From an uncultured Gammaproteobacteria bacterium (GTDB taxonomy: Bacteria; Patescibacteriota; Microgenomatia; Levybacterales; GWA1-39-11): DNA of 64,000 nt. Shown one piece after another: positions 1-64,000 of the stretch. The notes beneath the pieces were generated by a model that was not told where the DNA came from, made no database searches, and saw only the letters and a list, made by a program, of their open reading frames with translations. How positions within the stretch are numbered: the stretch's first letter is position 1; every line of letters begins with the position of its first letter. The position numbers were made by a program, and so were the translations under genes. Location: positions 338,630 through 402,629 of the forward strand of contig CAYPEN010000002.1 in assembly GCA_964409875.1 (NCBI GenBank). Direction: 5' to 3'.

Positions 1-190
1 AATGCGCTACCTTCAGGATATTTATGAAAAGAAAGAGGGAGAAAGTCCGGATAAAGTATTACTCTCAGACAAGCCACTTTTGGCTTCGGTAGTTATTTGG
101 GGATTTCTTGTTATTTTTATTATTTACTTTATCGGTGGTTAATTACTTTCAAAGATTCCTGGGATGAAATGAAGTAGTTTGCATGAACGC

Positions 191-1129
191 TTACTGCTTT
201 TTTGCGAATTGACTGGACACCCATCCGGTGGTTGTGTCATCCACCTGAATTTCGTACCACCCTTGTTGTTCGGATAACATTTTGTATGTCTCGCCCGGTC
301 TCACTCTTGCAACTTCCCCAAAACTTGTCCCCGCACCGCTTCTTACTCTTAAAAAACCGTTGGGAGTATTAAGTATAAGAATTGTAGCCGCTGTGAGTGG
401 TGGAGTTGGACTCGGAGAAACAGACTGAGTATTTGTGGGAGTGGCTTGTGGAATACTGCCAATATCGCCAGTACCCAGAGAAGCACTTACAACAAGTACA
501 TGACCGTCAACCGTTTTTACCCGTATTGTTTTTTTGGCAAATCCATCCTTTTGAATTTCGACTTCGTGTTCTGAGGCAGAAAGTGAGTCGGACTTATAGG
601 GCGTTACTCCAACGGACACACTATCAATTGTTACCATTGCCCCATCGGGGATTGAAGTAATTTCTATTTGTGGTTTGCGGTTTGATGCTTTTTCTAAAGT
701 GAGGACATACGCGCTCCCCAGGGATCCGGGAAGAAAAGTTTTATCCACTGCTGTAAGAACTCCCCCATTTATTTGAACGCGGGTTGTAAATGCAGCAAGC
801 GTAGTGTCTTGTGGCTCTATTCTTAACTCATAATTTCCAGAAGGTACGGTATCCTGTTGGTCGATTTTTCTAATAGGTATATTTCCGATATACTTACCAT
901 CGAGAAGTACTCTTCCGTTAATGTTGGCTGTTACTTGAAGACCCCCTTTCTCTACGTCCTTAAAGTTGTAAATAACTCTTACCAAAAGGAATAGACCTGA
1001 AACGACCAGAAGAATTGAGAGAAGCAGTAGGAGTTTTCTTTTCATATTCTTATTGAGCTGTGTTGTCGAAAAAGCCTTCGTAAAGTACAACAATAATATC
1101 AAAGATGGGTAGTATTGACAAATTAGCAC
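191..1129 (-). CDS. Secreted/membrane-anchored protein with N-terminal TM helix, PEGA-like beta domains and C-terminal bacterial SH3-like domain
   Basis: 312-aa ORF. Hydrophobic N-terminus (LLLLLSILLVVSGLFLLV). Two PEGA-like stretches (VTANINGRVLLDGKYIGNIP...; VTIDSVSVGVTPYKSD...). C-terminal segment (GFLRVRSGAGTSFGEVARVRPGETY...GWYEI...GWVSSQF) resembles an SH3b domain. Assigned from motif memory only. Confidence 0.5.
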   Translation of the reverse strand: MLICQYYPSLILLLYFTKAFSTTQLNKNMKRKLLLLLSILLVVSGLFLLVRVIYNFKDVEKGGLQVTANINGRVLLDGKYIGNIPIRKIDQQDTVPSGNYELRIEPQDTTLAAFTTRVQINGGVLTAVDKTFLPGSLGSAYVLTLEKASNRKPQIEITSIPDGAMVTIDSVSVGVTPYKSDSLSASEHEVEIQKDGFAKKTIRVKTVDGHVLVVSASLGTGDIGSIPQATPTNTQSVSPSPTPPLTAATILILNTPNGFLRVRSGAGTSFGEVARVRPGETYKMLSEQQGWYEIQVDDTTTGWVSSQFAKKQ

Positions 1130-1149
1130 TCATGGTGTTATACTGATAA
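1115..1149 (+). promoter_or_regulatory. Sigma70-like promoter (TTGACA ... TATACT) overlapping a CIRCE-like HrcA operator upstream of hsp20
   Basis: TTGACA at 1115-1120. TTAGCACTC at 1123-1131, a 9-nt spacer, then the half-site tactgataa at 1141-1149 (6/9 match to GAGTGCTAA). A -10-like TATACT lies at 1139-1144. The same 14-mer TTAGCACTCATGGT follows TTGACA at the hrcA promoter. Confidence 0.5.
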
Positions 1150-1186
1150 AAATAACAAAATTTGGCTTCAAAAGGAGGTGAAAAGT

Positions 1187-1618
1187 ATGGCAATAATCAG
1201 ATGGAATCCTTGGAATATCGATAGAATGCTTGACGATGATTGGGAATTTCCGACAATCCCCGGAATTTCAAAATTTATGAGTCAAGGACTTAACCTTTAC
1301 GAAACCGAAGATACGCTTGTTGCTGAGGCATCGCTCCCCGGCATTACGGAAGATAAAATTGACATCACTTTCGAAGACGGAATTGTGAGGATTACGGGTT
1401 CAATGCAGGAAAAAGAGGAAGAAAAAGGAAAGAGAAGATATTTTATGTCTTCAATGGCAACCTCTTTTAATTACTCATTCAGAGTTCCTGAAGGTGTAGT
1501 AAAAGACGAGGAACCGACGGCAGAGCTTGAGAATGGCATATTAAAACTCGTATTCAAAAAAGCTGAGAAAAAAGAACCAAGAAAAATTACGGTTTCAAAA
1601 AAAGCAAAACAACAATAG
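1187..1618 (+). CDS. Hsp20/alpha-crystallin family small heat shock protein
   Basis: ATG at 1187 lies 7 nt after a GGAGGTG Shine-Dalgarno (the ORF track starts at an upstream GTG). The alpha-crystallin domain pattern is present (TEDTLVAEASLPGITEDKIDITFEDGIVRITG...ENGILKLVFKK). Confidence 0.85.
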   Translation: MAIIRWNPWNIDRMLDDDWEFPTIPGISKFMSQGLNLYETEDTLVAEASLPGITEDKIDITFEDGIVRITGSMQEKEEEKGKRRYFMSSMATSFNYSFRVPEGVVKDEEPTAELENGILKLVFKKAEKKEPRKITVSKKAKQQ

Positions 1619-1644
1619 TTTTTTTTATAAATTTAACTGTTAGT

Positions 1645-1686
1645 AAAAAAACCTCCCGACAGTAAGGCAGCGTTGGGAGGTTTTTT
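1645..1686. terminator. Bidirectional rho-independent terminator between convergent hsp20 and metG
   Basis: An A-run at 1645-1651, stem CCTCCC (1652-1657) pairing GGGAGG (1675-1680), then TTTTTT at 1681-1686. Confidence 0.6.
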
Positions 1687-1691
1687 GTTGG

Positions 1692-3131
1692 TTATGATAT
1701 GCGAGGAAAGAGGGGCTCGGAAGATTTAATCTCAGCCGAAAATTGATTGAGAATTTTTTCAGCGGTTGTTGGAAGAAACGGTTGGAGGTTAAAACCAATA
1801 TGCAGTATCTTTTCAACAAGAATTGTTAATGTATGGGAAAGTTCCTCGCCTTCCTGTTCCCAAGGTTTTTTTTCATTTACAAATTTATCAGCTTCCCTTA
1901 TTTCGGTCCAAATATGTTCGAGTAACAAATTAAATTGGTATTGTTGCAAATATTTTTGTAATACAGGGTCGAATGAAACCGGTTTGTTTTCCGTTTTGAA
2001 ATTTATTTTTTCACACAATTTTGCAACGCGCGCAACTAAATTCCCAAGGCCGTTTGCAAGGTCTGCATTATATACGGTTTTTAGTTTTTCCTCCGAAAAA
2101 TCCCCATCGTCTGTTGGAGGAATTTGACTCAAAAAATAATAGCGCAGGGCATCAGCTCCATATTTTTCAATAAGAAAAATTGGGTCGATAACATTTCCTA
2201 ACGTTTTTGACATCTTTTGTCCATCTACCGTAAAGTATCCATGAACAAAAAGAGATTTTGGTATGGGTAGCTTTGCAGAGAGCAGAAAAGCCGGCCAGTA
2301 AATCGCATGAAAGCGGGTTATACCTTTCCCGATAACATGGACATCGGCAGGCCAATAGGTGTTATAACTTTCACCAAGCCCGCTTCGATAAATATTTAAT
2401 GCATCAAACCACACATACATCCGTTGTGAGGCGTCTCCGGGTACCGGTACCCCCCAATTTTTTGCGCGCTCATTGCTTCTTGAGATACTGATATCCTCAA
2501 GCCCCCGGCTAAGAAATGAGAGCATTTCATTTTTTCTTGATGTTGGAATTATCGTTAATTCGTCGCTTTCGATCAATTTTTTTATTACATCTTGATAGTT
2601 GCTCAGTTTGAAGAAATAATTTGTTTCGCTTACTTCCTGTAATGGTTTTCCGGGATGTTCAAAGCATTCACCATTTTCATTCAATTCATCTTTCTCATAA
2701 AAAAGCTCACATCCTACACAGTAAAAACCCGTATAATCTTTTTTATATATATCTCCGTTTTCCTCGCACCTTTTCCACAATTCTTGGGAGGAAACAAAAT
2801 GGTCTTTATTGCTACCCTTTTGAAAAAAATCAAATTTTACGTTTAATTTATGGGCAAGGTTTTGAAAGAGCTTGCTGTTCTCATCGACAAATGCCTGTAT
2901 ATTTTTACCGGCATCTTCCGAAGCTTGGACATTTTTAAGGGCATTCTCATCACTTCCCGAAAGGAGCGCTACGTCAGCGTTTTGCAAACGGTGGTATCTG
3001 GCAATAACATCAGCCTGCACGAATTCCAACGCATGTCCTACATGCGGTTTTGCATTTACATAAGGGATAGCGGTTGTTAAGTAAAACTTGCGTCTAGCAG
3101 TTTCTTCAGAATTATAGAATTTATTTGTCAT
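1692..3131 (-). CDS. metG: Methionyl-tRNA synthetase (short form)
   Basis: Class I HIGH motif (PHVGHA) and KMSKS motif (KMSKTLGNVIDP). 479 aa, so the C-terminal tRNA-binding extension is absent. Confidence 0.9.
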   Translation of the reverse strand: MTNKFYNSEETARRKFYLTTAIPYVNAKPHVGHALEFVQADVIARYHRLQNADVALLSGSDENALKNVQASEDAGKNIQAFVDENSKLFQNLAHKLNVKFDFFQKGSNKDHFVSSQELWKRCEENGDIYKKDYTGFYCVGCELFYEKDELNENGECFEHPGKPLQEVSETNYFFKLSNYQDVIKKLIESDELTIIPTSRKNEMLSFLSRGLEDISISRSNERAKNWGVPVPGDASQRMYVWFDALNIYRSGLGESYNTYWPADVHVIGKGITRFHAIYWPAFLLSAKLPIPKSLFVHGYFTVDGQKMSKTLGNVIDPIFLIEKYGADALRYYFLSQIPPTDDGDFSEEKLKTVYNADLANGLGNLVARVAKLCEKINFKTENKPVSFDPVLQKYLQQYQFNLLLEHIWTEIREADKFVNEKKPWEQEGEELSHTLTILVEKILHIGFNLQPFLPTTAEKILNQFSAEIKSSEPLFPRIS

Positions 3132-3168
3132 AAACCTTATTCTATCAATTTTTGAGGCTATTCACAAA

Positions 3169-3504
3169 TTATTTATTTTTTACGAAAAGGAATTCGATAA
3201 GAAGAAGAATGATAAGTAAAAGTATTGAGTATAAGACATTATTGACATGCAGATATTGAAGCAAAAGAAAGACGACGACGAAAATCCCGGCTAAAATGCC
3301 ACGCCGGACGTTTGCGAATGAAAAAGTCATAATGCCTCCGATGGTCAAGAAGAGAAGAAAGAAAAAGGGCACAACCGATGGAATTGCAAAGATTTTGAGG
3401 TTAAAAAAAATGGTAGGTTCAAATATGTTAACGAAAAGAAATAATCCTACAAGCGAGAGAAAAGCTATAATAAGATGAGGGATAAATTTTTTACGTTTCT
3501 TCAC
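3169..3504 (-). CDS. Small hypothetical membrane protein (3-4 TM helices)
   Basis: 111-aa ORF, strongly hydrophobic, with no recognisable motif. An internal antisense ORF (3296-3478) was rejected. Confidence 0.35.
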   Translation of the reverse strand: MKKRKKFIPHLIIAFLSLVGLFLFVNIFEPTIFFNLKIFAIPSVVPFFFLLFLTIGGIMTFSFANVRRGILAGIFVVVFLLLQYLHVNNVLYSILLLIILLLIEFLFVKNK

Positions 3505-3549
3505 AAAACAAGGGTATCAAAAAAGAGTGTGGGTGTACAATAAAACCGC

Positions 3550-3585
3550 TTGACATGTTTTAGCACTCATGGTATATTATTGCTA
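3550..3585 (+). promoter_or_regulatory. hrcA promoter with CIRCE operator (TTAGCACTC-N9-tatTGCTAA)
   Basis: TTGACA at 3550-3555. TTAGCACTC at 3559-3567, a 9-nt spacer, then tattgctaa at 3577-3585, giving the TTAGCA-N15-TGCTAA inverted repeat. TATATT at 3573-3578 serves as the -10. Confidence 0.6.
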
Positions 3586-3633
3586 ATCTCGTATATTCCA
3601 GAAATGGGTATATGAGATTGGATTCATCATTAT

Positions 3634-4356
3634 ATGTACGACTTAACACAAAGACAAATTGAGATTCTGAAGCAAATCGTTAAAGAATATATTGATTCTG
3701 CAAATCCTGTCGGTTCTGAAACCCTTGAAAAAAAATATGATGTAGGTGTTTCTCCCGCAACAATCAGAAATGAAATGGCTGCTATGGTAAAGAAAGGGTA
3801 TCTTGCAAAGCCCCATACATCAGCGGGAAGAGTACCAACACCTAAGGCTCTTAAGTTGTATGTAAACGAACTCATGAAAGAGAAAGAACTCTCTGTTGCC
3901 GAAGAAGTTGAAGCAAAAGAAAAGATCTGGGATATGCGGGGAAAGGAAACAGACTTTATGCGAACAGCAACCCAACGGCTTGCTGAGAAAACAGGAACAT
4001 TGGCGGTTGCAAAAAATGATGATGGTGCCTTTTTCTGCTCCGGTTATTCCCACATTCTTGAGATGCCGGAATTTTATGATATTGATGTTACGAAAAATTT
4101 ACTCAGCCTTCTTGATAACCAATCATACTTTGATTCGGTTTTTGGAAGAATTGCTGAAAAGTTTGCAGTTATTTTGGGGGATGATATGGAACTGGAGTTA
4201 TTCAAACCATACAGCTTTGTGTTTTCTAAATTTCATACCCGGGGAAACCATGACGGAATGATAGGTGTAGTCGGTCCAACCCGGCTTCGATATGAAAATA
4301 TTGTTCCGCTCGTGCGGTATTATGGGTCTTTGATAGAAGAAGTAGCTAATTGGTAA
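3634..4356 (+). CDS. hrcA: Heat-inducible transcription repressor HrcA (short, 240 aa)
   Basis: N-terminal winged-helix signature (VGSETLEKKYDVGVSPATIRNEMAAMVKKGYL) is typical of HrcA. It is followed by grpE-dnaK in classic operon order. Confidence 0.85.
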   Translation: MYDLTQRQIEILKQIVKEYIDSANPVGSETLEKKYDVGVSPATIRNEMAAMVKKGYLAKPHTSAGRVPTPKALKLYVNELMKEKELSVAEEVEAKEKIWDMRGKETDFMRTATQRLAEKTGTLAVAKNDDGAFFCSGYSHILEMPEFYDIDVTKNLLSLLDNQSYFDSVFGRIAEKFAVILGDDMELELFKPYSFVFSKFHTRGNHDGMIGVVGPTRLRYENIVPLVRYYGSLIEEVANW

Positions 4357-4395
4357 TCTACTGAAAAGTGGACATTAGACCATTATAATAGTGAA

Positions 4396-4905
4396 ATGGA
4401 TGATAAGAAAATTCATAAAAAGGAAGAAGACAAGGTAGAAAAAGTTACAGAAGAACCTGAAAAGACGGAGAAGAAAGAACATAAAATCGAGCAACTTGAA
4501 AATAGAATAAAAGATTTGGACGAGCAACTAAAGCGTGCCGTTGCCGACTACAGAAATTTGGAAAGAAGAAGCGCTGAGGAACGATTTGATGCGGTGAAGT
4601 TTGGGAACAAGCAGTTGGTAGAAGCGTTATTGCCGGCTTTTGATACTCTTTTTTTGGCGGGGAAATTTACACAAGATGAGAGTGTCAAGCTTACAATACA
4701 GCGCATTCTGGAAGTTTTGAAAGACAATGGTATTGAAAAAGTTGTAACGGATAATGCAAAATATAATGCAGACACAATGGAAGCAATAGAGGTAGTACAG
4801 GGGGTTGAAGGAATGGTTGTTGAAGAGGTAAGACCGGGATTTACGATAAATGGGAAACTTATACGGCCGGCTCAGGTGAAAGTGGGGGGAGCTGCCAAGA
4901 ATTAA
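4396..4905 (+). CDS. grpE: Nucleotide exchange factor GrpE
   Basis: Charged coiled-coil N-terminus, the LKRAVADYRNLERR signature and a C-terminal beta domain. Gene order is hrcA-grpE-dnaK. Confidence 0.85.
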   Translation: MDDKKIHKKEEDKVEKVTEEPEKTEKKEHKIEQLENRIKDLDEQLKRAVADYRNLERRSAEERFDAVKFGNKQLVEALLPAFDTLFLAGKFTQDESVKLTIQRILEVLKDNGIEKVVTDNAKYNADTMEAIEVVQGVEGMVVEEVRPGFTINGKLIRPAQVKVGGAAKN

Positions 4906-5021
4906 GAAGTATGAAGTATGAATTATGGGGAAAATAAAATCCCTTAATTCATGATTCATTATTCATAATTCAAGTTTAGTTAAGTATATATGGGAAACGT
5001 TATAATAGAAAGGAAATAAGT

Positions 5022-6926
5022 ATGTCAAAAATTATTGGAATCGATTTAGGAACAACAAATTCATGTATGGCCGTTATGGAGGGAGGCTCTCCAAAAGTCA
5101 TATTCTCTTCTGAAGGAAGAAATACAACCCCTTCGGTTGTAGACCCTATTGAACGGGTAGTGGGGGATGTCGCAAAAAGGCAAATGGTTCTCAAGCCTAA
5201 AAAGATAATATTCTCCGTCAAAAGACTGATGGGGCGAAAGCTCAAAGACGAGTCGGTACAGCGTGATTTAAAGCTCCTCCCTTATGACGTTGAAGCTGGG
5301 AGAGACGGTATGGCTGTTGTTGAGGTTGATGGAAAAACATTTACCCCGCAAGAAATTTCAGCGCAAATATTACAAAAACTTAAAAAAGATGCAGAAGCGT
5401 ATTTAGGTGAAAAAGTGACCCAGGCTGTTATTACGGTTCCGGCATATTTTGATGACGCACAGCGTCAGGCTACCAAACAAGCAGGTGAAATTGCCGGTCT
5501 TGAAGTTTTGAGAATTGTGAACGAGCCAACCGCTGCAGCTCTTGCGTACGGACTTGATAAAAAACACGCCCACACTGTTGCGGTATATGACCTCGGAGGC
5601 GGAACATTTGATATTTCGATACTTGAATTGGGAGAAGGTGTGTATGAAGTAAAGGCAACCAATGGTGATACCCACCTTGGAGGAGATGATTTCGATCAGG
5701 TGATAATTGATTACCTTGCAGACGAATTCAAAAAAGAGAACAATATTGACTTAAGACAAGACCCCCAGGCCTTGCAACGGCTCAAGGAATCTGCCGAAAA
5801 GGCAAAAATAGAGCTTTCTTCATCAATGGAGGCTGAAATCAACCAGCCTTTCATTACTCAAGGCCCCTCAGGACCGTTGCATCTTACGGCAAAAATTACG
5901 CGTTCAAAACTTGAGAGTCTTGTTGCGTCTCTTATAGAGCGTTCATTTGGACCGGTCAAGCAAGCATTGAAGGATGCGAAAGTTGATACTTCAGGAATAG
6001 ATGAGGTGATATTGGTTGGTGGTATGACAAGGATGCCCAAGATAATTTCCGAAGTGACAAAGTTTTTTGGAAAAGAGCCCAACAAATCAGTCAATCCTGA
6101 CGAGGTTGTTGCGGTAGGCGCAGCAGTACAAGCTGGAGTTCTGGGCGGAGAAGTAAAAGACGTTTTGCTGTTGGATGTTACACCCCTAACGCTTGGCATT
6201 GAGACGATGGGTGGCGTTGCAACGCCTCTTATTGAGAAGAATACGACAATTCCGACAAAGAAATCTCAAGTGTTCTCAACGGCTGCTGATAATCAAACCC
6301 AGGTTGAAATAAATGTGGTCCAAGGAGAGCGTCCAATGGCTATGGACAACAAATCTTTAGGACGCTTCATTTTGGATGGAATTCCGCCGGCTCCTCGCGG
6401 AGTACCTCAAGTGGAAGTAACTTTTGATATCGACGCTTCGGGAATTCTCTCTGTCACCGCAAAAGACAAAGCAACTGGCAAGGAGCAGAGCATTAAAATT
6501 ACTGGTTCAACCGGCCTTACCGACGATGAGATAAAGAAAATGACTCAAGATGCCGAAGCACATGCGGAAGAGGATGCGAAGAAAAAGGAGCTTATTGAGG
6601 TTAAGAATTCTGCGGACAATCTTATTTTTACTGCAGAAAAGTCTATGAAAGACATGGAGGGAAAGATAGAAGAGTCAGATAAAAAAGAGGTTGAAGAAGC
6701 TATTGAGGCGCTTAAGAAAGTGAAGGATGGGGAAGATAGAGACGAGATTGAGGCAAAAACTAAGGAGCTCTCTGAGAAGATTTCGAAGGTTGGAGAAAAA
6801 ATGTACGCAAACCAGAAGCCAGAAGACAAAAATCAGGAGTCAGAAGAGAAAAGTTCGGAAGAAACCGAAAAGGACAAGAGCAACGAAGACAAAAAAGACG
6901 CCGAAGAAGGCCAGGTTGTAGACTAG
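5022..6926 (+). CDS. dnaK: Molecular chaperone DnaK (Hsp70)
   Basis: [35 protein letters not shown] and EKAKIELS motifs. 634 aa. Confidence 0.95.
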
Positions 6927-7128
6927 GCTTTACAAGAAGCAGAAACCCCCCCCTTAAAGCAGCTATTTGCATTATTTATATTGCTTTAATCTTCATAAAT
7001 TCATGTTTCCCCGCCTTAAAAGATCGTACGAGGTTGTTGAATTGCCCTGTTTTGAAGCAGTTTCTATTTATTTGCAATGGTTTGTTTTTATTGCCTTGCA
7101 AAGCCCAAAAATGTTACTATAAACTAGT

Positions 7129-7443
7129 ATGTTTGGAATTGTTGCCACGATGTGTGACCCTGAAAAAGAGATTCTGACTGATTTTGGTTGTCTTCCTAAT
7201 ACGCCGGCAGGATTTGTTGAGAAATTTTATTCCTGGGGCCTCGGGTTAATAGGTCTGATAGGGCTTCTTTTCCTTATAATCGGCGGTTATCACCTCCTTA
7301 TATCACGGGGAGATCCTCAACGGCTTCAAACAGGCAAATCGTACATAACATATGCAATAATTGGGATTCTTTTGGCGATTTTCGGCTTTGTATTCATTCA
7401 GGTCGTGACGCACGATATTTTAAAGATTCCCGGATTTAATTAG
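7129..7443 (+). CDS. Small two-helix membrane protein resembling the CPR/Firmicute T4SS-pilin (TrbC/VirB2-like) family
   Basis: 104 aa with two hydrophobic helices separated by the loop GG-Y-HLLISRGDPQRLQTGKSYITYAIIGILLAI. This matches the remembered PF18895-type pattern (GG..Y..S.GD..K....K..I.YA.IGL.I). Its stop overlaps the start of the next gene (ATGA coupling). Confidence 0.4.
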   Translation: MFGIVATMCDPEKEILTDFGCLPNTPAGFVEKFYSWGLGLIGLIGLLFLIIGGYHLLISRGDPQRLQTGKSYITYAIIGILLAIFGFVFIQVVTHDILKIPGFN

Positions 7444-7444
7444 T

Positions 7445-9676
7445 ATGATAAAAAAACTGCCCACATTTCTTAAGTTATTTCTATTTTCATTGCTTTTCAT
7501 TAATTTTTTTACGTTTGTTCCTCATTCCTTTGCGCAAGTTCAGAATGGTCAAATAAGCCCAACACCTGATCCGACCACAGGTTGGGTGAAAGACCAGGAA
7601 GTGACTTTTGTAGGAAAGACAGCCACCCGCTCCGACGAATTTTTAGACTGGACGTTATCCGTTGAGAACTACCGCTGGATTACTCTTCCAACTGGGGGGT
7701 CAAACAATCCAATTGAAGAATTTTGGGCATTAGTCAGAAATATCGTTTTTGTACTCTTAGCACTTTTTGTTCTGGGCGCGGCTTTTGTAATGATAGCAAC
7801 CCGAGGTCAAAATCTTACGGTAATGCGGTTTATTCCCCGGTTTATAACCATTGTTATTCTGGTTGTTCTTTCTTTTGCGCTTATCCGCTTTTTGTATCAG
7901 GCAACCGATGTTATCCAAGGATTCTTTTTGAATGTAAAGGACCCTATAGATGGAACAAATAGGAATATCAATTCAAGCGATCTTCTCTATATCGCATTCA
8001 AGTACGATTTTATAGGATTTAGGCGTGTTGGAATTGACTTCGATGAATCTGCATTCATTTCTCTCTTATTGGTCAAGCTTACGGCCATTACATATTATGT
8101 CATGACGGGGCTTCTTCTCATAAGAAAAATCATCATGTGGTTTTTTATCATCGTCTCTCCGATTTTTCCACTTCTTTTGTTCTTCCGTCCTGTAAGAAAT
8201 ACTGCAAAAATTTGGGTAGGTGAGTTCTTTAGATGGCTCTTATATGCTCCGTTATTTGCATTGTTTTTGCATGGGTTGGTGAATGTATGGAGGCGGGGAA
8301 TTCCTATGGCCTTTGATTTTTCAAAAGTCGGAACTCAAACATACCCAACAGCTATTAATATTTTGCTCGGTGGCCCTGGTCAGCAGATAGATCTTAATAA
8401 TTCCGTCAACCTGCGTGATACGTTCGCATTGTATGTGGTTGCTCTTCTTATGCTGTGGGTTGTTATATTACTTCCGTTTTTGCTGTTGCAGATATTTTTG
8501 GACTATCTCAATAATGTTTCTATTGCTGAAAGTCCTGTAGTTAAGAGAATTACTCAAAACTCTTGGTTCAATAAGGCATACGGGGGCACACCACCTCCTA
8601 CATCTCCGGGGCAACCTCCCCAACAACCCTCACCTTTTGGCCTTGCTAAGGCAATTCCATTCTTCAATAAGCGTGCTATGGAAATACCTGCAGCAAGAAC
8701 AGCAAGTACATTAGAGCGGGCATCCCTTTCAAATCTTCAGACCATCCGAGAGACTCGGGACGTCCTCCGTCTTGCCAACCTCTCCATTCCGAAAATGAGA
8801 GATATTGCGCGATATGAAACTTCAATGATGAAACACGATGCCGTTTCAAGGACCGAGGTAAGTAGATTCCACGACACACTTGAAAAAATTTCAAAGCCTA
8901 CAGTTGTTGCAACGACTACAGACCGTGAGAAATTCACTACCATCAAAGAGAAATTAGTATCACAACAAAAGAAGGGTGATAAGCTAGCTGATAATGTACT
9001 TTCAGCCTCTAAAGTTTCAGAAGAAATAAACGACAAGACAAAAGCAGTTATCCCTGGCCAGAAGAAGGAGGGTGTGACAAGCATTAAAAGCATCAAACTT
9101 CCTCAGCAGAACCAGGTGCAACAAGTCAGTATCGAAGAGTATGAAGATGTGCGGAAGATGTGGGTTGAGAATTATCAAAATATGGAGACACCAGTCGGAC
9201 CGAGTGGCACGCCCATGGACAAGCACGCTTTTCTTCAGCAGGACATGAACAATATTACGGAAACGATTAATTTGTTAAGCTCTGACAGTCAAGAAAATGT
9301 CGACAAGGGTATGGAGCGGGTTGCCAACATCCTGCCATTCCTGCTTTTAGGAGGATTCTCAAAGGCAGAAGTCATTTCGTATTTGAAAGCAAAACTTGAA
9401 GCTGCAAAGCAAGTTCTGACGGGCGTTGAGACAAAGAAGGACGAGGAAGATACCATGGTTGAACGCGGTGAGGAAACCAAAGCGGGACATGCGGAAATGG
9501 CGATGCATGAAGAGCTACCGGAGGAAGAAAAACCAAAAATACTGGGGGAAGAGCCGGAGAGTAGCAAGTCTGAATTCACGCCTCTTGGAGAAGAAAATAA
9601 TAATCAAGGTGAAAATGGTGACAATGGGAATAATGGAAGTGTTCCACCTAGTGGCGCTCCAGGAGGGATGAATTAG
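7445..9676 (+). CDS. Large polytopic membrane protein with signal peptide and charged/low-complexity C-terminal region (VirB6/TrbL-like candidate)
   Basis: 743 aa. N-terminal signal peptide, at least 8 predicted TM helices in the first ~400 aa, then a hydrophilic, acidic, Asn/Gly-rich tail. Translationally coupled to the upstream pilin-like gene. Assignment to VirB6 is by architecture only. Confidence 0.3.
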   Translation: MIKKLPTFLKLFLFSLLFINFFTFVPHSFAQVQNGQISPTPDPTTGWVKDQEVTFVGKTATRSDEFLDWTLSVENYRWITLPTGGSNNPIEEFWALVRNIVFVLLALFVLGAAFVMIATRGQNLTVMRFIPRFITIVILVVLSFALIRFLYQATDVIQGFFLNVKDPIDGTNRNINSSDLLYIAFKYDFIGFRRVGIDFDESAFISLLLVKLTAITYYVMTGLLLIRKIIMWFFIIVSPIFPLLLFFRPVRNTAKIWVGEFFRWLLYAPLFALFLHGLVNVWRRGIPMAFDFSKVGTQTYPTAINILLGGPGQQIDLNNSVNLRDTFALYVVALLMLWVVILLPFLLLQIFLDYLNNVSIAESPVVKRITQNSWFNKAYGGTPPPTSPGQPPQQPSPFGLAKAIPFFNKRAMEIPAARTASTLERASLSNLQTIRETRDVLRLANLSIPKMRDIARYETSMMKHDAVSRTEVSRFHDTLEKISKPTVVATTTDREKFTTIKEKLVSQQKKGDKLADNVLSASKVSEEINDKTKAVIPGQKKEGVTSIKSIKLPQQNQVQQVSIEEYEDVRKMWVENYQNMETPVGPSGTPMDKHAFLQQDMNNITETINLLSSDSQENVDKGMERVANILPFLLLGGFSKAEVISYLKAKLEAAKQVLTGVETKKDEEDTMVERGEETKAGHAEMAMHEELPEEEKPKILGEEPESSKSEFTPLGEENNNQGENGDNGNNGSVPPSGAPGGMN

Positions 9677-9770
9677 AGAATTAATAATGCTTTCTGCTTG
9701 AAGCGGGAAGTATGAATGTTTCATAATAAAAATATGTTTGGAAATTTATACGAAGTAAAGTTTAAATAAT

Positions 9771-12659
9771 ATGTTCGGAAACTTATTTTCAACCAAAAAA
9801 TACGGAGAGGAAGAAGAGGGGCAAAATCAAAATAACTCGCAAAGTGGCAATCAAGTCGGACAACCAACTCCTCAGGCAATTGTGGAGAGTCCGACTACGG
9901 CTCCTGGTATGGACCCGGTAAAGCGGCAAAACGTTGAGAGTCTTACTCATCTTGATGCCCGTGCAAATTTAGTCCTTCAACAGGCGCAAAATGAGGCAAA
10001 AAGAGCAAAACTTCCACAGATAGAGCCCGATGTTGTTCTGTTGGGCTTGTTGTACGACAAGGAGGTATACAAGACACTTCAGGAGTTTTCGATAAATGTG
10101 GGTGATTTGGCACGCGAGCTTCAGCAGAAGCAGACCCCGGGAACTTTTGAGGGAACGCCAATTTTGTCTCCCACCTCACAAAAGATATTTGATGATGCAT
10201 TTACTACCGCCAAAAATAGAGGGTCGAGCTTTATAACACCTGAAGACATATTACTTTCTCTTTTCAACGCCGACTCCACAGCACAGTATCTTTCGACGAA
10301 GGGTATTCAAAAGGAAGGTGTTGAGAAAAATCTTTCAAAAAACCCTACATTCCAAGCAGCAGGAAAGAAGTCAGTTCTTGAACAATTCGGCATTGACCTT
10401 ACTGAGGAGGCAAAATTAGGGAAATTGGACCCTGTGGTGGGACGTGACAAAGAGATTGAGCGGCTTACCCATATTCTTCTCAGACGCACAAAGAATAATC
10501 CTATCATAATTGGAGAGGCAGGAGTTGGAAAAACTGCAGTTATCGAAGGATTATCACAAAACATTGTTAATGGAACAGTGCCTGACCAGCTTAAGAACAA
10601 GAAAATTATCGAACTTGATTTGGCAGCACTTATCGCCGGGGCGTCTCATAGAGGAGAATTTGAGGAACGGCTTAAAAATGTAATAAAGGAAGTGCAAATT
10701 TCAGAGGGAAAAATTCTCCTCTTTATTGATGAAATTCACACGCTTATTGGAGCTGGCGAACAAGGTGGAGGTGCGATGGATGCATCAAATATTATAAAAC
10801 CTTATTTGGCGCGAGGCCAATTGCAGCTTATCGGCACAACTACGACTGCGGAGTTCCGGAAATACTTTGAAAAAGACAAGGCGTTTCAAAGGAGGTTTCA
10901 ATCGGTGATAGTTGATGAGCCGGATGAGGAAACCGCGATGAAGATGCTCGAGGTTCTGAAAGACAAATACGAGAAATATCACACAGTCACCTTAACACCT
11001 GACGCGATAAAATTCTCAGTAACTCTCTCCAAAAAATATGTTGGGGAGCGCTATCTGCCGGATAAAGCAATAGACCTTCTCGATGAAGCTGCAGCAGAAG
11101 TAAAGCTTAAGCACGCACAAGGACAACGTCAGGACACAGAGGTTAAGAGGGCTGATATTGAAAAAGTAGTTTCCGATTGGACAGGAATTCCTATCACCCG
11201 TCTTACCGAAGATGAGGGAAAGAAGTTATTGCAACTTGAAGATTTGATACATAAGCGCCTTATTGACCAGGAAGAAGCAGTTGCTGTGGTTTCGGAGGCG
11301 GTAAGACGCGGGAGAATTGGGCTTGCTGCAGCAAATAGGCCGATAGCCTCATTTATTTTCCTCGGTCCGACCGGGGTTGGAAAAACAGAGCTTGCCAAAA
11401 CACTGGCTGAGATACTTTTTGGCAGGGATGATGCAATGGTTAGACTGGACATGTCCGAATACATGGAAAAGCATGAGGTTGCAAAACTTATCGGCGCACC
11501 TCCCGGATACGTTGGATATGAAGAAGGTGGACAGTTAACTGAAGCGGTGCGTGCAAAACCATATTCCATTGTGCTTCTTGATGAGGTGGAAAAGGCGCAC
11601 CCGGACGTTTTCAATATTTTGCTTCAACTGTTGGAAGACGGTCGGCTGACGGATAACAAGGGTAATACGATTTCTTTCAAAAATACGATTGTGATTGCAA
11701 CTTCAAATATTGGAAGCACAACTATTCAGGAGGCTTTGATGAATGCAAAGCAGGCCGGCGAAAAAAAGGCCGTGTCCGACATAAAATCTGCAACATCTCA
11801 GTCGGTTGCAGCGGCTCCTACACAGGTGTCTTCCGTAGTAGTACCTGCTGTTGGTGTTTCCCCAAATGAAACCCCGGCGGTTACTACCTCCCAGGGAGGC
11901 GTGGTAGGTTCCGGTGGTGCAGTTACTGCCGTTCCAAAAGTTGCGGGGCAGGATCCGGCAATGCAAAAAATCTTTGCAGAGCTTTCTAAAAAACTTATGG
12001 AAGAGCTGACGAAATTTTTCCGGCCGGAACTTGTTAACCGTTTTGATGGAGTAGTTATTTTCAAGCCTTTAAGAAAACAAGATATGAAACAGATAGCTGG
12101 AATAAATATCGGTAAAACTGCAAAACTTCTAAAAGAGCAAGGGTTTGTTCTTGAAATTTCAGATAAAGCCCTTGAGAAATTAGGAGATGAAGGATTCGAC
12201 CCAGTATATGGGGCGCGTCCTTTAAGGCGTCTTATCCAAAATGCAATTGAAAACCCGATAAGTATTGAGATTATAGGTCAGAAATTCATAGCAGGAGATA
12301 CGATAAAGGTAGATTATGATGAGGCAAAAGCGGAATACACTTTTATAAAGGCGGTTACCCAGCCGCAGCCGGGCGCAGCAACTCCTGCCGGACAAATACC
12401 ACCGTCTCCCAATCAGCCAGACGTTTCACCTACGCCGGGAACATCAAATGCTCAACAAGGAGTTGTAAATGGAGTTACTCAAGGAACTGCTCAGCCTACG
12501 GGTATGATTGCAGATCCGTATACGCCCGTGCAAAATCCGCTTACTCCTCCACCATTTAACCCATTTACGGCAGATGGTAGTGCCACTACAACAGTTCCTC
12601 AGCCAACCGTTGGAACAGATGGAACGCAAATGCAGCCGGATTCCACTCAAACACAGTAG
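9771..12659 (+). CDS. ClpC/ClpB-family AAA+ chaperone (two ATPase modules, Clp_N repeats, short ClpC-type linker) with low-complexity insertions
   Basis: NBD1 Walker A GEAGVGKTA and Walker B LLFIDEIHTLIGAG. NBD2 Walker A GPTGVGKTELAK and Walker B IVLLDEVEKAH, plus the GARPLRR sensor 2. An Ala/Val/Thr-rich insert at 11760-11960 and a Pro/Gln/Thr-rich C-terminal tail at 12360-12659 are not typical of Clp ATPases. Confidence 0.85.
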   Translation: MFGNLFSTKKYGEEEEGQNQNNSQSGNQVGQPTPQAIVESPTTAPGMDPVKRQNVESLTHLDARANLVLQQAQNEAKRAKLPQIEPDVVLLGLLYDKEVYKTLQEFSINVGDLARELQQKQTPGTFEGTPILSPTSQKIFDDAFTTAKNRGSSFITPEDILLSLFNADSTAQYLSTKGIQKEGVEKNLSKNPTFQAAGKKSVLEQFGIDLTEEAKLGKLDPVVGRDKEIERLTHILLRRTKNNPIIIGEAGVGKTAVIEGLSQNIVNGTVPDQLKNKKIIELDLAALIAGASHRGEFEERLKNVIKEVQISEGKILLFIDEIHTLIGAGEQGGGAMDASNIIKPYLARGQLQLIGTTTTAEFRKYFEKDKAFQRRFQSVIVDEPDEETAMKMLEVLKDKYEKYHTVTLTPDAIKFSVTLSKKYVGERYLPDKAIDLLDEAAAEVKLKHAQGQRQDTEVKRADIEKVVSDWTGIPITRLTEDEGKKLLQLEDLIHKRLIDQEEAVAVVSEAVRRGRIGLAAANRPIASFIFLGPTGVGKTELAKTLAEILFGRDDAMVRLDMSEYMEKHEVAKLIGAPPGYVGYEEGGQLTEAVRAKPYSIVLLDEVEKAHPDVFNILLQLLEDGRLTDNKGNTISFKNTIVIATSNIGSTTIQEALMNAKQAGEKKAVSDIKSATSQSVAAAPTQVSSVVVPAVGVSPNETPAVTTSQGGVVGSGGAVTAVPKVAGQDPAMQKIFAELSKKLMEELTKFFRPELVNRFDGVVIFKPLRKQDMKQIAGINIGKTAKLLKEQGFVLEISDKALEKLGDEGFDPVYGARPLRRLIQNAIENPISIEIIGQKFIAGDTIKVDYDEAKAEYTFIKAVTQPQPGAATPAGQIPPSPNQPDVSPTPGTSNAQQGVVNGVTQGTAQPTGMIADPYTPVQNPLTPPPFNPFTADGSATTTVPQPTVGTDGTQMQPDSTQTQ

Positions 12660-12670
12660 ATAAGTACCCT

Positions 12671-13213
12671 ATGGACAACAACCAACCAGAAATTGTGCAA
12701 CAACAATCAATTCCTGTCCCTCCGCCTGTTCCGCCCCCGGGAATACCGCCTTCCGGCAAGCAAAAAAAATTGCTACTTATTGTTGGTGTAATTATTGTAG
12801 TATTAGCTATTATTGCGGTATCTGTTGTCTTTTTCATTTCAAAGAAGACACCTGTGGTGGTTATTCCCTCGCCCACGCCATTTCCGACAACGGCTATCTC
12901 AACACCTACTACTAGCCCTACGTCAGCAAATCCAGCCATCGAACTCGTGCTTACAAAGGGGAAAGTTGTTAGTGTTCCAAATTCTCCACTCACTATTGTT
13001 TACAAAGGGCAATCGGCACCAAACCCTAAGTGTGTTGATTGTTCCACGACAACAAATATTGTTGTTACAAGCCAAAAAGTTGATCAAAAGTTAAGCTATG
13101 TTTGTGGAGGGATAGCGGGAACATGTACAGAGAAGCAGTCAGCCTATGGATATAATGTGACTCTTGTAAAAGTAGACGAAGCAATTGCAACCGTAAAAAT
13201 CCAAAAACAATGA
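12671..13213 (+). CDS. Single-pass membrane protein with Pro-rich N-terminus and small extracytoplasmic domain
   Basis: 180 aa. PPVPPPGIPPSG, then a TM helix (LLLIVGVIIVVLAIIAVSVVFFI), then a Thr/Pro-rich linker and a C-terminal domain with 3 Cys. Its stop overlaps the M4 protease start (ATGA). Confidence 0.5.
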   Translation: MDNNQPEIVQQQSIPVPPPVPPPGIPPSGKQKKLLLIVGVIIVVLAIIAVSVVFFISKKTPVVVIPSPTPFPTTAISTPTTSPTSANPAIELVLTKGKVVSVPNSPLTIVYKGQSAPNPKCVDCSTTTNIVVTSQKVDQKLSYVCGGIAGTCTEKQSAYGYNVTLVKVDEAIATVKIQKQ

Positions 13214-15195
13214 ATGAAAAATTTAAGGAAAAATCCGAACGGTCACTTTCCTATGCGCGCCAATTTCTCTCTGTCCATAAATTTGGATTAATTTTTCTTT
13301 CTGTTCTTCTTCTTTTTGCGGTTCTTACAATAATTATCCTTGCCGGTTTGCAAAAGAAAATTTCATTACCGAATGTAGATCTGTCATCCTATTCAAATGT
13401 TACAAAAGAAGAAGGGAGAACAGTATTCTCTCTTTCTACAAAAAAGGATTACATTTATAAGTCGGATTCGAAGAGAGGCTTGGATGCTGCTCAGGAATTC
13501 CTCGACCTGAACCCTTCTCTACCGGAGGGTTCCCTCTTCCCGAAAAATTTTTCAAAGAACACCGTTGTTACAAGACAAATTTCGGATAAAAACGACACAT
13601 ATCTTAAAAAAAACAACATAGCGCTTTCTAACGAGCATTATTTCTTCAATCAAACCATAAATAATATTCCGGTGTATGGTGCAGTTGTAACGGTTCATAT
13701 AAAAAATGGGAATGAAGTATATGCAACGAGCGGTAATATATCGACAAATACAACACGAACGGTTCAGAAGATAACCGATGGGAAAGCCAAGGAAATCGCA
13801 TTGTCTGAAGCAAAAAAAGAAGTAATTTCAGGAGAGCTTACCGTTAAAACGACGAAGAAATATTACATCAACGAACGCTTGATGGGTTTATCAAACAATT
13901 CTGTTAACCGTTTCGTTTTAGAAGTCGAGGTGGAATCAATAGGAAAGCCTGTTGTTTTCAGGACTCAATATTTTGTTGATTTGGAAAACGGTACCATTCT
14001 CTACACAGAGTCCCAAACAAGAGATGCCCTTGATAGAAATGTTTATAACTGCCAGGGGGGAGGATGCCCTTTGCAAAGACAGGAAGGAGGAGGTGCCGTA
14101 ACGGATAATGATGTGAATAATGTCTATGAGTACTTTGGGACAGTCTATAATTACTTTTTCAATACGTACAGCAGGGATAGTTATGATAATGCTGGAGCGC
14201 CCTATGACGGATATGTTCATGCATCAAATGGCATGTCAATGCATGGTGTTCCGGTTCAATGTCCAAATGCATTCTGGAATGGATATGAAATGGTTTTTTG
14301 CTCAGGCCTTGTGCTTTTAGATGTAACAGGTCACGAGTTAAGCCATGCACTGACAGGGGAAACTGCTGGACTGCAATATCTTCAGGAATCGGGAGCGCTT
14401 AACGAAGCAGTTTCAGATATTTTCGGAAGTGCAATGGATAATAATTGGGACATTGGAGAAGGACTTCCTCCAGGGCTTGGTCTGCCGGTTCCGCTCCGTT
14501 CGATGAGCAATCCTCCGTCACGAAATAATCCTGATAAACTTTCTTCATCCTTGTTTTATTGTGGAGCACCCGATAGTGCACACGACTACGGAGGGGTTCA
14601 CAAGAATAGCGGGGTCATTAATAAAACCTTTTTTCTTATGACTGATGGGGGTTCATTTAATGGATGTACGATAAATGGAATTGGAAGGCCGAAATCTCAC
14701 CCCATTGTGTACCAAGCGCTCACCAAATATCTTGCGCCGACGTCGAATTTCAAAGATGTATACACGACGTTTATGCAGGCATGCTCCGACCTGTATGGTT
14801 CTTCGTCATCAGAGTGCGACAATGTAAATCGTGCAATGCAGGCAACCGAACTCGACCAACAACCGCAAGGAATGCCTCAAAGCCCGGTATGTTCCGGTCA
14901 GCCACTCCAACCTGCAACCTGTTCAGCAGCTGGAACTCCTCCCGCAAATCCAACATCAAGCACAACCCCGAGCGTTTCACCATCTACAACTGCCAGTCCG
15001 ACAGTTACCACGACAATATCTCCTACATCAGCACAGAGTCCAACTGCTACTCCGACACCGATTGGAGGAGGGTATCAGCAACATGGAACACCTACACCTA
15101 CCCCTGACCAATATTTTACATGTAAGCCTGACCCCGGTTGCGCAAAAAGCGGTAAAAATATTCAACTTTGTCCTCTTTTGTGCTCACCACAGTAA
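13210..15195 (+). CDS. Membrane-anchored M4 (thermolysin-like) zinc metallopeptidase with Thr/Pro- and Cys-rich C-terminal region
   Basis: HELSHA (HEXXH) followed ~20 residues later by NEAVSD (ExxxD), as in the thermolysin family. N-terminal TM anchor. C-terminal TTPSVSPSTTASPTVTTT linker and a Cys-rich tail. Confidence 0.75.
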   Translation: MNEKFKEKSERSLSYARQFLSVHKFGLIFLSVLLLFAVLTIIILAGLQKKISLPNVDLSSYSNVTKEEGRTVFSLSTKKDYIYKSDSKRGLDAAQEFLDLNPSLPEGSLFPKNFSKNTVVTRQISDKNDTYLKKNNIALSNEHYFFNQTINNIPVYGAVVTVHIKNGNEVYATSGNISTNTTRTVQKITDGKAKEIALSEAKKEVISGELTVKTTKKYYINERLMGLSNNSVNRFVLEVEVESIGKPVVFRTQYFVDLENGTILYTESQTRDALDRNVYNCQGGGCPLQRQEGGGAVTDNDVNNVYEYFGTVYNYFFNTYSRDSYDNAGAPYDGYVHASNGMSMHGVPVQCPNAFWNGYEMVFCSGLVLLDVTGHELSHALTGETAGLQYLQESGALNEAVSDIFGSAMDNNWDIGEGLPPGLGLPVPLRSMSNPPSRNNPDKLSSSLFYCGAPDSAHDYGGVHKNSGVINKTFFLMTDGGSFNGCTINGIGRPKSHPIVYQALTKYLAPTSNFKDVYTTFMQACSDLYGSSSSECDNVNRAMQATELDQQPQGMPQSPVCSGQPLQPATCSAAGTPPANPTSSTTPSVSPSTTASPTVTTTISPTSAQSPTATPTPIGGGYQQHGTPTPTPDQYFTCKPDPGCAKSGKNIQLCPLLCSPQ

Positions 15196-15240
15196 AAATA
15201 GAGCTGGCAATTGGGAGCTCAAACTGCTAAAATACACAAT

Positions 15241-15351
15241 ATGAGTTCTGACTACTACAAGGTTTTAGGAGTATCCAAAACCGCGACGGCGGATGAGATA
15301 AAGCGTGCATACCCTGAGCGGAGCGAAGGGAAAGCTCGGAATAATAATTAA
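15241..15351 (+). pseudogene. Relic duplicated 5' end of dnaJ (36-codon ORF encoding J-domain helix I-II, then unrelated residues and stop)
   Basis: Translates to [36 protein letters not shown]. The true dnaJ starts 2 nt later in another frame with [23 protein letters not shown]. Amino-acid identity is about 70% over 24 residues, but codon usage is strongly divergent (GC-richer upstream copy). Confidence 0.45.
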
Positions 15352-15352
15352 C

Positions 15353-16216
15353 ATGAATGATTATTATAAAACATTAGGTGTTTCAAAGAATGCAACGGCA
15401 AGTGAAATTAAAAGTGCTTACAGAAAGCTTGCCGTGCAGTACCATCCGGACAAAAATAAGTCCAAAGAGGCTGAAGAGAAATTTAAAGAGATAAACCAGG
15501 CGTATGAGGTCTTGGGAAACCCTCAAAAAAGGCAGCAATATGACCAATTTGGTGCCGCTGCTTTTGAAAATGGAGGGCGTGGAGGAGCGGGTGGACCTTT
15601 CGGAGGTTTTGGAGGTCAAAATGGTCCGTTCAGTTATACCTATACGACCAATGGGGCTGAGGGATTTGATTTTGGCGGATTTTCTGACCCCTTTGATATT
15701 TTTGAGCAATTTTTTGGAGGGGGGGCACCTTTTGGAAGACGAAAACCATCGTATTCTTTAAGAATTGATTTTATGGAAGCGGTCAAGGGAACGACAAAAA
15801 CAGTTTCATTAGACGGAAATAAAAAAGATATAAAAGTTCCAGCAGGAGTGAATGATGGGTCACGCATTCAATTTAGTGATTTTGACATTATTATCACAGT
15901 TGCCCCAAGCTCAAAATTCAGACGCGAAGGGTACGATATCGTAACAGAAACAAAAATTCCTATGGCAGAAGCTGCCCTTGGTGGAATTGAGGAAGTTGAG
16001 ACAATTGATGGGAAGGTAAAATTAAAAATTCCGCAAGGAACGCAGCCGGGGACGCTTATCCGCATTAAAGGAAAGGGAGTAAAGCATGTTAATAGTGCTA
16101 CCCGGGGAGACCATTATGTAAGAGTGCAAATCGATATTCCTAACAAGCTTTCATCACGGCAAAAAGAACTCTTGGAAGAATTTATGGATGAGTCAAAGAA
16201 GCGGCACTGGTTTTAG
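15353..16216 (+). CDS. dnaJ: DnaJ-class co-chaperone without zinc finger (CbpA/type II-like: J domain, G/F region, C-terminal substrate-binding domains)
   Basis: J domain with HPD (YHPDKNK), a Gly/Phe-rich region ([14 protein letters not shown]), no CxxCxGxG repeats, and a conserved C-terminal beta domain. Start taken at the MNDYY ATG, in frame with the ORF-track 15305 ORF. Confidence 0.8.
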
Positions 16217-16223
16217 TTGGTGT

Positions 16224-16257
16224 AATTGACTTTTGTTCGGAATTACTTTTTAATTAA
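16224..16257 (+). terminator. Possible rho-independent terminator after dnaJ
   Basis: GTAATT...AATTAC stem with a 13-nt loop followed by TTTTT. Weak. Confidence 0.3.
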
Positions 16258-16272
16258 TTTGCGTCTTTTTTT

Positions 16273-16680
16273 ATGAGTTCAACTCCCAATAATTCCTCGT
16301 TCGGTATGCATCTTATGATAGATGGGTATAATTGTGCAAAGCAGCCTCTTGAAGATGCTAACCTTCTCTATAAAATGCTTGATACCCTTCCTACAACAAT
16401 CGGCATGACAAAAATGACCAAACCGTATTTAGTGTTCACTGAGGGCAACAACATAAAAGACCCTGGAGGGTGGAGTGGGTTTGTTCTTATTCAAGAGTCA
16501 CATGTGAGTATACACACCTTTGTTAAACGCAAATTCTTTACCTTCGATTTATATTCTTGTAAAGAATTTGACGCCAATATCGCGATAGACTATCTCAAGA
16601 AAATGTTCAAAACCGATGAAATGGATATATCAATTGAAGAGCGCGGAAAAAAATATCCGTCTGAAAACCTCGAAGATTAG
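16273..16680 (+). CDS. speH: S-adenosylmethionine decarboxylase proenzyme (pyruvoyl-dependent, SpeH/SpeD class)
   Basis: Self-cleavage site motif ESHVSIHTF (E-S cleavage), 135 aa, typical of the small bacterial/archaeal AdoMetDC. Confidence 0.75.
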   Translation: MSSTPNNSSFGMHLMIDGYNCAKQPLEDANLLYKMLDTLPTTIGMTKMTKPYLVFTEGNNIKDPGGWSGFVLIQESHVSIHTFVKRKFFTFDLYSCKEFDANIAIDYLKKMFKTDEMDISIEERGKKYPSENLED

Positions 16681-17576
16681 TGAATAAGCCAAATTCCGGC
16701 AAACATAAGAGACATAAGAATAATTTTTTTTGTTAGCCCCCCCTTAGAAATATCCTCATGGAAAATTTTGGGAGCAACAATTGTTAAAACAAATCCATAC
16801 AGAATTCCGTAGAAAACTTGAGTTCCACCCAAAACACTGACCAATGCAACAGGTCCAAGTGCAATTGCAAGGAATGTTATAACTTTAGAAATGATAAATA
16901 TGAACTCATTCAAAAACATGATACCAAGAACTTTTGTGCCTACGGTTTTTGTTGTTTTTAAGAATGCCTTTCTTACTGTTGGAAAAATTAACCAAAGGAT
17001 GAGTCCGCCCAGTGCAATTCCCCAACTCTCATAGCTAAATATTTTTGTGAAGGAATCTGCCGTAATTGCAAACTTCAAAATGATATTAGCAAGTGCAAAA
17101 AAAACATCCGAAATAAGAACCAGATAAAAAGCCGAGTCAAATTTAAACTTCCTTTTTTCTTTATTAATTGAGAGAGCAAGCACAGACAGAAGCACCATTA
17201 AAAACCCCATAAATTGACTGCCATTAATCCTTTCCGATAAGAAAATAAATGATAGTGCGAAGGTAATAAGAGGTATCAGTTGAAATAAACCGATGACATA
17301 ACTTGTCTGGCTTTTTGAGAGTGCGTTGAAATAGAGGGCATACCCAAAAAGAGTCAAAACGCCGGTTGATATGACGAGCACTGCATCAAAAAGGGGAAGA
17401 AAAGGGAAGCCGACAGCTACCCAAAAAAGCGTTCCGACAACAAGCCCTACGATAGAGCCATAAATAGGCATCCCACGGTAGTCTTTTACTTTGTGCTCAA
17501 CTACATATTTATCTACAAAATTTACGACCGTATAAACGGCAGGTGCAAGAAGAGCCAAATAAAGCCAATTATTCAT
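16677..17576 (-). CDS. EamA/DMT-superfamily transporter (10 TM)
   Basis: 299 aa with two tandem ~5-TM halves. Assigned by general topology and composition, with no specific motif. Confidence 0.55.
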   Translation of the reverse strand: MNNWLYLALLAPAVYTVVNFVDKYVVEHKVKDYRGMPIYGSIVGLVVGTLFWVAVGFPFLPLFDAVLVISTGVLTLFGYALYFNALSKSQTSYVIGLFQLIPLITFALSFIFLSERINGSQFMGFLMVLLSVLALSINKEKRKFKFDSAFYLVLISDVFFALANIILKFAITADSFTKIFSYESWGIALGGLILWLIFPTVRKAFLKTTKTVGTKVLGIMFLNEFIFIISKVITFLAIALGPVALVSVLGGTQVFYGILYGFVLTIVAPKIFHEDISKGGLTKKIILMSLMFAGIWLIH

Positions 17577-18492
17577 TAATTTCTACAGTGTATTTCTTTA
17601 GATATTTTATCGGATTCCATTGTTTCTTTGCATATTTTAATCCCGGTATTCCCAAATCTTGTTCGATGTTCATATATTGATACTCCATATTCCATAGATG
17701 TTTTGCAAGACAATTGTTAAGAAATACATACACTTCTTTATATTGTGGATTACTTTTTGCGAAATGAACAACCGCATATTCACTACCAATAAGTTCTGCG
17801 ACTATAAATCCCAAATAATTCCCTTTATATTCGGCAGCCACAATAATAGGAGAAAACAAATGCGCATGGTATAAAAACCGTTCCAAGGCTGTCAACTCAT
17901 GTTGCGTTTCATTCCTTTCTTTTCCTCTTCCTTTTTCCCATGTGTAAAAAACGTCTAACAAAATTTCATGTGTCTTTTTATCAGACGCATCAAGAATAAC
18001 CGGTAGGCATTCCGGATAATTCTTTTCAAACCGGTTAAGGTGGTTCTTCTGTGTATGAAATTTAGTTGTAGCAAGGGAACTTACTTCTTGAGTGGATAGT
18101 ATATAGTCAAAGTTATCCTCGTCTTCTGATACCTTATATTTTTTGGATTCTTTAAGATTGTTTGCAACGATGTGAGGAATGAGTTTAAGAATTCCAGGCA
18201 ATTCTTGTGTGATACTATGCTCGAGTAGGGTATGTGTAGTCCTAACTGGTTCATCATTTCCCATGAAAGAAAAAAAATATTCGGAAGTGACATAGTCCTC
18301 AAATTTGACGACAAGGTTATTATGAAGTTGTGCAATTTCCATTTTTTCTTTGGTGTTATAGCACCACATAGATGCAAAATTGTAGTCGGAGTAGGGTTCG
18401 AAGCTATCTAAAAAAGGTTGGAGTATTGAATGGTCTTGCAGCATGAGCGGTTTGAGCTCAGGAAATACAGGAAGATTTCGTAATAAATTCAT
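17569..18492 (-). CDS. DUF2156-like protein (resembles C-terminal aminoacyl-phosphatidylglycerol synthase domain of MprF); free-standing, cytosolic
   Basis: 307 aa. The C-terminal region YMNIEQDLGIPGLKYAKKQWNPIKYLKKY resembles the MprF tail (...NMGMAPLS...GLRAFKEKYKPEW...YLAY). No TM helices. Assigned from memory of the family; moderate. Confidence 0.4.
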   Translation of the reverse strand: MNLLRNLPVFPELKPLMLQDHSILQPFLDSFEPYSDYNFASMWCYNTKEKMEIAQLHNNLVVKFEDYVTSEYFFSFMGNDEPVRTTHTLLEHSITQELPGILKLIPHIVANNLKESKKYKVSEDEDNFDYILSTQEVSSLATTKFHTQKNHLNRFEKNYPECLPVILDASDKKTHEILLDVFYTWEKGRGKERNETQHELTALERFLYHAHLFSPIIVAAEYKGNYLGFIVAELIGSEYAVVHFAKSNPQYKEVYVFLNNCLAKHLWNMEYQYMNIEQDLGIPGLKYAKKQWNPIKYLKKYTVEINE

Positions 18493-18554
18493 GATTATTG
18501 ATAGTATATCTTACCTTTCTTGACAAGTGACACGCAACATTCCATACTAAAAAT

Positions 18555-19364
18555 ATGCTTGAAACACTGAAAAAAGAGTGGGAAGCAAAGGTAATACTCG
18601 GAATTTTTCTCCTGTATGTTGCGTGGTGGGCATACATGCAATTGGCTCTTCCTCATGACAACATACTGTATGCATTGTACGGCCAGTCATATGGAGTAAT
18701 TGCGCTTGTTGGTGGAATTTGGGGATTATTTGTGGCAAGAAAATGGGGAGGCTTAAAGAGCATTATGGGAAAGGCAATTATTATGTTTTCCCTTGGTCTT
18801 TTTGCCCAAGAATTCGGACAGATAGCATACACTTATTATATTTTCGTTGAGCATATAGAAATTCCCTACCCTTCAATTGGCGATATCGGATTTTTCGGTA
18901 CGATCCCTTTTTATATATATGGAGCCTATCTTTTGGCAAAAGCATCGGGAGTAAAAATTTCCCTTCGTTCGTTTGGAAACAAATTACAGGCAATTCTTAT
19001 CCCCATTGTTATGGTTGGAGTATCTTACATTCTGTTTTTACATAATTATCAGCTTGATTTTTCGCATCCTCTTAAGTCATTTCTGGATTTTGGGTATCCC
19101 TTAGGTCAGGCAATATATGTATCTATTGCTATATTTACGTATGTAGCGACCAGGAAACTTTTGGGGGGAATTATGAGGCCCAAAGTTCTTGTCATTTTAT
19201 TTGCATTTGTCGCACAATTCTTATCGGATTATTCGTTTATATATTTTCAAGACAAATATTATCCCGGCCACTTCATAGATTTGGTATATACAGCTTCGTA
19301 TATGATAATGGCAATTGGCATACTTGAATTAAAAACTGTTTATAACCAACTCCATCGAGGATAA
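18555..19364 (+). CDS. Hypothetical polytopic membrane protein (7-8 TM)
   Basis: 269 aa, very hydrophobic, divergent from the DUF2156 gene. Confidence 0.5.
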   Translation: MLETLKKEWEAKVILGIFLLYVAWWAYMQLALPHDNILYALYGQSYGVIALVGGIWGLFVARKWGGLKSIMGKAIIMFSLGLFAQEFGQIAYTYYIFVEHIEIPYPSIGDIGFFGTIPFYIYGAYLLAKASGVKISLRSFGNKLQAILIPIVMVGVSYILFLHNYQLDFSHPLKSFLDFGYPLGQAIYVSIAIFTYVATRKLLGGIMRPKVLVILFAFVAQFLSDYSFIYFQDKYYPGHFIDLVYTASYMIMAIGILELKTVYNQLHRG

Positions 19365-19367
19365 TGT

Positions 19368-19652
19368 ATGCAAAATGATGTATATGCCCAAATGGCCGAA
19401 AAAATAATCAAGGTTCAAGAGAACATTATCGGGCCGATTGCTCTTGAGCAGGCCGAAAAAGTGCAGGGGTTAAAAATTGATTGGAAAAAACACGACATTA
19501 AGTTTGAAGGTAATCAAAAAGATATTGTCGGCAAACTTGTTGAGAGGTACGAAAAACTTTTCGGACAAACGTCAGTTGAAATGTGCAAAGATGCGGTAAA
19601 AAGTATAACCTCTCAAGTGGCTTCGTCTGATTTACCTGCTCTTCTTCAATAG
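19368..19652 (+). CDS. Hypothetical small soluble protein
   Basis: 94 aa with no recognisable motif. Lies 3 nt after the upstream membrane protein and just upstream of the histidine kinase. Confidence 0.4.
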   Translation: MQNDVYAQMAEKIIKVQENIIGPIALEQAEKVQGLKIDWKKHDIKFEGNQKDIVGKLVERYEKLFGQTSVEMCKDAVKSITSQVASSDLPALLQ

Positions 19653-19687
19653 CGTCACGCGCTTTTAATACTATATAATTAGTTCAT

Positions 19688-21133
19688 ATGAACTCTGCCC
19701 AGAAAGATGATAATGTTCCTCCTGCTGTAAATTCCGTCGTATCAAACAACAATCTCTCTTCAGAGCTTGAGCACGTTACTCAAGAGATGTATAAGAAAAA
19801 TGCGGAATTGTTCCATACCAATAAGACGCTCTCCCTACTTCAGAAAATAGAGGCAATTATTCTAAGTTCAGTTACCGATTTATGGCAAGTAGCGCAACAA
19901 GTTGCCGATGTTATTGCTTCGGAAGCCGAATTCAAGCGGGTATCAATTTTTATAATCAACGAGCAGGATGGATTGGTGAGACTTGCAGCTTCAAGCGGTG
20001 AGGCAGTAGCTCGGGCCGAGTTTTTAGTAAAAAAACAATTCCCGAGCCTTCGGATACCGCTTCATAACGAGACCAATCTTTTAGTAAGAGTCGCAAAAAC
20101 CGCACGTCTTCAGTATACCAATAACTATTTTGATATTCTGACACCCGAATTTACACCTCAAGAGGCAGCAATAATACAACAGACCCTTAACACAAAATCA
20201 ATATATGCACATCCATTAGTAATTCGTGGTGAGGTTATTGGGGTATTATCCATAAGTCTTGGCGAGACCACTCCGGACATATCGGATTATGAGCGTGACC
20301 TTATGGAGCGGCTAGCTGGAATTATAGGAATCGCGATTGATAATTCACTCTTGTATAAGGATATACAAGAGGCAAATGAAAAACTGAAACAGCTGGATAA
20401 ACTGAAAGACGAATTTGTTTCTCTTGCCTCTCACGAATTAAGAACTCCGATGACTGTTATTAAGTCTTACATCTGGATGTTATTGGAAGGAAAAGTTGGT
20501 GACCTTTCAGAAAAACAAAAATCATACTTAGAACGGACTTATACTTCTACCGACAGACTTATCAATATGGTCAATGACATGTTGAATATTTCGCGAATCG
20601 AGTCGGGTAGGCTTACGATAGAACCGAAGGCACTTTCTATGTCTTCCCTTATTCAGGAGGTTGTAGGCGAAATGCAAACAAGAGCCAGTGAGCAACAGCT
20701 TGCATTAGTGTTTGCATCTCCTCAAGGAGAAATGCCGGATGTTTTTGCTGACCCTGACAAAATAAAACAAGTTCTCATCAACCTTATAGGAAATTCTCTC
20801 AAATTTACACCTCAAGGAGGAAACATCACACTTATTTGTGAGCAAAAAGACGGATATATTGTTACTCATGTGAAAGATACCGGAAAAGGAATAAAGAGTG
20901 AGGATATGGATAAGTTATTTAAGAAATTCAATATGCTTGGAGGAAATTATCTGACAAAACAGGCAGGACAAGGTACCGGTCTAGGACTATACTTATCGAA
21001 ATCATTGATAGAATTACATAAAGGTCGCATTTGGGTATCATCAGCGGGCGAGGGGAAGGGAACAACATTCTCATTCTCACTTCCTATTATGCAAGCTATA
21101 CAGCTCCAGCAGGTTGAGCAAGATACAGCTTGA
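19688..21133 (+). CDS. Soluble sensor histidine kinase with N-terminal GAF-like domain
   Basis: H-box FVSLASHELRTPMTVIKSY, N-box NLIGNSLKFT, G-boxes DTGKGI and GTGLGL. No TM helices. Confidence 0.85.
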   Translation: MNSAQKDDNVPPAVNSVVSNNNLSSELEHVTQEMYKKNAELFHTNKTLSLLQKIEAIILSSVTDLWQVAQQVADVIASEAEFKRVSIFIINEQDGLVRLAASSGEAVARAEFLVKKQFPSLRIPLHNETNLLVRVAKTARLQYTNNYFDILTPEFTPQEAAIIQQTLNTKSIYAHPLVIRGEVIGVLSISLGETTPDISDYERDLMERLAGIIGIAIDNSLLYKDIQEANEKLKQLDKLKDEFVSLASHELRTPMTVIKSYIWMLLEGKVGDLSEKQKSYLERTYTSTDRLINMVNDMLNISRIESGRLTIEPKALSMSSLIQEVVGEMQTRASEQQLALVFASPQGEMPDVFADPDKIKQVLINLIGNSLKFTPQGGNITLICEQKDGYIVTHVKDTGKGIKSEDMDKLFKKFNMLGGNYLTKQAGQGTGLGLYLSKSLIELHKGRIWVSSAGEGKGTTFSFSLPIMQAIQLQQVEQDTA

Positions 21134-21485
21134 CTTCTTTTATTAAGTCCCCAGGGGTAATTTGACTTTTAATTAGATACCCGGTTCCTAAGAGAAGGGC
21201 TTCTTTGATTTCTTCCCCTTTATCAAGGTTAGTTAAAAATATAATGCTTTTATTGGGAACTTGCGGTTGAGGCATTTCTTTTGCTTTTTTTGCCACCTCA
21301 AGTCCGGATAACTTGGGCATAATAATGTCCAACAAGACTAAATCCCAGCCTCCTTGAGATAATTTTTGTAGCGCATCTTCTCCATCAACAGCAGTTGTAA
21401 CCTGATACCCTTCTGTTTTTAGAATGTCTGCGTATAGTTCACGCAAAAACTCATCATCTTCGGCGATCAATATCTTCTTTTCCAT
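21096..21485 (-). CDS. Single-domain response regulator (CheY-like receiver only)
   Basis: KILIAEDDEFLRELY ... DLVLLDIIMPKLSG ... receiver motifs, 129 aa, no output domain. Its 3' end overlaps the convergent kinase by 38 nt. Confidence 0.8.
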   Translation of the reverse strand: MEKKILIAEDDEFLRELYADILKTEGYQVTTAVDGEDALQKLSQGGWDLVLLDIIMPKLSGLEVAKKAKEMPQPQVPNKSIIFLTNLDKGEEIKEALLLGTGYLIKSQITPGDLIKEVKLYLAQPAGAV

Positions 21486-21536
21486 AGGAAAATAATCGTA
21501 CCATCAACAAAGAATGAAAGTCAATGAATTCGAGGC

Positions 21537-22028
21537 TTAACGTGTCACCGAAATTGTTTGTGACAACTCGGCTGCGGGTGCAGCGACAGTGATTCTACTA
21601 TCAGTTGTGCTTCTACCAATAGTATAATTTGTATTATAAGTGGCACCGCAGTTAGTGACAGGGCTTCCGTTATTGGTCAATGGATCAACCGGAAGTGCTG
21701 CCATATATTGTGAAGTTAATACCGCACAAAGGTCAGCGCGCGCTGCGATGCCTGCATCGTTTGTTATTGTACAGGGAGCGGCTGGTGTACAAGATACAGC
21801 AATACCCGGAGGAAGTGCGCCTTTGTTGTCTGCTGCATATTGCCCAACTGCATTCAGGATTGCATTAACATCGCTTGACCTCTTCGTATTGTTTGCTTGT
21901 GAGAATTGCCTTGCAGGGTTAATAGCGATAAGAGTGATTGCAAGAAGAACTGCAAGAATTCCGATAACTACCAACAACTCAATCAAAGTGAAACCTTTTT
22001 GGGATTTTCTGAGGTGGGCAAGCTTCAT
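21537..22028 (-). CDS. Type IV major pilin (prepilin with class III signal peptide)
   Basis: MKLAHLRKSQKG|FTLIELLVVIGILAVLLAITLIAINP cleavage/methylation motif, 163 aa. Paralogue of the adjacent gene. Confidence 0.8.
   Translation of the reverse strand: MKLAHLRKSQKGFTLIELLVVIGILAVLLAITLIAINPARQFSQANNTKRSSDVNAILNAVGQYAADNKGALPPGIAVSCTPAAPCTITNDAGIAARADLCAVLTSQYMAALPVDPLTNNGSPVTNCGATYNTNYTIGRSTTDSRITVAAPAAELSQTISVTR
21876..21956. repeat. 81-bp near-identical direct repeat, copy 1 (5' region of pilin gene)
   Basis: Matches 22356-22436 at 80/81 positions. The two copies are exactly 480 bp apart and cover the conserved prepilin N-terminal helix. Confidence 0.8.
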
Positions 22029-22031
22029 AAA

Positions 22032-22505
22032 TTAGCGGGTAACCGTAATTGTTTGACCAAGCTCTGCTGCAGGAGCAGTTACAGTGATTCTATTATCAGA
22101 TGCTGAACGAACTACAGTGTAGTTGGTATTATAATTTGCAGTGCAGTCAGTGATAGGAGTTCCGTTATTAGTCAATGGATCAACAGGAAGCGCAGCCATA
22201 TATTGAGTGACAAGTGCAGCGCAAATATCTGCATCGTTGGCGGGTGTTCCACTCTTTTGAATCGTAAGTGCTGATGTTGTTATTCCTGCTGGAAGCGTGC
22301 CCTTGTTATCGGCTGCATATTGACCGATAGCATTTAAGATTGCATTTACATCAGATGACCTCTTCGTATTGTTTGCTTGCGAGAATTGCCTTGCAGGGTT
22401 AATAGCGATAAGAGTGATTGCAAGAAGAACTGCAAGGATACCAATGACTACAAGAAGCTCGATGAGAGTGAAACCTTTTTGATTTTTCAACTGGGCAGTT
22501 TTCAT
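22032..22505 (-). CDS. Type IV major pilin, tandem paralogue
   Basis: MKTAQLKNQKG|FTLIELLVVIGILAVLLAITLIAINP. Start placed at the MKTAQ Met; the ORF track extends 7 codons further upstream. Confidence 0.8.
   Translation of the reverse strand: MKTAQLKNQKGFTLIELLVVIGILAVLLAITLIAINPARQFSQANNTKRSSDVNAILNAIGQYAADNKGTLPAGITTSALTIQKSGTPANDADICAALVTQYMAALPVDPLTNNGTPITDCTANYNTNYTVVRSASDNRITVTAPAAELGQTITVTR
22356..22436. repeat. 81-bp near-identical direct repeat, copy 2
   Basis: See copy 1; a single mismatch (t/c at 21900 vs 22380). Confidence 0.8.
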
Positions 22506-22633
22506 ATCTGTATCTATCATAATCATAATTGTTTTTTTGTGTCAAGACCCAATTTAAGAGAATTACAAATGAAAAGTATACTGAAAATTTGAGGTTAAAA
22601 TACCAAAAAAGCGTCTTTTGAAGAAATATTCTA

Positions 22634-23341
22634 CTATTTCATGTTAAGTAGCATAAATCCTAAGATAGCAAATAAGATAATAAAAACTCCTATCATGGCA
22701 AACAATCTGATGTTGCTCTTTTTTTGTTGTGGTTCTTTTTTTGCACTTGTCTGTTGAGAGGAGGGTGGTCTGTCTTTCTCAAGAGTAAGCATTGATATCT
22801 GCTTGTAGTTGCCAGTCTTTCTTAAGAATTGCATAGCATTATCAACGGTTAAGTTCTGAATAAGCTCTTTGTCATTTCCAAGCATATTGTAGGGAATAAT
22901 CATTTCAAAGTTAAATCCGGCTTTCTCAAAACTCACCTTCAATTCTTGGAAGAGATCTTCATTGAAGCCAATAACTTTTACCCCTTTTTCTATGGGGTAA
23001 TTTTTTGACATCGTACTGTCAAATGGGATAGTATCAACAAATTTTCTTACGGCATCCTCCTGTTCCTCGGCCGGCAAGCCGGTTATTTCCTTTTCGAAAG
23101 TAATATTGGGAGAGAGGATTATTGTAATTAATGCAGGAGTAATTCGGTATTGCTCGATAAAATTTTTCACCTGCCCAAGAATTGAGGCTCCATTGATTAC
23201 ATCCATATCTTTTACCGAAGTTTCAAGGAATGCCATACTTATAACTGTAGGTAAACCGTTCTCAAAAAAGTAGAACCCGTTCCTATCCAGGTAAAGTAAT
23301 GCCGGTTGTTTTTTTGCGAATTCCATCAGATCTCCTTCCAA
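22634..23341 (-). CDS. Hypothetical pilus-locus protein with C-terminal TM anchor (tail-anchored)
   Basis: 235 aa. Soluble N-terminal domain, a Gln/Ser/Lys-rich linker, then one TM helix at the extreme C-terminus (LFAMIGVFIILFAILGFMLL). Lies inside the pilus operon; function unknown. Confidence 0.45.
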   Translation of the reverse strand: MEGDLMEFAKKQPALLYLDRNGFYFFENGLPTVISMAFLETSVKDMDVINGASILGQVKNFIEQYRITPALITIILSPNITFEKEITGLPAEEQEDAVRKFVDTIPFDSTMSKNYPIEKGVKVIGFNEDLFQELKVSFEKAGFNFEMIIPYNMLGNDKELIQNLTVDNAMQFLRKTGNYKQISMLTLEKDRPPSSQQTSAKKEPQQKKSNIRLFAMIGVFIILFAILGFMLLNMK

Positions 23342-23709
23342 GAAGTTGCGGTTAGAGTATTGTTGCTCGTATCAACGATTACCTGAATAGTTCTTGTAAA
23401 GTTATTCAATGTTCCTTTTGATAGTATCGTTTTTGGGTTAGTTCCGGTAATCGTAATGACTGCTTGTCCACTTCCGACCGTCAACGTCTCGCCCGTATAA
23501 TTCGGGTCTCTTAATAATTTAATCATAGCAGTTTCGGCACCACTTTCTGCAATATCCAGAGAGTTCGCTCCTTGATATATTTTATCTGTCCCCTTAGAAC
23601 TGTTGATGACAAGCGCAATTGATGCGGTCGTAACCACTATCGCAATTATCATATATGTCAACAAGACAATAAGCGTTTGGCCTTTTTGTTTGTGGAATGA
23701 ATTTTTCAT
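23326..23709 (-). CDS. Minor pilin, PilX-like N-terminus
   Basis: MKNSFHKQKGQTLIVLLTYMIIAIVVTTASIAL resembles PilX_N-type hydrophobic N-termini (no Glu at +5). 127 aa. Confidence 0.5.
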   Translation of the reverse strand: MKNSFHKQKGQTLIVLLTYMIIAIVVTTASIALVINSSKGTDKIYQGANSLDIAESGAETAMIKLLRDPNYTGETLTVGSGQAVITITGTNPKTILSKGTLNNFTRTIQVIVDTSNNTLTATSWKEI

Positions 23710-24200
23710 CTGAGTCCTGCGGTTGTTTGGAATATTTGTTGATCTGAAATTCCTCTTGTGGTGACGTTCCCTGAAACCGTAAAGTTAATTCTGACGGTGT
23801 CTTTTGCGCTTGGGCTTCCCACTTTAGTAAAAAGCAGGTTCGAAACCGATGACCCTTCCCCATTCAATACATAAGAACCTGTGGGGTCTGTTACTACAAT
23901 GTTGTTGTTGGTCAACGAATACGTGTAATTTTGTCCACCTATCACAAGTTTCATCGTTGCAGATGTACTCCCAAAAACTGAAGGTTCTGTCACTTGAGAA
24001 GCACGTCCTACATCGTAAATAAACCGTGAGTAAATATATCTCCCGTCATCTGCCACATTTGATGTATTTTTAGAACCCAATTGATTGTCAATAATTGTTG
24101 TAAATATATCCGTAAAGATGAGCACCAAAACAGTAAGAAGCCCCATATATATGAGAAGTTCGACCAGTGTGAATCCTCCTTGTTTTTTTGACTGTTTCAT
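23706..24200 (-). CDS. Minor (pseudo)pilin with prepilin-type cleavage/methylation motif
   Basis: MKQSKKQGG|FTLVELLIYMGLLTVLVLIF, 164 aa. Confidence 0.7.
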   Translation of the reverse strand: MKQSKKQGGFTLVELLIYMGLLTVLVLIFTDIFTTIIDNQLGSKNTSNVADDGRYIYSRFIYDVGRASQVTEPSVFGSTSATMKLVIGGQNYTYSLTNNNIVVTDPTGSYVLNGEGSSVSNLLFTKVGSPSAKDTVRINFTVSGNVTTRGISDQQIFQTTAGLR

Positions 24201-27163
24201 TATGGTGAGTAATTGATGTTTGCATCAAGAATCGTGGGAGTTACATTGAAATCGGTAGTTGAGAGAAATGCCTTATATCTTACGCATTGGGCGGGGTTTT
24301 GAAAACCGGCAATACCCGTGAGTGGTATTGCACCGCCGCTCGAAGGGAAAAACGTGTTTGCGGTACCGTCTGGTCCTACATACACGTAGGAGGCATTAGT
24401 GCAGGAACCATTTACAGGCATAGTTGCGGCGACTTGAAATTGAAGCGTACTGTTTGCAGGGACTGTTGTGGTTGTAGAAAGTCTGTTGAGTGCTGCAACA
24501 CTGCCGAGGTCTTGCGGAGCAGACTCATACGTTCCTGTATCAAGATAGGTTCCGTCAGGTCCACCTTGGATAATCTTGAGCTCGTTTGCACCGGTGTTTG
24601 ATACAAGGTACGCGAATTTATCGTTATCTGCTTCGGTGACTGAGGCAAGGTCTGAGAAGCCCTGGTTAAAATCAAGGCTGCCGCAATATGTTGGAGAGGA
24701 CTCATTACTGATATTGATTACTTGGTATTCAGAGGCATTATTGCTGTTTGAGATTCCGTCTTTTCCAACAATAATTGCCCGCGAACCGTTGAATACGGTT
24801 AGTGAGCGTCGCGGATAGAGTTCAGCATTGGCGCCGCTTCCATAGTAATATCCGCTTGTTGCTCCACTCGAAGGAGTACCGGTTAAGAATTTAGGTGCAG
24901 ACTTGTTGGATGTGTCAAGAATGTAAAATTGCCAGCTGTCAGGAACACCATCATTGTTTGCATCCACAGTTCCATTGGAAGAAATATAGGCGCGTGTTGC
25001 ATCAGGGCTTGCAAAAACTGAATTGGCCGTTTCTTGCGTGTTCGCATTTGAATTGAAGTCAAGCGAACTTATTCTTTTCCATCCTGCATTGCCGCTTGCA
25101 ATAGTCCCGCAGGTAGTATTACTTACAGCAGGACTTGTGCTACCTGATGGCACACTGGACACATTTGCGATATCAAATTCCGGGTCGGTTCCGGCTCCTA
25201 CAGCAACATACACATACGTGTTGGCTCCAACTTTCACAGGATAGATATCGTTGTCCGCATAAATTTGGGTGTTTCCACCATCCACGCATGCGGTTTGTCC
25301 TGCAGATTCTGAACCCCAATTGGTGCCAGTGCTCCCGGCTGCGTACTTGCGAATCTTGCTTGTTGTTGCATTACAATCATATCCATCAAGCTCTATACGG
25401 CAGCCTACCATATCAAGTCCATTGGAAGGCGTTTTGCTGTCAATATTGCTTAGGTCAAATGTATAAAGAAATCCGCCTGAAATGGCGTATCCCTTGTCAT
25501 CAAGAACAGCTATTGAAGCAGCACCGGCACCATAAGGGGCTTGGTCACTTGTTGTAAGAGTGCCTCCACTGAAGTGGACTTTTACTGCAACCCAGTCAAG
25601 AGAAAATGTTCGTGATGTAGTACTTGCAACATCTATTACACGTACTCGAAAGTTGGCATCAGAAAAATCAGAATTGCTCCACGTCCTTCCCCAATTATCT
25701 GATGCGCTCCCGAGGGTATATGTTGCATTTGAAGTTGTAAGATTGCCTGTCGATTGTGCGCTTGTCCATGTAGTGCCTCCATCCCACGACAGTTGAACAC
25801 ATATCTTGGGTGTGCCCGTCGTGCTATCCGTCTTTCCGTCAATGCGGACCTCAATTCCATCAATTGTTCCGCCGGTCGGAAGGGAAATTCCGTAATTATA
25901 GAATCTGTGTCTATCTTTATCAGAACCCGTGCAATTTGTTCCGGTTCCGTTCCCGCTATTGGTGTCTGTTGCATACGAATTGTTGGAGGAATAGGCACGG
26001 GTTGCATTCGTTTCGTAGCCGTTTCCGTCTCCTCCGGAATCGGCAGCATTTGCGGTTGGACTCAAAAAACCAGTGTCGAGTCCGGTACCCGGCTGGTAAA
26101 TTTTTGTATCAAAATACGTCCAGTATTTATATATCTTATTAACGTAGTCCTGATACTCGCCATTATTTGTGTTGTCATTGGAGGGGTCGTTGTCATCAAC
26201 AAGGACTGCAATAACTTCGTGGTCCGGTTTTGTCGTTGCGATAAGAGCATAAAGTTTTCCGGAACTCGATTTGTAATACTTTACCGCGTTCGTAATGAAA
26301 CTATTATCCAATCCTGGCGTTGAGGGAACCCATCCAGGGTTGCTGTATTTTGTCGCATCAAGCGTGAAAGTTCCCCTCAGTGTTGGGACAGGAGGGTCGG
26401 TATTGGCTGTCACTTTTACATGGGCAAGTTTGTACGAATTTGTTGTATTAGGAGAAATTGCGACAAACACATCGTTAGGTATATTAATGCTTTGTGCGCT
26501 GGCGGTTGCGGATACTGCCACCGGAGGACCATCAGGTAGGGTGATTGTGGCGCTTGAAAAACTCGGTGAGCACCATTTCCCTTTGGTGTTAGGCGCAAGA
26601 GTAATCTCCCCTCCAGACGAATTGGTAACCGATGTATCGGAGAGTGTACCGGCGTTGAAATCGGCTTCAGTTGTTTGTGTTTTTACAGCGTTTTGTAAGT
26701 AGCGCGTGACGTATATGGTCGAATCAACAGAAGAAGCGTAAGGTTGTCCCCATGTGACTTGGATATATACCTTTTTGGTAGAAGGATCAAATGTTCCACC
26801 GTTGTCAACAATTGCCCCGTTGCTATCTCTATACACATCGCTTACCGTGATTGTTCTGGTCAAGCCGTTTACCGTTTCACTTCCCGAGGCAAACGCCCAG
26901 TTGTTTCCTGAGATCAGCGGATGGTATGTGCCATTAACAGAGAAGAGTGACCACCCTTGCCCACGGACATTTCGTACAACTTCTTCTGCCTCTTTCATAA
27001 GAGCTACTGCTTGGACCCGCTGTCCTTGCTGGGCCTTGCCCTGTTTTGATGAGAACAGTCCCGTTAAAAGAGCAGGGAGCATAATTGCAGTGATTGCTAT
27101 CGCCAAAAGCATCTCTACGAGTAGCTGTCCTCTTTGGTTAGTCGATTTGGATAATCGTTCCAT
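24200..27163 (-). CDS. Giant pilin-like protein: prepilin-type N-terminus fused to ~950-aa Ser/Thr/Asn/Gly-rich extracellular region (tip-adhesin candidate)
   Basis: N-terminus MERLSKSTNQRGQ|LLVEMLLAIAITAIMLPALL has G at -1 and E at +5. The remaining ~950 aa are Ser/Thr/Asn/Gly/Asp-rich with many predicted beta segments. Start chosen at the second Met; the ORF track starts 11 codons earlier (27196). Confidence 0.65.
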   Translation of the reverse strand: MERLSKSTNQRGQLLVEMLLAIAITAIMLPALLTGLFSSKQGKAQQGQRVQAVALMKEAEEVVRNVRGQGWSLFSVNGTYHPLISGNNWAFASGSETVNGLTRTITVSDVYRDSNGAIVDNGGTFDPSTKKVYIQVTWGQPYASSVDSTIYVTRYLQNAVKTQTTEADFNAGTLSDTSVTNSSGGEITLAPNTKGKWCSPSFSSATITLPDGPPVAVSATASAQSINIPNDVFVAISPNTTNSYKLAHVKVTANTDPPVPTLRGTFTLDATKYSNPGWVPSTPGLDNSFITNAVKYYKSSSGKLYALIATTKPDHEVIAVLVDDNDPSNDNTNNGEYQDYVNKIYKYWTYFDTKIYQPGTGLDTGFLSPTANAADSGGDGNGYETNATRAYSSNNSYATDTNSGNGTGTNCTGSDKDRHRFYNYGISLPTGGTIDGIEVRIDGKTDSTTGTPKICVQLSWDGGTTWTSAQSTGNLTTSNATYTLGSASDNWGRTWSNSDFSDANFRVRVIDVASTTSRTFSLDWVAVKVHFSGGTLTTSDQAPYGAGAASIAVLDDKGYAISGGFLYTFDLSNIDSKTPSNGLDMVGCRIELDGYDCNATTSKIRKYAAGSTGTNWGSESAGQTACVDGGNTQIYADNDIYPVKVGANTYVYVAVGAGTDPEFDIANVSSVPSGSTSPAVSNTTCGTIASGNAGWKRISSLDFNSNANTQETANSVFASPDATRAYISSNGTVDANNDGVPDSWQFYILDTSNKSAPKFLTGTPSSGATSGYYYGSGANAELYPRRSLTVFNGSRAIIVGKDGISNSNNASEYQVINISNESSPTYCGSLDFNQGFSDLASVTEADNDKFAYLVSNTGANELKIIQGGPDGTYLDTGTYESAPQDLGSVAALNRLSTTTTVPANSTLQFQVAATMPVNGSCTNASYVYVGPDGTANTFFPSSGGAIPLTGIAGFQNPAQCVRYKAFLSTTDFNVTPTILDANINYSP

Positions 27164-27617
27164 ATTTATTAAAGTGTAATGTTTTTGTCTTTCCACTTGA
27201 TGTATTTGTTAGGGTAATTGTGTTTTGTCCTTGCACGAATCCAACTATTTCTCCGCTTTCAGAGGCAAAAAGAATTGTCGTGTTGGGGAATGTAGAGCTT
27301 AGAGTGTAACCGCTTTCAACCGGTACGGAAAAATTAGTCGTGTCTGCGGGATTGTAACTTGCTCCATGAAAGAGAACATATTGGTTAGAAAGAATTTTTA
27401 CCCCATAATTATCTGGAGTTCCTCTTCCTTCTGTATCGCCTACCATAGCCTTTATCTGTTGGTTCTTAAGATCTGAAGTTAAAACTGAAGCGGTTGAACT
27501 GTTTGTTGAAATGACCCGTACATTAAAAATACTAATAAAAGTTATTGAAAAAAGTAATCCAAGGATTCCGACAACGATAAGAAGTTCAACGAGTGTCAGT
27601 CCTTTATTTGAGGACAT
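27138..27617 (-). CDS. Pilin-like protein (prepilin-type N-terminus)
   Basis: MSSNKG|LTLVELLIVVGILGLLFSITFISIF, 159 aa from this Met. The ORF track's longer 207-aa form adds a non-hydrophobic leader that is unlikely to be real. Confidence 0.65.
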   Translation of the reverse strand: MSSNKGLTLVELLIVVGILGLLFSITFISIFNVRVISTNSSTASVLTSDLKNQQIKAMVGDTEGRGTPDNYGVKILSNQYVLFHGASYNPADTTNFSVPVESGYTLSSTFPNTTILFASESGEIVGFVQGQNTITLTNTSSGKTKTLHFNKYGTIIQID

Positions 27618-27717
27618 AAAACAATAGATATGAGGTAATAGGTGGTGCTGTTTTGTGTTTTTGTCCCACGATTTCTCCTTACTTCTATCTTTTGGCTTCT
27701 GACTTGTTGTTTTCATT

Positions 27718-28788
27718 TTAGTGTCCACCAACCTGTCCGATAAGCCCATAAATTGGGGCAATTATTGCGAGCATCATGCCTCCCACCAATACTCCGACAA
27801 ATATCAGCATTATTGGTTCAAGAAGTGTTGTAAGGGTCTTAAGCGTTTTATCGACCTGATAATCAAGATAATCGGCTACATCCTGCATTGATTTATCCAA
27901 AGAACCGCTTTTTTCACCGGCTTCCGTTATTTTTATCATGATGTTTGGAAAAATATGTTTCGCGAATTTAAGACCATCCGACAATTCGCTCCCTCCAAGT
28001 ACTACCTCTTTACAATGTGAAATCGCATCTGCAACTTCTTTTTTTAAGACAACCTCTTGCGCCAATTCAAGTGCAGCGGCTATCGGAATACCGGCGTTGA
28101 GGAGGAGAAATAGGCTGCGTGAGAATCTGGTTAAGTCTATTTGTTTTGCAAGGGTTGAAACAAGGGGAAGCATAAATAGCGCATGAAGAAACGCACGCTT
28201 CTTTTCTCTATATAGGAAGAAGAGCCCTACGACAATCAATGCAATGCCAAGAATGACAAAAACGGTATACTTGGTAAGTAGTTGCGACATACCGATTAGG
28301 ATTTGGGTAGGAAGAGGAAGGGCGACGTTCAGTCTTAAGAAAACCCCCGAAATCTTCGGTACGACAACGACAAGAATCATGGTAAGAACACCAGCAAAGA
28401 CGAAAAAGATAAGAACAGGATAGGTAAGTGCGCCTTTTATTCTGTCCATAAATTCTGCATCTTTCTTAATTGAGGTTTTAAGGTCGGTAAGCGTTACATC
28501 AAGTGTGCCTGCTTCTTCAGATGCTTTAATAAGATTTACCGTGATTTTGTCAAATACTTTCGGGAACCGGGCAAATGCATCTGAAACATGGCTTCCTTGG
28601 GATAGGTCTGCTTTGAGGCTTTCAAGCAGCTTTTTTTGGCTTCCTTTTGCATCCTCAAGCAGTGAATCGACCACTTCAAGGATGGGAATTCCTGCAGATA
28701 GCATGGTAGCAAGGTTACTCACAAGCCCCAATTTCTCGGCGGTTGAGAGTCTTAAAGATTGTGGATTTGAGTTGTTAAATAAGGCCAT
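27718..28788 (-). CDS. pilC: Type IV pilus assembly platform protein PilC (GspF/T2SS-F family)
   Basis: Two T2SSF repeats, three TM segments, 356 aa. Sits immediately downstream of pilB. Confidence 0.85.
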   Translation of the reverse strand: MALFNNSNPQSLRLSTAEKLGLVSNLATMLSAGIPILEVVDSLLEDAKGSQKKLLESLKADLSQGSHVSDAFARFPKVFDKITVNLIKASEEAGTLDVTLTDLKTSIKKDAEFMDRIKGALTYPVLIFFVFAGVLTMILVVVVPKISGVFLRLNVALPLPTQILIGMSQLLTKYTVFVILGIALIVVGLFFLYREKKRAFLHALFMLPLVSTLAKQIDLTRFSRSLFLLLNAGIPIAAALELAQEVVLKKEVADAISHCKEVVLGGSELSDGLKFAKHIFPNIMIKITEAGEKSGSLDKSMQDVADYLDYQVDKTLKTLTTLLEPIMLIFVGVLVGGMMLAIIAPIYGLIGQVGGH

Positions 28789-28794
28789 ATTAAA

Positions 28795-30483
28795 TTATAG
28801 AGATTCGACTTTAGTGACTCTTAATACTTCTTCAAGCGTGGTAACTCCACGCGAAACCTTATTGAGCCCATCATTGAGCATAGTAGTCATGCCTTCGTCT
28901 ATCGCCCGTTTTGCGATTTGGTCAGAGTCATTTTTTGCGGTTATAAGGTTGCGGATTTCCTTTGTTACCTCAAGTACTTCAAACAATCCCAGACGGCCGG
29001 TATATCCTGTCGAATGGCAGATTTTGCATCCTTTTCCGCGGTAAAGCCTGATATTCTCCTTCTCGCCGAAATGCTTGGTAATTATTGAGGAGGGGAGATT
29101 TTTTGTTAGATCAGAGCGTAAAATGTCATACGAAACTTTACACATATCACATATTTTTCGGATAAGACGCTGGCCGATGATAACGTTAACGGTTGATGCA
29201 ACAAGGAACGGTTCGACTTTCATATCAATAAGTCTGGGAAGTGCGGTTGCTGCATCATTTGTGTGGAGGGTTGAAAGAACTAGATGTCCGGTGAGAGCAG
29301 CGTTTACTGCTATACCTGCTGTTTCGCTGTCACGTATTTCTCCGACAAAAACAACATTCGGGTCTTGTCTCAAAATTGAGCGAAGACCGTTTGCAAATGT
29401 AAGGTCGGTTTTTGTATTCACATTTATTTGGTTCACTCCCTTAATACGGTATTCGACTGGGTCTTCAATCGTTGTAATGTTTTTTTCCCGGGTATTTAAA
29501 ATTTTCAGTATGGCGTATATTGAAGTTGTTTTTCCACTTCCGGTAGGACCTGTTGAGAGCACCATCCCGTACGACTTGCTGTATGCTGCAGTTACCTTCT
29601 TCAGGTCTTGTTCGCTCATCCCAAGATCAATAAGCGAGAACTGGCGAAAATGCGAGGCAAGGAGTCTTAATACAGCTTTTTCTCCATCTGCGATGGGAAG
29701 AATTGAAACGCGGATATCTAAATTCTCTTCATCAAGTTTTATCCGCATTTTTCCATCTTGAGGTGCGAGGTGTTCATCGGTTCTTAGTTTTGAAAGAATT
29801 TTAATTCTTGAAATGATGCGTTCATGGAAATTTTTTGGAAAATAAAGCACGTCATGCAAGATTCCGTCTATTCTAAATCGTACCAGTGAATCTTTTTCCT
29901 CCGGTTCTATATGAATATCCGAAACCTTGTCCTGGTAGCCGAATTCAACCAAAAGATTTACTATCTTTTCAATAGGAGCTGCGTCGGTTACTTTGGAAAC
30001 ATCCGTGATGCCCAACTCTTTCTGTAGAAGTTGCTCAAAGGACTTTTGCAAATCCCTCTTGTAAATTCTTAAAATATTGTCAATATCCCGCTCAGTTGTA
30101 AGGTAGGGGAGTACTTTAAGTCCGGTTTTTTTGCTTATTGCGGTTAAGACTTCAATGTTGCGCGGGTCGACAGTTGCAACCTTCAGTCCGTCCTTCGACT
30201 TTTCAAAAGGAATAACCTTGTGTTTACGTGCAATTTTTTCAGGTACGATGCGGAAAACATCTTCTGGTATGGTAAGCTTTGAGAGGATAATAAAAGGAAT
30301 ATGGAGAAAATCAGCAATAAGGATTCCCAGGTTTTCATCCGAGACGACGTCTTTTTCAATAAGAGCATCCACCAGGCTTACATTCGAATTTTTTGAGAAT
30401 TCCGTGAGCTCTTGTAAACTTTGCTCCGTTGCGAGTCCTGTTTTAAGGACGAGTGCTTTTATTTGATCGTCTGATAAAATCAT
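28795..30483 (-). CDS. pilB: Type IV pilus assembly ATPase PilB (GspE family)
   Basis: N-terminal GSPII_E_N-like domain. Walker A GPTGSGKTT, Asp box, Walker B and His box. Cys motif CDMCK...CKIC. 562 aa. Confidence 0.9.
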   Translation of the reverse strand: MILSDDQIKALVLKTGLATEQSLQELTEFSKNSNVSLVDALIEKDVVSDENLGILIADFLHIPFIILSKLTIPEDVFRIVPEKIARKHKVIPFEKSKDGLKVATVDPRNIEVLTAISKKTGLKVLPYLTTERDIDNILRIYKRDLQKSFEQLLQKELGITDVSKVTDAAPIEKIVNLLVEFGYQDKVSDIHIEPEEKDSLVRFRIDGILHDVLYFPKNFHERIISRIKILSKLRTDEHLAPQDGKMRIKLDEENLDIRVSILPIADGEKAVLRLLASHFRQFSLIDLGMSEQDLKKVTAAYSKSYGMVLSTGPTGSGKTTSIYAILKILNTREKNITTIEDPVEYRIKGVNQINVNTKTDLTFANGLRSILRQDPNVVFVGEIRDSETAGIAVNAALTGHLVLSTLHTNDAATALPRLIDMKVEPFLVASTVNVIIGQRLIRKICDMCKVSYDILRSDLTKNLPSSIITKHFGEKENIRLYRGKGCKICHSTGYTGRLGLFEVLEVTKEIRNLITAKNDSDQIAKRAIDEGMTTMLNDGLNKVSRGVTTLEEVLRVTKVESL

Positions 30484-30502
30484 GGGCAGTAATTATTATT
30501 TT

Positions 30503-30883
30503 TCAATCGTGTCTTTTGGACTGGTCGATTGTTTGATTTACTTTCTTCAATAAATTGTCAAAATCAAAAAAAGTCTTATTGACATAGTCTGTTGCACCAA
30601 GCCGTTTTGCCTTCTCAATATCGGCTGTTTGTCCCAAAGTCGAGAATATAATAACCGGAATACTTTCCAAACTCGGATGCTTAGATATTTCCGTAAGTAC
30701 CTCAAACCCATCCTTGTTAGGCATAATAAGGTCGAGCAACATAAGATCAGGTTTTATAACCATAATTTTTTGCAACGCCTCATTTCCATCTCCTGCCACT
30801 TCGACTTGAAAGCCCGCCTCTGTAAGCTTACGAGAATAGAAATTTTGAAAAAACAAGTCGTCTTCGGCAAGCAATATCCTCAT
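30503..30883 (-). CDS. Single-domain response regulator (CheY-like), PilG/PilH-like position
   Basis: MRILLAEDDLFFQNFY...DLMLLDLIMPNKDGFEVL...K. 126 aa, no output domain. Confidence 0.8.
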   Translation of the reverse strand: MRILLAEDDLFFQNFYSRKLTEAGFQVEVAGDGNEALQKIMVIKPDLMLLDLIMPNKDGFEVLTEISKHPSLESIPVIIFSTLGQTADIEKAKRLGATDYVNKTFFDFDNLLKKVNQTIDQSKRHD

Positions 30884-31248
30884 AAGACGTTATCTCCAAT
30901 CTTTTCCGATTCCAACTGTTTTAACTGTTTTTTTACCTCATCAAGAGATTTTTTTATTTGTTCTATAGCCTCGTTATTTGTCTGAATTATGGTTCCTTCA
31001 GGCCTGATGTAGGAAATAATCTCGGAACATATCGTGGCAATTTTTTGATATCCCATCATTTGGGACGAGCCTTTTAATGAATGAACATGTCGGAAAATCT
31101 CTTTTGCATCAGGAAATTTGTCAGAGCTAAGAAGGAGTTCTAGCACTTGAATATGCTCTTGAGCCGTTTTTAAAAACAACATATTATAACCAGCAATATC
31201 CCTGGGTGTCATGAGGTAATCATACAATATTTTTGAACTGTCTGACAA
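30880..31248 (-). CDS. Histidine phosphotransfer (HPt) domain protein
   Basis: FRHVHSLKGSSQMMG matches the HPt signature (H-x-x-KG). 122 aa, overlapping the downstream receiver gene by 4 nt. Confidence 0.6.
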   Translation of the reverse strand: MSDSSKILYDYLMTPRDIAGYNMLFLKTAQEHIQVLELLLSSDKFPDAKEIFRHVHSLKGSSQMMGYQKIATICSEIISYIRPEGTIIQTNNEAIEQIKKSLDEVKKQLKQLESEKIGDNVL

Positions 31249-31327
31249 GGAAAATGGCCTATCCTTGATTTATGAAAGCCTTCTCACGTAAACTAAAAAT
31301 AAGGCGTATTGTGCCTTTTTAGAAAAC

Positions 31328-31675
31328 ATGATAGCTTTTGTCTCTTATCCATTCTATCTCCTCTCTTTCTGGTACAAGGACGTTGTAGTCGGGTTATTTG
31401 GATTTTTTGCCGCGTTTAATATGTATGTTGCCCGGCTTTTGTCGTATCCGAGTCTTCTAAAAACCTTTTTTAAACCATTGAAAAATGAATATCGGGATGG
31501 GTTGGTGCTTTTTTCCATTTGCTTTGGGGTGATTATAAAAAGCGTATTGGTTGCTGTTAACTCGTTGATTCTTTTATTTATGTTACTTGTTGAGGTTCTT
31601 ATCCTGCTTTTTCTTGTTGTTTTACCTGTAGTGTTCTTAGTTTTGTTGTTAAGTCCGAGAGTAATATTGCGATGA
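31328..31675 (+). CDS. Small hydrophobic ORF translationally coupled (ATGA) to the ClpC paralogue; possibly a frameshifted N-terminal part of it
   Basis: 115 aa and strongly hydrophobic. Its stop TGA overlaps the ATG of the next gene, whose own first 60 residues are also hydrophobic. Confidence 0.35.
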   Translation: MIAFVSYPFYLLSFWYKDVVVGLFGFFAAFNMYVARLLSYPSLLKTFFKPLKNEYRDGLVLFSICFGVIIKSVLVAVNSLILLFMLLVEVLILLFLVVLPVVFLVLLLSPRVILR

Positions 31676-34041
31676 AAGACAACCATTATTTTCTCTATTA
31701 TTTTTTCGATAACCCGTTTATACGGTGGGCGCGGGTTATTGTATTTTTCTTCATAGGGATATTCGTCTATTTCAATCTTGAGAGCACCAGGTTTGTCATC
31801 CAAATACTGCCGGTTTATTTTTTCCTACTCCTTCAGGAATTTTTTATCCATTTTAAGCTTGAGAATAGTAGCCCGAAGAAAAAAATAACCGATAATTATA
31901 GGCATATCATTGAATGCGTCGATTATAAAACGCGGGTACTTCTTGAGCGGCATAGTGTAATTGAGGATACCATCAAAGAAATTTCCAATTTTGCAGAGGT
32001 GAAATACTTTAAGAAGCGGTTACTTTTTAATAATGTACCGTTAACAAAGGAAATCTCCGAAAAAGAAGCCCTTGAAAGAGTAAAAGATGTTGTTAAAAGC
32101 GTGAACGGAAAGTATATACATGCAATTGACATCTTTGTTTCATATCTTCTTATTCTTGATGAAAAAGAGAAATTTCTATTCGATAAGGAACTGTTTGAGA
32201 AAGACATCTTAACAGTCCTTTCATGGACAAGGCGCGAATTTCGAATTGATAGGAAGCACCATTATCATCTGACATTTACCGGAAGTGGGGCTTTCGACTT
32301 TTTCATATACGGATGGAGTACCCAAATTGCACGCGTAGCTCTCAATTTTACAAAAGAGGCGCTTATGCGGAAACGTTCCGAGCCGATAGGAAGGGAAAGC
32401 GAGTACGATCTTTTGGTGACGGCGCTCTCAAAAAATTCTTCAAGTAATGCACTTATTGTTGGGCCCGCAGGAGTTGGGAAAAGTGCGTTAGTCATGCAGT
32501 TTGCCGTCGATTCCAATCAAGGAGTATTGCCCCATGTCGTCTCCAACAAAACGGTTTTTCAACTCTTCCCCGAACGGCTTATGTCAGGAGTAGAATACCA
32601 GGGGGATTTGGAGGAACGGTTTGTGAGTGTTTTTTCGGAGCTGGCCCATGCCGGAAATATTATCGTCTACATTCCAAATATAGAAAACATTTTCGGAGGC
32701 GGAGGATTCAATATGGATATTTCAGGAGCGCTTATCGACTACCTTAACAGCAGCAGAATAAAAATAATAGGAAGCACAACCGAGAGTGCATATAAAGAAT
32801 TCGTTCTATCAAGACTTGAGATAAAAGAGCTCTTTGATACGGTTGAGATGAGAGAGCCGGATGAAGATACTGCGCTTTTTATGGTGATGGAAAAGGCGAA
32901 GGAATTAGAGTTGGTAAATCACGTATGGGTCTCATACGACGCTGTAAAAGAGTCATGTGTGTTGGCGCATTCGTATGAGACAGAAGGGATAGTGCTTCCG
33001 GGAAGTGCCGTGCATCTATTGGATGATGTTATCGCATATTGCCTGACTCACGGGAAGAAGACGGTAGATAAAAAAGAAGTACAGGCGTATGTTGCAGAAA
33101 AAAAACATATCGTTCTTGATGCGCCAACAGAGGAGGAGAGCGAAAAACTACTACAACTAGAAGCAGAAATTCACAATGAGATAGTTTCTCAAAATGAGGC
33201 AGTGACGGCTATTGCCAACGCAATGCGACGAGTACGTGCTGGGATGAAAAATGAGAACAAGCCCATTGCGTCTTTCCTCTTTTTGGGGCCGACAGGAGTC
33301 GGAAAGACTAAAACTGCAAAAGCTCTTGCCAAATCATACTTCGGGAATGAGGAGGCAATGATACGGCTTGATATGAGTGAATATCAATTGCCCGATTCTG
33401 TGGACAGATTTTTAGGAAAGCAAGGAACATATAGTGAAACAGTTCTTGATAAGGTTTCTAATAATCCTTTTTCCCTCCTGCTTCTGGACGAATTTGAAAA
33501 AGCGTATCCCCATGTTTTAGACCTCTTCTTGCAGGTCTTTGACGAAGGAAGGCTTACCGATAATTCCGGTAGAACCGTGTCTTTTGCAAATTGCATCATA
33601 ATTGCAACATCGAATGCGGGAAGCGAGTTTATCAGGGAGGCGGAAAATAGCGGCGCATCGAATGATAATTTGAAGAAAGCGCTTATTGAGAAAGTGCAGG
33701 AGGGGGGTATATTTAGGCCGGAGCTTATCAACCGTTTTGACGACGTTATTGTCTTCAAGCCCCTCACAGAAGCCGATGTGGCTAATGTTTCAAAACTCCT
33801 CTTGCAAAAAGTCATCGATGAAGCGGCTAAAAAACAGATAACACTTTCGTACGATGAGGCGGTGCCATTCTTTATAGCAAAACACGCGTATAGCATCGAG
33901 TTCGGAGCCCGCAATATCAAGCGTTTCATTGAACAATCGGTTGAGAATCAACTATCAAAGCTCATACTTTCCGGTACTCTCTCCCATGCCAGTACTGCAA
34001 AAATACTGGTGGAAGAAAACGCGCTTGTCATTAAAGTATGA
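31672..34041 (+). CDS. ClpC-like AAA+ protein paralogue with hydrophobic N-terminus and degenerate NBD1 Walker B
   Basis: NBD1 Walker A GPAGVGKSA, but the expected hhhhDE is IVYIPNIENIF (no acidic pair). NBD2 is intact: Walker A GPTGVGKTKTAK, Walker B LLLLDEFEKAYP, sensor 2 GARNIKR. The N-terminal ~60 aa are membrane-like. Confidence 0.75.
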   Translation: MKDNHYFLYYFFDNPFIRWARVIVFFFIGIFVYFNLESTRFVIQILPVYFFLLLQEFFIHFKLENSSPKKKITDNYRHIIECVDYKTRVLLERHSVIEDTIKEISNFAEVKYFKKRLLFNNVPLTKEISEKEALERVKDVVKSVNGKYIHAIDIFVSYLLILDEKEKFLFDKELFEKDILTVLSWTRREFRIDRKHHYHLTFTGSGAFDFFIYGWSTQIARVALNFTKEALMRKRSEPIGRESEYDLLVTALSKNSSSNALIVGPAGVGKSALVMQFAVDSNQGVLPHVVSNKTVFQLFPERLMSGVEYQGDLEERFVSVFSELAHAGNIIVYIPNIENIFGGGGFNMDISGALIDYLNSSRIKIIGSTTESAYKEFVLSRLEIKELFDTVEMREPDEDTALFMVMEKAKELELVNHVWVSYDAVKESCVLAHSYETEGIVLPGSAVHLLDDVIAYCLTHGKKTVDKKEVQAYVAEKKHIVLDAPTEEESEKLLQLEAEIHNEIVSQNEAVTAIANAMRRVRAGMKNENKPIASFLFLGPTGVGKTKTAKALAKSYFGNEEAMIRLDMSEYQLPDSVDRFLGKQGTYSETVLDKVSNNPFSLLLLDEFEKAYPHVLDLFLQVFDEGRLTDNSGRTVSFANCIIIATSNAGSEFIREAENSGASNDNLKKALIEKVQEGGIFRPELINRFDDVIVFKPLTEADVANVSKLLLQKVIDEAAKKQITLSYDEAVPFFIAKHAYSIEFGARNIKRFIEQSVENQLSKLILSGTLSHASTAKILVEENALVIKV

Positions 34042-34069
34042 ATTCCATATACTTGATAGTACTGCCTAT

Positions 34070-35080
34070 ATGAAATACGCCTTTTTTGAATTAGAAGAGT
34101 GGGAAAAGGAATATTTTCAAAAAGAAATTCCCAACAACGAGCTTGTATTTTTTGACGAGCCCCTTTCATCTGGGACCCCAGGACTCGAGACTTTTGAAAT
34201 CGTAATCATTTTTATTCACTCCCAACTCAACAAAGAACTGTTGGATAAAATGCCCAATCTCAAATTCGTGACTACCATGTCAACCGGATTTGACCATATT
34301 GACCTTGTCGAATGCAAAAATAGGAATATTCCTGTGTCAAATGTCCCAAGTTACGGTGAAACAGTGGTAGCCGAGCACACTTTTGCACTACTTCTTGCAA
34401 TTGCACGAAAACTCCCGGAGTCTGTTGAACGGGTCAAAAAAGGGAATTTTATGCCCGATGGTCTTACCGGATTTGAATTGCGGGGAAAGACAATTGGGGT
34501 AATCGGTGTCGGAAGTATTGGAACAAATGTAATTAGAATTGCCCGGGGTTTTGGCATGAATACTATTGTTTACAAAAGAACTCCTGACTATGCGCTTGAG
34601 AAAGAATTAGGATGTAAATTCGTTGAATTGCCTGTCCTTTACCAACAGTCCGATATCGTGACACTTCACATTCCCTATTCGAAAGAGACACACCATTATA
34701 TTGGAGAAGAGGCGATTTCCCAGATGAAGGATGGTGTTGTGATTCTTAATACCGCCCGTGGGCCTTTAATTGATACGGCTGCACTTCTTAGAGGTCTTGA
34801 TGCGGGTAAAGTCCGTGCAGCGGGCCTCGATGTATTAGAAGAGGAACCGCTTCTTGAAGAAGAAAAGGAGCTTCTGACCAAAACGAAGGCTTTTGAAGCT
34901 GAGAAGCTTATGACCGTATTGCAAGACCATATGTTAGTCAATCACCCAAATGTTGTTATCACTCCCCACAATGCATTCAATAGCACCGAAGCGCTTCACA
35001 AGATTGTTGAGACAACCCACGAGAATTTGGTCGGTTTTACCAATGGTGCACCTCTCAATGTTGTCGCCCCGCACGAATAG
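34070..35080 (+). CDS. D-isomer-specific 2-hydroxyacid dehydrogenase (D-lactate dehydrogenase-like), NAD-binding
   Basis: GVIGVGSIGTNV Rossmann motif and the catalytic-domain pattern of the D-2-HADH family. Start set at the MKYAFF ATG (34070), 29 nt after the upstream stop. The ORF track's 33929 start would overlap the previous gene. Confidence 0.8.
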   Translation: MKYAFFELEEWEKEYFQKEIPNNELVFFDEPLSSGTPGLETFEIVIIFIHSQLNKELLDKMPNLKFVTTMSTGFDHIDLVECKNRNIPVSNVPSYGETVVAEHTFALLLAIARKLPESVERVKKGNFMPDGLTGFELRGKTIGVIGVGSIGTNVIRIARGFGMNTIVYKRTPDYALEKELGCKFVELPVLYQQSDIVTLHIPYSKETHHYIGEEAISQMKDGVVILNTARGPLIDTAALLRGLDAGKVRAAGLDVLEEEPLLEEEKELLTKTKAFEAEKLMTVLQDHMLVNHPNVVITPHNAFNSTEALHKIVETTHENLVGFTNGAPLNVVAPHE

Positions 35081-35116
35081 CTTTCATTCGTTCCTGCGGG
35101 TATAATTGCCTCATCT

Positions 35117-36172
35117 ATGAACTTTCAGGATTATTCGCAAATATCCCGGAAAAGAATCGAGGAATATCTCCGGGCGTTTTTTTTGGAAAAAAGGAATGAG
35201 TCTATTCCCGAGAGCTTTAAAAAGCAGCGCGCATTAGAAGAGCTGGAAAAATTTGTATTGCGTGGAAAGCTTATCCGAGGGACGCTTTTTCTTTTGACCG
35301 TTGAGTATTTTGGCGGGCAATTGACAGAAAGGCATATCGCAATAGCCTCAGCAATAGAGCTGGTCCATTCGGCGCTTCTCATTCAGGATGACATTATTGA
35401 CAATGATGCCATGCGGCGTGGGGACAAAACGCTGTATGCTGCCTATCAGCAAATTGGTGAAAAAATCAATGCAACAAGTCCGTATCATTATGGTATTTCA
35501 ATTGCAATTGTTGTCTCGGACATCGCTTTTTTCCTGGCATTTGAATTACTTTCTTCATTTAATGAGCCTTCATTAAGTAATCTCATAAAATTCTATTCGC
35601 ACGAAATTTATCTCGTAGCACTTGCTGAAGGAATTGATTCCGAGTTCGGTCAGACAAATAACGAACCGTCGGAAGACGATATTTATGCCGTGTACCATTA
35701 CAAGACGGCACGATACACATTTTCGATGCCCTTTATTATGGCAGGTATTGTGTGTAATGCTCCCCAAGGGCAAACTGGGATTTTGGAGAAAATCGGTGAA
35801 TTAGCAGGAATAATATTCCAACTGAAGGATGATGTTATCGGAATTTTTGGAAATGAAGAAGTGATAGGAAAACCGGTCGGCTCTGACATCCGGGAAAACA
35901 AAAAAACCATTATCCGTCATCTGCTTTACAAAATGTGTGATGAGCATGAACGGAAAGTGCTTGACCGTTCTTTCGGAAATTCTGAGATGACCGGTGAAGA
36001 GCTTGCGGCAGTGTTAGACATTGCAAAAAAGTATTCGGTAGAAAAATTGATTGAAGATAAAATAACCAATATCGCAAACGAACAGCAGGAATACTTAAAA
36101 AACCTTCCCGACAACCCATATAAAAAGGTGTTAATGGATTTGTTAGATTTTAATCTGAAAAGAACATACTAA
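35117..36172 (+). CDS. Polyprenyl diphosphate synthase (trans-isoprenyl diphosphate synthase family, FPP/GGPP-type)
   Basis: First Asp-rich motif LIQDDIIDNDAMRRG and second motif FQLKDDVIG. Confidence 0.8.
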   Translation: MNFQDYSQISRKRIEEYLRAFFLEKRNESIPESFKKQRALEELEKFVLRGKLIRGTLFLLTVEYFGGQLTERHIAIASAIELVHSALLIQDDIIDNDAMRRGDKTLYAAYQQIGEKINATSPYHYGISIAIVVSDIAFFLAFELLSSFNEPSLSNLIKFYSHEIYLVALAEGIDSEFGQTNNEPSEDDIYAVYHYKTARYTFSMPFIMAGIVCNAPQGQTGILEKIGELAGIIFQLKDDVIGIFGNEEVIGKPVGSDIRENKKTIIRHLLYKMCDEHERKVLDRSFGNSEMTGEELAAVLDIAKKYSVEKLIEDKITNIANEQQEYLKNLPDNPYKKVLMDLLDFNLKRTY

Positions 36173-36196
36173 AATTTTTAGTGGTATTATAAAGAT

Positions 36197-36529
36197 ATGA
36201 ATGTCGTTGTGAGGTTAATTGTTCTGGTTATAGCGGTATATGTAGCATCCTACATCATTCCTGGTATACGGATTGATTCTCCTCAGTCGCTTATTGTTGT
36301 ATCCGTTGTTTTGGGGATTATCAATGCTTTTATAAAACCTATTTTGGTATTTCTGACACTTCCGTTAACTATTGTGACCCTTGGCATATTCCTTCTTATT
36401 CTCAATGGATTGTTGGTTTTGCTGGTTGGCAATATCGTTCCCGGTTTTCATGTCGCGGGATTACTCCCGGCGATACTTTTTAGTATCGTTGTTTCACTCA
36501 CATCGTCTCTTCTTGGAAAGTTTGCTTAG
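36197..36529 (+). CDS. Small 4-TM membrane protein of the DUF360 / phage-holin superfamily IV-like family
   Basis: 110 aa; LGIINAFIKPILVFLTLPLTIVTLGIFLLILNGLLVLLVGNIVPGF matches the remembered DUF360 pattern. Confidence 0.5.
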   Translation: MNVVVRLIVLVIAVYVASYIIPGIRIDSPQSLIVVSVVLGIINAFIKPILVFLTLPLTIVTLGIFLLILNGLLVLLVGNIVPGFHVAGLLPAILFSIVVSLTSSLLGKFA

Positions 36530-36535
36530 ATTTGC

Positions 36536-36985
36536 TTAGAGGCCTGTCGTTGCTTGGTTAAGCTCAGTTCCGTCAGTGGCCGGATCGGTGATGGGGGCAT
36601 TCAATATTTCATCATCAGTAGGCGTTACTGTAGGAACAGCTGTTGGTGTAACAACTGTCTTAACGGTAGTTGCCGGTTTTGTGTACGATGGAGCCTGTGT
36701 AGTTTTTGAACTCTGAGTAATTATGATGTAATAAAGAGCCCCAAGAACGACGATAAGCACTACCAATATTGCAGCAACAAGAAGCAGTCCACTATTCTTT
36801 TTGCCTTGTGGGGCTACAACCGGCGCCTGCACGGTGGGGGAGCCCGGAGGTGTTGGTGGCATCTGGGGAGTAACCATGTTTGCAGCGGGGGGTGGAGTAG
36901 GCGTTGCACCGGCTACAGGCGGAGGAGTGGTAGCTCCTGCTGGCGGAGGTGTTGTTGGTTGGTTGTTTAGTGTTTTTTCATCCAT
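36536..36985 (-). CDS. Single-pass membrane protein with Pro-rich N-terminus and Thr/Pro-rich C-terminal region
   Basis: 149 aa. PPPAGATTPPPVAGATPTPPP, then a TM helix (LLLVAAILVVLIVVLGALYYIII), then a Thr/Val/Pro-rich tail. Same architecture as 12671-13213. Confidence 0.5.
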   Translation of the reverse strand: MDEKTLNNQPTTPPPAGATTPPPVAGATPTPPPAANMVTPQMPPTPPGSPTVQAPVVAPQGKKNSGLLLVAAILVVLIVVLGALYYIIITQSSKTTQAPSYTKPATTVKTVVTPTAVPTVTPTDDEILNAPITDPATDGTELNQATTGL

Positions 36986-36986
36986 A

Positions 36987-37733
36987 TTATGGGGTAGGCG
37001 TTGTTGTAGCGGTTATTGTTGGTGATGTTGTTACTCCTATGAGTTGTCCCAAATCTTTGTGAGCTTTAACAACTGCCTGTTGGGAAGCTACGACTTTTGC
37101 CCGTACCGCCTTAATATCGCTCATAAATTGTTGGATGGTAGTTGCTGCTGCACTTCTTAGGGCGGTTTCGGTTGTAATATTCATTGTATACTCTTTTGCC
37201 GCTTGGGTTGATACTGCAGTTTTGGCTGCATCTATTGCAGTCTGAGCTGCTGTTATATCCGATGCAAGAGTCGTAGTGTTTTTTCCTTCGGATTTAAGAG
37301 TTGCCTCTTTGGTGGAAATCTTTCCAAGTATTGTAGTGAGTCTTTCGAGCCGTTCGCTCATTTCAGTTGTTCTGTTCTTATTAATTGTTGCGATACGCGT
37401 ATCGAGGTTAGAGATAATTTCTTGCTTCTTTGCATCCTTTATCGCGGCCATTTTTGTTTTGAATTCTTCGCGTGCTTGCTGCATTTTCTCTTTCATCGCA
37501 TCCCTTGCTTCAGTCTTTGCTTCCTTCGCCTCTTCCCGCAGAGTTGCAACCGGACGCTTGAGAGGTAGTTTTGAATTGACGGCAGGTGTGGTAGTAGCGG
37601 TCTCTGTAGTAGTGGAATCGGTTGCCTCAGTTGCTGTTACGGTATTGGTAGTCCTTGTAGTTTCTTGAGCAAGGGCAAAAGCCGGGGAAACCAGAAAAAC
37701 AAAAGAAGACACAAGGATGAGCAGTTTTTTCAC
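36987..37733 (-). CDS. Secreted Thr-rich coiled-coil protein
   Basis: Signal peptide (MKKLLILVSSFVFLVSPAFALA), a Thr-rich N-terminal stretch, a long charged helical region, and a Thr/Pro-rich C-terminus. Confidence 0.5.
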   Translation of the reverse strand: MKKLLILVSSFVFLVSPAFALAQETTRTTNTVTATEATDSTTTETATTTPAVNSKLPLKRPVATLREEAKEAKTEARDAMKEKMQQAREEFKTKMAAIKDAKKQEIISNLDTRIATINKNRTTEMSERLERLTTILGKISTKEATLKSEGKNTTTLASDITAAQTAIDAAKTAVSTQAAKEYTMNITTETALRSAAATTIQQFMSDIKAVRAKVVASQQAVVKAHKDLGQLIGVTTSPTITATTTPTP

Positions 37734-37842
37734 AGTACTTTATGATAGCTAAAACGTTTCAGAATTGTCAAGTTCGGATATAGATATACCTTTCTTTTCA
37801 TAGACATATTATTAACCGAAAGACTTATTGTTTGAATAAATA

Positions 37843-39474
37843 TTAATAACGTCTGTTTCTTGCGGATTGGCTGCTTTCATACTTACTTTTCAGACGTGCC
37901 AAATTGTACCTGAGGGTTATATCATTCGGATATTTCTCAAGTGCTTTTTTGACGAACGCGATACCTTCCTTTTTGTCACCATATACTAAATACAAGGAGG
38001 ATAAATTGTCATAGGTTAACTGATAATCTCCTAGACTTAAGGATTTCTTGTATGCATCCATTGAGTCTTTAAAATTTCCCAAAAGAAAATTTGCTGCTCC
38101 TAAGCTGTTGTAGCCAACTACACCGGGATAAATTTTTATAGAATTTTGTGCATGAAGTTTTACGGCTCGATAATCTTTTTTTGTAAAATAATAGAATGAC
38201 AGTTCATCTTCAAGATTATATGCTTCTTTTGAAACCTTCAAATCATGAGTTGCGATAGTTAAATCATTTCTCCAATCAAAACTTCTAATAAAGGTCCGCA
38301 TTGATAGAAGAATGATGATTATCGCAATACCAAAAATGAGTTTTTTACTTTTCATGTTGATTTTGAAATATGTTATGACAATTCCCGCCATACCTAAGAG
38401 TCCAATTATTGGAAAGTAAAACCACCTTTCCGCAACGGTGCCATCTAGTGGCAATAGTTGTAGATGGAGTAAAATTCCAGTCAAAAACCATGTGAAGAAA
38501 AAAATATAAGTCTTAAAATAATTCTTTTTTTTCCGAAGAAGATGGAATGGATAAATTATTGTTAAGAGAAAAAGCGCATCAATTATTAGGGGGAGAATAA
38601 AGTTTCCAAAATTAACTCTTGCATGCACCCATAAGTGGGACATGGAAAGGTTAAAAGGAAAAAGGAATGTTTTGAGATAAAAATAGAGTACTGCCGGTAT
38701 ATTCAGTAAACGAACGAGGAGATCAGTTTTTTGTATGGGAGTTAAAACTATGGAATGAATAAAAGTGTTAGAGGCTTTTATTTTTAAAACAAAATAAATG
38801 AATGATAAAAAAGAAAAATTAACCAAAATATATTGGAACGGTCTCTTTTGTCTAAACAGAACAAGTACTAGGGATAGAAGAATGAAAAGAATACCTGTTT
38901 CTTTTGAAAGAGGTGAACAAAGCAAAAAAAGACCCCCAAAAAATAAGCTTTTTTTTGAGTTATATTTTTCAAGAATTATTATTCCCATCATTCCAAAAAA
39001 GAAAAAAAGAACATCTTGTGTTCCAGCAATATAAAATGCGGATTCGCTATTCATAGGGTGCACAAGAAAAATAAGTGAGAGGATAAATGCAATCTCTTTT
39101 TTAAAGAAACTTTTGAAGAAGATATAAACAAGAAGCGAGTTAATTATGTAGAGAGCGATTTGAAAAGCATGAAAGACAAAAGGCGCAGGGCCAAAAATGG
39201 TATTAAGTACTGCGTACATGGATGTAAAAATTGGTTTATATGAAGAGCCAAACAATGAAGATTTGTTATTTTTAAAGCTAATGCTTTCCGAAAAATATTT
39301 GGGAATATTCTCAATAGTTAGGATGTGTTCTTTGTCTACTATTTGAGGAAAATCATCCCCAATAAATCCATTGAAAAGCCCATTAAAAAAAACCGTAACA
39401 CCAACTACAAAAAATAGGAAAAAAACTTTTTTGTTGGTAATTGGAATTACAAGACTTTTAAATACTTTTTGCAT
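37843..39474 (-). CDS. GT-C fold glycosyltransferase-like membrane protein (PMT_2/TMTC-like, DUF1736-type) with C-terminal TPR repeats
   Basis: N-terminal loop FIGDDFPQI (GT-C DD motif after TM1), about 11 TM helices, and a C-terminal soluble TPR region (YNSLGAANFLLGNFKDSMDAYKKSL...). Confidence 0.55.
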   Translation of the reverse strand: MQKVFKSLVIPITNKKVFFLFFVVGVTVFFNGLFNGFIGDDFPQIVDKEHILTIENIPKYFSESISFKNNKSSLFGSSYKPIFTSMYAVLNTIFGPAPFVFHAFQIALYIINSLLVYIFFKSFFKKEIAFILSLIFLVHPMNSESAFYIAGTQDVLFFFFGMMGIIILEKYNSKKSLFFGGLFLLCSPLSKETGILFILLSLVLVLFRQKRPFQYILVNFSFLSFIYFVLKIKASNTFIHSIVLTPIQKTDLLVRLLNIPAVLYFYLKTFLFPFNLSMSHLWVHARVNFGNFILPLIIDALFLLTIIYPFHLLRKKKNYFKTYIFFFTWFLTGILLHLQLLPLDGTVAERWFYFPIIGLLGMAGIVITYFKINMKSKKLIFGIAIIIILLSMRTFIRSFDWRNDLTIATHDLKVSKEAYNLEDELSFYYFTKKDYRAVKLHAQNSIKIYPGVVGYNSLGAANFLLGNFKDSMDAYKKSLSLGDYQLTYDNLSSLYLVYGDKKEGIAFVKKALEKYPNDITLRYNLARLKSKYESSQSARNRRY

Positions 39475-39525
39475 ACAGAGTTATCGCTTATATGCATATT
39501 ATCACCAAGATCCTGGGGAAGGAAA

Positions 39526-40662
39526 TTACAATTGTCCCTTTTTGATTTCTTCTCTGAGGTTTTCAACATAGGCATTGAAAAAAAAGAGATTGTGCATGGT
39601 CATAAGCCTAAGACCAGTTATTTCTTTTGCGCGCAACAAATGGGCAATATAATTTCTTTTATAGTTTTGGCACGTTGAACATTTGCATTTTTCATCCAAT
39701 GGTTTTTTGTCGGTTAGAAATTGAGATTTACGAAGATCAAGTCTTCCTGTTGAGGTGAAAGCGATTCCGTGCCGTGCGTAGTGCGTTGGGACGATGCAGT
39801 CGAAAGTGTCAATTCCCGCTTTCATTATCTGAGGAATATCCTCCAAATGCCCGATTCCCAAAAGATGGATTGGTTTTTCTTGCGGCAAATATTGTAGGGT
39901 AAAGCCAAGCATTTCACTCATCGTCTTTTTTTCATCCCCGAATTCCCCACCAATCCCAAACCCGTCGACAGGAAGAGAGCCGATGAATTTTGCTGATTCG
40001 ACTCTCAACTCTTCAAATTTGCCGCCCTGTACAATGCCATAAAGTGCCTGGTCTGTTTTTTTACTATCAAGGCATATTTTTGCCCAGCGGTGGGTTTTTT
40101 CAAGTGAGCGTTTCGTATATTCATAGTCTGCAACTGGAGATGTGCACTCATCAAAGGCAAACATGATGTCGGCTCCGATTGCCTCCTGGATCTTGATTGA
40201 TTCTTTGGGACCGATAAAAAGGCGCCTTCCATCGACCGGGCTTCTGAAAAAGACTCCATCCTCCGTAATTTTTACGTTTTTGGGTTTTTTTCCTGCTTTT
40301 ATGGTAAGGTCCGATTTCTGCTTCAAGATTTTCCCCACTCCATGGTCGCGTCCAAATCCTAACGAGAAGACTTGGAAACCGCCGGAATCAGTCATAAGGG
40401 GCCTGTCCCAGTTCATAAATGTATGTATTCCGCCGGCTTTTTTGAGATACTCTTCACCCGGTTTTAGATGCAAGTGGAAGGTATTGGCTATCAAAATTTG
40501 AGTGCCGGAAAGTTTTACTTCATCAGAAGTGAGGGTTTTGACTACGGCTTGGGTTCCAACACCCACGAAAGACGGGGTTTCGACTTCTCCATGAGGAGTC
40601 TTAAGAATTCCAATTCTTGCGTTTGATTTCTTGCTTTTAAAAACGGTTTTGAATTCAATCAT
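39526..40662 (-). CDS. tgt: tRNA-guanine transglycosylase (queuine tRNA-ribosyltransferase)
   Basis: Tgt TIM-barrel motifs (FMNWDRPLMTDSGGFQVFSL; catalytic Asp region) and the C-terminal zinc site CKCSTCQNYKRNYIAHL. Confidence 0.9.
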   Translation of the reverse strand: MIEFKTVFKSKKSNARIGILKTPHGEVETPSFVGVGTQAVVKTLTSDEVKLSGTQILIANTFHLHLKPGEEYLKKAGGIHTFMNWDRPLMTDSGGFQVFSLGFGRDHGVGKILKQKSDLTIKAGKKPKNVKITEDGVFFRSPVDGRRLFIGPKESIKIQEAIGADIMFAFDECTSPVADYEYTKRSLEKTHRWAKICLDSKKTDQALYGIVQGGKFEELRVESAKFIGSLPVDGFGIGGEFGDEKKTMSEMLGFTLQYLPQEKPIHLLGIGHLEDIPQIMKAGIDTFDCIVPTHYARHGIAFTSTGRLDLRKSQFLTDKKPLDEKCKCSTCQNYKRNYIAHLLRAKEITGLRLMTMHNLFFFNAYVENLREEIKKGQL

Positions 40663-40698
40663 GAAGAGTATTATATCAATTTTGAGGCGGAATTGTTG

Positions 40699-41154
40699 CT
40701 AACGGAGTTTTTTTGCGATAAGACTCAAATCCCCATTTAAAATGATGGACTTAAGGCCATGCACTTCCTCTTTGATATTTAAATTTTCATCAATGGGATT
40801 AAGAATAAAGATGGGCTTTTTGTTGATAAAAGCCAGAGTCATCTCCATGAGCGCATTACCTCCTATATACCCTTGAAGGCCGTTCTTCTCATAATTTGTA
40901 ACAAGGATTGCGTCTGATTCAACGACTTTCTTGAAGTGGCCAAGCATCAGTTTTGTTTTTTTCGAATAATCGTGTGGATTTTTATACCACGTCTTGTAGT
41001 GGGACACATCAAAATCATTATTTTTTTTCATGATATTTGCGGTTTTTGGGATTTTGACGGCAAAGCCCATTTTTTTGAGCTCTATTTCGACTTCAAGAAC
41101 TTGCTTATAGTGAGTTGCCGATGAGCAGATAGTGATTATCTTTTTGCTGCTCAC
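40699..41154 (-). CDS. Nucleoside 2-deoxyribosyltransferase/DNPH1-like Rossmann protein (hypothetical)
   Basis: 151 aa. The ITICSSATHYK ... DAILVTNYEKNGLQGYIGGNALMEMTLAFINKKPIFIL pattern resembles the NDT/Rcl family (conserved Glu in MEM). Weak. Confidence 0.35.
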   Translation of the reverse strand: MSSKKIITICSSATHYKQVLEVEIELKKMGFAVKIPKTANIMKKNNDFDVSHYKTWYKNPHDYSKKTKLMLGHFKKVVESDAILVTNYEKNGLQGYIGGNALMEMTLAFINKKPIFILNPIDENLNIKEEVHGLKSIILNGDLSLIAKKLR

Positions 41155-41930
41155 TTTTTCTCAAAATAGAGGGTCACAGTTGAGGTGATGGTTTGTGTAC
41201 CGGGCTGCAGGTCGGGGACAGGAGCGTTAGTGCCACCGCCCATTCCCATAGCTTCTTTACTGTAGAGCATAGGAAGTGGGCCGGGGCTATTTGTGCTTTC
41301 TACAATATTTGTTACTTTTCCAAGCTTAATACCAAGTTGTGAGGCGAGCTTTTGGGCTTGCTCTTTGGCATTGTCAATTGCCTTTTGGCGGGCTTGCTCC
41401 TGGTATTTTTCCGGTTTGTCAACTGAATAGTTGGTGCCCATTACTTGGTTAGCACCAGCTTTTGTGCCCGCTTCAATTACTTGTGGAAGCTTTGAAGTGT
41501 CTTTTACTTTAATGGTAACTGTCGTGTTCCCGTTGTAGCCGGTGATAACTCCTGTTCCTCCTTTTGAATAATCATAATTCGGAACAATGGAATAATTTGA
41601 GGTTTTGATATCTCCTTTTTCAATTCCTAGTCCTCTGACATTTTCAACAATTGCATTGTTGACCGTATTAATTTTGCTCTGTGCCTCATCAATTGTTTTG
41701 GCATCGTTGATAACTATACCCAAGTCAACAGAAGCGGTGTCGGGTACGATATCGACCTTCCCAACTCCGACAACGGCAAGTTCACCCGAAGCCTGTCTTT
41801 GGGTAACTGCGAGCGGATAGGAAATATTGAAATAATTGACTGCCCATAGGAAGAGAAGGGTTATGACAAGAAGAATGATATAGGTGGGGAATATTCTATT
41901 TTCTTTCAGCTCCTTAATAATGCTGTTCAT
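41151..41930 (-). CDS. SIMPL-domain (DUF541) protein with N-terminal membrane anchor
   Basis: N-terminal TM segment. SIMPL-like pattern VVGVGKVDIVPDTASVDLGIVINDAKTIDEA ... DIKTSNYSIVPNYDY. Confidence 0.65.
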   Translation of the reverse strand: MNSIIKELKENRIFPTYIILLVITLLFLWAVNYFNISYPLAVTQRQASGELAVVGVGKVDIVPDTASVDLGIVINDAKTIDEAQSKINTVNNAIVENVRGLGIEKGDIKTSNYSIVPNYDYSKGGTGVITGYNGNTTVTIKVKDTSKLPQVIEAGTKAGANQVMGTNYSVDKPEKYQEQARQKAIDNAKEQAQKLASQLGIKLGKVTNIVESTNSPGPLPMLYSKEAMGMGGGTNAPVPDLQPGTQTITSTVTLYFEKK

Positions 41931-42220
41931 GTAGTTAGTTTAAAATAACGGGTGATTTAAATCAAGATTAAATGCGCAAAAACAAATTCTTTCTCTCTAT
42001 CACAAAAACCGAAGCCTCCTAACAAAGCGTTTTTTTCTCTGATACTTTTGTGCCGTCAAAAGTATCCAAAAGCTCTCAACATGTCGCGTTCAGAGTATTC
42101 CAAACTCCGTTTCATTCACTGAAATTTTAACTCACTTCGTTCAAACACAAAATTTTCCTGGCGTTCATTTCACTTTGTTTTCCATACGCTTCGCGCGAAA
42201 ATGTCGATTCAATTGTTCCT

Positions 42221-43018
42221 TTATTTTATTGAAAAACTATAGTTTTTTTCTGTTATAAATCCTTCGGATGTTAACTCAGAAAGTGCTCTTATTAGAAATT
42301 CCCTATTCTCAAAATGTTCTTCAAGTGCCTTCCGGCTTAAGGGTTTTTCGATAAGAAGTTTGAGAATTTTACCGCGGACTTGCCGTACAGACCCTTCGAA
42401 TTTTGTTTGTATTTTATAATGCTTACTTTTCCTATTTGGGTTGGTGACGGTTTTTCCTAAATACGCGCCGTAATCCATGAGAGCATAATAGAATTGCCTG
42501 GGATTTTTCATATCAAGAGAAGCCGCAATCAATGGGTACAATTCTTTATCAGTCACGTTTTCTTTTTCACGGAAGAATTCATGAATAAATACACGGCGGA
42601 TATTTGTTTCGATAAATACCGCAGGCTTATTGAAGGCAAAAGCTATTACCGCACCGGCCGTATTTGGGCCAATTCCCGGCAGCGTCATGAGCTCTTCTTT
42701 GAGGCTAGGGAGGTTACCTTTATACTTTTCACAAACGGTTTCGGCTGTCCTTTTAAGATACAATGCGCGTCTGTTGTATCCCAATCCTTGCCACACGGTA
42801 AGCACGTTGCTTTGGGGAGCTTTTGTTAAATGTGAAAAGGACGGAAATGCTTTCAAAAAGGCTACATATTTGTCTACTACCCGCCCTGTTTGGGTTTGTT
42901 GTAGCATGATTTCTGAGACGAGAATTTCATAAGGGTCGAGTGTTTCCCGCCAGGGAAAACTCCGTTTGTTTTTGCTATAAAATCTCCGGATTTTTTCTTT
43001 GAAAGAAGTTATCTTCAC
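42221..43018 (-). CDS. HhH-GPD DNA glycosylase, MutY/Nth-like, lacking the 4Fe-4S cysteine motif
   Basis: FPWRETLDPYEILVSEIMLQQT start and the helix-hairpin-helix LPGIGPNTAGAVIAFAF. No Cys-x6-Cys-x2-Cys-x5-Cys cluster in the C-terminal half. Start set at a GTG (43018) to avoid a 155-nt overlap with the upstream RND gene; the ORF track start is 43192. Confidence 0.55.
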   Translation of the reverse strand: MKITSFKEKIRRFYSKNKRSFPWRETLDPYEILVSEIMLQQTQTGRVVDKYVAFLKAFPSFSHLTKAPQSNVLTVWQGLGYNRRALYLKRTAETVCEKYKGNLPSLKEELMTLPGIGPNTAGAVIAFAFNKPAVFIETNIRRVFIHEFFREKENVTDKELYPLIAASLDMKNPRQFYYALMDYGAYLGKTVTNPNRKSKHYKIQTKFEGSVRQVRGKILKLLIEKPLSRKALEEHFENREFLIRALSELTSEGFITEKNYSFSIK

Positions 43019-43037
43019 AGAAGGTATTGTACCCCAG

Positions 43038-46000
43038 TTACGAATGCTTGTAGTAGCGTGAGTACACCATATAGTAGACGACGGGAATGAAAAACAGCAT
43101 GATAATGCCTGAAAAAGAAAGTCCGGCAATAATAGCGCCACCAAGTCCACGCCACAATGGGTTTGAAAGAGATATCGGAACAAGTCCGACAATAGTCGTA
43201 AAAGAGCCTATAAATACGGGTTCCAGCCTGCTTGCCGCTCCGTCTGCAATTGCTTCTTTGAAGGGCATACCAAAAGCTAAATTTCGGTTGAATTTATCAA
43301 CCAAAAACATAGCGTGTGTTACAACAATTCCAAATAGGGAAAGGACTCCAATAAGTGCCGGAAAAGAAAGAGGAGTTCCGGTGAGGGCAAATACCACAAA
43401 TACGCCGGATACGGCAACAGGAATGACAAGCATAACGATGAGTGCTTTCCTGTAGCTTCTGAATTGCACGACCATGGTTGCTAAAATAAGGATTCCTGCA
43501 AGTATCATAGCTTGTAGAATTGAGGCAACGGACTTTTGATTTTCTTCATTTGCCCCTCCTGTTTTGTACGAATATCCATCGGGAAGATTGAGGTTTTTTA
43601 CATACTCCAGGAGTTTCTGATTGGCTCCGCTTACTGAATATCCTGCAGTTACCCCTGCGCTCACTGAAATGGTTCTTTTTGTGTCAAAATGAGTGATGCT
43701 GGTCGGGTTGCTTTCAAGCTTTAAAGTCCCTACTGAAAGAAGAGGAATGTAGTCCCCATTTTGATTTGGAACTGCAAGACGGCCCAAGTCTTCAGGGCTT
43801 TGCGTTGATGTATCCATCCTGAATACTATGTCCCTGGCTTCTTTCTGTCCAAATTTAACACTTTTGAATGTAAAACCGTTCGTAAATGTTCTCATCCACA
43901 ACCCTAATGACTCTTGAGAAAGGCCGGCATCTGTTAACTTTGCAAAATCTGGCACAAAAGTTAGCTTTGCTGTCCCCGGGTTGACGGATTTGGTGGCATT
44001 GATGATGCCCGGTTGCTTCGAAAGAAAAGCAATAATTTTATCTGCGTATGCATCAAGTTGAGTCAAATCATCACCCAGAAGTTGTACCTGGACATCGGCT
44101 CCTGCGGGTGGACCGCCAGATTGCTCTATGACTGTTATCTTGCCGTCAAAATTAAGAGTTTGGATGTCACGCCTTAGCTTTTCTGCGATGTGAATTGAGT
44201 CAATTCTCCTTTTGTGTTTTTCCGGAAGAGCCAATGTAAAGAGTGTGATATTGGAACCCGATTTGAAGTCACTATTGCCTTGGTTGATTCCCCGTCCTAC
44301 TTCCGACGTAACATATTCAATGCCTTTTGTTTTCCGGAGAAATTCTTGCAGTTTCAATGAGTCTCTGGTCGTTGTTTGGGTATTGGTTCCGCTCGGAAGT
44401 TCAAGATTTACATACAGCTGGTCGCCTTCGCTTTTAGGGAAGAATTCGTTAGTGACAAAACCAAGAGGTACGAGAAGATAGGAAAATAGAGCAAATAAAA
44501 CTACACCCAAAATGACCTTTCTACGTGCCCCTTTTGAGGAGAGAACACGTAAAATGATGTGCTTGTAATATGCTGCAAAATGCTCAATATCGATAATGCG
44601 TTCATTGAAGCGCAAGACGAATTTTTTTCCATGAAAAACCATATCTTTTTTGAAGTATCGGTTAAGATGGCGTATAAAAATCCTACGCTGTCTTAGGAAA
44701 ATAAAACCTAAAAGGAAGAAAAGAAGGATGATAAAAAGAGAGAATGGATTGCCTTTGAGCAGTACAAAAAGGAGCGCGGCAATAAGTATGATGCCGATAG
44801 TTTTTAGCAGAATTACTACTCTTTTTGGGAGGTTAAGTTTTAATATCACAATCATAAGAGGAATTGTGATAAGAACGGCAATTGCGGTAGATGAATAAAG
44901 GGTAGTTGCCACAACAATAGGGATTGTTTTAATAAATTCGCCGATGATGCCGGTTGCAATAAGAAGCGGCAAGAATGCCCACGCAGTTGTGATAGTAGTG
45001 CTCCAAATCGGCACAATTAAGTCACGCCACACCAAAAGACCGGTCTGTTCAGGCGTGAATTTGCGGGTTCTATAATACGAGGTCATGCCCGTCACGACCA
45101 CTATCGTGTCATCCACAAGAAGCCCCAGGGCTAAAAGAAGCGAGAAAAGAGTCAAGAAGTTGAGGGAAAGTCCGATGATGTTGATGACGGTGAAAGTCAC
45201 TAAGAATGTCAAAGGAATCGTAAGAACTGCAATAAGAGCTTGCCTTATTCCCAAAAAGACGAGGAAGGTAATAAAAACGAGGATGAGTGTGTCGCGGAAG
45301 CTATCGGTGAGGTTTCCGAATTCTTCATCGATAAGCTTTGACGTATCTGTAATGGTAAGAACTTCAAGGGTGTCTTTGTATGGATGTAATGTTTCATCCG
45401 TAATTTCCCTCATCCTTTTGACCGCATTATCAATTGTGGCCGAACTGTTTTTGTATACATAGAACGTCGCCACCATTGAGGGTTTGGATTTGTTATTTGC
45501 TATAAAGGATTTTTGTAAATCAGGCTTTGAGCGTTCGGAAATTGTGGCAACATCCGAAAGTTTGATTTGGGAATTTTGAATGGTAAGAACAGTGTTTCTT
45601 AATTCGCCAACCGATGAAATAGCTGGATTGATGCCAAGCGGATACGAAAGCTCTTTTGTGCTGATGTTGCCCGCAGGATAGGACGAGAGAAGACCTGTGA
45701 CTTTTTGAGAAAGTGTAATAGGGTTCAATTTATAATTGACCGCTTTTTCAGGGTCAACAAGTATTTGGATTTCTTGTTGTTCAAGCCCTGAGATAGTAAC
45801 TCTATCAACAATACTATCGTCCTCAAGTTTTTCTTTTAGGGTGTTTGAAAACCGTAAAAGAGAAGCGGGGTCATTTCCTTTGACCGAAAAAATCCAAACA
45901 GGTTGGTCTTCAAAATCAAAGCGTTTTACTACCGGCGTCTTTGCATCTTCGGGTAAAGTATTTACCGAATCGACAGCAGATTTCATATCCGCCTCAGCTT

Positions 46001-46361
46001 TCTCGGGAGAAGTGGTGGAGCTGAACTGGGCAATAACTGTTGACACCGACTCATTCGAAACAGAATTGAGTTCTGTCAGTCCCTTTACACCTTTGACTGC
46101 GTCTTCAACAGGATTTGTTACCAAATCCTCAACGTCTTTAGGATTTGCTCCGGGAAGGACTGTTGAAACAGAGACAATCGGTAGTTTTACTTCCGGATTG
46201 AGTCTTCTTGGAAGCGCGATAAAGCTTGTGACTCCCGCAACAACGATGATAATAACGAGCAATACGACAATTCGTATGTTAGTTAGAAATTTTGCCTTAA
46301 ATGTTCCCAGCAATTTTGGGTCAAATTTCAGACGGGCCAGATATGAACCTTCTTTTTCCAT
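43038..46361 (-). CDS. RND-superfamily efflux permease (AcrB/HAE-like, 12 TM with two large extracytoplasmic loops)
   Basis: 1107 aa. Typical N-terminus (FLTNIRIVVLLVIIIVVAGVTSFIALP...E-loop), two TM bundles and two large loops. Confidence 0.85.
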   Translation of the reverse strand: MEKEGSYLARLKFDPKLLGTFKAKFLTNIRIVVLLVIIIVVAGVTSFIALPRRLNPEVKLPIVSVSTVLPGANPKDVEDLVTNPVEDAVKGVKGLTELNSVSNESVSTVIAQFSSTTSPEKAEADMKSAVDSVNTLPEDAKTPVVKRFDFEDQPVWIFSVKGNDPASLLRFSNTLKEKLEDDSIVDRVTISGLEQQEIQILVDPEKAVNYKLNPITLSQKVTGLLSSYPAGNISTKELSYPLGINPAISSVGELRNTVLTIQNSQIKLSDVATISERSKPDLQKSFIANNKSKPSMVATFYVYKNSSATIDNAVKRMREITDETLHPYKDTLEVLTITDTSKLIDEEFGNLTDSFRDTLILVFITFLVFLGIRQALIAVLTIPLTFLVTFTVINIIGLSLNFLTLFSLLLALGLLVDDTIVVVTGMTSYYRTRKFTPEQTGLLVWRDLIVPIWSTTITTAWAFLPLLIATGIIGEFIKTIPIVVATTLYSSTAIAVLITIPLMIVILKLNLPKRVVILLKTIGIILIAALLFVLLKGNPFSLFIILLFFLLGFIFLRQRRIFIRHLNRYFKKDMVFHGKKFVLRFNERIIDIEHFAAYYKHIILRVLSSKGARRKVILGVVLFALFSYLLVPLGFVTNEFFPKSEGDQLYVNLELPSGTNTQTTTRDSLKLQEFLRKTKGIEYVTSEVGRGINQGNSDFKSGSNITLFTLALPEKHKRRIDSIHIAEKLRRDIQTLNFDGKITVIEQSGGPPAGADVQVQLLGDDLTQLDAYADKIIAFLSKQPGIINATKSVNPGTAKLTFVPDFAKLTDAGLSQESLGLWMRTFTNGFTFKSVKFGQKEARDIVFRMDTSTQSPEDLGRLAVPNQNGDYIPLLSVGTLKLESNPTSITHFDTKRTISVSAGVTAGYSVSGANQKLLEYVKNLNLPDGYSYKTGGANEENQKSVASILQAMILAGILILATMVVQFRSYRKALIVMLVIPVAVSGVFVVFALTGTPLSFPALIGVLSLFGIVVTHAMFLVDKFNRNLAFGMPFKEAIADGAASRLEPVFIGSFTTIVGLVPISLSNPLWRGLGGAIIAGLSFSGIIMLFFIPVVYYMVYSRYYKHS

Positions 46362-46379
46362 GTGTTTTTTTGTGGGAAG

Positions 46380-47915
46380 TTACTCGATGCTTTGCACTTT
46401 GTCTCCTTCGATGACAGTCCTTGAAACAATAATTCTGTCTCCTCTCTGAAGTCCACTGGTCACTTCAGCATATTGACCAAGAATATCCCCAAGAAGTATT
46501 TTTTTGGATACTGCTTTGCCATCCTTTATAACGAAAATATATGCTCCGGTAGTCCCCTGATAAATAGCATCGAGTGGAACAAAAGGGACTGCAGAGGATG
46601 TGGATGCAAAACCGACCGGGAGTTCAACCGTTACAAATTCTTTATTTGAAAGTTGATTTTGGAATTCTCCTCCAAGCTCGAAAATGACCGCATAGAGCGC
46701 TCCGTCGGTTGCCTCTGTTGAGATGTAGGAAGGAGCAGCCTGAATACTTTTTCCATCAATTGTAAGTGTAGCGGTGTCAACAAGGGATAATTTTTGTGCG
46801 ACTTCCCGTGTCACCTTGGCGACTATTTTAAGAGTTTGTTCACCGTGAACAAGAGCAATGGGCGTGCCCGGAGTGACCGAATCGCCTATATTTACATAAA
46901 TCCTCTCGACAACTCCTGCAAAAGGAGCGGCAGGGAACATAGTCGCTTCCTGAATTTGTGCTAAGCGTAACTGCATTGAGCTTACTTCAAGCGAAAGCGT
47001 CAATGCTTTTTCCTGGATATCAAGTTGTTTTTTTGCAATTTCACGTCCTAAATCTGAGAGTTGAGCAGGGGGATTATCTGACGATGCTTGATATTCTGAT
47101 GAGCGGAGTGACGTCTGGAGTTGGTTTACGGCCGATTTGTATTGCGAGAGTATCTGCTTGGTTTGCAGAATTTGAGCGTCATTAGCGCCATTTTGGTTGG
47201 TCGTGGTCAATGTATCAAGGTTGCTCTGAAGACTTGAAACGATTTCCTGATTTAAGTTAAGAAGGGATTTTGTATCATCTATTGATTTTGAGGTGATGTC
47301 TCTCAATTGGTCGGCATTGGCATCTGTTTTGTCAGCCAAATCTCTTTGTTTTGCAATTAAATCTTTCTGTGCATCATAATTGTCTTTGGTATTTTGATAC
47401 GTTGCAGCTGCTATTTGGCGCTGAACGCTTGCTGCATTCCCTCCCTGATAATTGGTTGAAAGAGAAGCAATTGTTGTTCCTTTTCCTACCTCTTGTCCTT
47501 CGGTTACGTTGATTGTTGAAATAATGCCTGGAGTCTGGGCTACAATTTTTACGATGCCGCTCTTCTCAACTTGGGCTTGCACTTTAATCGTCGGTGCCAT
47601 ACCTATCGAGTAAGTAGCAACGTCTTTAGTTATTACTTTGGGTTTTTCCTGAGGTTTTGGTTTTCTTATAATGCTTCCCACCAGAATGAGCACAAAAATA
47701 ATGCCCAATACTGCAAAAAAAGCTGTCATTGGTTTTTTATCCACAAAAAATAACCCACGCCGTATGGGACTTTTAATTTTTCCTTTTAGGGATGTAAAAT
47801 GACCAAACTTAAAAAAACGGAAGACCGGGGCAGATCTTTTTGAGTTTGGCAACCTTTTTCTTCTTGTTGCCATGGAGCTACGGATTGTACCATTTTTGAG
47901 CTCCAATAGCAACAA
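46380..47915 (-). CDS. Efflux periplasmic-adaptor (membrane-fusion, HlyD-family) protein with long coiled-coil hairpin
   Basis: N-terminal TM anchor, biotinyl/lipoyl-like half-motifs, a ~150-aa coiled-coil and a beta-barrel. 511 aa; the start may be the internal Met at 47729. Confidence 0.65.
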   Translation of the reverse strand: MLLLELKNGTIRSSMATRRKRLPNSKRSAPVFRFFKFGHFTSLKGKIKSPIRRGLFFVDKKPMTAFFAVLGIIFVLILVGSIIRKPKPQEKPKVITKDVATYSIGMAPTIKVQAQVEKSGIVKIVAQTPGIISTINVTEGQEVGKGTTIASLSTNYQGGNAASVQRQIAAATYQNTKDNYDAQKDLIAKQRDLADKTDANADQLRDITSKSIDDTKSLLNLNQEIVSSLQSNLDTLTTTNQNGANDAQILQTKQILSQYKSAVNQLQTSLRSSEYQASSDNPPAQLSDLGREIAKKQLDIQEKALTLSLEVSSMQLRLAQIQEATMFPAAPFAGVVERIYVNIGDSVTPGTPIALVHGEQTLKIVAKVTREVAQKLSLVDTATLTIDGKSIQAAPSYISTEATDGALYAVIFELGGEFQNQLSNKEFVTVELPVGFASTSSAVPFVPLDAIYQGTTGAYIFVIKDGKAVSKKILLGDILGQYAEVTSGLQRGDRIIVSRTVIEGDKVQSIE

Positions 47916-47942
47916 ATGCTATCCGTTAACAGGAAAGATGTA

Positions 47943-49154
47943 CTACTCATACCGGAGCGCATCGATAGGAGATAATTTTGCTGCGCGTCTTGCAGGATAA
48001 AGACCGAAGGCTAGTCCCACGACGGTAGACACTCCTACGGCTATTAACACTGCGGGGATACTTATAACAAATGGAATGTGGGCCACTAAAGATGCAACAA
48101 ATGCACCTCCGATACCAAGCAATATTCCTACGATACCACCGATAAGAGTCATAACAACAGATTCCATGAGAAATTGTGTCATTATATCTTTCTGTTTTGC
48201 ACCGATTGCTTTCAAGAGTCCGATTTCTTTTGTTCGTTCCGTGACGGATACAAGCATTATATTCATGACTCCGACACCTCCGACGATAAGTGAAATTCCC
48301 GATATAGCAGCAATCATGGTGGTAAGAAGACTGGTAATTGTGTTTACGGTTGATAATATATCTTGAGCGCTGGATATCCTGAAATCATTTTCATCCCCTT
48401 CTTTTAGATTATGCTTATCTCTCAAAAGGTTTTCGATATCGTCGATAGTTTGGTTTATTGAATTTTGGTCGTGAACACTTACGTCAATTTCCTGCAATTT
48501 TTCCTCTCCAACAATATCATTTGCGACAACATTGATGGGGATAAAAAGTGTGTTATTGATAAACCCTCCGGCTAATGCACTCGAAGACGATAGAATTCCT
48601 GTAACCCGGAACGTTTTGTTATTTATTTTGATTGTTTCACCGACCGCGCTTGAGTCTTTACCGAAAAATGTCTCTGCTGCGTCTTTCCCGAGGACTGCTA
48701 CTTTTTCAGAAGTTTGTTCCTGTTCTTCAGTCAGGAATTCGCCATCGGTAATATTAGGTCTTAAGATATCCAGTGTTTCATGAGTTGTTCCATAAATCAG
48801 AAGATCTTTTTCGACTCCATTTGCAGAAACTTTCACTGAGGTCATTTCAAATGGTGCAACACTCTTAACATTGGTTAATGATGCGTCATTTCTGATTGCT
48901 TCAAGATCATCAAATGTAAGGGCTTTCGAGCCTGCAAATGTACTGATTTGGCTCGTCCCCGGATTTATTTGAAAATAATCTGTACCAAATGATGCCAATT
49001 CATTCGTAACAAATGCGACAGCACCTTGGCCGATAGAGTAGATAAGGATAACAGCCGTTATCCCGATGATTATTCCAAGCATCGTTAAGGATGTTCTTAA
49101 TTTATTATTGCGCAGAGCCTGGATTGCATTTTTTGCTATTTCTTTGTATTCCAT
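47943..49154 (-). CDS. ABC transporter permease, MacB/FtsX family
   Basis: N-terminal TM, a large extracytoplasmic MacB-like domain, and C-terminal FtsX 3-TM domain. Confidence 0.8.
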   Translation of the reverse strand: MEYKEIAKNAIQALRNNKLRTSLTMLGIIIGITAVILIYSIGQGAVAFVTNELASFGTDYFQINPGTSQISTFAGSKALTFDDLEAIRNDASLTNVKSVAPFEMTSVKVSANGVEKDLLIYGTTHETLDILRPNITDGEFLTEEQEQTSEKVAVLGKDAAETFFGKDSSAVGETIKINNKTFRVTGILSSSSALAGGFINNTLFIPINVVANDIVGEEKLQEIDVSVHDQNSINQTIDDIENLLRDKHNLKEGDENDFRISSAQDILSTVNTITSLLTTMIAAISGISLIVGGVGVMNIMLVSVTERTKEIGLLKAIGAKQKDIMTQFLMESVVMTLIGGIVGILLGIGGAFVASLVAHIPFVISIPAVLIAVGVSTVVGLAFGLYPARRAAKLSPIDALRYE

Positions 49155-49155
49155 A

Positions 49156-49851
49156 CTATGTTTTTGTGTCAGAAAGAATCATACCGTCTTTAATTCTTAC
49201 TATCCTTTTTGCATGGTCAGCGATATCCTGGTCGTGGGTAATCATAACAATTGTCCTTCCGCTTTCATTTAGCTGCTGTATAAAATTTATTATTTCATGG
49301 GAAGTTTTACTATCCAAATTTCCGGTGGGTTCGTCAGCAAGAATGATGGCTGGGTTCATAACGAGAGCTCTTGCAATTGCAACGCGCTGTATTTGTCCTC
49401 CCGAAATTTGGTTTGAGAGATTGTTGGCTTTTTCAGAAATTCCTACAAGTTGAAGAGATTCCATTGCCCTTTTTTCACGTTCCTTCTGGGGTACACCTCC
49501 ATACATCATTGGCCTTTCGACATTATTAAGAACACTGGTTCTTGGAAGAAGGTTAAAACTTTGGAAAACAAACCCAATTTGCTTATTGCGGATTTCTGCG
49601 AGTTGGTCTTCCGTATAACTTGAAATATCTTTTCCCTGAAATAAATATTTTCCGGATGTAGGGTTATCAAGGGCTCCCATTATATGCATCAGCGTAGATT
49701 TCCCACTTCCGGATGGTCCCATTATCGCCACAAATTCTCCTTTAACAACCGTAAGTGTTATCCCTCTAAGGGCATGGTATTCTTCTCCTGATCCGAGCGG
49801 GTAATTTTTTGTGACGTTTCTAAATTCAATAATTGGTACATGTGCTGACAT
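49156..49851 (-). CDS. ABC transporter ATP-binding protein (MacB/LolD-type)
   Basis: Walker A GPSGSGKST, signature ISGGQIQRVAIARAL, Walker B ILADEPTGNLD, H-loop. Confidence 0.9.
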   Translation of the reverse strand: MSAHVPIIEFRNVTKNYPLGSGEEYHALRGITLTVVKGEFVAIMGPSGSGKSTLMHIMGALDNPTSGKYLFQGKDISSYTEDQLAEIRNKQIGFVFQSFNLLPRTSVLNNVERPMMYGGVPQKEREKRAMESLQLVGISEKANNLSNQISGGQIQRVAIARALVMNPAIILADEPTGNLDSKTSHEIINFIQQLNESGRTIVMITHDQDIADHAKRIVRIKDGMILSDTKT

Positions 49852-49853
49852 TA

Positions 49854-51113
49854 TTAGTTTCCAAACAGGCCGGGCCTTTTTATTTGCTCATTAGAGAGAG
49901 TAGTTATTACAACTTGGCCTTCGGATAAGCCATTGAGAATTTGTGTGCGATTTTTGCTTCGTACACCGACTTCTACCGGTACATAGATAACCTCACCTTT
50001 TTTCTTCCCCGGAACCCTAACCGCTCTACCTCCTTGATAGGGTTTGACTGAGGAATTAGGAACACTGAGCGCATTTTTCAATTCTTTGGTAGTAATCTCT
50101 GCATCCATGCTCATCCCCTGACGGATATTTTCATCTGCATCAAGCAGTTTTAAGTATACGTTGTAAGTGACTATTCCCTGACTCCTAGTTCCGATAGCAT
50201 CTGTCCTTTCAACTACACCTTTGTACGACTTGTTATTCACCGCATCAATATTAATTTTGGCTTTTTGTCCAGGACGAACTTTTGCGATATCCGTTTCGCT
50301 CAGTGGAATTACCGCCTCATACGTTAGCTCTTTTGTAATGGCAAGAACCGGGGTTTGTGGCGTAATAGCAGTATTAATAGACACCGGACTGCCTTCTGTT
50401 ACTGATAAATTTGATACTGTTCCTGGGATAGGCGCTTTTACCGTTGAGTTTTGGGTTGCTTGATAGAGAAGCCATGTAGAGTTCGCTGCAGCTTGTGCCT
50501 GGGCAATAGCGGTATCTTGGTCTTTATATTTTTTCTCAGCTGCATGCCAAGTGTCTTCGGCGACATGAAATTCAGCGGATGTTCTATTGGCTGTGTTAGG
50601 TGTATCATCACCGTTTTCATAAGTTGAATTGGTAGCTAAGTCTAGGTAGCTCTTCCATTTTGCAAACATATCCGCTCGAAGTGAATCTTGCATCGAAAGG
50701 GCTACATCAAGCGATGACTTGGCTGCAAGGTAATTTGCATAAGCACTTTGCGCCTCTTGTTGAGTAGCGCTACTTTCGACCGAAAAGAGTTCTTGGCCTT
50801 TGTTAACAGTAGTCCCATTCGAAACAAATACTTCTGTTATTACTCCATTTGTTGGTGAATACACATTAGCATTTCCTCCAGAGATAATGTTTCCTGTTTC
50901 ACTTACCGTTTCTACGATGTCTGCCTTCTGTACTTTCTGGGTCGTATAAGGAGGAGGTTGATTGAGTTGACTGATTTTTGTAAGCGCAATTATAAGGATA
51001 ACTGCTGCAATGCCTACAAAAAATATTTTTTTCTTAAGTGACAAATTTTTGAACCACGAAATAAAATTGGTAAACGTATGAGATATTCCTTTTATCGATA
51101 GTGTCATAGTCAT
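49854..51113 (-). CDS. Periplasmic-adaptor (membrane-fusion, MacA/YknX-like) protein
   Basis: N-terminal TM, lipoyl-like beta domain, coiled-coil and C-terminal beta-barrel. First gene of the efflux operon. Confidence 0.7.
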   Translation of the reverse strand: MTMTLSIKGISHTFTNFISWFKNLSLKKKIFFVGIAAVILIIALTKISQLNQPPPYTTQKVQKADIVETVSETGNIISGGNANVYSPTNGVITEVFVSNGTTVNKGQELFSVESSATQQEAQSAYANYLAAKSSLDVALSMQDSLRADMFAKWKSYLDLATNSTYENGDDTPNTANRTSAEFHVAEDTWHAAEKKYKDQDTAIAQAQAAANSTWLLYQATQNSTVKAPIPGTVSNLSVTEGSPVSINTAITPQTPVLAITKELTYEAVIPLSETDIAKVRPGQKAKINIDAVNNKSYKGVVERTDAIGTRSQGIVTYNVYLKLLDADENIRQGMSMDAEITTKELKNALSVPNSSVKPYQGGRAVRVPGKKKGEVIYVPVEVGVRSKNRTQILNGLSEGQVVITTLSNEQIKRPGLFGN

Positions 51114-51295
51114 ATTATCCGTCTTTTCTTATCAAAAAGTAATTGATATGAAGCACATTTATATCTTTTGTTCATTATAGCGTGATATTCTTTGAAATTG
51201 GAACTGTCGCTTTTACACAATTATTACAATAGATTCAGAAGAGCCTTGCAAATTATCCGTAAACTGTTTTTATGCAATTATTATCAAAAAGCCAC

Positions 51296-51324
51296 TTGAC
51301 ACAGTTTGTACCATTTGCTAATAT
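51296..51324 (+). promoter_or_regulatory. Sigma70-like promoter TTGACA-17-TAATAT
   Basis: TTGACA at 51296-51301, a 17-nt spacer, TAATAT at 51319-51324. Followed immediately by a GC hairpin plus U-run at 51340-51364. Confidence 0.5.
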
Positions 51325-51563
51325 CCCTGAATATAACTGCCCCGTACATCGGGGTATTTTTTTTACAAAAAATGGCAGTACATTCATCATCTATTGCAAA
51401 TTCAAAAAAATTAGAGCTTACCATAACTCTTCCGAGCTTTAATCTTTCTGAAGCAATTAAAAGATTAAAATCTTCGGCAACGGTTTTATTTTCAAACATA
51501 TACAATCCTATAAATAAAGGGGTAGCAAATGCTAGTGAACTTGCCTCCTCAAGGGCCGAAAGA

Positions 51564-52166
51564 ATGAATTTCAAAAAAATGAGAAACGTTAAATTTGATA
51601 AAAAATATCTAAAAATTATCGTACCGGTAATAGTTGGAGTAGTTGTTTTAGGAATATTAGTAAGTCTTATCCGTTCCCTTCCTGATGCAAAGAGTCAGCC
51701 CGCAACTGCTACCAATAATGTTGCCGCTCCTGACGCACTTGCAACTATCAATTTGGATAAGAAATTCTCTTTTCCATTAAAAGACGATAAAGGAACTGTA
51801 GTTGGTAACTTTGATTACGTTATCCAATCAGCAGCGCTTCAGAAGCAAATAATTGTCCAGGGACAAAGGGCAACGGCTGTTAACGGGAGGGTGTTTCTTA
51901 TCCTTAACCTTAAAATTACTAACAATTTGAAGAAGACCATTCAATTGAATACACGTGACTACATAAGACTTATTACAGCAAGCGATGCGAATGAACAATT
52001 GGCACCTGACATCCACAACGATCCAGTTGAAGTTCAGGCAATATCAACAAAATTCACCAGAGTTGGAGTGGCAATTGATGAGAAGGACGCAAGAAAGACG
52101 GTGAAACTTAAGGTTGGAGAAATTGACGGGACAAAGCAAAACATTGACCTTAACTTTAAGTACTAA
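51564..52166 (+). CDS. Membrane-anchored hypothetical protein with a DUF4352-like beta domain
   Basis: Start chosen at the MNFKKM ATG, downstream of the promoter at 51296; the ORF-track start 51306 lies inside the promoter. TM helix IIVPVIVGVVVLGILVSLI, then a beta-rich domain. Confidence 0.4.
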   Translation: MNFKKMRNVKFDKKYLKIIVPVIVGVVVLGILVSLIRSLPDAKSQPATATNNVAAPDALATINLDKKFSFPLKDDKGTVVGNFDYVIQSAALQKQIIVQGQRATAVNGRVFLILNLKITNNLKKTIQLNTRDYIRLITASDANEQLAPDIHNDPVEVQAISTKFTRVGVAIDEKDARKTVKLKVGEIDGTKQNIDLNFKY

Positions 52167-52221
52167 TTTAAGAAAATCTCAACCTATTATTTATATAGGT
52201 ATATAGGAAGCCCTACGGATT

Positions 52222-52479
52222 ATGGCAAAGACGAATCAAATTCCGAATCATCTACTTTCAGAAATTACAGCAGCCTTGGAGAGCGTCAAATACGGAAGCA
52301 TAGAAATATTTATCCAGAACAAAGTCATCACCCAAATAACCGTTAGAAATATCCACAAAACGAGTGTTGAGATAGAAAAGGAAGAGGGAAGTGTGTCAAC
52401 GCACGTGCAAAGCATAAGTCACTCTCATAGTTCGCAAACACAAACAACGATACAGAGAAATTCTGTTAAGATCCGGTAA
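52222..52479 (+). CDS. YezD-like small protein (DUF2292)
   Basis: SVKYGSIEIFIQNKVITQITVRNIHKTSVE matches the remembered DUF2292 core (...YGSV.I.IQDGKVVQIE..EKIR). Confidence 0.45.
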   Translation: MAKTNQIPNHLLSEITAALESVKYGSIEIFIQNKVITQITVRNIHKTSVEIEKEEGSVSTHVQSISHSHSSQTQTTIQRNSVKIR

Positions 52480-52534
52480 TTTTAGAGTTTGGTAGGAGTT
52501 GTGAAATAAACGGCTATATCAAGCAATTTAGGTC

Positions 52535-52563
52535 TTGACAGCAATATTTCTTTAGTATATAAG
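52535..52563 (+). promoter_or_regulatory. Sigma70-like promoter for the first repetitive surface-protein gene
   Basis: TTGACA at 52535-52540. TATATA at 52556-52561 (15-nt spacer), or TATAAG at 52558-52563 (17-nt spacer). Confidence 0.45.
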
Positions 52564-52618
52564 TTAGTTACTTTGTAAGAGTCCGTTTCATAGAAGACGG
52601 ACAAAGCTGACCGCAAAC

Positions 52619-52670
52619 GGAGGCTTCTTCACACAAGACATAATTGTGTGCGGAAGTCTCCGTTTTTTTT
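52619..52670 (+). terminator. Strong intrinsic-terminator-like hairpin inside the 5' leader of the 52791 gene
   Basis: GGAGGCUUC (52619-52627) pairs GAAGUCUCC (52653-52661), with an inner CACACA/UGUGUG stem, followed by an 8-U run (52663-52670). Confidence 0.55.
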
Positions 52671-52790
52671 GTTTCTTGGGGCTACCGGAAATAAAACTAG
52701 GCGGGACCAGCCTCGACTTTCGAGTCTAGGCGGGGAAACGAAGTGTTCTCTTAATAGAGAAATCTTTCTAACGAAGGAGGTGAAATAAAT

Positions 52791-54074
52791 ATGACAAATT
52801 TCAAAAAGCAAATTTTCTCAGTTCTCGCAGCAGGAAGTCTACTCGTAAGCGTAGCAACTCCAGCACTCGCGGAAACTACAATCACAATCTCTGGAAACGG
52901 CGCTGGATCTAATAATGCAGCTACTGTTACTCAAACTAACACAACAACCGTTTCTCAGAACAATACAGCAAACGTCACTAACAACGTTACCTCAAACGCA
53001 AGCACAGGTGGTAATGATGCTAACTTCAACACTGGAGGGAATGTAACAGTTCAAACCGGTGCTGCTACATCAAATACAACTGTAGCCAACAACCTTAACA
53101 GCAATGCTGCACAGGTTAGCGGATGCAATTGTGGTTCTGACACAAACGTTAAAATCGATGGAAACGGAGCTTTGAGCCTCAATCAAGTTAAATTAACTGA
53201 TGTTAATGCAACGACTTTGGGACAAAACAACGTTGCCAACGTTACAAATAACGTTACTTCAGATGCTAAAACCGGCGGAAATGATGCTAACCTCAACACC
53301 GGAGGGACAACAACTGTTGTTACCGGAGCGGCTAGCTCAACCTCAAATGTTAAGACTACAGCAAATGCAAATGTTGCAAATGTTGGAGGATCAGCACTTG
53401 CAGGAGCAACCGGACATTCTGCATCTTTCGTAATTGAAGGAAATGGCGCAGGCAGCAATAATTGGATTACTGCAGGCCTCACCAATTCTAACTACGTCTC
53501 TCAAGGCAACACAGCTAACATTACAAATAATGTTGACTCCGATGCTAAGACCGGCGGAAACGATGCAAAATTCAATACCGGAGGCGATGTTGTAATCGCA
53601 ACCGGAATGGCTACGGCTAAAGCAATGGTAGATAACATGGTTAACTTTAATTCAGCTAACCTCGACTGCGGTTGCGTTACCGATGTCACCGCAAAGATCG
53701 TTGGAAACGGTGCAAATCCTCTCCTCGGTGGAGAGCATGTGTATCCAGGGTTCATCGATCCTAACGGAATCGTTTTGACACTTGCTAATGCTAACACTTT
53801 GGGTCAGGGTAACGTTTCCAATCTTGGAAACAATGTTGATGCTGACGCATTTACCGGATGGAACGATGCAAATCTTAACACCGGATCTGTAACTATGGCG
53901 AATGATCCAGCTATTGTAACTGGACCTGCAACCAACGTTACTGGTGTAAGCAATTCTGGCAACGTCAACGTTGCTGGAAGCACTCCAGTTGTACTTCCCC
54001 TTCCAGGTGGAAATACACTCGGATTCTCTTTCAGCATTCAAGCTTTGATGGCATACTTCGGTTTGTCAATGTAA
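52791..54074 (+). CDS. Secreted repetitive Asn/Thr/Gly-rich surface protein, 4 x ~90-aa modules (paralogue family member 1)
   Basis: Strong SD AAGGAGGTG 7 nt upstream. Signal peptide MTNFKKQIFSVLAAGSLLVSVATPALA. Four repeats of the pattern I-x-GNGA-x-S...SQNNTANVTNNVTS-x-A-x-TGGNDA-x-NTGG...TG, with paired Cys (CNCG / CGCV) between modules. Confidence 0.7.
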   Translation: MTNFKKQIFSVLAAGSLLVSVATPALAETTITISGNGAGSNNAATVTQTNTTTVSQNNTANVTNNVTSNASTGGNDANFNTGGNVTVQTGAATSNTTVANNLNSNAAQVSGCNCGSDTNVKIDGNGALSLNQVKLTDVNATTLGQNNVANVTNNVTSDAKTGGNDANLNTGGTTTVVTGAASSTSNVKTTANANVANVGGSALAGATGHSASFVIEGNGAGSNNWITAGLTNSNYVSQGNTANITNNVDSDAKTGGNDAKFNTGGDVVIATGMATAKAMVDNMVNFNSANLDCGCVTDVTAKIVGNGANPLLGGEHVYPGFIDPNGIVLTLANANTLGQGNVSNLGNNVDADAFTGWNDANLNTGSVTMANDPAIVTGPATNVTGVSNSGNVNVAGSTPVVLPLPGGNTLGFSFSIQALMAYFGLSM

Positions 54075-54182
54075 GTTTGATATAGGAACGCGTAGGGTGC
54101 TTTTGTTAGCACTTCGACAGAAACACCCTACAAGTTCCAACAAAAATTAACAAATAGATTTAAGAGGTAAGAATTAAGATTT

Positions 54183-56453
54183 ATGAATATAAGAAAAATT
54201 AAACAATTACTGTCCCTATCACTCATACTTGTTATATTTGTCGGAAAATTAGCAGTTCCTGCAGCAGTCCTTGCAGAGGACGCGCCAACACCTCCTGTTC
54301 CTCCAGAAGCTCCAACTGCTCCAACTGCACCCGCAGCTCCAACTGCACCTGAAGCTCCAACGCCTCCAAGTCAACCTACGCCACCAAGCCAACCGACTCC
54401 TCCCAGTCAGCCAACACCGCCTACTGCTCCAACTGCGCCCTCAGCACCAACACCGCCAACGGCTCCAACTGCACCAACAGCCCCCACGGGCCCAAACGCG
54501 TCATCGCCTACAGCCACCAACAACTCACAGCAGGGTACGAGCTCAGTTGGAAATGTTGGGGATACTGCTATTAATACCGGAAGCGCAACCAACGATTCAA
54601 CGCTTGTCACAACCGGCAACACTAATGCTTCAACTTCCGGGTGTAACACATGTAGCGGTGGAAGCGCAACGGTTGGAAATTCTTCTAACGGCGCAGGCTC
54701 TAATAACAGCGCAACGGCAAATAACACTAACTCGGCAACCACATCCCAGGCAAACAGCGCAAATGTTGGCAACAATCTAACCCAAGGGTCAAATACGGGA
54801 CACAATAACGCTTCATTAAATGTGGGAGACTCATCAATCACAACGGGAGATTCCAACGTCTCCGGAACGGTTATAACGGCCGTTAACACCAATGTTGACG
54901 GTGTAGCGGTTGCGACATTTAATGTAGCGGATAACCACACAGGAGATATCGTTCTTTCTCCCGGGAACGCATCAAGTACATGCACCAATGGATGTGGTGC
55001 GACCAATCAAACGGCAAATTCGAATAATGGAGCAAATTCTACTAATACAGCCAACAATAATACCACTAACACTTCAACAACCGGTCAGACAAATGACGCA
55101 GTCATTGGAAGCACTCTTAATCTGAACGCAAATTCAGGTGATAATGCGACAAGTTTTAATACCGGTGGAGACTCTTCGGTCACGACTGGGAATGCAAATG
55201 TTTCGGCAAACGTACTAACCATGGCTAACAACAATGTAGCCGGTAATGTCCTCTATAATGTCGTTAATGTATATGGAAATTTGGTAGGAGATATCATCCT
55301 TCCGCAATCAACCATCGATGCGCTTTTGTGCAATAGCTGCAACGGCTCGCAATCGACTGCAAATACCGGGAATGGAGACGGTTCAAAGAACACCGCAAAT
55401 GGCAACACGACAAACACTAATACAACAACGCAAGCAAACACTGCGCAAATTGATAACAACCTCAACATAAGTGGAACGACCGGTGACAATAGTTCAAGTT
55501 ACAATACGGACGGCAATTCGGGTGTCACCACAGGTTCCTCAAATGTTGTTGCAAATGTCCTCAATGTTGCCAATACAAATATCAATGGCGGGACATGGTG
55601 GTTGGTTATCGTCAACCAAGCAGGAAAATGGATCGGTAAAATCGTCGGCTCACCTGACGGTGCAACCATGGCAGGAAGTGCCGGCACAGAATTTGAAGTA
55701 GATCCTAATACGGGAGAAGTAACAGCAGTTAGCAACTCAGGTAATGGAACAGGGTCGACAAATACAGCAAATTCCAACACGACTAACACAAATACTTTGA
55801 CTCAAACCAACAATGCCAAGATTGAGAACAATGTCAATCTTTCAGCCAACACTGGTGGGAATAAAGCAAGTTATAACACGGGCGGAAATTCAAATATTAA
55901 GACCGGTGACGCTCAGGTTATTGCCAACATCGTTAATTTTGTCAACAACAATATCTCAGGCGGCGGCAAGCTAGTTGTAACGGTTGTCAATGTCTTCGGA
56001 AGTTGGCTTGGGGACTTTGTTGCCCCCGGACAACAAAAACAGAATCACAACACCGCACAAAACAACAATAATAATAATGGAGGCAATAACAACCAAAACA
56101 ATGCAAATAACACCAATAACAATAACGGTTCATCTCTTGTGTCTGGCGCTACTGGCAATAACACGAAGACAAATGCTGCTTCTACAACCACCGTCACCAA
56201 CTCCGGCAACAACAATTTCTTCGGAACCGGCAGTGTAAAGGGTACATCGACCGGCGGCGGAACCAACTCTGATGCTACTGTTGCAAAAAGCGTAGGGCAA
56301 GACGGTTCAGCAGCAGTAGCACATAAGACAATCAACATTAATCTCGCATGGATATTGCTCATGCTCCCAATGGCAGTTATGGGTATGCTTATTAAGAAGT
56401 CATTCGTGCCGGTAAAGACATTGGCATTGAGAGGAATTCACTTGTTCTTATAA
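54183..56453 (+). CDS. Secreted repetitive surface protein with Pro-rich (PSQPTPP)n N-terminal linker and C-terminal hydrophobic segment (family member 2)
   Basis: Signal peptide, then a ~75-aa Pro/Ala/Thr linker with 21-bp tandem repeats. Seven or more modules follow of the type NSGDNATSFNTGGDSSVTTGNANVSANVLT. A poly-Asn tract and a C-terminal TM-like segment WILLMLPMAVMGMLIKK follow. Confidence 0.7.
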   Translation: MNIRKIKQLLSLSLILVIFVGKLAVPAAVLAEDAPTPPVPPEAPTAPTAPAAPTAPEAPTPPSQPTPPSQPTPPSQPTPPTAPTAPSAPTPPTAPTAPTAPTGPNASSPTATNNSQQGTSSVGNVGDTAINTGSATNDSTLVTTGNTNASTSGCNTCSGGSATVGNSSNGAGSNNSATANNTNSATTSQANSANVGNNLTQGSNTGHNNASLNVGDSSITTGDSNVSGTVITAVNTNVDGVAVATFNVADNHTGDIVLSPGNASSTCTNGCGATNQTANSNNGANSTNTANNNTTNTSTTGQTNDAVIGSTLNLNANSGDNATSFNTGGDSSVTTGNANVSANVLTMANNNVAGNVLYNVVNVYGNLVGDIILPQSTIDALLCNSCNGSQSTANTGNGDGSKNTANGNTTNTNTTTQANTAQIDNNLNISGTTGDNSSSYNTDGNSGVTTGSSNVVANVLNVANTNINGGTWWLVIVNQAGKWIGKIVGSPDGATMAGSAGTEFEVDPNTGEVTAVSNSGNGTGSTNTANSNTTNTNTLTQTNNAKIENNVNLSANTGGNKASYNTGGNSNIKTGDAQVIANIVNFVNNNISGGGKLVVTVVNVFGSWLGDFVAPGQQKQNHNTAQNNNNNNGGNNNQNNANNTNNNNGSSLVSGATGNNTKTNAASTTTVTNSGNNNFFGTGSVKGTSTGGGTNSDATVAKSVGQDGSAAVAHKTININLAWILLMLPMAVMGMLIKKSFVPVKTLALRGIHLFL

Positions 56454-56516
56454 TTCTATGTCAGTAGTAACACACAATATTGAAATTAAAAAGCGAATAT
56501 TAACTGTTAGCTTATT

Positions 56517-57638
56517 ATGATCAAAAAGGCGATTATTTTTATAATCTGCCTACTTTTAAATTTCGGAATAACTTCAAAAGTTAAGGCAGAAGAGATTGTA
56601 ATTTCCGGTAACGGAAGTGATTCTTCAAATCAAGTTCAAGTACAGAGCTCAAATACAACCACGGTTTCTCAAAACAATACTGCAAACGTTGACAACAACG
56701 TGAATTCAACGGCTAATTCAGGTAATAATTCAACAACAAGCAACAATGGAGATTCTACAATAAAGACAGGAGACACTTCCTCAACAACAACTGTCGCCAA
56801 CCAGAATATCAATACGAATTCGGCTAACCTCTCTTCATGTGGCTGTGATACATCATCAACTACAAAGATTTCCGGTAACGGGGCAGGTTCAACAAATACC
56901 ATTACATCAACCGACACAACTACTACATTTATATCTCAGAACAATACCGCAATAATTTCCAATAATATACACGTTAACGGAAATACTGGGAATAACACTG
57001 CTTCATACAATAATGGTTCCTCGACTATCATGACCGGTAGCATTTATGCATCAACGGATGTAAATAACAAAAATATTAACAATAGTCAGTACAAAGGAAC
57101 GGTATCCACCAACAACGATAATTCAATCATTATTGCAGGAAATGGAGAAGGCTCTTTCAATAACGCAATAGTTGCAGACAATACAAGCGTTATTATCACT
57201 AACAATAACACCGCTGACATAACAAATAACGTAGAGCACGACCTAAATACTGGTGGTAACAAAACATTGGGAAATGTGGGGGATTCGGTTATTATCACTG
57301 GCGGAATAGTAAGTAAGGTAAAAATTAATAACGAGAATATCAACAGTAATTTGACCGAGGTATCATGCAACTGCCCCAGCAACAATCCGGGAGGAGGAGA
57401 GAATAACGGGGGAGGAAACCCACCGTCGACAAATCCCGGAAGTTCAACTGTTCAGGGTGCAAGTGGAAGTTCCTCAGGCTCAAGTAATGGTTCATCAGGG
57501 CCTGCAGCCGGAAATACGCTCCCTGCAACCGGTGTAACCATCCCATACATGCTTATTGCAACGCTTATTCTCTTCTTCATGTTCCTTTCAGGGCTGTACT
57601 TGCGTTTCAATGCTGCCAACGCACCACCTACCGTCTAA
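56517..57638 (+). CDS. LPXTG-anchored repetitive surface protein (family member 3)
   Basis: Signal peptide. Three ~90-aa modules (ISGNGSDSSNQVQVQSSNTTTVSQNNTANVDNNVNS... with CGCD / CNCP). C-terminal sorting signal LPATG, a hydrophobic stretch and LRFN. Confidence 0.75.
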   Translation: MIKKAIIFIICLLLNFGITSKVKAEEIVISGNGSDSSNQVQVQSSNTTTVSQNNTANVDNNVNSTANSGNNSTTSNNGDSTIKTGDTSSTTTVANQNINTNSANLSSCGCDTSSTTKISGNGAGSTNTITSTDTTTTFISQNNTAIISNNIHVNGNTGNNTASYNNGSSTIMTGSIYASTDVNNKNINNSQYKGTVSTNNDNSIIIAGNGEGSFNNAIVADNTSVIITNNNTADITNNVEHDLNTGGNKTLGNVGDSVIITGGIVSKVKINNENINSNLTEVSCNCPSNNPGGGENNGGGNPPSTNPGSSTVQGASGSSSGSSNGSSGPAAGNTLPATGVTIPYMLIATLILFFMFLSGLYLRFNAANAPPTV

Positions 57639-57658
57639 CCGGTAGCTCTTTTAACCAT

Positions 57659-57679
57659 TAACCCCGAAAGGGGTTTTTT
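57659..57679 (+). terminator. Rho-independent terminator after the LPXTG protein gene
   Basis: CCCC-GAAA-GGGG hairpin followed by TTTTTT. Confidence 0.6.
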
Positions 57680-57707
57680 GATGGTTTGAAGGTGGTAGAA
57701 TACGGGT

Positions 57708-58265
57708 ATGAGCAGAAAGGTGCAAATATGGTTTGGTAATATATTAATCGCAGTTTCCCTTTTAGGGTTGCTGTTAATTTATTACCCGCTTGCGAAAGAA
57801 TTTCTTTTTCCTCCACATTTTAGCGCTTCTCAAAAAGCAAAGATCGAGTTTTCAGTGGAAATTCCTTCAATTAACGTTTTTTCGCCGGTCATAGCCAATG
57901 TTGACCCTTTTAACCCCAATGAATATCTTGAGAAGCTGAAAAACGGGGTTGCGCATGCAAAGGGAACAAGTTTGCCGGGCCAAAAGGGAACGATATACCT
58001 ATTTGCTCATTCCTCAGACGTTCCATGGAGAATAACACGCTACAACACGGCTTTTTTCAAGCTGCCTTTTGTGAAAAAGGGGGATAGAATAATTATCAGA
58101 AAAGACGGGAAAGTGTATAACTATAAAGTCACTGATGAGAAAACGGTGTGGCCAAATGAAGTTAGTTATTTAAAAAATTCGCAAGGGAATATATTAATTC
58201 TTCAAACGTGCGTGCCGGTGGGGACGTCTTTGCAGCGTCTACTGGTTTTTGCAAAACCATTTTGA
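57708..58265 (+). CDS. Sortase (transpeptidase), small single-TM form
   Basis: N-terminal TM anchor. Catalytic-type His in YLFAHS, and the TLxTC-like active-site Cys in ILILQTCVP. 185 aa, immediately downstream of the LPATG substrate gene. Confidence 0.7.
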   Translation: MSRKVQIWFGNILIAVSLLGLLLIYYPLAKEFLFPPHFSASQKAKIEFSVEIPSINVFSPVIANVDPFNPNEYLEKLKNGVAHAKGTSLPGQKGTIYLFAHSSDVPWRITRYNTAFFKLPFVKKGDRIIIRKDGKVYNYKVTDEKTVWPNEVSYLKNSQGNILILQTCVPVGTSLQRLLVFAKPF

Positions 58266-58285
58266 ACAATTGTATTTTTCCCAAA

Positions 58286-58316
58286 AACAAACCCCCTCGC
58301 GAGGGAGGGGGTTTGA
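58286..58316. terminator. Bidirectional GC-rich hairpin terminator between convergent sortase and surface-protein genes
   Basis: An A-run, then CCCCCTCGCGAGGGAGGGGG, then a T-run. Confidence 0.55.
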
Positions 58317-58340
58317 AAATTCTTGCAAGAAAATTTTTAG

Positions 58341-58955
58341 TTATGGTGTTTGTGTGTTGGTATTTGATGAACCGCCTACCATTACACTCACGCCAGTTGT
58401 AGCTGTTCCAGATGTAATGCTGCTTCCAGATCCAACATTGAAGCTAGAGCTATTTCCTCCTGTATCTGAGCTTGCATTTACCTGAGTCACTGCAACAGTT
58501 TCATTGCCTTGTTCAACAGTGTTAGTGCTGCCGTTGACAACTACTATCTTGTTGTAGGAGAAAGCTCCAGTACCCGAGATCCCGGCTGTATTTGTAGAGT
58601 TATTAGCTCCACATCCGCAGGAAGAACCAGTATTTGTATTGGTGCTTCCGCCAACAGTTACTCCTACTGAAGTTGTAGCTGTTCCGGAAGTTACTGTGTT
58701 AGTTCCGCCTACATTAAAACTGGACTTATTTCCGCCTGTATTGCTTCCGGCATTAACACCGGTAATAGCAGTTGTTCCATTCACTTGTGTTACGGAAGTG
58801 CTTGAAAGATTAACAACCTTAATCTTGTTGTAGGAGAAAGCTCCTGTTCCAGATATAGCAACAGTATTTGTTGCGGCAAATGATGCCGGGGCTACTACAG
58901 CCGCCACCATTGAACCGAGTACTATTGCTGATGTCAATTTTTGTTTGATATTCAT
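58341..58955 (-). CDS. Secreted repetitive surface protein, 2 diverged modules (family member 4)
   Basis: Start taken at MNIKQKLTSAIVLGSMVAAVVAPASFA (signal peptide). Two modules of the type ISGTGAFSYNKI.VVN.S.T.V.Q.N.T.A.T.VNA.S.TGGN.SSFNVG, separated by CGCG. Confidence 0.65.
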   Translation of the reverse strand: MNIKQKLTSAIVLGSMVAAVVAPASFAATNTVAISGTGAFSYNKIKVVNLSSTSVTQVNGTTAITGVNAGSNTGGNKSSFNVGGTNTVTSGTATTSVGVTVGGSTNTNTGSSCGCGANNSTNTAGISGTGAFSYNKIVVVNGSTNTVEQGNETVAVTQVNASSDTGGNSSSFNVGSGSSITSGTATTGVSVMVGGSSNTNTQTP

Positions 58956-59268
58956 ATATTTCACCTCCTCTCCTTGAAAAAAGCCTGCCAAAACGCGATT
59001 TACGTTTTGAAAGCACAAAAAAACCCTTCGCGACTGCTTAGGGTTGATATGCGCAATTTGTAACTCTCATGGGCAGGTTCGATTTGGTAAATTCCAGAAT
59101 AAATTCAGGGGCAAGAAGAATTTAGATTAGAGCTATTATATGAATAGCCAGTCCATATCTGTCAATACGGACAAAATGTATATTTGTGACATTAACGATA
59201 TCAATTGTAAGAACTGATATTTTTGTATCGCAATTGATGTATTTAGTGTTCTTTTTGAGGCTTTTACC

Positions 59269-59298
59269 TTGACTTTGGGGCTCAATTTCTGTTAAAAT
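59269..59298 (+). promoter_or_regulatory. Sigma70-like promoter upstream of nusA (TTGACT-18-TAAAAT)
   Basis: TTGACT at 59269-59274 and TAAAAT at 59293-59298. Confidence 0.45.
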
Positions 59299-59315
59299 AC
59301 CAGTAATTAAAGTGT

Positions 59316-59347
59316 CGGTGGGAGTGTAAGGCTACCCACCGTTTTTT
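59316..59347 (+). terminator. Terminator/attenuator-like hairpin in the nusA leader, 4 nt before the start codon
   Basis: CGGTGGG (59316-59322), a 12-nt loop, CCCACCG (59335-59341), then TTTTTT (59342-59347). Confidence 0.45.
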
Positions 59348-59351
59348 GAAT

Positions 59352-60365
59352 ATGCCGGCAATACAAAGAAGCGAGTTCGCTCTCGCCCTCAACCAAATCG
59401 CAACTGAAAGGGGCGTTGACCCTGAAATAATTCTTGAGAGTATCAAGAGTGCAATACTCGCGGCCTACAAGAAAGACCATGTCCCCTCAAGACCCGATAC
59501 CGAAGAAGTGGAGGGTGAAGCCGAAAAATATTCAGCTGAGATAAACTCAAATACCGGTGAAACAAAAATCATGTACGAGGGAAAAGACGTAACGCCTCCC
59601 GGTTTTGGACGCATTGCAACCCAGACAGCAAAGCAGGTTCTGCTCCAAAAAATCCGCGAAAGGGAAAAGGATGCCATCATGTCCGAATACACAAAAAGGA
59701 TTGGGACAGTTGTGAATGGTATGATTTTACGTTTTGCCGGAAGTGCAATTGTCGTTGATATCGGCAAAGCTGAGGCTATTATTCCTCCACAACACAGAAT
59801 TCAAAATGAGAATTACTATCTCAATAAGAAAATATCCGTTTATATCGTTGAAATTGCAGAGGATGAAAAGCGCGGACGCGAGATTATCGTCTCCCGCACC
59901 CATCCGGGACTTTTGGAAGGGCTTTTGAGACGGGAAGTTCCTGAAGTTGCAGCCGGAAGTGTAGTTGTTAAGGAAATTGTGAGAGAGCCGGGCTCTAGAG
60001 CTAAAATTGCAGTCTCATCAGACCAATCAGGCATTGATCCTGTAGGCTCATGCGTCGGTCAAAAAGGTGTCAGAATTCAAGCAGTGATTGATGCAGTAGA
60101 CGGGCTCGAAAAGATTGACGTTATTCAATGGAATAATGATAGTAGCCGTTTCATCGCAAACGCCCTTTCTCCAGCCAAAAATCTCACAATTGAACTGAAT
60201 GAGAAAGAAAAAGTTGCAACGGTCAAAGCTCCAAAAGAGGAATTGCCGCTTATCATAGGAAAAGAGGGGCAGAATGTAAGACTTGCGTCAAAATTGACAG
60301 GTTACAGCATTGAAGTTGAAGGTACCGATGCTCCGGCCGAAGAGGCGTCTGAGGCCCAAGCGTAA
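59352..60365 (+). CDS. nusA: Transcription termination/antitermination factor NusA
   Basis: N-terminal domain, S1 and two KH domains (GSRAKIAVSS...GVRIQAV...). The ATG at 59352 is preferred over the ORF-track TTG at 59346. Confidence 0.9.
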   Translation: MPAIQRSEFALALNQIATERGVDPEIILESIKSAILAAYKKDHVPSRPDTEEVEGEAEKYSAEINSNTGETKIMYEGKDVTPPGFGRIATQTAKQVLLQKIREREKDAIMSEYTKRIGTVVNGMILRFAGSAIVVDIGKAEAIIPPQHRIQNENYYLNKKISVYIVEIAEDEKRGREIIVSRTHPGLLEGLLRREVPEVAAGSVVVKEIVREPGSRAKIAVSSDQSGIDPVGSCVGQKGVRIQAVIDAVDGLEKIDVIQWNNDSSRFIANALSPAKNLTIELNEKEKVATVKAPKEELPLIIGKEGQNVRLASKLTGYSIEVEGTDAPAEEASEAQA

Positions 60366-60389
60366 CATGAAAGCCATTACCTTTACATT

Positions 60390-61847
60390 ATGGAAAAAAC
60401 AACAGATATCAACAAAAAGTATCCTCCTGTCGTATCAGTTCTAGGTCACGTTGACCACGGAAAAACAACTCTCCTTGATGCTATCAGAAAGAGTAATATT
60501 GCAACTCGTGAAGCGGGAGGTATCACCCAGGCAATCGGGGCTTCGAAAATAGAAGTAACCCACGAAGGTAAGAATCGGTTTATAACTTTTATTGATACAC
60601 CCGGTCACGAAGCTTTTTCCAATATGCGCTCACATGGGGTATCCGCTTCCGACATTGTACTGTTGGTTGTTGCAGCAGATGACGGAGTAAAGCCTCAAAC
60701 CAAAGAATCTATTGAGAAAATCCTCGCCTCCGGTCTTCCCTTTATTGTTGTCATCACAAAAACCGATGCGCCGGGTGCCAATATCGAAAAGGTAAAACAA
60801 GAGCTTGCAAAAGAAAATGTTCTTTTGGAAGGGTTGGGCGGAAATGTGCCTTATATTGGTGTAAGCGCAAAAACCGGTGACAAAATAGCAGACCTTCTTG
60901 ACCTTATCGTTATTGTGTATGATCTGTCGGAAATTGAAAAGCGTACGGAGTCTGAATTTTTGGGTATTGTTATTGAGGCAAAGTTAGATAAAAGACGGGG
61001 AATTTTGGCTTCTATTGTCGTTAAGAGTGGTGTTTTGAAGGTAGGAGATAAGGTTTTTACAGAACACAAAGAAGCGGGTAAGGTACGGGCGCTTATCAAC
61101 CCTCTTGGCCAACAAATTAAAGAGGCAACACCGGGTGAGGCAGTTGAGGTTCTGGGTTTTTCCGAAGTACTTCCCGCGGGAAGCATTCTTAACACGACGG
61201 CAACTACCACACCGGCAAAACAGACTGCATTAACAACTCATTCAGCTGCTGATCTCATGAAAATACTTACGGCAAAAGTAAATGAGAAGTTGCCGGTAGT
61301 TGTAAAGACACAAACAAGCGGTGAATTTGAGGCTGTTTTGCAAGCCCTTCCCGAGGACGTGGAAGTTGTATATGAGGGGCGCGGAGAAATTTCCGTATCT
61401 GATGTATTGATGGCCCGGGATTTTAACGCAATTATTGTCGGGTTCAATGTCGATATAGAAAAACAGGCGAAAGTTCTTGCGGATTCCCAAAAAACATTCT
61501 ATAGGACATATAATATTATCTATAATATGTTGGACGAATTGAAAGATGCGGTTGAGCTTATCCGTGAGAGAGCTAAAAGAAAAATTAATGGAAAGGCGCA
61601 GATTCTTGCCGTTTTTGAAGGAAATGAAGGTCAGATATTGGGTGTGAGGGTGCAGGAGGGGAGACTTGCACTGAACGATAAAATAATCATTACCCGGGGC
61701 GAAGATGAAACACCCGAAACAAAAATAGTCAGCCTCAAACAAAGCAAAAAAGATGTGAAAGAGGTAGGAAAAGGGAATGAATGCGGTATTATGATTGACC
61801 CGCAAGTTGACTTTACTATAGGTGATATGGTAATATCGTGTTCTTAG
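60390..61847 (+). CDS. infB: Translation initiation factor IF-2, minimal form (starts at G domain)
   Basis: G1 GHVDHGKTTLLD, G3 DTPGHEAF, G4 TKTD. 485 aa with no N-terminal extension. Confidence 0.9.
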   Translation: MEKTTDINKKYPPVVSVLGHVDHGKTTLLDAIRKSNIATREAGGITQAIGASKIEVTHEGKNRFITFIDTPGHEAFSNMRSHGVSASDIVLLVVAADDGVKPQTKESIEKILASGLPFIVVITKTDAPGANIEKVKQELAKENVLLEGLGGNVPYIGVSAKTGDKIADLLDLIVIVYDLSEIEKRTESEFLGIVIEAKLDKRRGILASIVVKSGVLKVGDKVFTEHKEAGKVRALINPLGQQIKEATPGEAVEVLGFSEVLPAGSILNTTATTTPAKQTALTTHSAADLMKILTAKVNEKLPVVVKTQTSGEFEAVLQALPEDVEVVYEGRGEISVSDVLMARDFNAIIVGFNVDIEKQAKVLADSQKTFYRTYNIIYNMLDELKDAVELIRERAKRKINGKAQILAVFEGNEGQILGVRVQEGRLALNDKIIITRGEDETPETKIVSLKQSKKDVKEVGKGNECGIMIDPQVDFTIGDMVISCS

Positions 61848-61879
61848 TCCTCATTTTATAGTTTGAGCCTAAGTTTTTT

Positions 61880-63178
61880 ATGAATCCGACAATTACGCAG
61901 GAAATCAATGCATTAAGGGATTTTCTCGACCAAAGTAACGAATTGGGCATCATAATAGGTCTTCATCAGAATCTTGATACTGTATCCTCTGCCCTTGCAC
62001 TGTATCTCTCGCTTACCCAGGCAGGTAAAAAAGTGCAAATCATCTCAAAAAAACAACCGACCGTTGAAATCTCAAATTTAGTTGGTGTTGATAAAATTAA
62101 AGACGGTTTTGTTGGCAATACCGGAAAACTTATCGTTTCTCTTCCATATGTAAAAGGTGAAGTCGAGAAAGTGCTTTTTACTGAGGCTCCAAATACCATC
62201 AATTTTCATTTGACTGCAGCACCAGACAGAAGCATCACCCCATTTGATGTAAATGATGTAAAGCTCATATGGGAAGGCGGCGCGCCAGAGGCTGTAATTA
62301 CTTTTGGGGTGGGGACACCTGATGAATTGAATGGAATAATCGACACCAATAGCTCAAAGATAGTCAATATCGACAATTATCCGGGGAATACACGCTTTGG
62401 CGACGTAGTACTTGTCGATGAAAGCTTTTCATCTCTTTCTGAAATTGTAGGTAAAGTTCTCAAAGACCTACAATTTCCAATGGATATGGATATTGCGCAA
62501 AACATTTTAGATGGGGTTTTGTTCGCTACCAGAAATTTCACAAAACAAAATACTTCTCCACTTGCATTTGAGGCAGCTTCTGCGGCTATGTACCATGGAG
62601 CACAGAGAAAATTGGAGGAACAACAAGGAAGGCGGGAACAAGGTATGAATCCGCAACGCTCACAACAGAACCAGGATAGGAATAGGGGAGAGCAACAAAG
62701 GAATCCCCAACATGGAAGACAGCGTGGTGCGTCCTTCAGCTCTCAAAGGGGTTCGACTTTTGATTCTCAAAGGAGTTCGACCTTTGATTCTCAAAGGGTG
62801 AATGATACCGATTTTCCGGCAATGCATATGCAGAATAACCGAGGACAAAATCAACAACAAGAGAGTAGACGGGATAACCAGATGAGAGCGCCTCAGCCTC
62901 AAAACCCTCCACGCATGAGTCAGCAATTCGCAGGAAATGAGCCTCAGAGAACCCAAGATATCCGTGAGAAGATTATGAGGGAAACACGCCCGTCTTATGA
63001 GCCTCAAGATAGAGTCGAGGATGCCCAATTAGTAAATGAGCCTAGTATGCAGAGTCAGCAACCGGTTGAGGATACAAGAATGCCTCAAGAGCCATCATTT
63101 GAGAACCAAAACAATGAAGAGATTCCAGATGATTGGCTGATGCCCAAAGTCTTCAAAAGCTCCAAGAACAATAATTAG
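61880..63178 (+). CDS. DHH-family (NrnA-like) phosphoesterase homologue with degenerate DHH motif and Gln/Arg-rich repetitive C-terminal tail
   Basis: GLHQNLDTVSSALAL resembles H-x-NPDGDALGS of DHH proteins but lacks the Asp residues. A DHHA1-like middle region follows. The last ~180 aa are Q/R/N/S-rich, with a 27-bp tandem repeat (QRGSTFDSQRSSTFDSQR). Confidence 0.4.
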   Translation: MNPTITQEINALRDFLDQSNELGIIIGLHQNLDTVSSALALYLSLTQAGKKVQIISKKQPTVEISNLVGVDKIKDGFVGNTGKLIVSLPYVKGEVEKVLFTEAPNTINFHLTAAPDRSITPFDVNDVKLIWEGGAPEAVITFGVGTPDELNGIIDTNSSKIVNIDNYPGNTRFGDVVLVDESFSSLSEIVGKVLKDLQFPMDMDIAQNILDGVLFATRNFTKQNTSPLAFEAASAAMYHGAQRKLEEQQGRREQGMNPQRSQQNQDRNRGEQQRNPQHGRQRGASFSSQRGSTFDSQRSSTFDSQRVNDTDFPAMHMQNNRGQNQQQESRRDNQMRAPQPQNPPRMSQQFAGNEPQRTQDIREKIMRETRPSYEPQDRVEDAQLVNEPSMQSQQPVEDTRMPQEPSFENQNNEEIPDDWLMPKVFKSSKNNN

Positions 63179-63271
63179 AAATACGATTAGAACGGTAACT
63201 GTTGTAATTTTGCCTCAGTTTTGCTAGAATACGTATCTACGGGGTTTGCAAAAGACAACCTTGTTATAAAT

Positions 63272-63541
63272 ATGCCATTACGACGCGAAGAAAAAGAAGT
63301 AATTATAAAAGATAATGCCGTTATTGACGGGGATACCGGATCACCTGAAGTGCAGATTGCACTTCTTACTCACAAGATCCAAAAATTGACCGACCACTTG
63401 AAAATTCATCAAAAAGATTTTCATAGTAGACGTGGACTTCTAAATATGTTATCAAAGAGAAGAAGGCTGTTTAACTTTTTAATGAAAGTTGATAAGAACC
63501 GAGCCGATGGGATCGGGAAAAAAGTTGGCCTCGCCAAGTGA
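63272..63541 (+). CDS. rpsO: 30S ribosomal protein S15
   Basis: TGSPEVQIALLTHKIQKLTDHLKIHQKDFHSRRGLL signature. Start placed at MPL; the ORF track begins 17 codons upstream. Confidence 0.9.
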   Translation: MPLRREEKEVIIKDNAVIDGDTGSPEVQIALLTHKIQKLTDHLKIHQKDFHSRRGLLNMLSKRRRLFNFLMKVDKNRADGIGKKVGLAK

Positions 63542-63610
63542 GTTTAAAAACTCGTTTCTAACTACAATTACTTGTTGGTTGTTGGGGGAGCAAAAAAATA
63601 AATTAATAAA

Positions 63611-64000
63611 ATGTCACAAAAAGTTTTCTCAAAAACGTTAGACCTTAACGGTAAACAAATTACATTTGAAACAGGGACGCTTGCACAGCTTGCGACTTCC
63701 TCTGTTCTTGCACGGATGGGAGATACGGTTGTATTGGCAACCGTCACAATGGGAAGAAACGACACGACGCTTGATTATTTCCCACTTTCCGTTGAATACG
63801 TAGAGCATTTGTATGCCGGAGGCAAAATTAAAGGTTCCCGTTGGGTAAAGCGTGAAGGAAGACCTTCAGACGACGCAGTTTTAACAGGCCGTCTCATTGA
63901 CCGCTCAATCCGTCCGCTTTTCCCTAAAGAGTTAAAAAAAGACGTTCAAGTTATCGTGAATGTGTTGTCCGCAGACGGAGTAAACGACCCCGATATTCTC
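63611..64000 (+). CDS. pnp: Polynucleotide phosphorylase (PNPase), N-terminal part; continues beyond window
   Basis: N-terminal RNase PH-like core 1 motifs (FETGTLAQLATSSVLARMGDTVVLATV...GKIKGSRWVKREGRPSD). Confidence 0.9.
   Translation, partial: MSQKVFSKTLDLNGKQITFETGTLAQLATSSVLARMGDTVVLATVTMGRNDTTLDYFPLSVEYVEHLYAGGKIKGSRWVKREGRPSDDAVLTGRLIDRSIRPLFPKELKKDVQVIVNVLSADGVNDPDIL

Follow-up and report, generated by a model that had tools for sequence, protein, structure and literature searches.

A type IV pilus cluster from a bacterium of Candidatus Levyibacteriota (CPR) with a tiny genome carries at its two ends the parts of a phosphorelay that, as judged from the sequences, most probably turns the motor of pilus assembly on or off. 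We favor, with moderate confidence, a scheme in which a histidine kinase would phosphorylate a receiver-only response regulator (RR2), from which the phosphoryl group would pass through a free-standing Hpt protein to a second receiver-only regulator (RR1). RR1 so phosphorylated would act on PilB and gate pilus assembly. The arrangement offers a simple, testable model of pilus control in uncultured symbionts.

Organization of the cluster

The window is the whole stretch of DNA that was analyzed, 64 kb in length. The genes discussed here lie within it as follows.

18555..19364, plus strand: 269-aa membrane protein, first gene of a kinase-side trio, with at least three strongly hydrophobic segments
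19368..19652, plus strand: 94-aa protein (u94), function not assigned, co-directional with the kinase
19688..21133, plus strand: soluble histidine kinase (Pfam GAF, HisKA and HATPase_c)
21096..21485, minus strand: RR2, receiver-only response regulator, proposed intermediate receiver and kinase partner (Pfam Response_reg only, 73 bits)
21537..22028, minus strand: major pilin copy 2 (pilA2; N_methyl 38.6 bits), paralogue of copy 1 (E 3e-71)
22032..22526, minus strand: major pilin copy 1 (pilA1; N_methyl 38.8 bits), nearest NCBIfam model GspG
22634..23341, minus strand: GspL/PilM-like protein (u235), 235 aa, from predicted fold and membrane anchor
23326..23709, minus strand: small pilin-like protein, 127 aa, with KG/QTLIVLL read from the sequence
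23706..24200, minus strand: minor pilin, 164 aa (N_methyl 28.9 bits; GG/FTLVELL)
24200..27196, minus strand: giant pilin-like protein, 998 aa, with prepilin-like N-terminus RG/QLLVEML
27138..27761, minus strand: minor pilin (N_methyl), probable true start at about 27617
27718..28788, minus strand: PilC/GspF-type platform protein, N-terminally short, 356 aa (two Pfam T2SSF domains)
28795..30483, minus strand: PilB-type assembly ATPase (Pfam T2SSE 425 bits, MshEN 59 bits)
30503..30883, minus strand: RR1, receiver-only response regulator, proposed terminal receiver acting on PilB (Pfam Response_reg only, 84 bits)
30880..31248, minus strand: free-standing Hpt of the CheA-P1 class, phospho-His H56 (Pfam PF01627)

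Every ORF coordinate and strand of a preliminary description of this DNA was reproduced. The minus-strand genes number 12, nine structural and three signaling, and not 11 as that description had it. Its overlaps of 1-16 nt throughout do not hold at six of the 11 junctions, where there are gaps of 3-107 nt: 19 nt between RR1 and PilB, 6 nt between PilB and PilC, about 100 nt from PilC to the likely true start of the next pilin, 107 nt between u235 and pilA1, 3 nt between pilA1 and pilA2, and 51 nt between pilA2 and RR2. The layout is nonetheless operon-like, as had been proposed. A sigma70-like site (22545-22516) lies in the 107-nt gap upstream of pilA1. The kinase gene converges on the cluster and shares 38 nt with RR2 (21096-21133), again as described, this following from the coordinates of the two ORFs.

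The pilus machinery

The earlier assignments of PilB, PilC and the pilins are borne out by Pfam, and five of the pilins have a recognizable prepilin motif. Within NCBIfam, PilB scores 536 bits with the T4aP PilB model and 525 bits with GspE, both under the equivalog cutoffs, and PilC scores 243 bits with GspF in an alignment that begins at profile position 56. PilB and PilC are therefore divergent members of the type IV filament family. The N_methyl prepilin motif is found by Pfam in four ORFs, at 27138-27761, 23706-24200, 22032-22526 and 21537-22028. The first of these, of 207 aa, is over-extended; the canonical prepilin leader, MSSNKG/LTLVELL, starts at about 27617, and the 159-aa version matches TIGR02532 and is accompanied by orthologues of 157-175 aa. 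The giant pilin has no Pfam domain on profile search and a weak NCBIfam ComGE match at its N-terminus. Its N- and C-terminal modules are conserved around a variable middle insert, at about residues 330-519, that is missing from orthologues of ~650 aa; the protein is probably a tip adhesin. The 127-aa pilin-like protein gave no profile match and is conserved in all clusters; it lacks Glu5, in that respect resembling GspK/PilX. The major pilin is present in one to three copies, differing between genomes.

The product of 22634-23341 had been described as an unknown tail-anchored protein. The membrane anchor stands, but the protein has an identifiable fold, that of the actin-like GspL/PilM proteins. 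A short cytoplasmic domain of actin-like type is joined by a disordered linker to a membrane helix at the C-terminus, and the AF2 model has a pLDDT of 85.5 and a pTM of 0.72. A Foldseek search returned 33 matches at E<=1e-3, to the EpsL/GspL cytoplasmic domain, PilM and FtsA, with TM-scores of 0.26-0.43; one of the 33 is an uncharacterized protein of actin-like-ATPase fold (3hrg). Sequence-profile searches gave no match, and the class assignment is at the level of the fold only. u235 is conserved in every cluster, and its long orthologues add an extracellular LytR_C domain. From the model, it is probably the membrane dock for PilB.

An absence of pilT, pilD and pilMNOQ from the window had also been noted. 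That of pilMNOQ is partly wrong, since u235 has the GspL/PilM fold and a membrane anchor. The remainder holds. There is no second T2SSE ATPase in the 64 kb, and thus no pilT, and the window ORFs that were scanned include no prepilin peptidase (Peptidase_A24, PilD). A second T2SSE gene was likewise sought within 10 kb of pilB in 22 Microgenomates loci, and pilT was found in none, so that nothing favors control of retraction in particular. The cluster is best explained as a monoderm-type type IV filament machine consisting of PilB, PilC/GspF, a GspL/PilM-like dock, four minor pilins and two major pilins.

The signaling proteins

The Hpt assignment, which the preliminary description had put forward as a possible point of refutation, passes the profile search, with 56.6 bits for PF01627 against a cutoff of 24.6 (E 3e-15). 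All of 17 Hpt orthologues keep, without variation, the phospho-His motif H-[ST]-x-K-[GS]-x-S and the residues Y21, L24, H56, K59, S62, M65 and G66. Among natural proteins in the PDB the Hpt matches CheA P1 domains best (E about 1e-13), and the profile is also closest to multi-Hpt ChpA/CheA proteins. The source annotation places the start at 31212 (110 aa); we favor 31248 because the N-terminus is conserved with P0003. The Hpt stop codon overlaps the start of RR1 (ATGA).

Both regulators are receiver-only, as had been claimed, with Response_reg as the sole Pfam domain in each. The catalytic sets are complete, comprising D8, D9, D51, T82 and K103 in RR1 and D10, D11, D53, T85 and K106 in RR2, accompanied by Y100 and Y103 respectively, and the active-site residues are kept in all orthologues. 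RR1 belongs to a tight family of 342 proteins, the best 120 of which are at least 58% identical, and wherever RR1 occurs its gene immediately precedes pilB.

The kinase sequence is free of hydrophobic segments, in agreement with its earlier description as soluble. Its catalytic residues are present, with H249 in the H-box and N369, D397 and G429 in the N, G1 and G2 boxes. No further receiver, kinase or Hpt is encoded in the 64 kb window. The 269-aa protein and u94, neither of which matched in profile searches, are conserved beside the kinase in L002, L007, L009 and L056, with the 269-aa gene upstream of u94. The 269-aa membrane protein may be a signal-input partner of the kinase, and we regard it as a candidate.

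Conservation and joint loss

The claim that the signaling genes are hard-wired into the operon was compared with the synteny of 25 PilB-anchored and three RR1-anchored loci. In Levyibacteria, Roizmanbacteria and other lineages the same pilus cluster is bracketed by Hpt-RR1 on one side and RR2 on the other, and this framing persists at 61-64% PilB and RR1 identity. Counting the window, PilB-ascertained loci covered at both ends keep both ends in 11 cases, neither in five and the upstream part only in one (Fisher p = 0.001, phylogeny not being corrected for). On the PilB tree the five loci without the relay are spread over at least 3-4 distinct positions, and the two ends are about 9 kb apart. 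RR2 is found only where Hpt-RR1 is found, and the Hpt is always paired with RR1. These patterns of gene order, and the fusions of the same parts elsewhere, argue that the signaling genes are no accidental neighbors of the pilus genes, and do not bear out the unrelated regulons that the preliminary description had named as its other possible refutation. Among sites of PilB, PilC and u235 changing on loss of the relay there was one, PilB D144, in three of the five lineages, which is not significant.

Orthologues of the kinase in the convergent orientation are found in L002, L003, L006, L007, L009 and L056, and in L019 the kinase is instead co-directional with an RR2-type receiver 4 nt downstream. 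In both orientations the adjoining receiver is of RR2 type and not RR1 type. Adjacency is confined to Levyibacteria, L056 and L019, making the kinase the least fixed part of the module, and it is not seen in Roizmanbacteria or L054, so the assignment of the kinase to the relay is based on a subset of lineages.

A proposed phosphorelay

From established two-component biochemistry, a HisKA kinase that is not a hybrid is not known to pass phosphate to an Hpt except through an intervening receiver. The set found here, a single kinase and a single Hpt with two receivers, is exactly what a four-step relay requires. We infer the sequence of phosphotransfer steps, the target of RR1 and the direction of control as follows. 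The kinase would sense an intracellular ligand or state through its GAF domain, possibly in partnership with the membrane protein and the 94-aa protein encoded just upstream, and autophosphorylate on H249. The phosphoryl group would be transferred to D53 of RR2, from there to H56 of the Hpt, and then to D51 of RR1. Phosphorylated RR1 has no output domain, and would gate assembly by contacting the adjacent PilB motor, or the GspL-like dock, or PilC.

Each of these links finds indirect support in gene arrangement. That between kinase and RR2 is suggested by adjacency in two orientations, convergent in Levyibacteria and L056 and co-directional in L019. A REC-Hpt fusion of 268-270 aa in an unrelated soil bacterium of 65% GC points to a link between receiver and Hpt. 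The overlap of the Hpt and RR1 genes, together with an Hpt-REC fusion of these two proteins in L011, argues for a link between them. There is no RR2 near the L011 fusion, and this counts against the linear relay. A link between RR1 and PilB is suggested by the 19-nt gap, by the constant position upstream of pilB, by the L047 PilB, which in another phylum has a receiver fused at its C-terminus (PilB-REC), and by a receiver in Rokubacteria/Methylomirabilota. The receivers of the REC-Hpt and PilB-REC fusions score 41-50 bits on both the RR1 and RR2 models; as they are not specifically like either, the fusions back the logic of the relay and not orthology.

In the Rokubacteria loci (L030, L034, L037 and L041) a GAF-HisKA kinase, two receiver-only proteins and PilB occur together. 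The receiver directly upstream of pilB is 46% identical to RR1, exceeding the 36% identity of RR1 to RR2, and scores 122.7 bits on the RR1 model compared with 44.9 for the CheY of the same organism. This operon has its genes all in one orientation and ahead of pilB, with three GAF domains in the kinase, and the opposite strand encodes a complete CheA and CheY close by. A free-standing Hpt is missing, so the operon is compatible with a branched scheme no less than with a linear one. We found no functional description of it in the literature. More tentatively, the relay might be a portable add-on to the type IV pilus of Microgenomates, gained or lost as a unit and gating the PilB motor directly through RR1. 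RR1 would then be one of a family of PilB-coupled receivers spanning several phyla, which includes those of Rokubacteria and the PilB-REC fusions of other soil bacteria. In that event an intracellular signal would reach pilus assembly without CheA, and the relay would probably be the switch for host attachment or DNA uptake in these episymbiont-like bacteria.

Alternative explanations

The kinase might instead phosphorylate RR1 and RR2 directly, in a branched manner like that of PilG and PilH, one regulator activating the motor and the other acting as antagonist or phosphate sink, with the Hpt only shuttling or buffering phosphate reversibly between them. Receivers that act on a type IV pilus motor in antagonistic pairs are well documented for PixG/PixH (PMC11181946) and PilG/PilH (PMC12632253), RR1 and RR2 each have the full catalytic set and the Thr/Tyr switch pair, and the Rokubacteria operon, with its kinase, receiver, RR1-like receiver and PilB on one strand, manages without a free-standing Hpt. 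The constant pairing of Hpt with RR1, the ATGA overlap and the L011 fusion, however, point to the Hpt being the donor to RR1. It is the RR2 type that adjoins the kinase whichever way the latter is oriented, and a REC-Hpt fusion feeding a PilB-REC fusion is a linear layout. We consider the branched arrangement unlikely, though a genuine competitor.

The relay might also be linked to the pilus genes in a merely physical sense, controlling gene expression via another partner, cell division, host attachment or, in place of PilB, a PilT encoded elsewhere. A receiver-only regulator may have numerous targets, none of the relay proteins has a DNA-binding or enzymatic output domain that would mark one, and the site-level test of co-variation was negative. 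Set against this are the framing of the same cluster across diverged lineages, the repeated joint loss of both ends, the fusion of a receiver to PilB in another phylum, the RR1-like receiver directly upstream of pilB in Rokubacteria, and the lack of a second T2SSE ATPase within 10 kb of pilB in all 22 Microgenomates loci; we judge such a relay improbable. Still harder to sustain is a reduced Pil-Chp pathway in which a CheA-type kinase encoded at another place in the genome has its P1 domain as a separate protein, the Hpt, with the GAF kinase and RR2 forming a separate two-component pair. The resemblance of the Hpt profile to CheA P1 domains and multi-Hpt ChpA/CheA proteins would be accounted for, as would the many lineages in which the GAF kinase is not adjacent. 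But neither the 64-kb window nor the 10-kb flanks of any Microgenomates locus encode a CheA, CheW or MCP domain, chemotaxis genes were reported to be lacking from a closed Microgenomates genome (PMC7143001), and RR2 and the kinase vanish together with Hpt-RR1. This pathway is very improbable.

Comparison with known systems

The Pil-Chp system of Pseudomonas aeruginosa (ChpA, PilG, PilH) and the Tax1 system of Synechocystis (PixL, PixG, PixH) likewise direct two CheY-like regulators without DNA-binding output and a CheA-P1-class Hpt at a type IV pilus motor. A P1-class Hpt and two CheY-like single-domain regulators are present here also, and the earlier analogy with PilG and PilH is apt, given that the Hpt is of the CheA-P1/ChpA sequence class. 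A CheA-type kinase (Hpt, dimerization, HATPase_c and CheW-like domains) is found neither in the 64-kb window, bearing out the earlier remark on a free-standing Hpt without CheA, nor in the Microgenomates flanks, and no scanned window ORF has a CheW or MCPsignal domain. In contrast to Pil-Chp and Tax1, the Hpt is free-standing (~120 aa), the sole kinase, of HisKA type and class I, has a GAF sensor, and the signaling genes are part of the structural operon, with no chemosensory operon of their own. PixG in its phosphorylated form binds PilB1, the extension ATPase, and PilG and PilH are antagonistic (PMC11181946, PMC12632253, respectively). RR1 lacks the PATAN domain that PixG has.

Single-domain regulators that contact PilB have been described. 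EmvR of Xanthomonas oryzae binds PilB and represses its ATPase (PMC11973254), and the receiver-only DrdR of X. campestris binds both PilB and PilT (PMC13507683); in each case the contact with PilB changes ATPase activity (PMC11973254, PMC13507683). By analogy, RR1 is proposed to deliver its output in this way, as a receiver without output domain that contacts PilB. EmvR and DrdR are encoded by orphan genes away from pilB and involve no Hpt, whereas RR1 is the neighbor of pilB and is paired with one. The hosts of EmvR and DrdR are diderm Proteobacteria with complete PilMNOPQ and PilT machinery.

KinA-Spo0F-Spo0B-Spo0A of Bacillus and CckA-ChpT-CtrA/CpdR of Caulobacter are four-component phosphorelays made of separate proteins, and CpdR is a receiver-only terminal regulator acting by protein contact. 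The proposed relay would share with them the His-Asp-His-Asp logic, a receiver-only intermediate like Spo0F, and a separate phosphotransferase. The latter is here a monomeric four-helix Hpt of the CheA-P1 class and not a dimer like Spo0B and ChpT, the terminal regulator has no DNA-binding domain, and all parts are wired to one structural operon.

Pili in Patescibacteria have been proposed to serve in host contact or DNA uptake (PMC7143001). Loci 1 and 2 of Saccharibacteria TM7x and the locus of Microgenomates Ch65 likewise lack a secretin and encode PilB and PilC together with several pilins and a protein of PilM type, and TM7x locus 2 is also without a retraction ATPase (PMC11623550). No response regulator, kinase or Hpt is mentioned in the descriptions of the TM7x and Ch65 pili; these terms are absent from the TM7x preprint, which calls regulation an open question. 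In the present cluster a single GspL-like protein of fusion type stands in for separate PilM, PilN and PilO.

The pilus cluster and its signaling genes

The open reading frames of the pilus cluster have the coordinates and strands given in the preliminary description, and profile searches confirm the domains assigned to their products.

30880-31248, minus strand: Hpt protein (PF01627, 56.6 bits with a cutoff of 24.6)
30503-30883, minus strand: RR1, the receiver-only response regulator upstream of pilB (receiver domain alone, 84 bits)
28795-30483, minus strand: PilB (MshEN and T2SSE domains)
27718-28788, minus strand: PilC (two T2SSF repeats)
27138-27761, 23706-24200, 22032-22526 and 21537-22028, minus strand: pilins (N-methylation prepilin motif)
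21096-21485, minus strand: RR2, the receiver-only regulator downstream of the pilins (receiver domain alone, 73 bits)
19688-21133, plus strand: histidine kinase (GAF, HisKA and HATPase_c domains)

The catalytic sets of RR1 (D8, D9, D51, T82, Y100 and K103) and RR2 (D10, D11, D53, T85, Y103 and K106) are intact, the phospho-acceptor H56 of the Hpt is in place, and the catalytic residues H249, N369, D397 and G429 of the kinase are present. The kinase contains no hydrophobic segment, and its convergent overlap with RR2 is indeed 38 nt. There is no further PilB-like ATPase, receiver, kinase or Hpt elsewhere in the window. Neither tRNA nor any Rfam family is found in the window, so that there is no riboswitch or other RNA element to consider. 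The cluster is flanked by housekeeping genes, including those for MetRS, HrcA-GrpE-DnaK-DnaJ, ClpB, TGT, NusA and IF-2.

The genes had been described as overlapping throughout. This holds for five of the 11 junctions, and the remaining six have gaps of 3 to 107 nt. The widest of these precedes the first major pilin gene (pilA1) and contains a good sigma-70-like site. A promoter and terminator scan of the window gave 46 promoter-like sites, compared with 32 expected from shuffled sequences, and the site before pilA1 is the only one worth noting. We discounted a promoter-like site that immediately precedes the annotated start of the Hpt, because conservation of the protein's N-terminus extends further upstream. 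The 207-aa pilin-like reading frame was over-called, as the canonical leader MSSNKG/LTLVELL starts near 27617 and the orthologs are 157-175 aa in length.

Judged by reference-genome loci anchored on PilB, the source of the window is Candidatus Levyibacteriota (Microgenomates, candidate phyla radiation). PilB is 97% identical to that of two Levyibacteriota MAG contigs, and 61-68% identical to those of Roizmanbacteria and Gottesmanbacteria. Many MAG contigs whose PilB is 84-97% identical to that of the window (L001-L010, L013, L017-L020 and L025) are titled 'uncultured Gammaproteobacteria bacterium'. These labels appear to be erroneous or placeholders and were disregarded, since the gene content and the named relatives are Levyibacteriota/Microgenomates.

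The signaling genes are kept or lost as a unit

All compared lineages share a structural core of PilB, PilC, four pilin-like genes, the gene for a GspL-like protein and one to three major pilin genes. The signaling genes behave as an accessory module of this cluster. In loci ascertained by PilB and covered at both ends, the window included, both Hpt-RR1 upstream and RR2 downstream are present in 11; neither is present in five, and the upstream part alone in one (Fisher p = 0.001 for joint presence or absence, without phylogenetic correction). In a PilB tree the clusters lacking the module (L008, L004/L005, L010 and L021) are dispersed over at least three or four distinct positions among those bearing it, and the upstream pair is likewise absent from L013. 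The two ends of the module are separated by about 9 kb, and the flank on the Hpt side is the same in both states. Given this separation, the unchanged flank and the repetition of the joint loss, the pattern is difficult to account for unless both ends function together. It is likely that the relay is functionally dedicated to this pilus.

RR1 has 342 relatives. Three more of these (61-63% identity), picked solely for sitting on long contigs, have the same framing. One of the three also has the convergent kinase, followed by genes for proteins of 93 and 270 aa. The kinase is the least fixed part of the module, adjoining the cluster in Levyibacteria, in the RR1-anchored L056 and in L019, and not in Roizmanbacteria or the RR1-anchored L054.

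Co-directional with the kinase, 18555-19652 encodes a membrane protein of 269 aa and a soluble one of 94 aa that are kept alongside it in L002, L007, L009 and L056. Neither gives a profile match. They could be signal-input partners of the soluble GAF kinase. The 269-aa protein was also considered as a divergent prepilin peptidase, and this was rejected as it has no match to the Peptidase_A24 profile.

In the relay-less Levyibacteria L004 (18529-19671) and L005 (18394-19527) the major pilin is followed by a secreted protein of about 380 aa, of the Kelch/beta-propeller repeat type as judged by eye, and then by DnaJ. The corresponding DnaJ-to-pilin stretch of the window extends over about 5 kb, and holds genes for AdoMet decarboxylase, an EamA transporter, an LPG-synthase-C protein, the 269-aa membrane protein, the 94-aa protein, the kinase and RR2. 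The RR2 side therefore lies within a larger indel.

L011 is the sole cluster with an upstream signaling gene yet without a downstream RR2. Here a single 248-aa protein comprising Hpt and receiver (REC) domains is encoded directly upstream of pilB. Immediately upstream of the fusion gene, at 7255-8697, lies a 480-aa reading frame that looks transposase-like in translation, and the locus may be rearranged.

A site-level test for covariation with loss of the relay yielded only PilB D144, in the linker following the MshEN-like domain. This residue is invariant in 16 relay-bearing clusters and changed in three of the five relay-less lineages. We have treated it as noise, and the pattern is a weak hint at best.

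The pilus machinery includes a GspL-like protein

The 235-aa product of 22634-23341 had been described as an unknown tail-anchored protein. It is not unknown; modeling and structure comparison give it a GspL/PilM-type fold. The model, built on 32 homologs, is confident (pLDDT 85.5, pTM 0.72), and its 33 matches to solved structures at E ≤ 0.001 are the cytoplasmic domain of EpsL/GspL (including the complex with the GspE ATPase), PilM, FtsA and 3hrg, an uncharacterized protein with an actin-like ATPase fold. With a disordered linker and a C-terminal helix, the modeled protein is predicted to be built like GspL, which docks the ATPase at the membrane. In Roizmanbacteria, longer orthologs carry an additional extracellular LytR_C domain. 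Because this product resembles GspL/PilM, the earlier statement that pilMNOQ are lacking holds only in part. The window does lack pilT and pilD, as noted previously, and in none of 22 related Microgenomates loci does a second T2SSE ATPase lie less than 10 kb from pilB.

The pilus machine is divergent. PilB scores equally on T4aP PilB and GspE models, and the nearest models for PilC and the pilin are GspF and GspG, with all scores under the equivalog cutoffs. By eye, neither of the two c-di-GMP-binding motifs of MshEN domains looks intact at the N-terminus of PilB.

The giant pilin (24200-27196) is modular, with no Pfam domain detected. Residues 1-180 and 801-998 are conserved, while about 190 residues (330-519) and shorter stretches including 602-655 are missing in orthologs of about 650 aa (L003, L006, L016 and L021). 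The variable middle looks like an adhesin insert.

Class of the Hpt and the receivers

When the Hpt-family profile was compared with natural solved structures, the best matches were CheA P1 domains (E about 1e-13), with Ypd1 and plant AHP proteins at about 1e-4. An exhaustive search of 1.84 billion representatives returned 2,336 relatives. About 26 clusters of these are free-standing proteins of 88-125 aa, and the rest are mostly very large with multiple Hpt matches; the whole-protein scores of the latter are inflated by the repeats and so establish class membership alone. In Pfam, three of the largest have several Hpt domains together with HATPase_c and/or CheW, in the manner of ChpA/CheA, with a receiver in one. 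An alignment of 17 Hpt sequences was too divergent for deriving metagenome search patterns, and one restricted to Levyibacteria gave the single pattern HSLKGSS, which retrieved mostly CheA P1 domains of other phyla.

The solved structures closest to RR1 and RR2 are generic (the YycF receiver, Thermotoga RR468 and CheY), and none of them indicates a special affinity to a pilus regulator. The 'FATGUY' motif, a feature of some receiver-only proteins, occurs in neither RR1 (FSTLGQ) nor RR2 (FLTNLD). Both have the Thr/Tyr switch pair, so that intermediate and terminal receivers are not discriminated by sequence.

A proposed phosphorelay

A non-hybrid HisKA kinase is not known to phosphorylate an Hpt directly, and an intermediate receiver is needed. 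The kinase, the two receivers and the Hpt make the exact parts list for a four-step relay. The phosphoryl group would pass from the kinase to RR2, from RR2 to the Hpt and from the Hpt to RR1, and phosphorylated RR1 would then act on PilB or its GspL-like dock. The main alternative is a branched design, with one receiver activating and the other serving as a sink, as in PilG/PilH and PixG/PixH.

In L019 an RR2-type receiver is encoded 4 nt after the kinase on the same strand. In an unrelated 65%-GC soil bacterium (L045-L047) a REC-Hpt fusion of 268-270 aa is encoded by a gene whose stop overlaps the start of that for PilB, and the 742-aa PilB itself comprises MshEN, T2SSE and a C-terminal Response_reg domain. 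Rokubacteria/Methylomirabilota have a triple-GAF HisKA kinase, two receivers (152 and 147 aa) and PilB, all on one strand. Their pilB-proximal receiver is 46% identical to RR1 in an ungapped alignment, compared with 36% between RR1 and RR2 of the window, and reaches 122.7 bits with the RR1 model, where CheY of the same organism reaches 44.9. The receivers of the REC-Hpt and PilB-REC fusions score 41-50 bits on both the RR1 and RR2 profiles, which is uninformative. The Rokubacterial operon has no Hpt, and this keeps the branched design alive.

Taken with the Hpt-REC fusion of L011, these adjacencies and fusions thus provide support for each proposed link of the chain somewhere, and their pattern favors the order kinase, RR2, Hpt, RR1. 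There are experimental precedents for the output step. EmvR, which binds PilB, represses the ATPase of the latter (PMC11973254), DrdR interacts with both PilB and PilT (PMC13507683), and PixG in its phosphorylated form binds PilB1 (PMC11181946). The reading that combines this exact linear order with PilB as target is tentative, at slightly short of an even chance.

The Rokubacterial arrangement is seen at L041 (8060-13368) and in L030, L034 and L037, with CheA and CheY nearby on the other strand; the pilB reading frame of L041 looks frameshifted. In the soil bacterium (L045, 638-1441; L047, 624-2849; also L046) a membrane sensor-like gene comes after the receiver-bearing PilB, whose JGI label is merely PilB or 'GspE/ActR-like'.

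Implications

Control of the pilus motor by receiver-only regulators is already known. What is new is that a free-standing Hpt of the P1 class and two receivers are built into the structural operon at its two ends, that the input is a GAF class-I kinase without CheA, CheW or MCP, that the system occurs in CPR bacteria, and that the module is kept or lost whole. We found no prior description of this arrangement in the searched literature, coverage of which is incomplete. A role in host contact and DNA uptake is proposed for the pili of Patescibacteria. A study of the Saccharibacteria pilus does not mention regulators, and control of pilus extension and retraction in Patescibacteria is called an open question (PMC11623550).

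The soluble kinase, the Hpt, two receivers of about 125 aa, PilB and the GspL-like dock form a small and defined set of parts that could be purified and reconstituted from sequence, and relatives without the whole relay are natural 'knock-outs' for comparison. In distant phyla, too, a receiver is directly coupled to PilB, through gene adjacency in some cases and through fusion in others. This suggests a general, CheA-free mode of type IV pilus regulation beside the well-studied Pil-Chp and c-di-GMP routes.

Neighboring loci

Within 31328-34041 there is a gene for a ClpB-like double-AAA+ protein of 789 aa with two N-terminal hydrophobic segments; membrane anchoring is unusual in such a protein. 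It is preceded by a 115-aa four-TM reading frame that overlaps its start by 4 nt. The pair is conserved in a divergent orientation beside the pilus cluster in Levyibacteria, with the relay present or absent.

Further along the window, within 56517-58265, a sortase gene (57708-58265; Pfam Sortase, 88 bits) directly follows the gene for a secreted protein of 373 aa, whose C-terminus has an LPATG motif, a hydrophobic stretch and a charged tail. The secreted protein is preceded by two more signal-peptide proteins, both without Pfam domains (52791-54074 and 54183-56453). This region may encode surface proteins or a pilus that depend on the sortase, distinct from the type IV pilus.

Follow-up and report, generated by a model that had tools for sequence, protein, structure and literature searches.

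A giant type IV pilin of about 990 residues, a candidate tip-displayed modular adhesin of Levybacteria-type bacteria

The concept of modular pilins, in which a pilin module is fused to modules that are not specific to type IV pili (T4P), and the modelling of such subunits at the pilus tip have already been published (Raynaud 2021, PMC8179133; Shahin 2023, PMC9934059). In S. sanguinis, they are represented by PilB with a vWA module, PilC with Ig and lectin modules, and the PilABC tip complex (PMC8179133, PMC9934059). In Nanosynbacter lyticus TM7x, PilX2 is a pilin with a heptabladed RCC1-type beta-propeller required for efficient host binding (PMC11623550), and PilX1 carries a beta-jelly-roll, L-type-lectin-like (PMC11623550 / PMC12206443). 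Besides, a purely bioinformatic catalogue lists LVIVD pilins in the CPR (IPR013211; Raynaud et al. 2021), among them a Candidatus Falkowbacteria protein of 860 residues. In diderm type IVa pili, PilY1/PilC acts as a large beta-propeller tip adhesin via a minor-pilin complex, and enlarged minor pilins at filament tips are also known as GspK/PilX (the 'K' of HIJK), ComZ and CofB/TcpB.

Below we report a giant pilin encoded in a stretch of 64,000 nucleotides (the window), together with its T4P operon (Table 1). Overall, we consider with a probability of about 60% that a Microgenomates/Levybacteria-type (Patescibacteria/CPR) bacterium here encodes a modular minor type IV pilin, displayed at the tip as a glycan adhesin. 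The protein joins a pilin module to modules that are not T4P-specific, and is in this sense a modular pilin.

Table 1. Features of the giant pilin and its operon, with positions counted from the first letter of the window
Feature	Position	Strand	Basis
PilB assembly ATPase	28795-30483	(-)	T2SSE 3e-127 and MshEN
PilC platform protein	27718-28788	(-)	T2SSF 2e-47
159-aa minor pilin (G|L..E5), upstream partner of giant pilin	27138..27617	(-)	PF07963 E=4e-6
Giant modular minor pilin, 987 aa	24200..27163	(-)	likely start ATG at 27163
Class III signal region, residues 1-24	27092..27163	(-)	read from sequence; orthologue conservation
Pilin module, residues ~13-165	26669..27127	(-)	DSSP of AF2 model; family profile against PDB
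Beta-propeller, first part, residues ~201-357	26093..26564	(-)	four-strand groups in AF2 model; Foldseek
Inserted Asp-box jelly-roll, CBM-like, residues ~358-535	25559..26092	(-)	AF2 domain model; orthologue comparison
Beta-propeller, remainder, residues ~536-880	24524..25558	(-)	AF2 model; Foldseek
C-terminal beta-sandwich, residues ~881-987	24203..24523	(-)	AF2 strands
164-aa minor pilin (G|F..E5), downstream partner of giant pilin	23706..24200	(-)	PF07963 E=7.5e-7
127-aa minor pilin without Glu5 (KG|QTLIV...), candidate apical subunit	23326..23709	(-)	orthologues; synteny
235-aa protein with C-terminal TM segment, co-conserved	22634..23341	(-)	no family match
Two major pilin genes in tandem (164 and 163 aa; identity 75%)	21537..22526	(-)	PF07963 ~6e-10; GspG-like match

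The giant pilin shares with S. sanguinis PilB and PilC a class III signal with Glu5 and a short pilin module, after which come bulky non-pilin modules of putative ligand-binding function. In both cases the operon includes a small Glu5-less pilin, which in S. sanguinis is added first, and the T4P is of monoderm type without PilQ or PilY1, where bulk would force a tip position. However, the modules of the giant pilin show no sequence homology to those of PilB and PilC, its extension of ~800 aa is about twice as large, its head is nested (jelly-roll within propeller) rather than built as beads on a string, its operon has four minor pilins instead of three, and it is known from sequence and models alone. 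Like PilX1 and PilX2, it is a CPR/Patescibacteria minor pilin, the largest in its locus, with a non-canonical signal peptide and a propeller or lectin-like jelly-roll, and in TM7x glycans are implicated in the binding. TM7x nevertheless belongs to a different phylum, its PilX2 propeller is RCC1 while that of the giant pilin is LVIVD-like (as compared by description), and the two folds that TM7x splits between PilX2 and PilX1 are here united in one polypeptide. In the catalogued CPR LVIVD pilins, an LVIVD beta-propeller comes after a pilin N-terminus, as in the ~650-aa relatives of the giant pilin; unlike the catalogued pilins, the giant pilin no longer scores for LVIVD, has gained the Asp-box jelly-roll and keeps a C-terminal sandwich specific to its family.

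The first-pass annotation described the protein as functionally like PilY1/PilC-type adhesins. The functional logic is indeed the same, following the published modular-pilin model, but membership of the PilY1 family is rejected: PilY1 is a non-pilin with a Sec signal that docks on minor pilins by beta-strand addition, while the giant pilin has a pilin N-terminus, lacks the PilY1 propeller signature in Pfam (PF05567 / IPR008707), and PilY1 is outside its top 50 PDB fold matches. As for the other enlarged minor pilins, the extra domain of GspK and ComZ is inserted into the pilin fold, that of ComZ is a DNA-binding beta-solenoid, and CofB/TcpB form trimers in type IVb pili. GspK/PilX is without Glu5, whereas the giant pilin keeps it in 42 of 42 orthologues and is thus not a 'K' cap; it is the neighbouring 127-aa pilin that has no Glu5.

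The genes for PilB, PilC, the 159-aa pilin, the giant pilin and the 164-aa and 127-aa pilins are all on the minus strand, and their stop and start codons overlap, the start of the 164-aa pilin with the stop of the giant one. This context, with the giant gene between a 159-aa pilin and two minor pilins downstream of pilB-pilC, is as described before. In about 60 GTDB species loci the genes follow one another as pilin159-giant-pilin164-pilin127-p235-major pilin, in most cases right behind pilB-pilC; the 159-aa pilin is syntenic in nearly all related loci, the 164-aa and 127-aa pilins also show synteny, and the co-conserved 235-aa protein is possibly an assembly or alignment component. Among 882 homologues of the giant pilin, the best 120 are full-length, and a full-length copy is found in the same operon of ~60 species-level genomes, which answers the call of the first-pass annotation for a conservation check.

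The ORF claimed at 24200-27196 exists on the minus strand and gives 998 aa from a GTG start, while the ATG at 27163 gives 987 aa and exactly the N-terminus reported earlier. Also in agreement with the earlier description of about 950 residues rich in S/T/N/G/D and free of TM segments, T+S+G+N+D make up 46% of the residues, and the sole hydrophobic segment is at residues ~11-40, where alone the Kyte-Doolittle value exceeds 1.6 (maximum elsewhere 1.05). Across 40 orthologues ten Cys never vary, in keeping with an extracellular protein; an enrichment of MdbA-like oxidoreductases has been reported for CPR genomes (PMC6744442).

The N-terminus consists of the leader MERLSKSTNQRG followed by QLLVEMLLAIAITAIMLPALL, with predicted cleavage at G12|Q13 and Glu17 at +5. 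The leader is short, polar/basic and ends in Gly, then about 20 hydrophobic residues follow, as class III signals have, and the hydrophobic alpha1N helix begins within residues 1-24. G at -1 and E at +5, as stated in the first-pass annotation, are conserved in all 42 orthologues, and G12 and E17 are nearly invariant in the alignment (n=40); its cleavage bar, however, was drawn after Q13 and is one residue off, since these two positions place the cut between G12 and Q13. The term 'bona fide' prepilin is too strong for this single copy, which has no match to Pfam N_methyl (PF07963) at E<=0.1, carries Gln at +1 instead of the usual Phe or Met, and in NCBIfam gives a weak ComGE match (E=0.0019) under its cut-off. 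At the level of the family the term holds, as the N-termini of 17 of 29 relatives match PF07963 and the family N-terminal profile finds pilin N-termini as its best PDB matches. Judged from the residues, the signal is of class III (prepilin) but divergent, and prepilin peptidase would cleave it after Gly12. In the AF2 model, DSSP assigns to the pilin module a long alpha1 helix at 13-68 (H13-37, H40-68; predicted length 55 residues) and an antiparallel beta-sheet with strands at 78-163; the predicted pilin fold is canonical.

The same N-terminus could also belong to a cell-surface protein outside the filament, either uncleaved or cleaved yet held in the membrane like a pseudopilin stub, with the propeller and CBM-like head acting at the cell envelope and not at the pilus tip. 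The missing N_methyl match and the Gln at +1 speak for such a protein and count against a modular pilin, and so does the absence of a prepilin peptidase gene (PilD, Peptidase_A24) from the window and from 80 related loci, PilD being reported as widespread in CPR (PMC6744442). In TM7x, PilX1 and PilX2 are likewise not predicted PilD substrates, which again speaks for a surface protein and against the modular pilin, and thin pili are still made without PilX2, in line with a surface protein (PMC11623550). The absence of a PilT gene from the window likewise counts against the modular pilin. On the other hand, the conservation of G-1 and E+5 in all 42 orthologues is difficult to account for unless the protein is cleaved and packs helix against helix, the giant gene is always among three minor pilins and translationally coupled, and the pilin fold of the model is canonical. 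We therefore regard a surface protein outside the filament as unlikely.

Beyond the pilin module, the first-pass annotation suggested searching a predicted structure for beta-propeller or lectin-like domains, and the model holds both a beta-propeller and a lectin/CBM-like jelly-roll. The propeller, preceded by the invariant W197-C198, has ~7-8 blades of four-strand units in the AlphaFold model, and the top Foldseek matches of the giant pilin are beta-propellers. Pfam LVIVD (PF08309) is matched by 19 of 45 relatives with a best E of 4e-13, these being the shorter ones (~650 aa), while the giant pilin of the window itself gives 0 matches. The ~650-aa relatives match both LVIVD and N_methyl, and all of them have the C-terminal beta-sandwich, in which C921 and C960 are invariant and the chain ends in ...NYSP. 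The propeller remainder is the most conserved part among orthologues, and the effector modules have mean pairwise identities of 63-69% against 50% for the pilin module, which is not the pattern expected of a host-specific receptor binder.

A pilin bearing an enzyme is conceivable, in which the propeller would be a sialidase-like glycosidase or another hydrolase that the CBM-like module directs, at the pilus tip, to the host or matrix polysaccharide it degrades. The sialidases 1kit, 6eks and 8feb are among the Foldseek matches, an Asp-box motif is present, CBMs are commonly joined to catalytic domains, and pilins with peptidase modules were listed by Raynaud et al. (PMC8179133). However, the global TM to these sialidases is 0.21-0.29, no sialidase profile matches over the propeller, and the single Asp-box lies in the jelly-roll insert, by which a sialidase/BNR propeller, marked by repeated Asp-boxes in six blades and an Arg triad, is rejected. 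Across the wider family (45 sequences) the central propeller has no invariant residue, and therefore no conserved catalytic set. LVIVD propellers are not known to act as enzymes. An enzyme at this position is accordingly rather improbable.

The insert, of about 175 residues, sits in one propeller loop and contains the Asp-box SWDGGTTW, which matches the Asp-boxes of sialidases. Residues 358-535 form a compact module, with a predicted pLDDT of 95 when modelled alone. Its fold matches are dominated by CBM4/16/22/32/36, BcsB and lectins, at a modest level (TM 0.4-0.5, identity 10-20%; TM 0.36-0.48 for CBM4-2, CBM16, CBM22 and CBM32); no Pfam model including CBM_4_9 (PF02018) is matched even at E<=10, and no sugar-binding residues are identified in it. 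In ~14 orthologues (~820 aa) this loop is empty, with an 8-aa linker in its place, and in one orthologue (L040) it bears Pfam CBM_4_9 with 26.6 bits against a cut-off of 25.9. Three states of the loop are thus seen: empty, Asp-box jelly-roll and CBM_4_9. In addition, the module recurs in Kelch, subtilase, Big_5 and RHS proteins of other phyla, is 54-69% identical between CPR, Chloroflexota, Nitrospirota and Acidobacteriota, often occurs in tandem, and has no Pfam/NCBIfam model. Since the loop bears either a CBM-like module or, in orthologues, a bona fide CBM_4_9, a glycan is the most likely ligand. Tentatively, and with more doubt than confidence, the propeller may be seen as a fixed scaffold with a plug-in loop for exchangeable glycan-binding cassettes, and the insert as an undescribed, widely exchanged carbohydrate-binding family.

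The slot with CBM_4_9 in orthologues also speaks against a DNA-receptor minor pilin for natural transformation, comparable to ComP/FimT or to the large beta-solenoid pilin ComZ of Thermus. In favour of it, DNA uptake has been proposed for CPR type IV pili (PMC6744442), a related genome (L002) has DprA ~6 kb downstream, and a tip pilin with a large domain is already known in ComZ (PMC8179133). The mature giant pilin is, however, strongly acidic (pI 4.6, net charge -27), as is each extra module, the modules resemble CBMs and propellers rather than DNA-binding folds, and competence is kept in TM7x T4P-2 pilin mutants (PMC11623550), so that a DNA receptor appears very improbable. Finally, the frameshift fusion of two genes by an assembly or sequencing error, raised in the first-pass annotation, is refuted and of negligible probability, since the identical 987-aa protein (P0001), including its gene model, occurs in independent assemblies (a 407-kb NCBI contig and Logan SRR11845634), more than 100 full-length orthologues of 965-1035 aa span 96-100% of the query, 40 of them align end to end with a mean column identity of 62%, ~60 species-level genomes have the same operon, the AF2 model is confident over the whole chain (pLDDT 82), and nothing in its favour was found: the ORF is a real, widely conserved type IV pilin of ~990 residues.

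For the modular tip pilin, the following course may be proposed. The class III signal anchor would insert the protein in the membrane, and after the putative cut behind Gly12 the alpha1 helix and small pilin sheet would let it assemble with the three small minor pilins of its operon into an initiation/tip complex resembling HIJK or S. sanguinis PilABC. Glu5 is present in 51 of 52 orthologues of the 159-aa pilin and 52 of 53 of the 164-aa pilin, but in 0 of 57 of the 127-aa pilin. For this reason the apical role probably falls to the 127-aa pilin rather than the giant, mirroring the HIJK and S. sanguinis PilABC complexes (cf. GspK/PilX, PilA; PMC9934059), and of the earlier wording 'tip or priming subunit' the priming part goes more probably to it. 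By analogy, the 127-aa pilin would come first, and the giant pilin, just beneath, would neutralise through its Glu5 the N-terminus of the subunit above. PilB and PilC would then polymerise major pilins below the complex, which for that reason would end at the distal tip, and the ~800-residue extension, unable to fit in the shaft, would project from it. The earlier argument that a pilin of this size is barred from the shaft and acts as a tip adhesin matches the published modular-pilin model, which experiments on TM7x PilX2 support in a CPR bacterium (PMC11623550); its tip position and adhesion we infer, the former from its size and the E5-less partner. The ligand-binding head would consist of the LVIVD-type beta-propeller, the C-terminal beta-sandwich and the Asp-box CBM-like jelly-roll in the propeller loop, most likely recognising a glycan on another cell or surface. 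The description as contact organelle of an obligate epibiont assumes such a lifestyle for an uncultured organism of Levybacteria type.

The giant pilin leaves the current picture of type IV pili unchanged, and carries the modular-pilin idea further, to a nested head of three modules that is about double the size of characterised examples. The insert points to an unannotated extracellular domain family common to many phyla. If the cassette idea is true, a swap would re-target the pilus tip, and the ligand of the Asp-box jelly-roll would define what Microgenomates attach to. Conserved across ~60 species, the giant pilin is the best candidate for the first-contact molecule of these uncultured Microgenomates/Levybacteria.

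The giant pilin occupies an uninterrupted minus-strand ORF (24200..27196), whose product has 998 aa if translation begins at a GTG and 987 aa if it begins at the ATG at 27163; the ATG gives the same N-terminus as the first-pass annotation. A protein called independently in the Logan assemblies of SRR11845634 and in a 407-kb NCBI contig is identical to the 987-aa product, and 40 full-length orthologues align with it, which rules out the frameshift or fusion artefact that had been named as a refuting condition. The presence of a giant pilin-like ORF in the pilus operon is thus confirmed, and the description of the ORF and its setting is correct apart from one slip in the cleavage position. The protein has membrane-grade hydrophobicity at residues ~11-40 only, and T, S, G, N and D together make up 46% of its residues. 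In the minor-pilin block the stop and start codons of neighbouring genes overlap, and the block is therefore one operon. The two major pilins share identical N-terminal 60 residues, while most related loci have a single copy. No tRNA or Rfam RNA is found in the 64-kb window. The 373-aa protein among the surface proteins looks like a sortase substrate because an LPATG motif near its C-terminus is followed by a hydrophobic tail and a basic residue.

Features of the pilus operon and other genes of the window
Feature	Position	Strand	Remark
ClpB-like AAA+ protein	9771-12659		
Secreted M4 (thermolysin-type) peptidase	13210-15195		
Response regulator and histidine kinase	19688-21485		downstream of the major pilins
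Two tandem major pilins	21537-22526	-	75% identical
Sigma-70-like site	22545-22516		11/12 matches; just upstream of the tandem major pilins
235-aa protein (p235)		-	C-terminal TM segment
127-aa pilin-like protein	23326-23709	-	fourth in order
164-aa pilin		-	third in order
Giant pilin	24200-27163	-	second in order
Insert module of the giant	25559-26092		
159-aa pilin		-	first in order
PilB and PilC		-	Pfam T2SSE+MshEN and T2SSF
Hpt protein and response regulator	30503-31248	-	upstream of pilB
ClpB-like AAA+ protein	31672-34041		
MacB/HlyD and AcrB-type efflux cluster	43038-51113		
S/T/N-rich surface proteins	52791-58265	+	no Pfam matches; adjoin the sortase gene
373-aa protein	56517-57638		
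Sortase gene	57708-58265		

A word-indexed search returns 882 homologues of the giant, the best 120 of which are 802-1035 aa long with 54-100% identity and nearly all 96-100% query coverage; in their sources these are labelled as 'type II secretion system protein', 'PulG' or 'PilV family' of Patescibacteria, Microgenomates or Levybacteria. Conservation in related genomes, proposed earlier as a check, is borne out: with each GTDB species represented by one genome, a scan finds the giant at ~60 loci. The explicitly named records among them are Levyibacteriota, Woesebacteria, Shapirobacteria, Roizmanbacteria and Microgenomates, the taxonomy being read from explicitly CPR-named records only, since many of the other records evidently bear placeholder titles. 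Nearly all loci keep the gene order 159-aa pilin, giant, 164-aa pilin, 127-aa pilin, p235 and major pilin, with PilB and PilC directly upstream in most. Signalling genes (Hpt/response regulator and response regulator/histidine kinase) recur beside the operon in many related loci, as do a Pfam-less 269-aa membrane protein, a 94-aa protein, an LPG_synthase_C protein and an EamA transporter. One orthologue (locus L009) has an open frame of ~1160 aa from stop to stop, ~170 aa longer than the rest. Among the orthologues, mean pairwise identity (alignment A1) is 63-69% in the propeller and insert, 50% in the pilin module and 49% in the C-terminal sandwich. That the propeller and insert are better conserved than the pilin module and the sandwich points to a ligand that is itself conserved, and not to a receptor in an arms race. 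For a host-specificity determinant under diversifying selection one would expect the reverse, with the effector modules less conserved.

The N-terminus had been called a bona fide prepilin signal, which holds for the family, but the copy in the window is borderline when taken by itself: Pfam N_methyl gives no match at E<=0.1, the only NCBIfam match is a sub-threshold ComGE, and the +1 residue is Gln. Across the family the evidence for a signal is convincing: 40 full-length orthologues show near-invariant G12 and E17, and all 42 scorable orthologues from ~60 species-level genomes have the G-x4-E pattern, 35 of them with Gln at +1. Moreover, 17 of 29 diverse family N-termini match PF07963, and the best matches of the family profile in the PDB are pilin N-termini (geopilin, PilA, MshA and Thermus TTHA1219). 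In the AlphaFold2 model, a helix of 55 residues (13-68) packs on a beta-sheet (78-163), as in the pilin fold. The Gly at -1 and Glu at +5 of the first-pass annotation therefore stand, but its cleavage mark is misplaced, as these positions require a cut between G12 and Q13. Pfam scans of the ORFs in the window detect no prepilin peptidase, and no PilD turns up when all 81 sequences, the window and 80 related loci, are searched for the G.GD.K motif. Cleavage by a prepilin peptidase is therefore inferred, with support from the conserved motif and from the published wide occurrence of PilD in CPR (PMC6744442).

The full-length AlphaFold2 model of the giant (mean pLDDT 82, pTM 0.62) predicts, after the pilin module, ~7-8 four-strand groups at residues ~201-880, as estimated from the strand list; this region is broken at 358-535 and followed by a predicted C-terminal beta-sandwich (881-987). 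Among PDB and viral models, Foldseek retrieves beta-propellers (podovirus nozzle proteins, sialidases, DDB1 and WD40 proteins) with low global TM scores, and therefore only the fold class is informative. The propeller or lectin-like domains that had been proposed as a check are both predicted here, as a beta-propeller and a lectin/CBM-like jelly-roll insert. The best PDB/BFVD matches of the whole model are podovirus nozzle, tail tubular protein B and P22 gp10-type proteins, with E down to 7e-15; as TM is only 0.1-0.3, the similarity to nozzle or tail-tubular-B proteins is probably a generic resemblance between propellers rather than homology. By sequence, the whole giant has no direct match among solved structures and nothing usable in Pfam and NCBIfam, and family profiles match only pilin N-termini, a weak ROS1 propeller and Asp-box structures. 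An exhaustive profile search yields 9977 proteins at E<=0.001 in three groups: a few ~990-aa clusters, many ~650-aa pilins aligning to residues ~6-265 and ~700-987, and many unrelated proteins aligning to residues ~358-535 only. The ~650-aa relatives carry N_methyl and Pfam LVIVD repeats, the latter in 19 of 45 scanned; Raynaud et al. had already catalogued LVIVD-repeat (IPR013211) pilins in CPR bacteria (PMC8179133). All ten cysteines of the giant are invariant in 40 orthologues, and C198, C827, C921 and C960 in the wider family too, as would fit a protein that is extracellular and stabilised by disulfides; the predicted pairs are C198-C827, C411-C455, C588-C597 and C921-C960. In the central propeller no residue is invariant across the wider family, which argues against a conserved catalytic site.

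The three small neighbours of the giant behave like a core minor-pilin set. Glu5 is kept in 51 of 52 orthologues of the 159-aa pilin and in 52 of 53 of the 164-aa pilin, while the Pfam-less 127-aa pilin (KG|QTLIV...) has it in 0 of 57, with V, I, T, S, L or M there. At the apex of the HIJK complex (T2SS and T4aP) is the K subunit (GspK/PilX), which lacks Glu5. In S. sanguinis, the small PilA without Glu5 is added first, with the Glu5-bearing modular PilB and PilC below it and their modules capping the tip (PMC9934059). By the logic of these two systems, the 127-aa pilin is likely the initiator or apex of the tip complex, and the giant would take second or third place below it in the tip. This refines the first-pass reading of a tip or priming subunit: the tip is retained, by analogy, but the priming role would pass to the 127-aa pilin. 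Its interpretation as a whole is largely right, though imprecise on the cleavage site, the 'bona fide' signal, priming and the assumed obligate epibiont lifestyle. A GspK-type cap is rejected for the giant from the Glu5 pattern, and PilY1 family membership from the Pfam scan and the 50 best PDB fold matches. With a pI of 4.6 and a net charge of -27 the mature protein is acidic, which disfavours a DNA-receptor role.

The design of the giant is as a concept already established. A 'modular pilin' has been described as a pilin stalk with grafted ligand-binding modules, displayed at the tip with a PilY1-like function (PMC8179133), and S. sanguinis PilB and PilC have supplied its structural details (PMC9934059). 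TM7x, a CPR bacterium, has as the largest pilins in the respective loci PilX2 (beta-propeller) and PilX1 (lectin-like jelly-roll); of these, PilX2 is required for efficient host binding while dispensable for filament extrusion (PMC11623550). Unlike the characterised modular pilins, the giant has ~975 mature residues, a jelly-roll nested inside the propeller, a family-specific C-terminal sandwich and a cassette-like slot.

This slot is the loop that carries residues 358-535. In the ~820-aa orthologues (such as P0098 and P0123) these residues are absent and an 8-residue linker is in place; overall, the insert is present in 45 of 62 species loci, and ~14 loci have the linker only. Three loci (L040, L042 and L059) carry a different ~165-aa domain in the same loop (residues 357/536 of the window's giant), which in L040 is Pfam CBM_4_9 (E=8.5e-6, 26.6 bits, cut-off 25.9) and in L059 matches CBM_4_9 just below the cut-off, with Pro/Thr-rich linkers on either side. 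L037 has a divergent version. Since the loop may be empty or hold the Asp-box module or CBM_4_9, it appears to act as a slot for interchangeable CBM-type modules. The insert of the window matches no Pfam/NCBIfam model even at E<=10. It holds a classic Asp-box, SWDGGTTW, the source of the weak sialidase match. Modelled by itself (pLDDT 95), its best fold matches, at TM 0.36-0.48, are CBM4-2, CBM16, CBM22, CBM32 and CBM36, together with the BcsB carbohydrate-binding domain and the BC2L-C lectin domain. Elsewhere, secreted multidomain proteins that also have Kelch, subtilase, Big_5, RHS or P-domain parts contain the module in a single copy, in tandem or at the C-terminus, the last two arrangements being frequent, and one 3109-aa protein has up to 11 copies. 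These modules, at 54-69% identity, come from Anaerolineales, Nitrospirae, Acidobacteriota and other MAGs (loci L064-L080). The Asp-box jelly-roll thus looks like an undescribed, widely shared extracellular module. The best case for glycan binding by the head of the giant is this swap-in CBM slot, although the argument is an indirect one; the slot and the unannotated Asp-box jelly-roll family are of most interest here.

Follow-up and report, generated by a model that had tools for sequence, protein, structure and literature searches.

The window analysed here, by which we mean the whole 64-kb stretch of DNA, carries four secreted paralogues (m1 to m4) and a sortase within 52791-58955. We put at about even the chance that they belong to a conserved envelope locus of the Microgenomates type of CPR bacteria, which makes a multi-component surface structure from one undescribed beta-solenoid-like repeat. 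A locus retained throughout the Microgenomates branch of these ultra-small bacteria is likely to make a central component of their cell surface. Much of bacterial diversity falls in the CPR/Patescibacteria, whose symbiotic lifestyle is played out at the cell surface. To our knowledge almost no CPR envelope proteins have been identified beyond type IV pili. The locus offers a class-wide set of candidate envelope building blocks with a fixed architecture. Literature searches on CPR and Microgenomates sortases, surface proteins, S-layers and functional amyloids, and on DUF2292/YezD/OscA, brought up neither the module family nor the leader RNA discussed below.

The genes are arranged in the order u1 (a transmembrane protein), DUF2292, m1, m2 with a C-terminal transmembrane (TM) anchor, m3 with the sortase, and m4, near nusA, infB and other core genes. 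An earlier note, made from the sequence alone, had placed the four open reading frames at 52791-54074 (m1), 54183-56453 (m2), 56517-57638 (m3) and 58341-58955 (m4), and all are present there, the first three on the plus strand and m4 on the minus strand. It had also given each a signal peptide, and Sec-type cleavage sites can indeed be read directly, here with the cut marked by a slash: ...PALA/ETT in m1, ...AVLA/EDA in m2, ...KVKA/EEI in m3 and ...ASFA/ATN in m4. The claimed paralogy is borne out by composition-corrected BLASTP, with E-values of 2e-39 for m1-m3, 3e-19 for m1-m4 and 9e-9 for m1-m2, in proteins of which N, T, G, S and A make up about 60%. The relatives that carry a name belong to the Levybacteria and other Microgenomates, in agreement with the proposed CPR origin. 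The unit exceeds the four genes, as u1, DUF2292 and the leader RNA belong to it too.

The repeated module is about 89 aa long and rich in Asn, Thr and Gly. Profile autocorrelation gives a period of 89-93 aa (z about 5), close to the roughly 90 aa first proposed, and an irregular sub-repeat spacing of 8/17/22/39 residues within the module. A module HMM detects the repeats at E-values of 1e-25 to 1e-36 with no match elsewhere in the 64-kb window. It counts four modules in m1, four and an N-terminal half in m2, three in m3 and two in m4, so that the range of two to seven or more given in the earlier note is too wide and no protein reaches seven. The C-x-C pairs that it described do exist, but they follow modules 1 and 3 only, that is the odd-numbered ones, and not every junction; a disulfide from each module to the next would therefore misplace them. 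This placement means that the repeating unit is two modules. In m1, modules 2 and 3 are joined by a Gly/Ala hinge without Cys. The position of the pairs is kept in 79/79 m1, 45-46 of 46 m3 and 37/37 m4 orthologues.

No named family could be assigned to the module, as had been suspected: searches of m1-m4 against Pfam, NCBIfam and PDB sequences gave no match for it. Ten long family members had no Pfam match, save that DUF11 is also present in one protein, and divergent module-like proteins had none either. Known wall-binding domains (SLH, CWB2 and others) were absent from m1-m4 in Pfam and NCBIfam searches, and a search for the GGxGxD Ca-binding nonapeptides of the RTX / beta-roll type (HemolysinCabind) was negative. 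With at least 3,100 clusters, the module is a large domain family without a Pfam or NCBIfam entry and without a solved relative.

The paralogues differ in what surrounds the modules. In m1 two double-modules are joined by the hinge, with CNC at aa 112-114 and CGC at aa 293-295, and the C-terminus is a conserved hydrophobic tail (FSFxxAALxAFFGM) with no anchor motif. There are more than 500 full-length orthologues of m1 with 50-67% identity, and across the class the identity is 40-67%. A stable stem-loop without a U-run follows the gene at 54085-54138 on the plus strand (-31.8 kcal/mol, z -5.4 against shuffles). The Pro-rich stalk and Asn-rich tract noted for m2 were both found again, the stalk as Pro/Thr-rich tandem repeats at 54309-54495. 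Its modules are longer, with extra hydrophobic inserts and Cys pairs of the form CxxC/CxxxC/CxxC, and its C-terminal part consists of the Asn-rich linker, a conserved TM helix (aa 723-737) and a basic cytoplasmic tail; orthologues keep INLAW, the TM helix and KKSFVPVKTLALRGIHLFL. The smallest paralogue, m4, is one double-module with a central CGC and no anchor. Its true start codon, ATG at 58955, has GGAGGTG in front of it, and its 64 orthologues are 196-216 aa long with a nearly invariant Cys pair.

A canonical sorting signal on m3 alone had been proposed, and the tail scan agrees: LPATG at aa 335-339 (57519-57533) is followed by 23 hydrophobic residues and then RF..., and no other tail in the 64-kb window is a credible LPxTG-type one. 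A second match of the motif scan, in a 96-aa ORF fragment at 36735-37022, has a Gly/Val-rich APATG tail and was taken as spurious. The Cys pairs of m3 lie after modules 1 and 3, and a G/S/P/N-rich linker leads to LPATG. As m3 combines the LPxTG motif, hydrophobic helix and positive tail of LPXTG proteins, its attachment to the wall is predicted. None of its 325 homologues is annotated; most orthologues have LP[AVIMED]TG, and LPxTG, the TM helix and YLR are kept. The adjacent sortase (185 aa, 57708-58265, plus strand), noted before for its LQTC site, matches PF04203 with 88.4 bits (cut-off 26.6, E 4e-25) and TIGR01076 with 61.3 bits (cut-off 39.35). It has an N-terminal TM helix and the residues His101 (FAHSS), Cys168 (LQTC) and Arg177. 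Terminators had been thought to flank this pair of genes. What we find is a terminator-like hairpin with U6 between the two (57660-57681, plus strand), a bidirectional intrinsic terminator after the sortase, where it converges with m4 (58288-58315, 11-bp GC-rich stem, T-runs on both strands), and none before m3. The two genes form a defined candidate enzyme-substrate pair that could be tested in vitro.

For the synteny census we used the m1 alignment as query and 80 species-level Microgenomates genomes from the Levy-, Woese-, Gottesman-, Ames-, Davies-, Chisholm- and Roizman-bacteria; the module does therefore occur in other CPR genomes, as the earlier note had asked. Denominators are the loci with room for the gene in question. 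Directly upstream of m1 we always find u1 (76/76 loci), and m2 always follows m1 (72/72), and only u1-m1-m2 form a strictly invariant core. The sortase comes after m2 in 51/62 loci and an m3-like gene was detected beside it in 44/62, from which we conclude that the linkage between sortase and LPxTG paralogue is real; m3 and sortase are missing in 18/62. At the sortase, m4 is present in 30/50 loci and missing in 20/50. The number of modules is fixed for each paralogue, with four in m1 in all 80 loci, three in m3 and two in m4. Two different putative anchors are conserved among orthologues, a membrane anchor in m2 and LPxTG in m3.

These observations lead us to the following model. All four paralogues would be exported by Sec. 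The C-terminal TM helix would hold m2 in the membrane, from where it could reach outward on its Asn-rich linker, and the adjacent sortase would cut m3 at LPATG and join it to the wall via the G/S/P/N-rich linker. With its two double-modules, m1 would probably be the major product, as far as its expression level can be inferred. The unanchored m1 and m4 might bind the anchored paralogues via their homologous modules, their Cys pairs or both. The outcome would be a coat or fibrils of defined stoichiometry, with an association, geometry and Cys chemistry that we infer, while u1, DUF2292 and the leader RNA would be accessory or regulatory parts of the locus. The layout of the operon agrees with a higher output of the structural subunits than of the enzyme: m1 and m4 have strong Shine-Dalgarno sites, the hairpin that follows m1 would be stabilising, and the one ahead of the sortase would attenuate.

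One question is whether the proteins are instead independent host-attachment adhesins, each binding a host surface alone with the repeats as mere stalks. They are secreted or anchored, rich in repeats and come from a presumed epibiont lineage. The module is predicted to be all-beta and solenoid-like, and the structurally nearest LPXTG proteins, the SRRP of L. reuteri and PfbA of S. pneumoniae, are both solenoid adhesins. Compared with these Firmicutes proteins (SRRP binding region 5nxk; PfbA 3zpp/4mr0), however, there is no sequence similarity, and here we see discrete modules of about 89 aa, paired around a Cys pair, in four paralogues of fixed architecture within one locus, two of them without an anchor and one with a TM anchor. 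Class-wide conservation and the presence of u1, DUF2292 and the leader RNA are further differences. In adhesin stalks the number of repeats usually differs and evolution is rapid, whereas module numbers here are fixed and m1 keeps its 40-67% identity; an anchor is absent from m1 and m4, and the locus is syntenic and set among core genes. Fixed module numbers, this identity across the class and synteny together speak for a structural assembly with a housekeeping role and against a variable adhesin specific to a host, and we consider independent adhesins unlikely.

A curli-like functional amyloid, in which secreted m1 would polymerise end-to-end, nucleated on m3 and m2 as CsgA is on CsgB, to give a biofilm or attachment matrix, appears to us rather improbable. 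Like curli (CsgA/CsgB) and Fap, the locus has secreted and cell-bound paralogous subunits with imperfect Asn/Gln/Gly-rich repeats, in this case with a solenoid that is predicted, and the modules show alternating Asn/Gln/Thr-rich patterns. The best Foldseek matches were also curli and Fap functional amyloids, but these were non-significant (E 0.03-0.05, TM 0.05-0.19), and no significant match was obtained against PDB or BFVD. No Fap sequence match was seen, Curlin_rpt (PF07012) gave no match at E <= 1 in the Pfam search of m1-m4, and hhalign of the module profile with E. coli CsgA found no similarity (probability 0.1%). The modules are four times longer than the curlin repeat and their rungs are irregular, as the sub-repeat spacing indicates. 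In contrast to curli, no CsgEFG-type secretion partners are evident, and the sortase-type envelope implies a monoderm wall. The AF2 model of the m1 monomer is, furthermore, confidently folded alone. That of m4, built with 59 homologues, had low confidence (pLDDT 50) and was not used in the fold search.

The sortase itself raises the idea of a pilus in which m3 subunits are joined head-to-tail, as pilins are by class C sortases. Class C includes the closest sortases of solved structure and supplies the best NCBIfam model, and in an alignment with the class C structure 8t28, Cys168 and Arg177 fall on catalytic residues. Yet the class C model NF033745 scores 64.7 bits against a cut-off of 160, there is no lid segment before beta1, as the TM helix leads directly into the IPSI beta1 region, only one of the four proteins has LPxTG, and the fold is not the Ig-like pilin fold. 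We reject a class C pilus as highly improbable on the lid, the score and the single LPxTG protein. The pair also recalls the housekeeping sortase-substrate pairs of Gram-positive bacteria (class A/D/E), with a small membrane-anchored His/Cys/Arg sortase beside the gene of an LPxTG substrate. It differs from them in that all class-specific NCBIfam sortase models score under their cut-offs and that some lineages carry another tail for LPxTG: in Gottesman-, Ames- and Woese-bacteria the substrate ends in VLGL[SA]xT[AS][GS], and the sortase still adjoins. That the genes are non-expressed low-complexity ORFs or an annotation artefact, as their biased composition might suggest, is effectively refuted by the hundreds of full-length orthologues in which the ends, the signal peptides, the Cys pairs and the anchors are conserved, the size of the family, the conserved synteny and the strong Shine-Dalgarno sites and promoters.

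The locus also comprises two genes and an RNA element upstream of m1. On the plus strand, u1 (51372-52166) runs from a cytoplasmic N-terminal part through a single TM helix to an extracellular domain of about 150 aa with faint DUF4352 matches under the cut-off (E 0.05-0.09). A TTG at 51306 is a possible start, but the alignment with orthologues begins at the ATG at 51372. The DUF2292 protein (YezD-like, 85 aa, 52222-52479, plus strand) is small and cytoplasmic and matches PF10055 with 30.8 bits (cut-off 22); it lies upstream of m1 in 63/76 loci and directly 5' of the leader RNA in 61/71 metagenome instances. Neither protein matched PDB sequences. Next on this strand comes a promoter-like TTGACA-N17-TATATA (52534-52563, read from the sequence), which is kept in close relatives and absent from some lineages, where the leader RNA begins 14 nt past the DUF2292 stop.

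The leader RNA (52596-52685, plus strand) consists of an 18-mer, GCUGACCGCAAACGGAGG at 52606-52623, a long hairpin and a U-run. The 18-mer is exact in 48/88 loci, and the hairpin is 93.9% paired with a covariation of 0.409 against 0.20 in shuffles (0/500). Its covariance model scores 78.5 bits here, the sole true match in the window, and in the majority of the 80 loci it finds a match 5' of m1. There was no Rfam match at E <= 1 among 4,227 covariance models, and targets complementary to its single-stranded 9-mer occur in the window at chance level only. It is a previously unannotated element of a conserved 18-mer and a covarying terminator-like hairpin. Leader terminators or attenuators and processive-antitermination leaders are known from surface-structure operons, as with RfaH/ops and LoaP, and the likeness lies in a short conserved leader sequence and an intrinsic-terminator hairpin before secreted or surface genes. 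The 18-mer is unrelated to ops, however, and the constant partner gene is DUF2292, with no NusG paralogue at the locus.

A bolder version of our model can be formulated. The four beta-solenoid paralogues might be the main envelope layer or fibres of the Microgenomates (OP11), which have long escaped identification, hetero-oligomerised via disulfide or metal bridges of the Cys pairs and anchored to both membrane and, by the sortase, wall. Their expression would be gated by DUF2292 and the leader RNA/attenuator, a new regulatory pair that would also front other CPR secreted structural genes (TasA-like, subtilisin-like and divergent module proteins). Taken as a whole this is a speculative proposal that we would not expect to hold in full. 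The new conserved leader RNA together with DUF2292 appears to mark genes of secreted structural proteins in these organisms. A leader is also seen before m4 (58956-59163, minus strand, read from the sequence), where a promoter-like TTGACA-N19-TATAAT is followed by about 170 nt with two elements of hairpin and U-run 5' of the GGAGGTG Shine-Dalgarno site.

The locus is a surface-protein system of a major class of CPR bacteria; it is real and conserved, and has so far not been described. The five genes that the earlier note had picked out are present as it described them, and neighbouring genes belong with them. Four encode paralogous secreted module proteins, m1 (52791-54074, + strand, 427 aa), m2 (54183-56453, + strand, 756 aa), m3 (56517-57638, + strand, 373 aa) and m4 (58341-58955, minus strand, 204 aa), and the fifth encodes a sortase of 185 aa (57708-58265, + strand). 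Direct reading of the m1-m4 sequences shows a classical Sec signal peptide at every N-terminus, with Lys/Arg in the n-region, a hydrophobic core and an AxA-type site. The composition is 12-18% Asn, 13-17% Thr and 10-15% Gly. BLASTP with composition-based statistics connects m1 to m3 (2e-39), m4 (3e-19) and m2 (9e-9), and m3 to m4 (3e-11), and judging by these alignments the four are real paralogues despite their biased composition.

An HMM built from nine modules, the ~89-aa repeats of these proteins, finds four copies in m1, three in m3 and two in m4 (domain E-values 1e-25 to 1e-36), as well as four weaker copies (1e-10 to 1e-17) and an N-terminal half copy in m2. It finds no further copy in any frame in the rest of the 64-kb window. 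The consensus is xxxxISGNGAGSxN...Q.N.A...NNV...ANTGGN.A..NTGG....I.TG.A.....V.N..N.N. Autocorrelation of the m1-family profile is highest at shifts of 89-93 residues (z 4.4-5.0), and within the module there are sub-periods of 2, 8, 17, 22 and 39, all weak. TRF detects the Pro-rich stalk of m2 (54309-54495; periods 9, 18 and 27 nt) and misses the modules at the DNA level, and we therefore take the modules to be old repeats. The earlier note could not place the module in a named adhesin or S-layer family, and m1-m4 gave no match to Pfam, NCBIfam or PDB sequences. Among sequences clustered at 50% identity, the module profile collects 3,116 representatives with E <= 1e-3, of which 2,110 reach E <= 1e-10. 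By length they fall into classes of ~410-430 aa (m1-like), ~500 aa (a five-module form) and ~750 aa (m2-like), with some reaching 1,183 aa. Ten long members have no Pfam domain, save one that also carries DUF11. Every homologue is named 'hypothetical protein' at its source, and literature searches found no description of the family.

Cys pairs had been described between all consecutive modules. The pairs do exist, but not after even-numbered modules: cysteines occur in close pairs only, and solely after odd-numbered modules (aa 112/114 and 293/295 in m1, 108/110 and 284/286 in m3, 113/115 in m4; CxxC, CxxxC and CxxC in m2). Modules 2 and 3 of m1 are joined by a Gly/Ala hinge without Cys, modelled at pLDDT 50 by AF2. 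Across 80 other genomes, pairs follow modules 1 and 3 in 79/79 m1 and 45-46/46 m3 proteins, and module 1 in 37/37 m4 proteins, with variable spacing (CC, CxC, CxxC, CxxxC). The structural unit is therefore a ~180-aa double module with the Cys pair at its centre, of which m1 has two, m4 one and m3 one and a half. Because the spacing varies and there is no other conserved Cys, we favour a role of the pair as a local staple, or as an intermolecular disulfide or metal bridge.

The AF2 model of m1, made with 42 orthologues (mean pLDDT 75, pTM 0.67), is all beta, with the modules at pLDDT 80-93. The model of m4 is poor (pLDDT 50) and has the same strand pattern. In structural comparison the m1 model scored 8.9 with SufD/SufB, 8.2 with UpaB, 7.6 with Pontibacter CsgA, 6.4 with FHA, 6.3 with RsaA, 5.5-5.7 with RTX domains, 5.4 with both the E. 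coli CsgA fibril and L. reuteri SRRP, and 5.3 with PfbA. Foldseek gave no significant match, its top two being curli CsgA and FapC (E 0.03-0.05, TM < 0.2), and BFVD gave none. From these models the probable fold of the module is a beta-solenoid whose irregular rungs span ~17-22 residues, and the module has no close solved relative. The Asn-ladder solenoid guessed in the earlier note is the best-supported fold class, although it stays a predicted fold and not a proven one.

The four proteins end differently. The C-terminus of m3 reads ...GNT-LPATG-VTIPYMLIATLILFFMFLSGLYL-RFNAANAPPTV, and a tail scan finds no other credible LPxTG-type tail in the whole window. The scan had one more match, an ORF fragment of 96 aa (36735-37022) whose Gly/Val-rich tail carries APATG, and this was taken as spurious. 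Orthologues of m2 keep its terminal INLAW, TM helix and KKSFVPVKTLALRGIHLFL, so it is membrane-anchored. The C-terminus of m1 is a conserved hydrophobic tail, FSFxxAALxAFFGM, without basic residues, and that of m4 has no feature. The sortase is above the cut-offs of PF04203 (88 bits) and TIGR01076 and below every class-specific cut-off, class C being the best at 64.7 bits against 160. In alignment with solved class C sortases, its Cys168 (LQTC) and Arg177 fall on the catalytic residues, and it has no lid, as the TM helix runs straight into strand beta1. We treat it, on these sequence features, as an unclassified, minimal, housekeeping-type enzyme. In Gottesman-, Ames- and Woese-bacteria the third gene encodes a shorter, one-module protein with the tail VLGL[SA]xT[AS][GS], a TM segment and basic residues; LPxTG is absent and the sortase still adjoins (loci L033, L034, L038, L040, L041, L043, L044, L047, L051, L056, L061, L062 and L083). 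Possibly the sortase recognises this tail as a variant motif. In six loci (L040, L041, L051, L054, L066 and L078) a further sortase gene precedes the TM protein gene u1, accompanied in L054 by a one-module protein, and therefore a sortase/substrate pair can occupy either side of the u1-m1-m2 core.

The m1 protein has over 500 full-length homologues (50-67% identity), in which the positions of modules and cysteines do not vary. A synteny scan in which each GTDB species was represented by one genome gave 80 loci, and the genomes that carry a name all belong to Microgenomates-group CPR (Levy-, Roizman-, Woese-, Gottesman-, Ames-, Davies- and Chisholm-bacteria), plus one 'Nealsonbacteria'. Many TPA MAG records carrying this CPR-specific locus (L009-L088) are titled 'uncultured Gammaproteobacteria', probably a placeholder or mislabel. 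The recurring gene order is u1, DUF2292, m1, m2, m3, sortase and m4 on the minus strand. Counted over loci with room for each component, u1 is found in 76/76, DUF2292 in 63/76, m2 in 72/72, a sortase after m2 in 51/62, an m3-like gene with sortase in 44/62 and m4 after the sortase in 30/50. The fixed module numbers and order, at moderate-to-high identity across the class, speak for an assembly of structural proteins with a defined geometry and against variable adhesins.

Between the small, YezD-like DUF2292 gene (52222-52479, + strand) and m1 lies an unannotated leader RNA (52596-52685, + strand), with an invariant 18-mer, a covarying terminator-like hairpin and a U-run. The 18-mer, GCTGACCGCAAACGGAGG = GCUGACCGCAAACGGAGG (52606-52623), occurs once in the window and is exact in 48/88 loci, including lineages with m1 at only ~43% identity. 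In some genomes it begins 14 nt past the DUF2292 stop codon. The long hairpin after it has 22-24 bp, with an invariant base (AAACGGAGGC/GCCUCCGUUU) and an upper stem that varies with compensation (RNAalifold); 93.9% of cells are paired, and the covariation is 0.409 against 0.20 in shuffles (reached by 0/500) and 0.10-0.15 in slid controls. In most of the 80 loci a covariance model places the element before m1, with a single match in the window (78.5 bits), and Rfam has no match to it. Among 121 metagenome instances of the 18-mer, 79 have a stricter 19-mer (18-mer + C) and, in the next 130 nt, at least 5 T in a row, our proxy for hairpin and U-run. A module protein lies downstream in 57 of the 65 metagenome instances with enough downstream sequence, and DUF2292 directly upstream in 61/71. 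The other downstream genes encode secreted proteins (subtilisin-like, TasA-like or divergent module-like). DUF2292 adjoins the RNA even before non-module genes (TasA-like in L145 and L206; also L142 and L194), which suggests that the two form a cassette. The window and close relatives have a TTGACA-N17-TATATA promoter upstream of the 18-mer, and most lineages conserve a second 5'UTR motif, GAAGTG(C) with a variable hairpin (~52740-52760 in the window), between the leader terminator and the m1 Shine-Dalgarno. Our reading is that the RNA would act in cis as a leader or attenuator of genes for secreted structural proteins, perhaps together with DUF2292; alternatively it may be an sRNA.

Strong Shine-Dalgarno sequences precede m1 (AAGGAGGTG) and the ATG start of m4 (GGAGGTG). 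A very stable stem-loop between m1 and m2 (54085-54138, + strand; -31.8 kcal/mol, z -5.4), without a U-run, may be a 3' stabiliser raising m1 relative to m2. A promoter-like site (11/12 matches) overlaps the end of m2 just before m3, a hairpin with U6 separates m3 from the sortase, and the sortase and m4 are separated by a bidirectional terminator. The region 58956-59163 (minus strand) gives m4 a promoter of its own, close to consensus (TTGACA-N19-TATAAT), and a leader of ~170 nt. This leader has two hairpin and U-run elements directly 5' of the Shine-Dalgarno and is a second one of attenuator-like shape, unrelated in sequence to the m1 leader. We infer that these signals fit abundant structural subunits and a scarcer enzyme.

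The best-supported reading of the locus is a multi-component envelope structure. In such a structure m2 would be held in the membrane and m3 linked to the wall by the sortase, while m1 and m4, unanchored, would be recruited via homologous modules and/or the Cys-pair junctions. The u1 protein, DUF2292 and the leader RNA would be accessory or regulatory parts, and the whole might form a layer or fibres. The view of the earlier note, that the four proteins are independent adhesins, is weakened by the fixed architecture and conservation. A curli-like amyloid has a weak structural echo in its favour but did not pass the tests at sequence level; E. coli CsgA has no profile similarity to the module. 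A sortase-polymerised pilus fails on both the class C test and the pilin test, and conservation excludes an artefact. Cryo-ET by Luef et al. in 2015, a study that PMC4736985 cites, reportedly showed a distinct surface layer of unknown composition on groundwater ultra-small cells, including OP11, and the product of this multi-component locus is a candidate for that layer. A dominant surface layer and host attachment are putative functions of the locus and stay hypotheses. Compared with sortase-associated beta-solenoid surface proteins, the CPR locus is a variant in kind: unlike them it has the Cys-pair double module, the DUF2292 and leader-RNA cassette, four fixed paralogues and two kinds of anchor.

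The flanks of the locus, an efflux pump upstream and nusA-infB downstream, are common to close relatives only. Downstream of infB, the window has a 432-aa ORF (61880-63178, + strand) with a long Gln/Arg/Asn-rich tail of repeated QRGSTFDSQR-like units. In a Levybacteria MAG (L004), the locus is followed at 16165-19113 by genes with HemolysinCabind, LTD and Peptidase_M73 (TasA/camelysin-like) domains, and these resemble a further gene set, putatively for surface or fibre proteins, beside this one.
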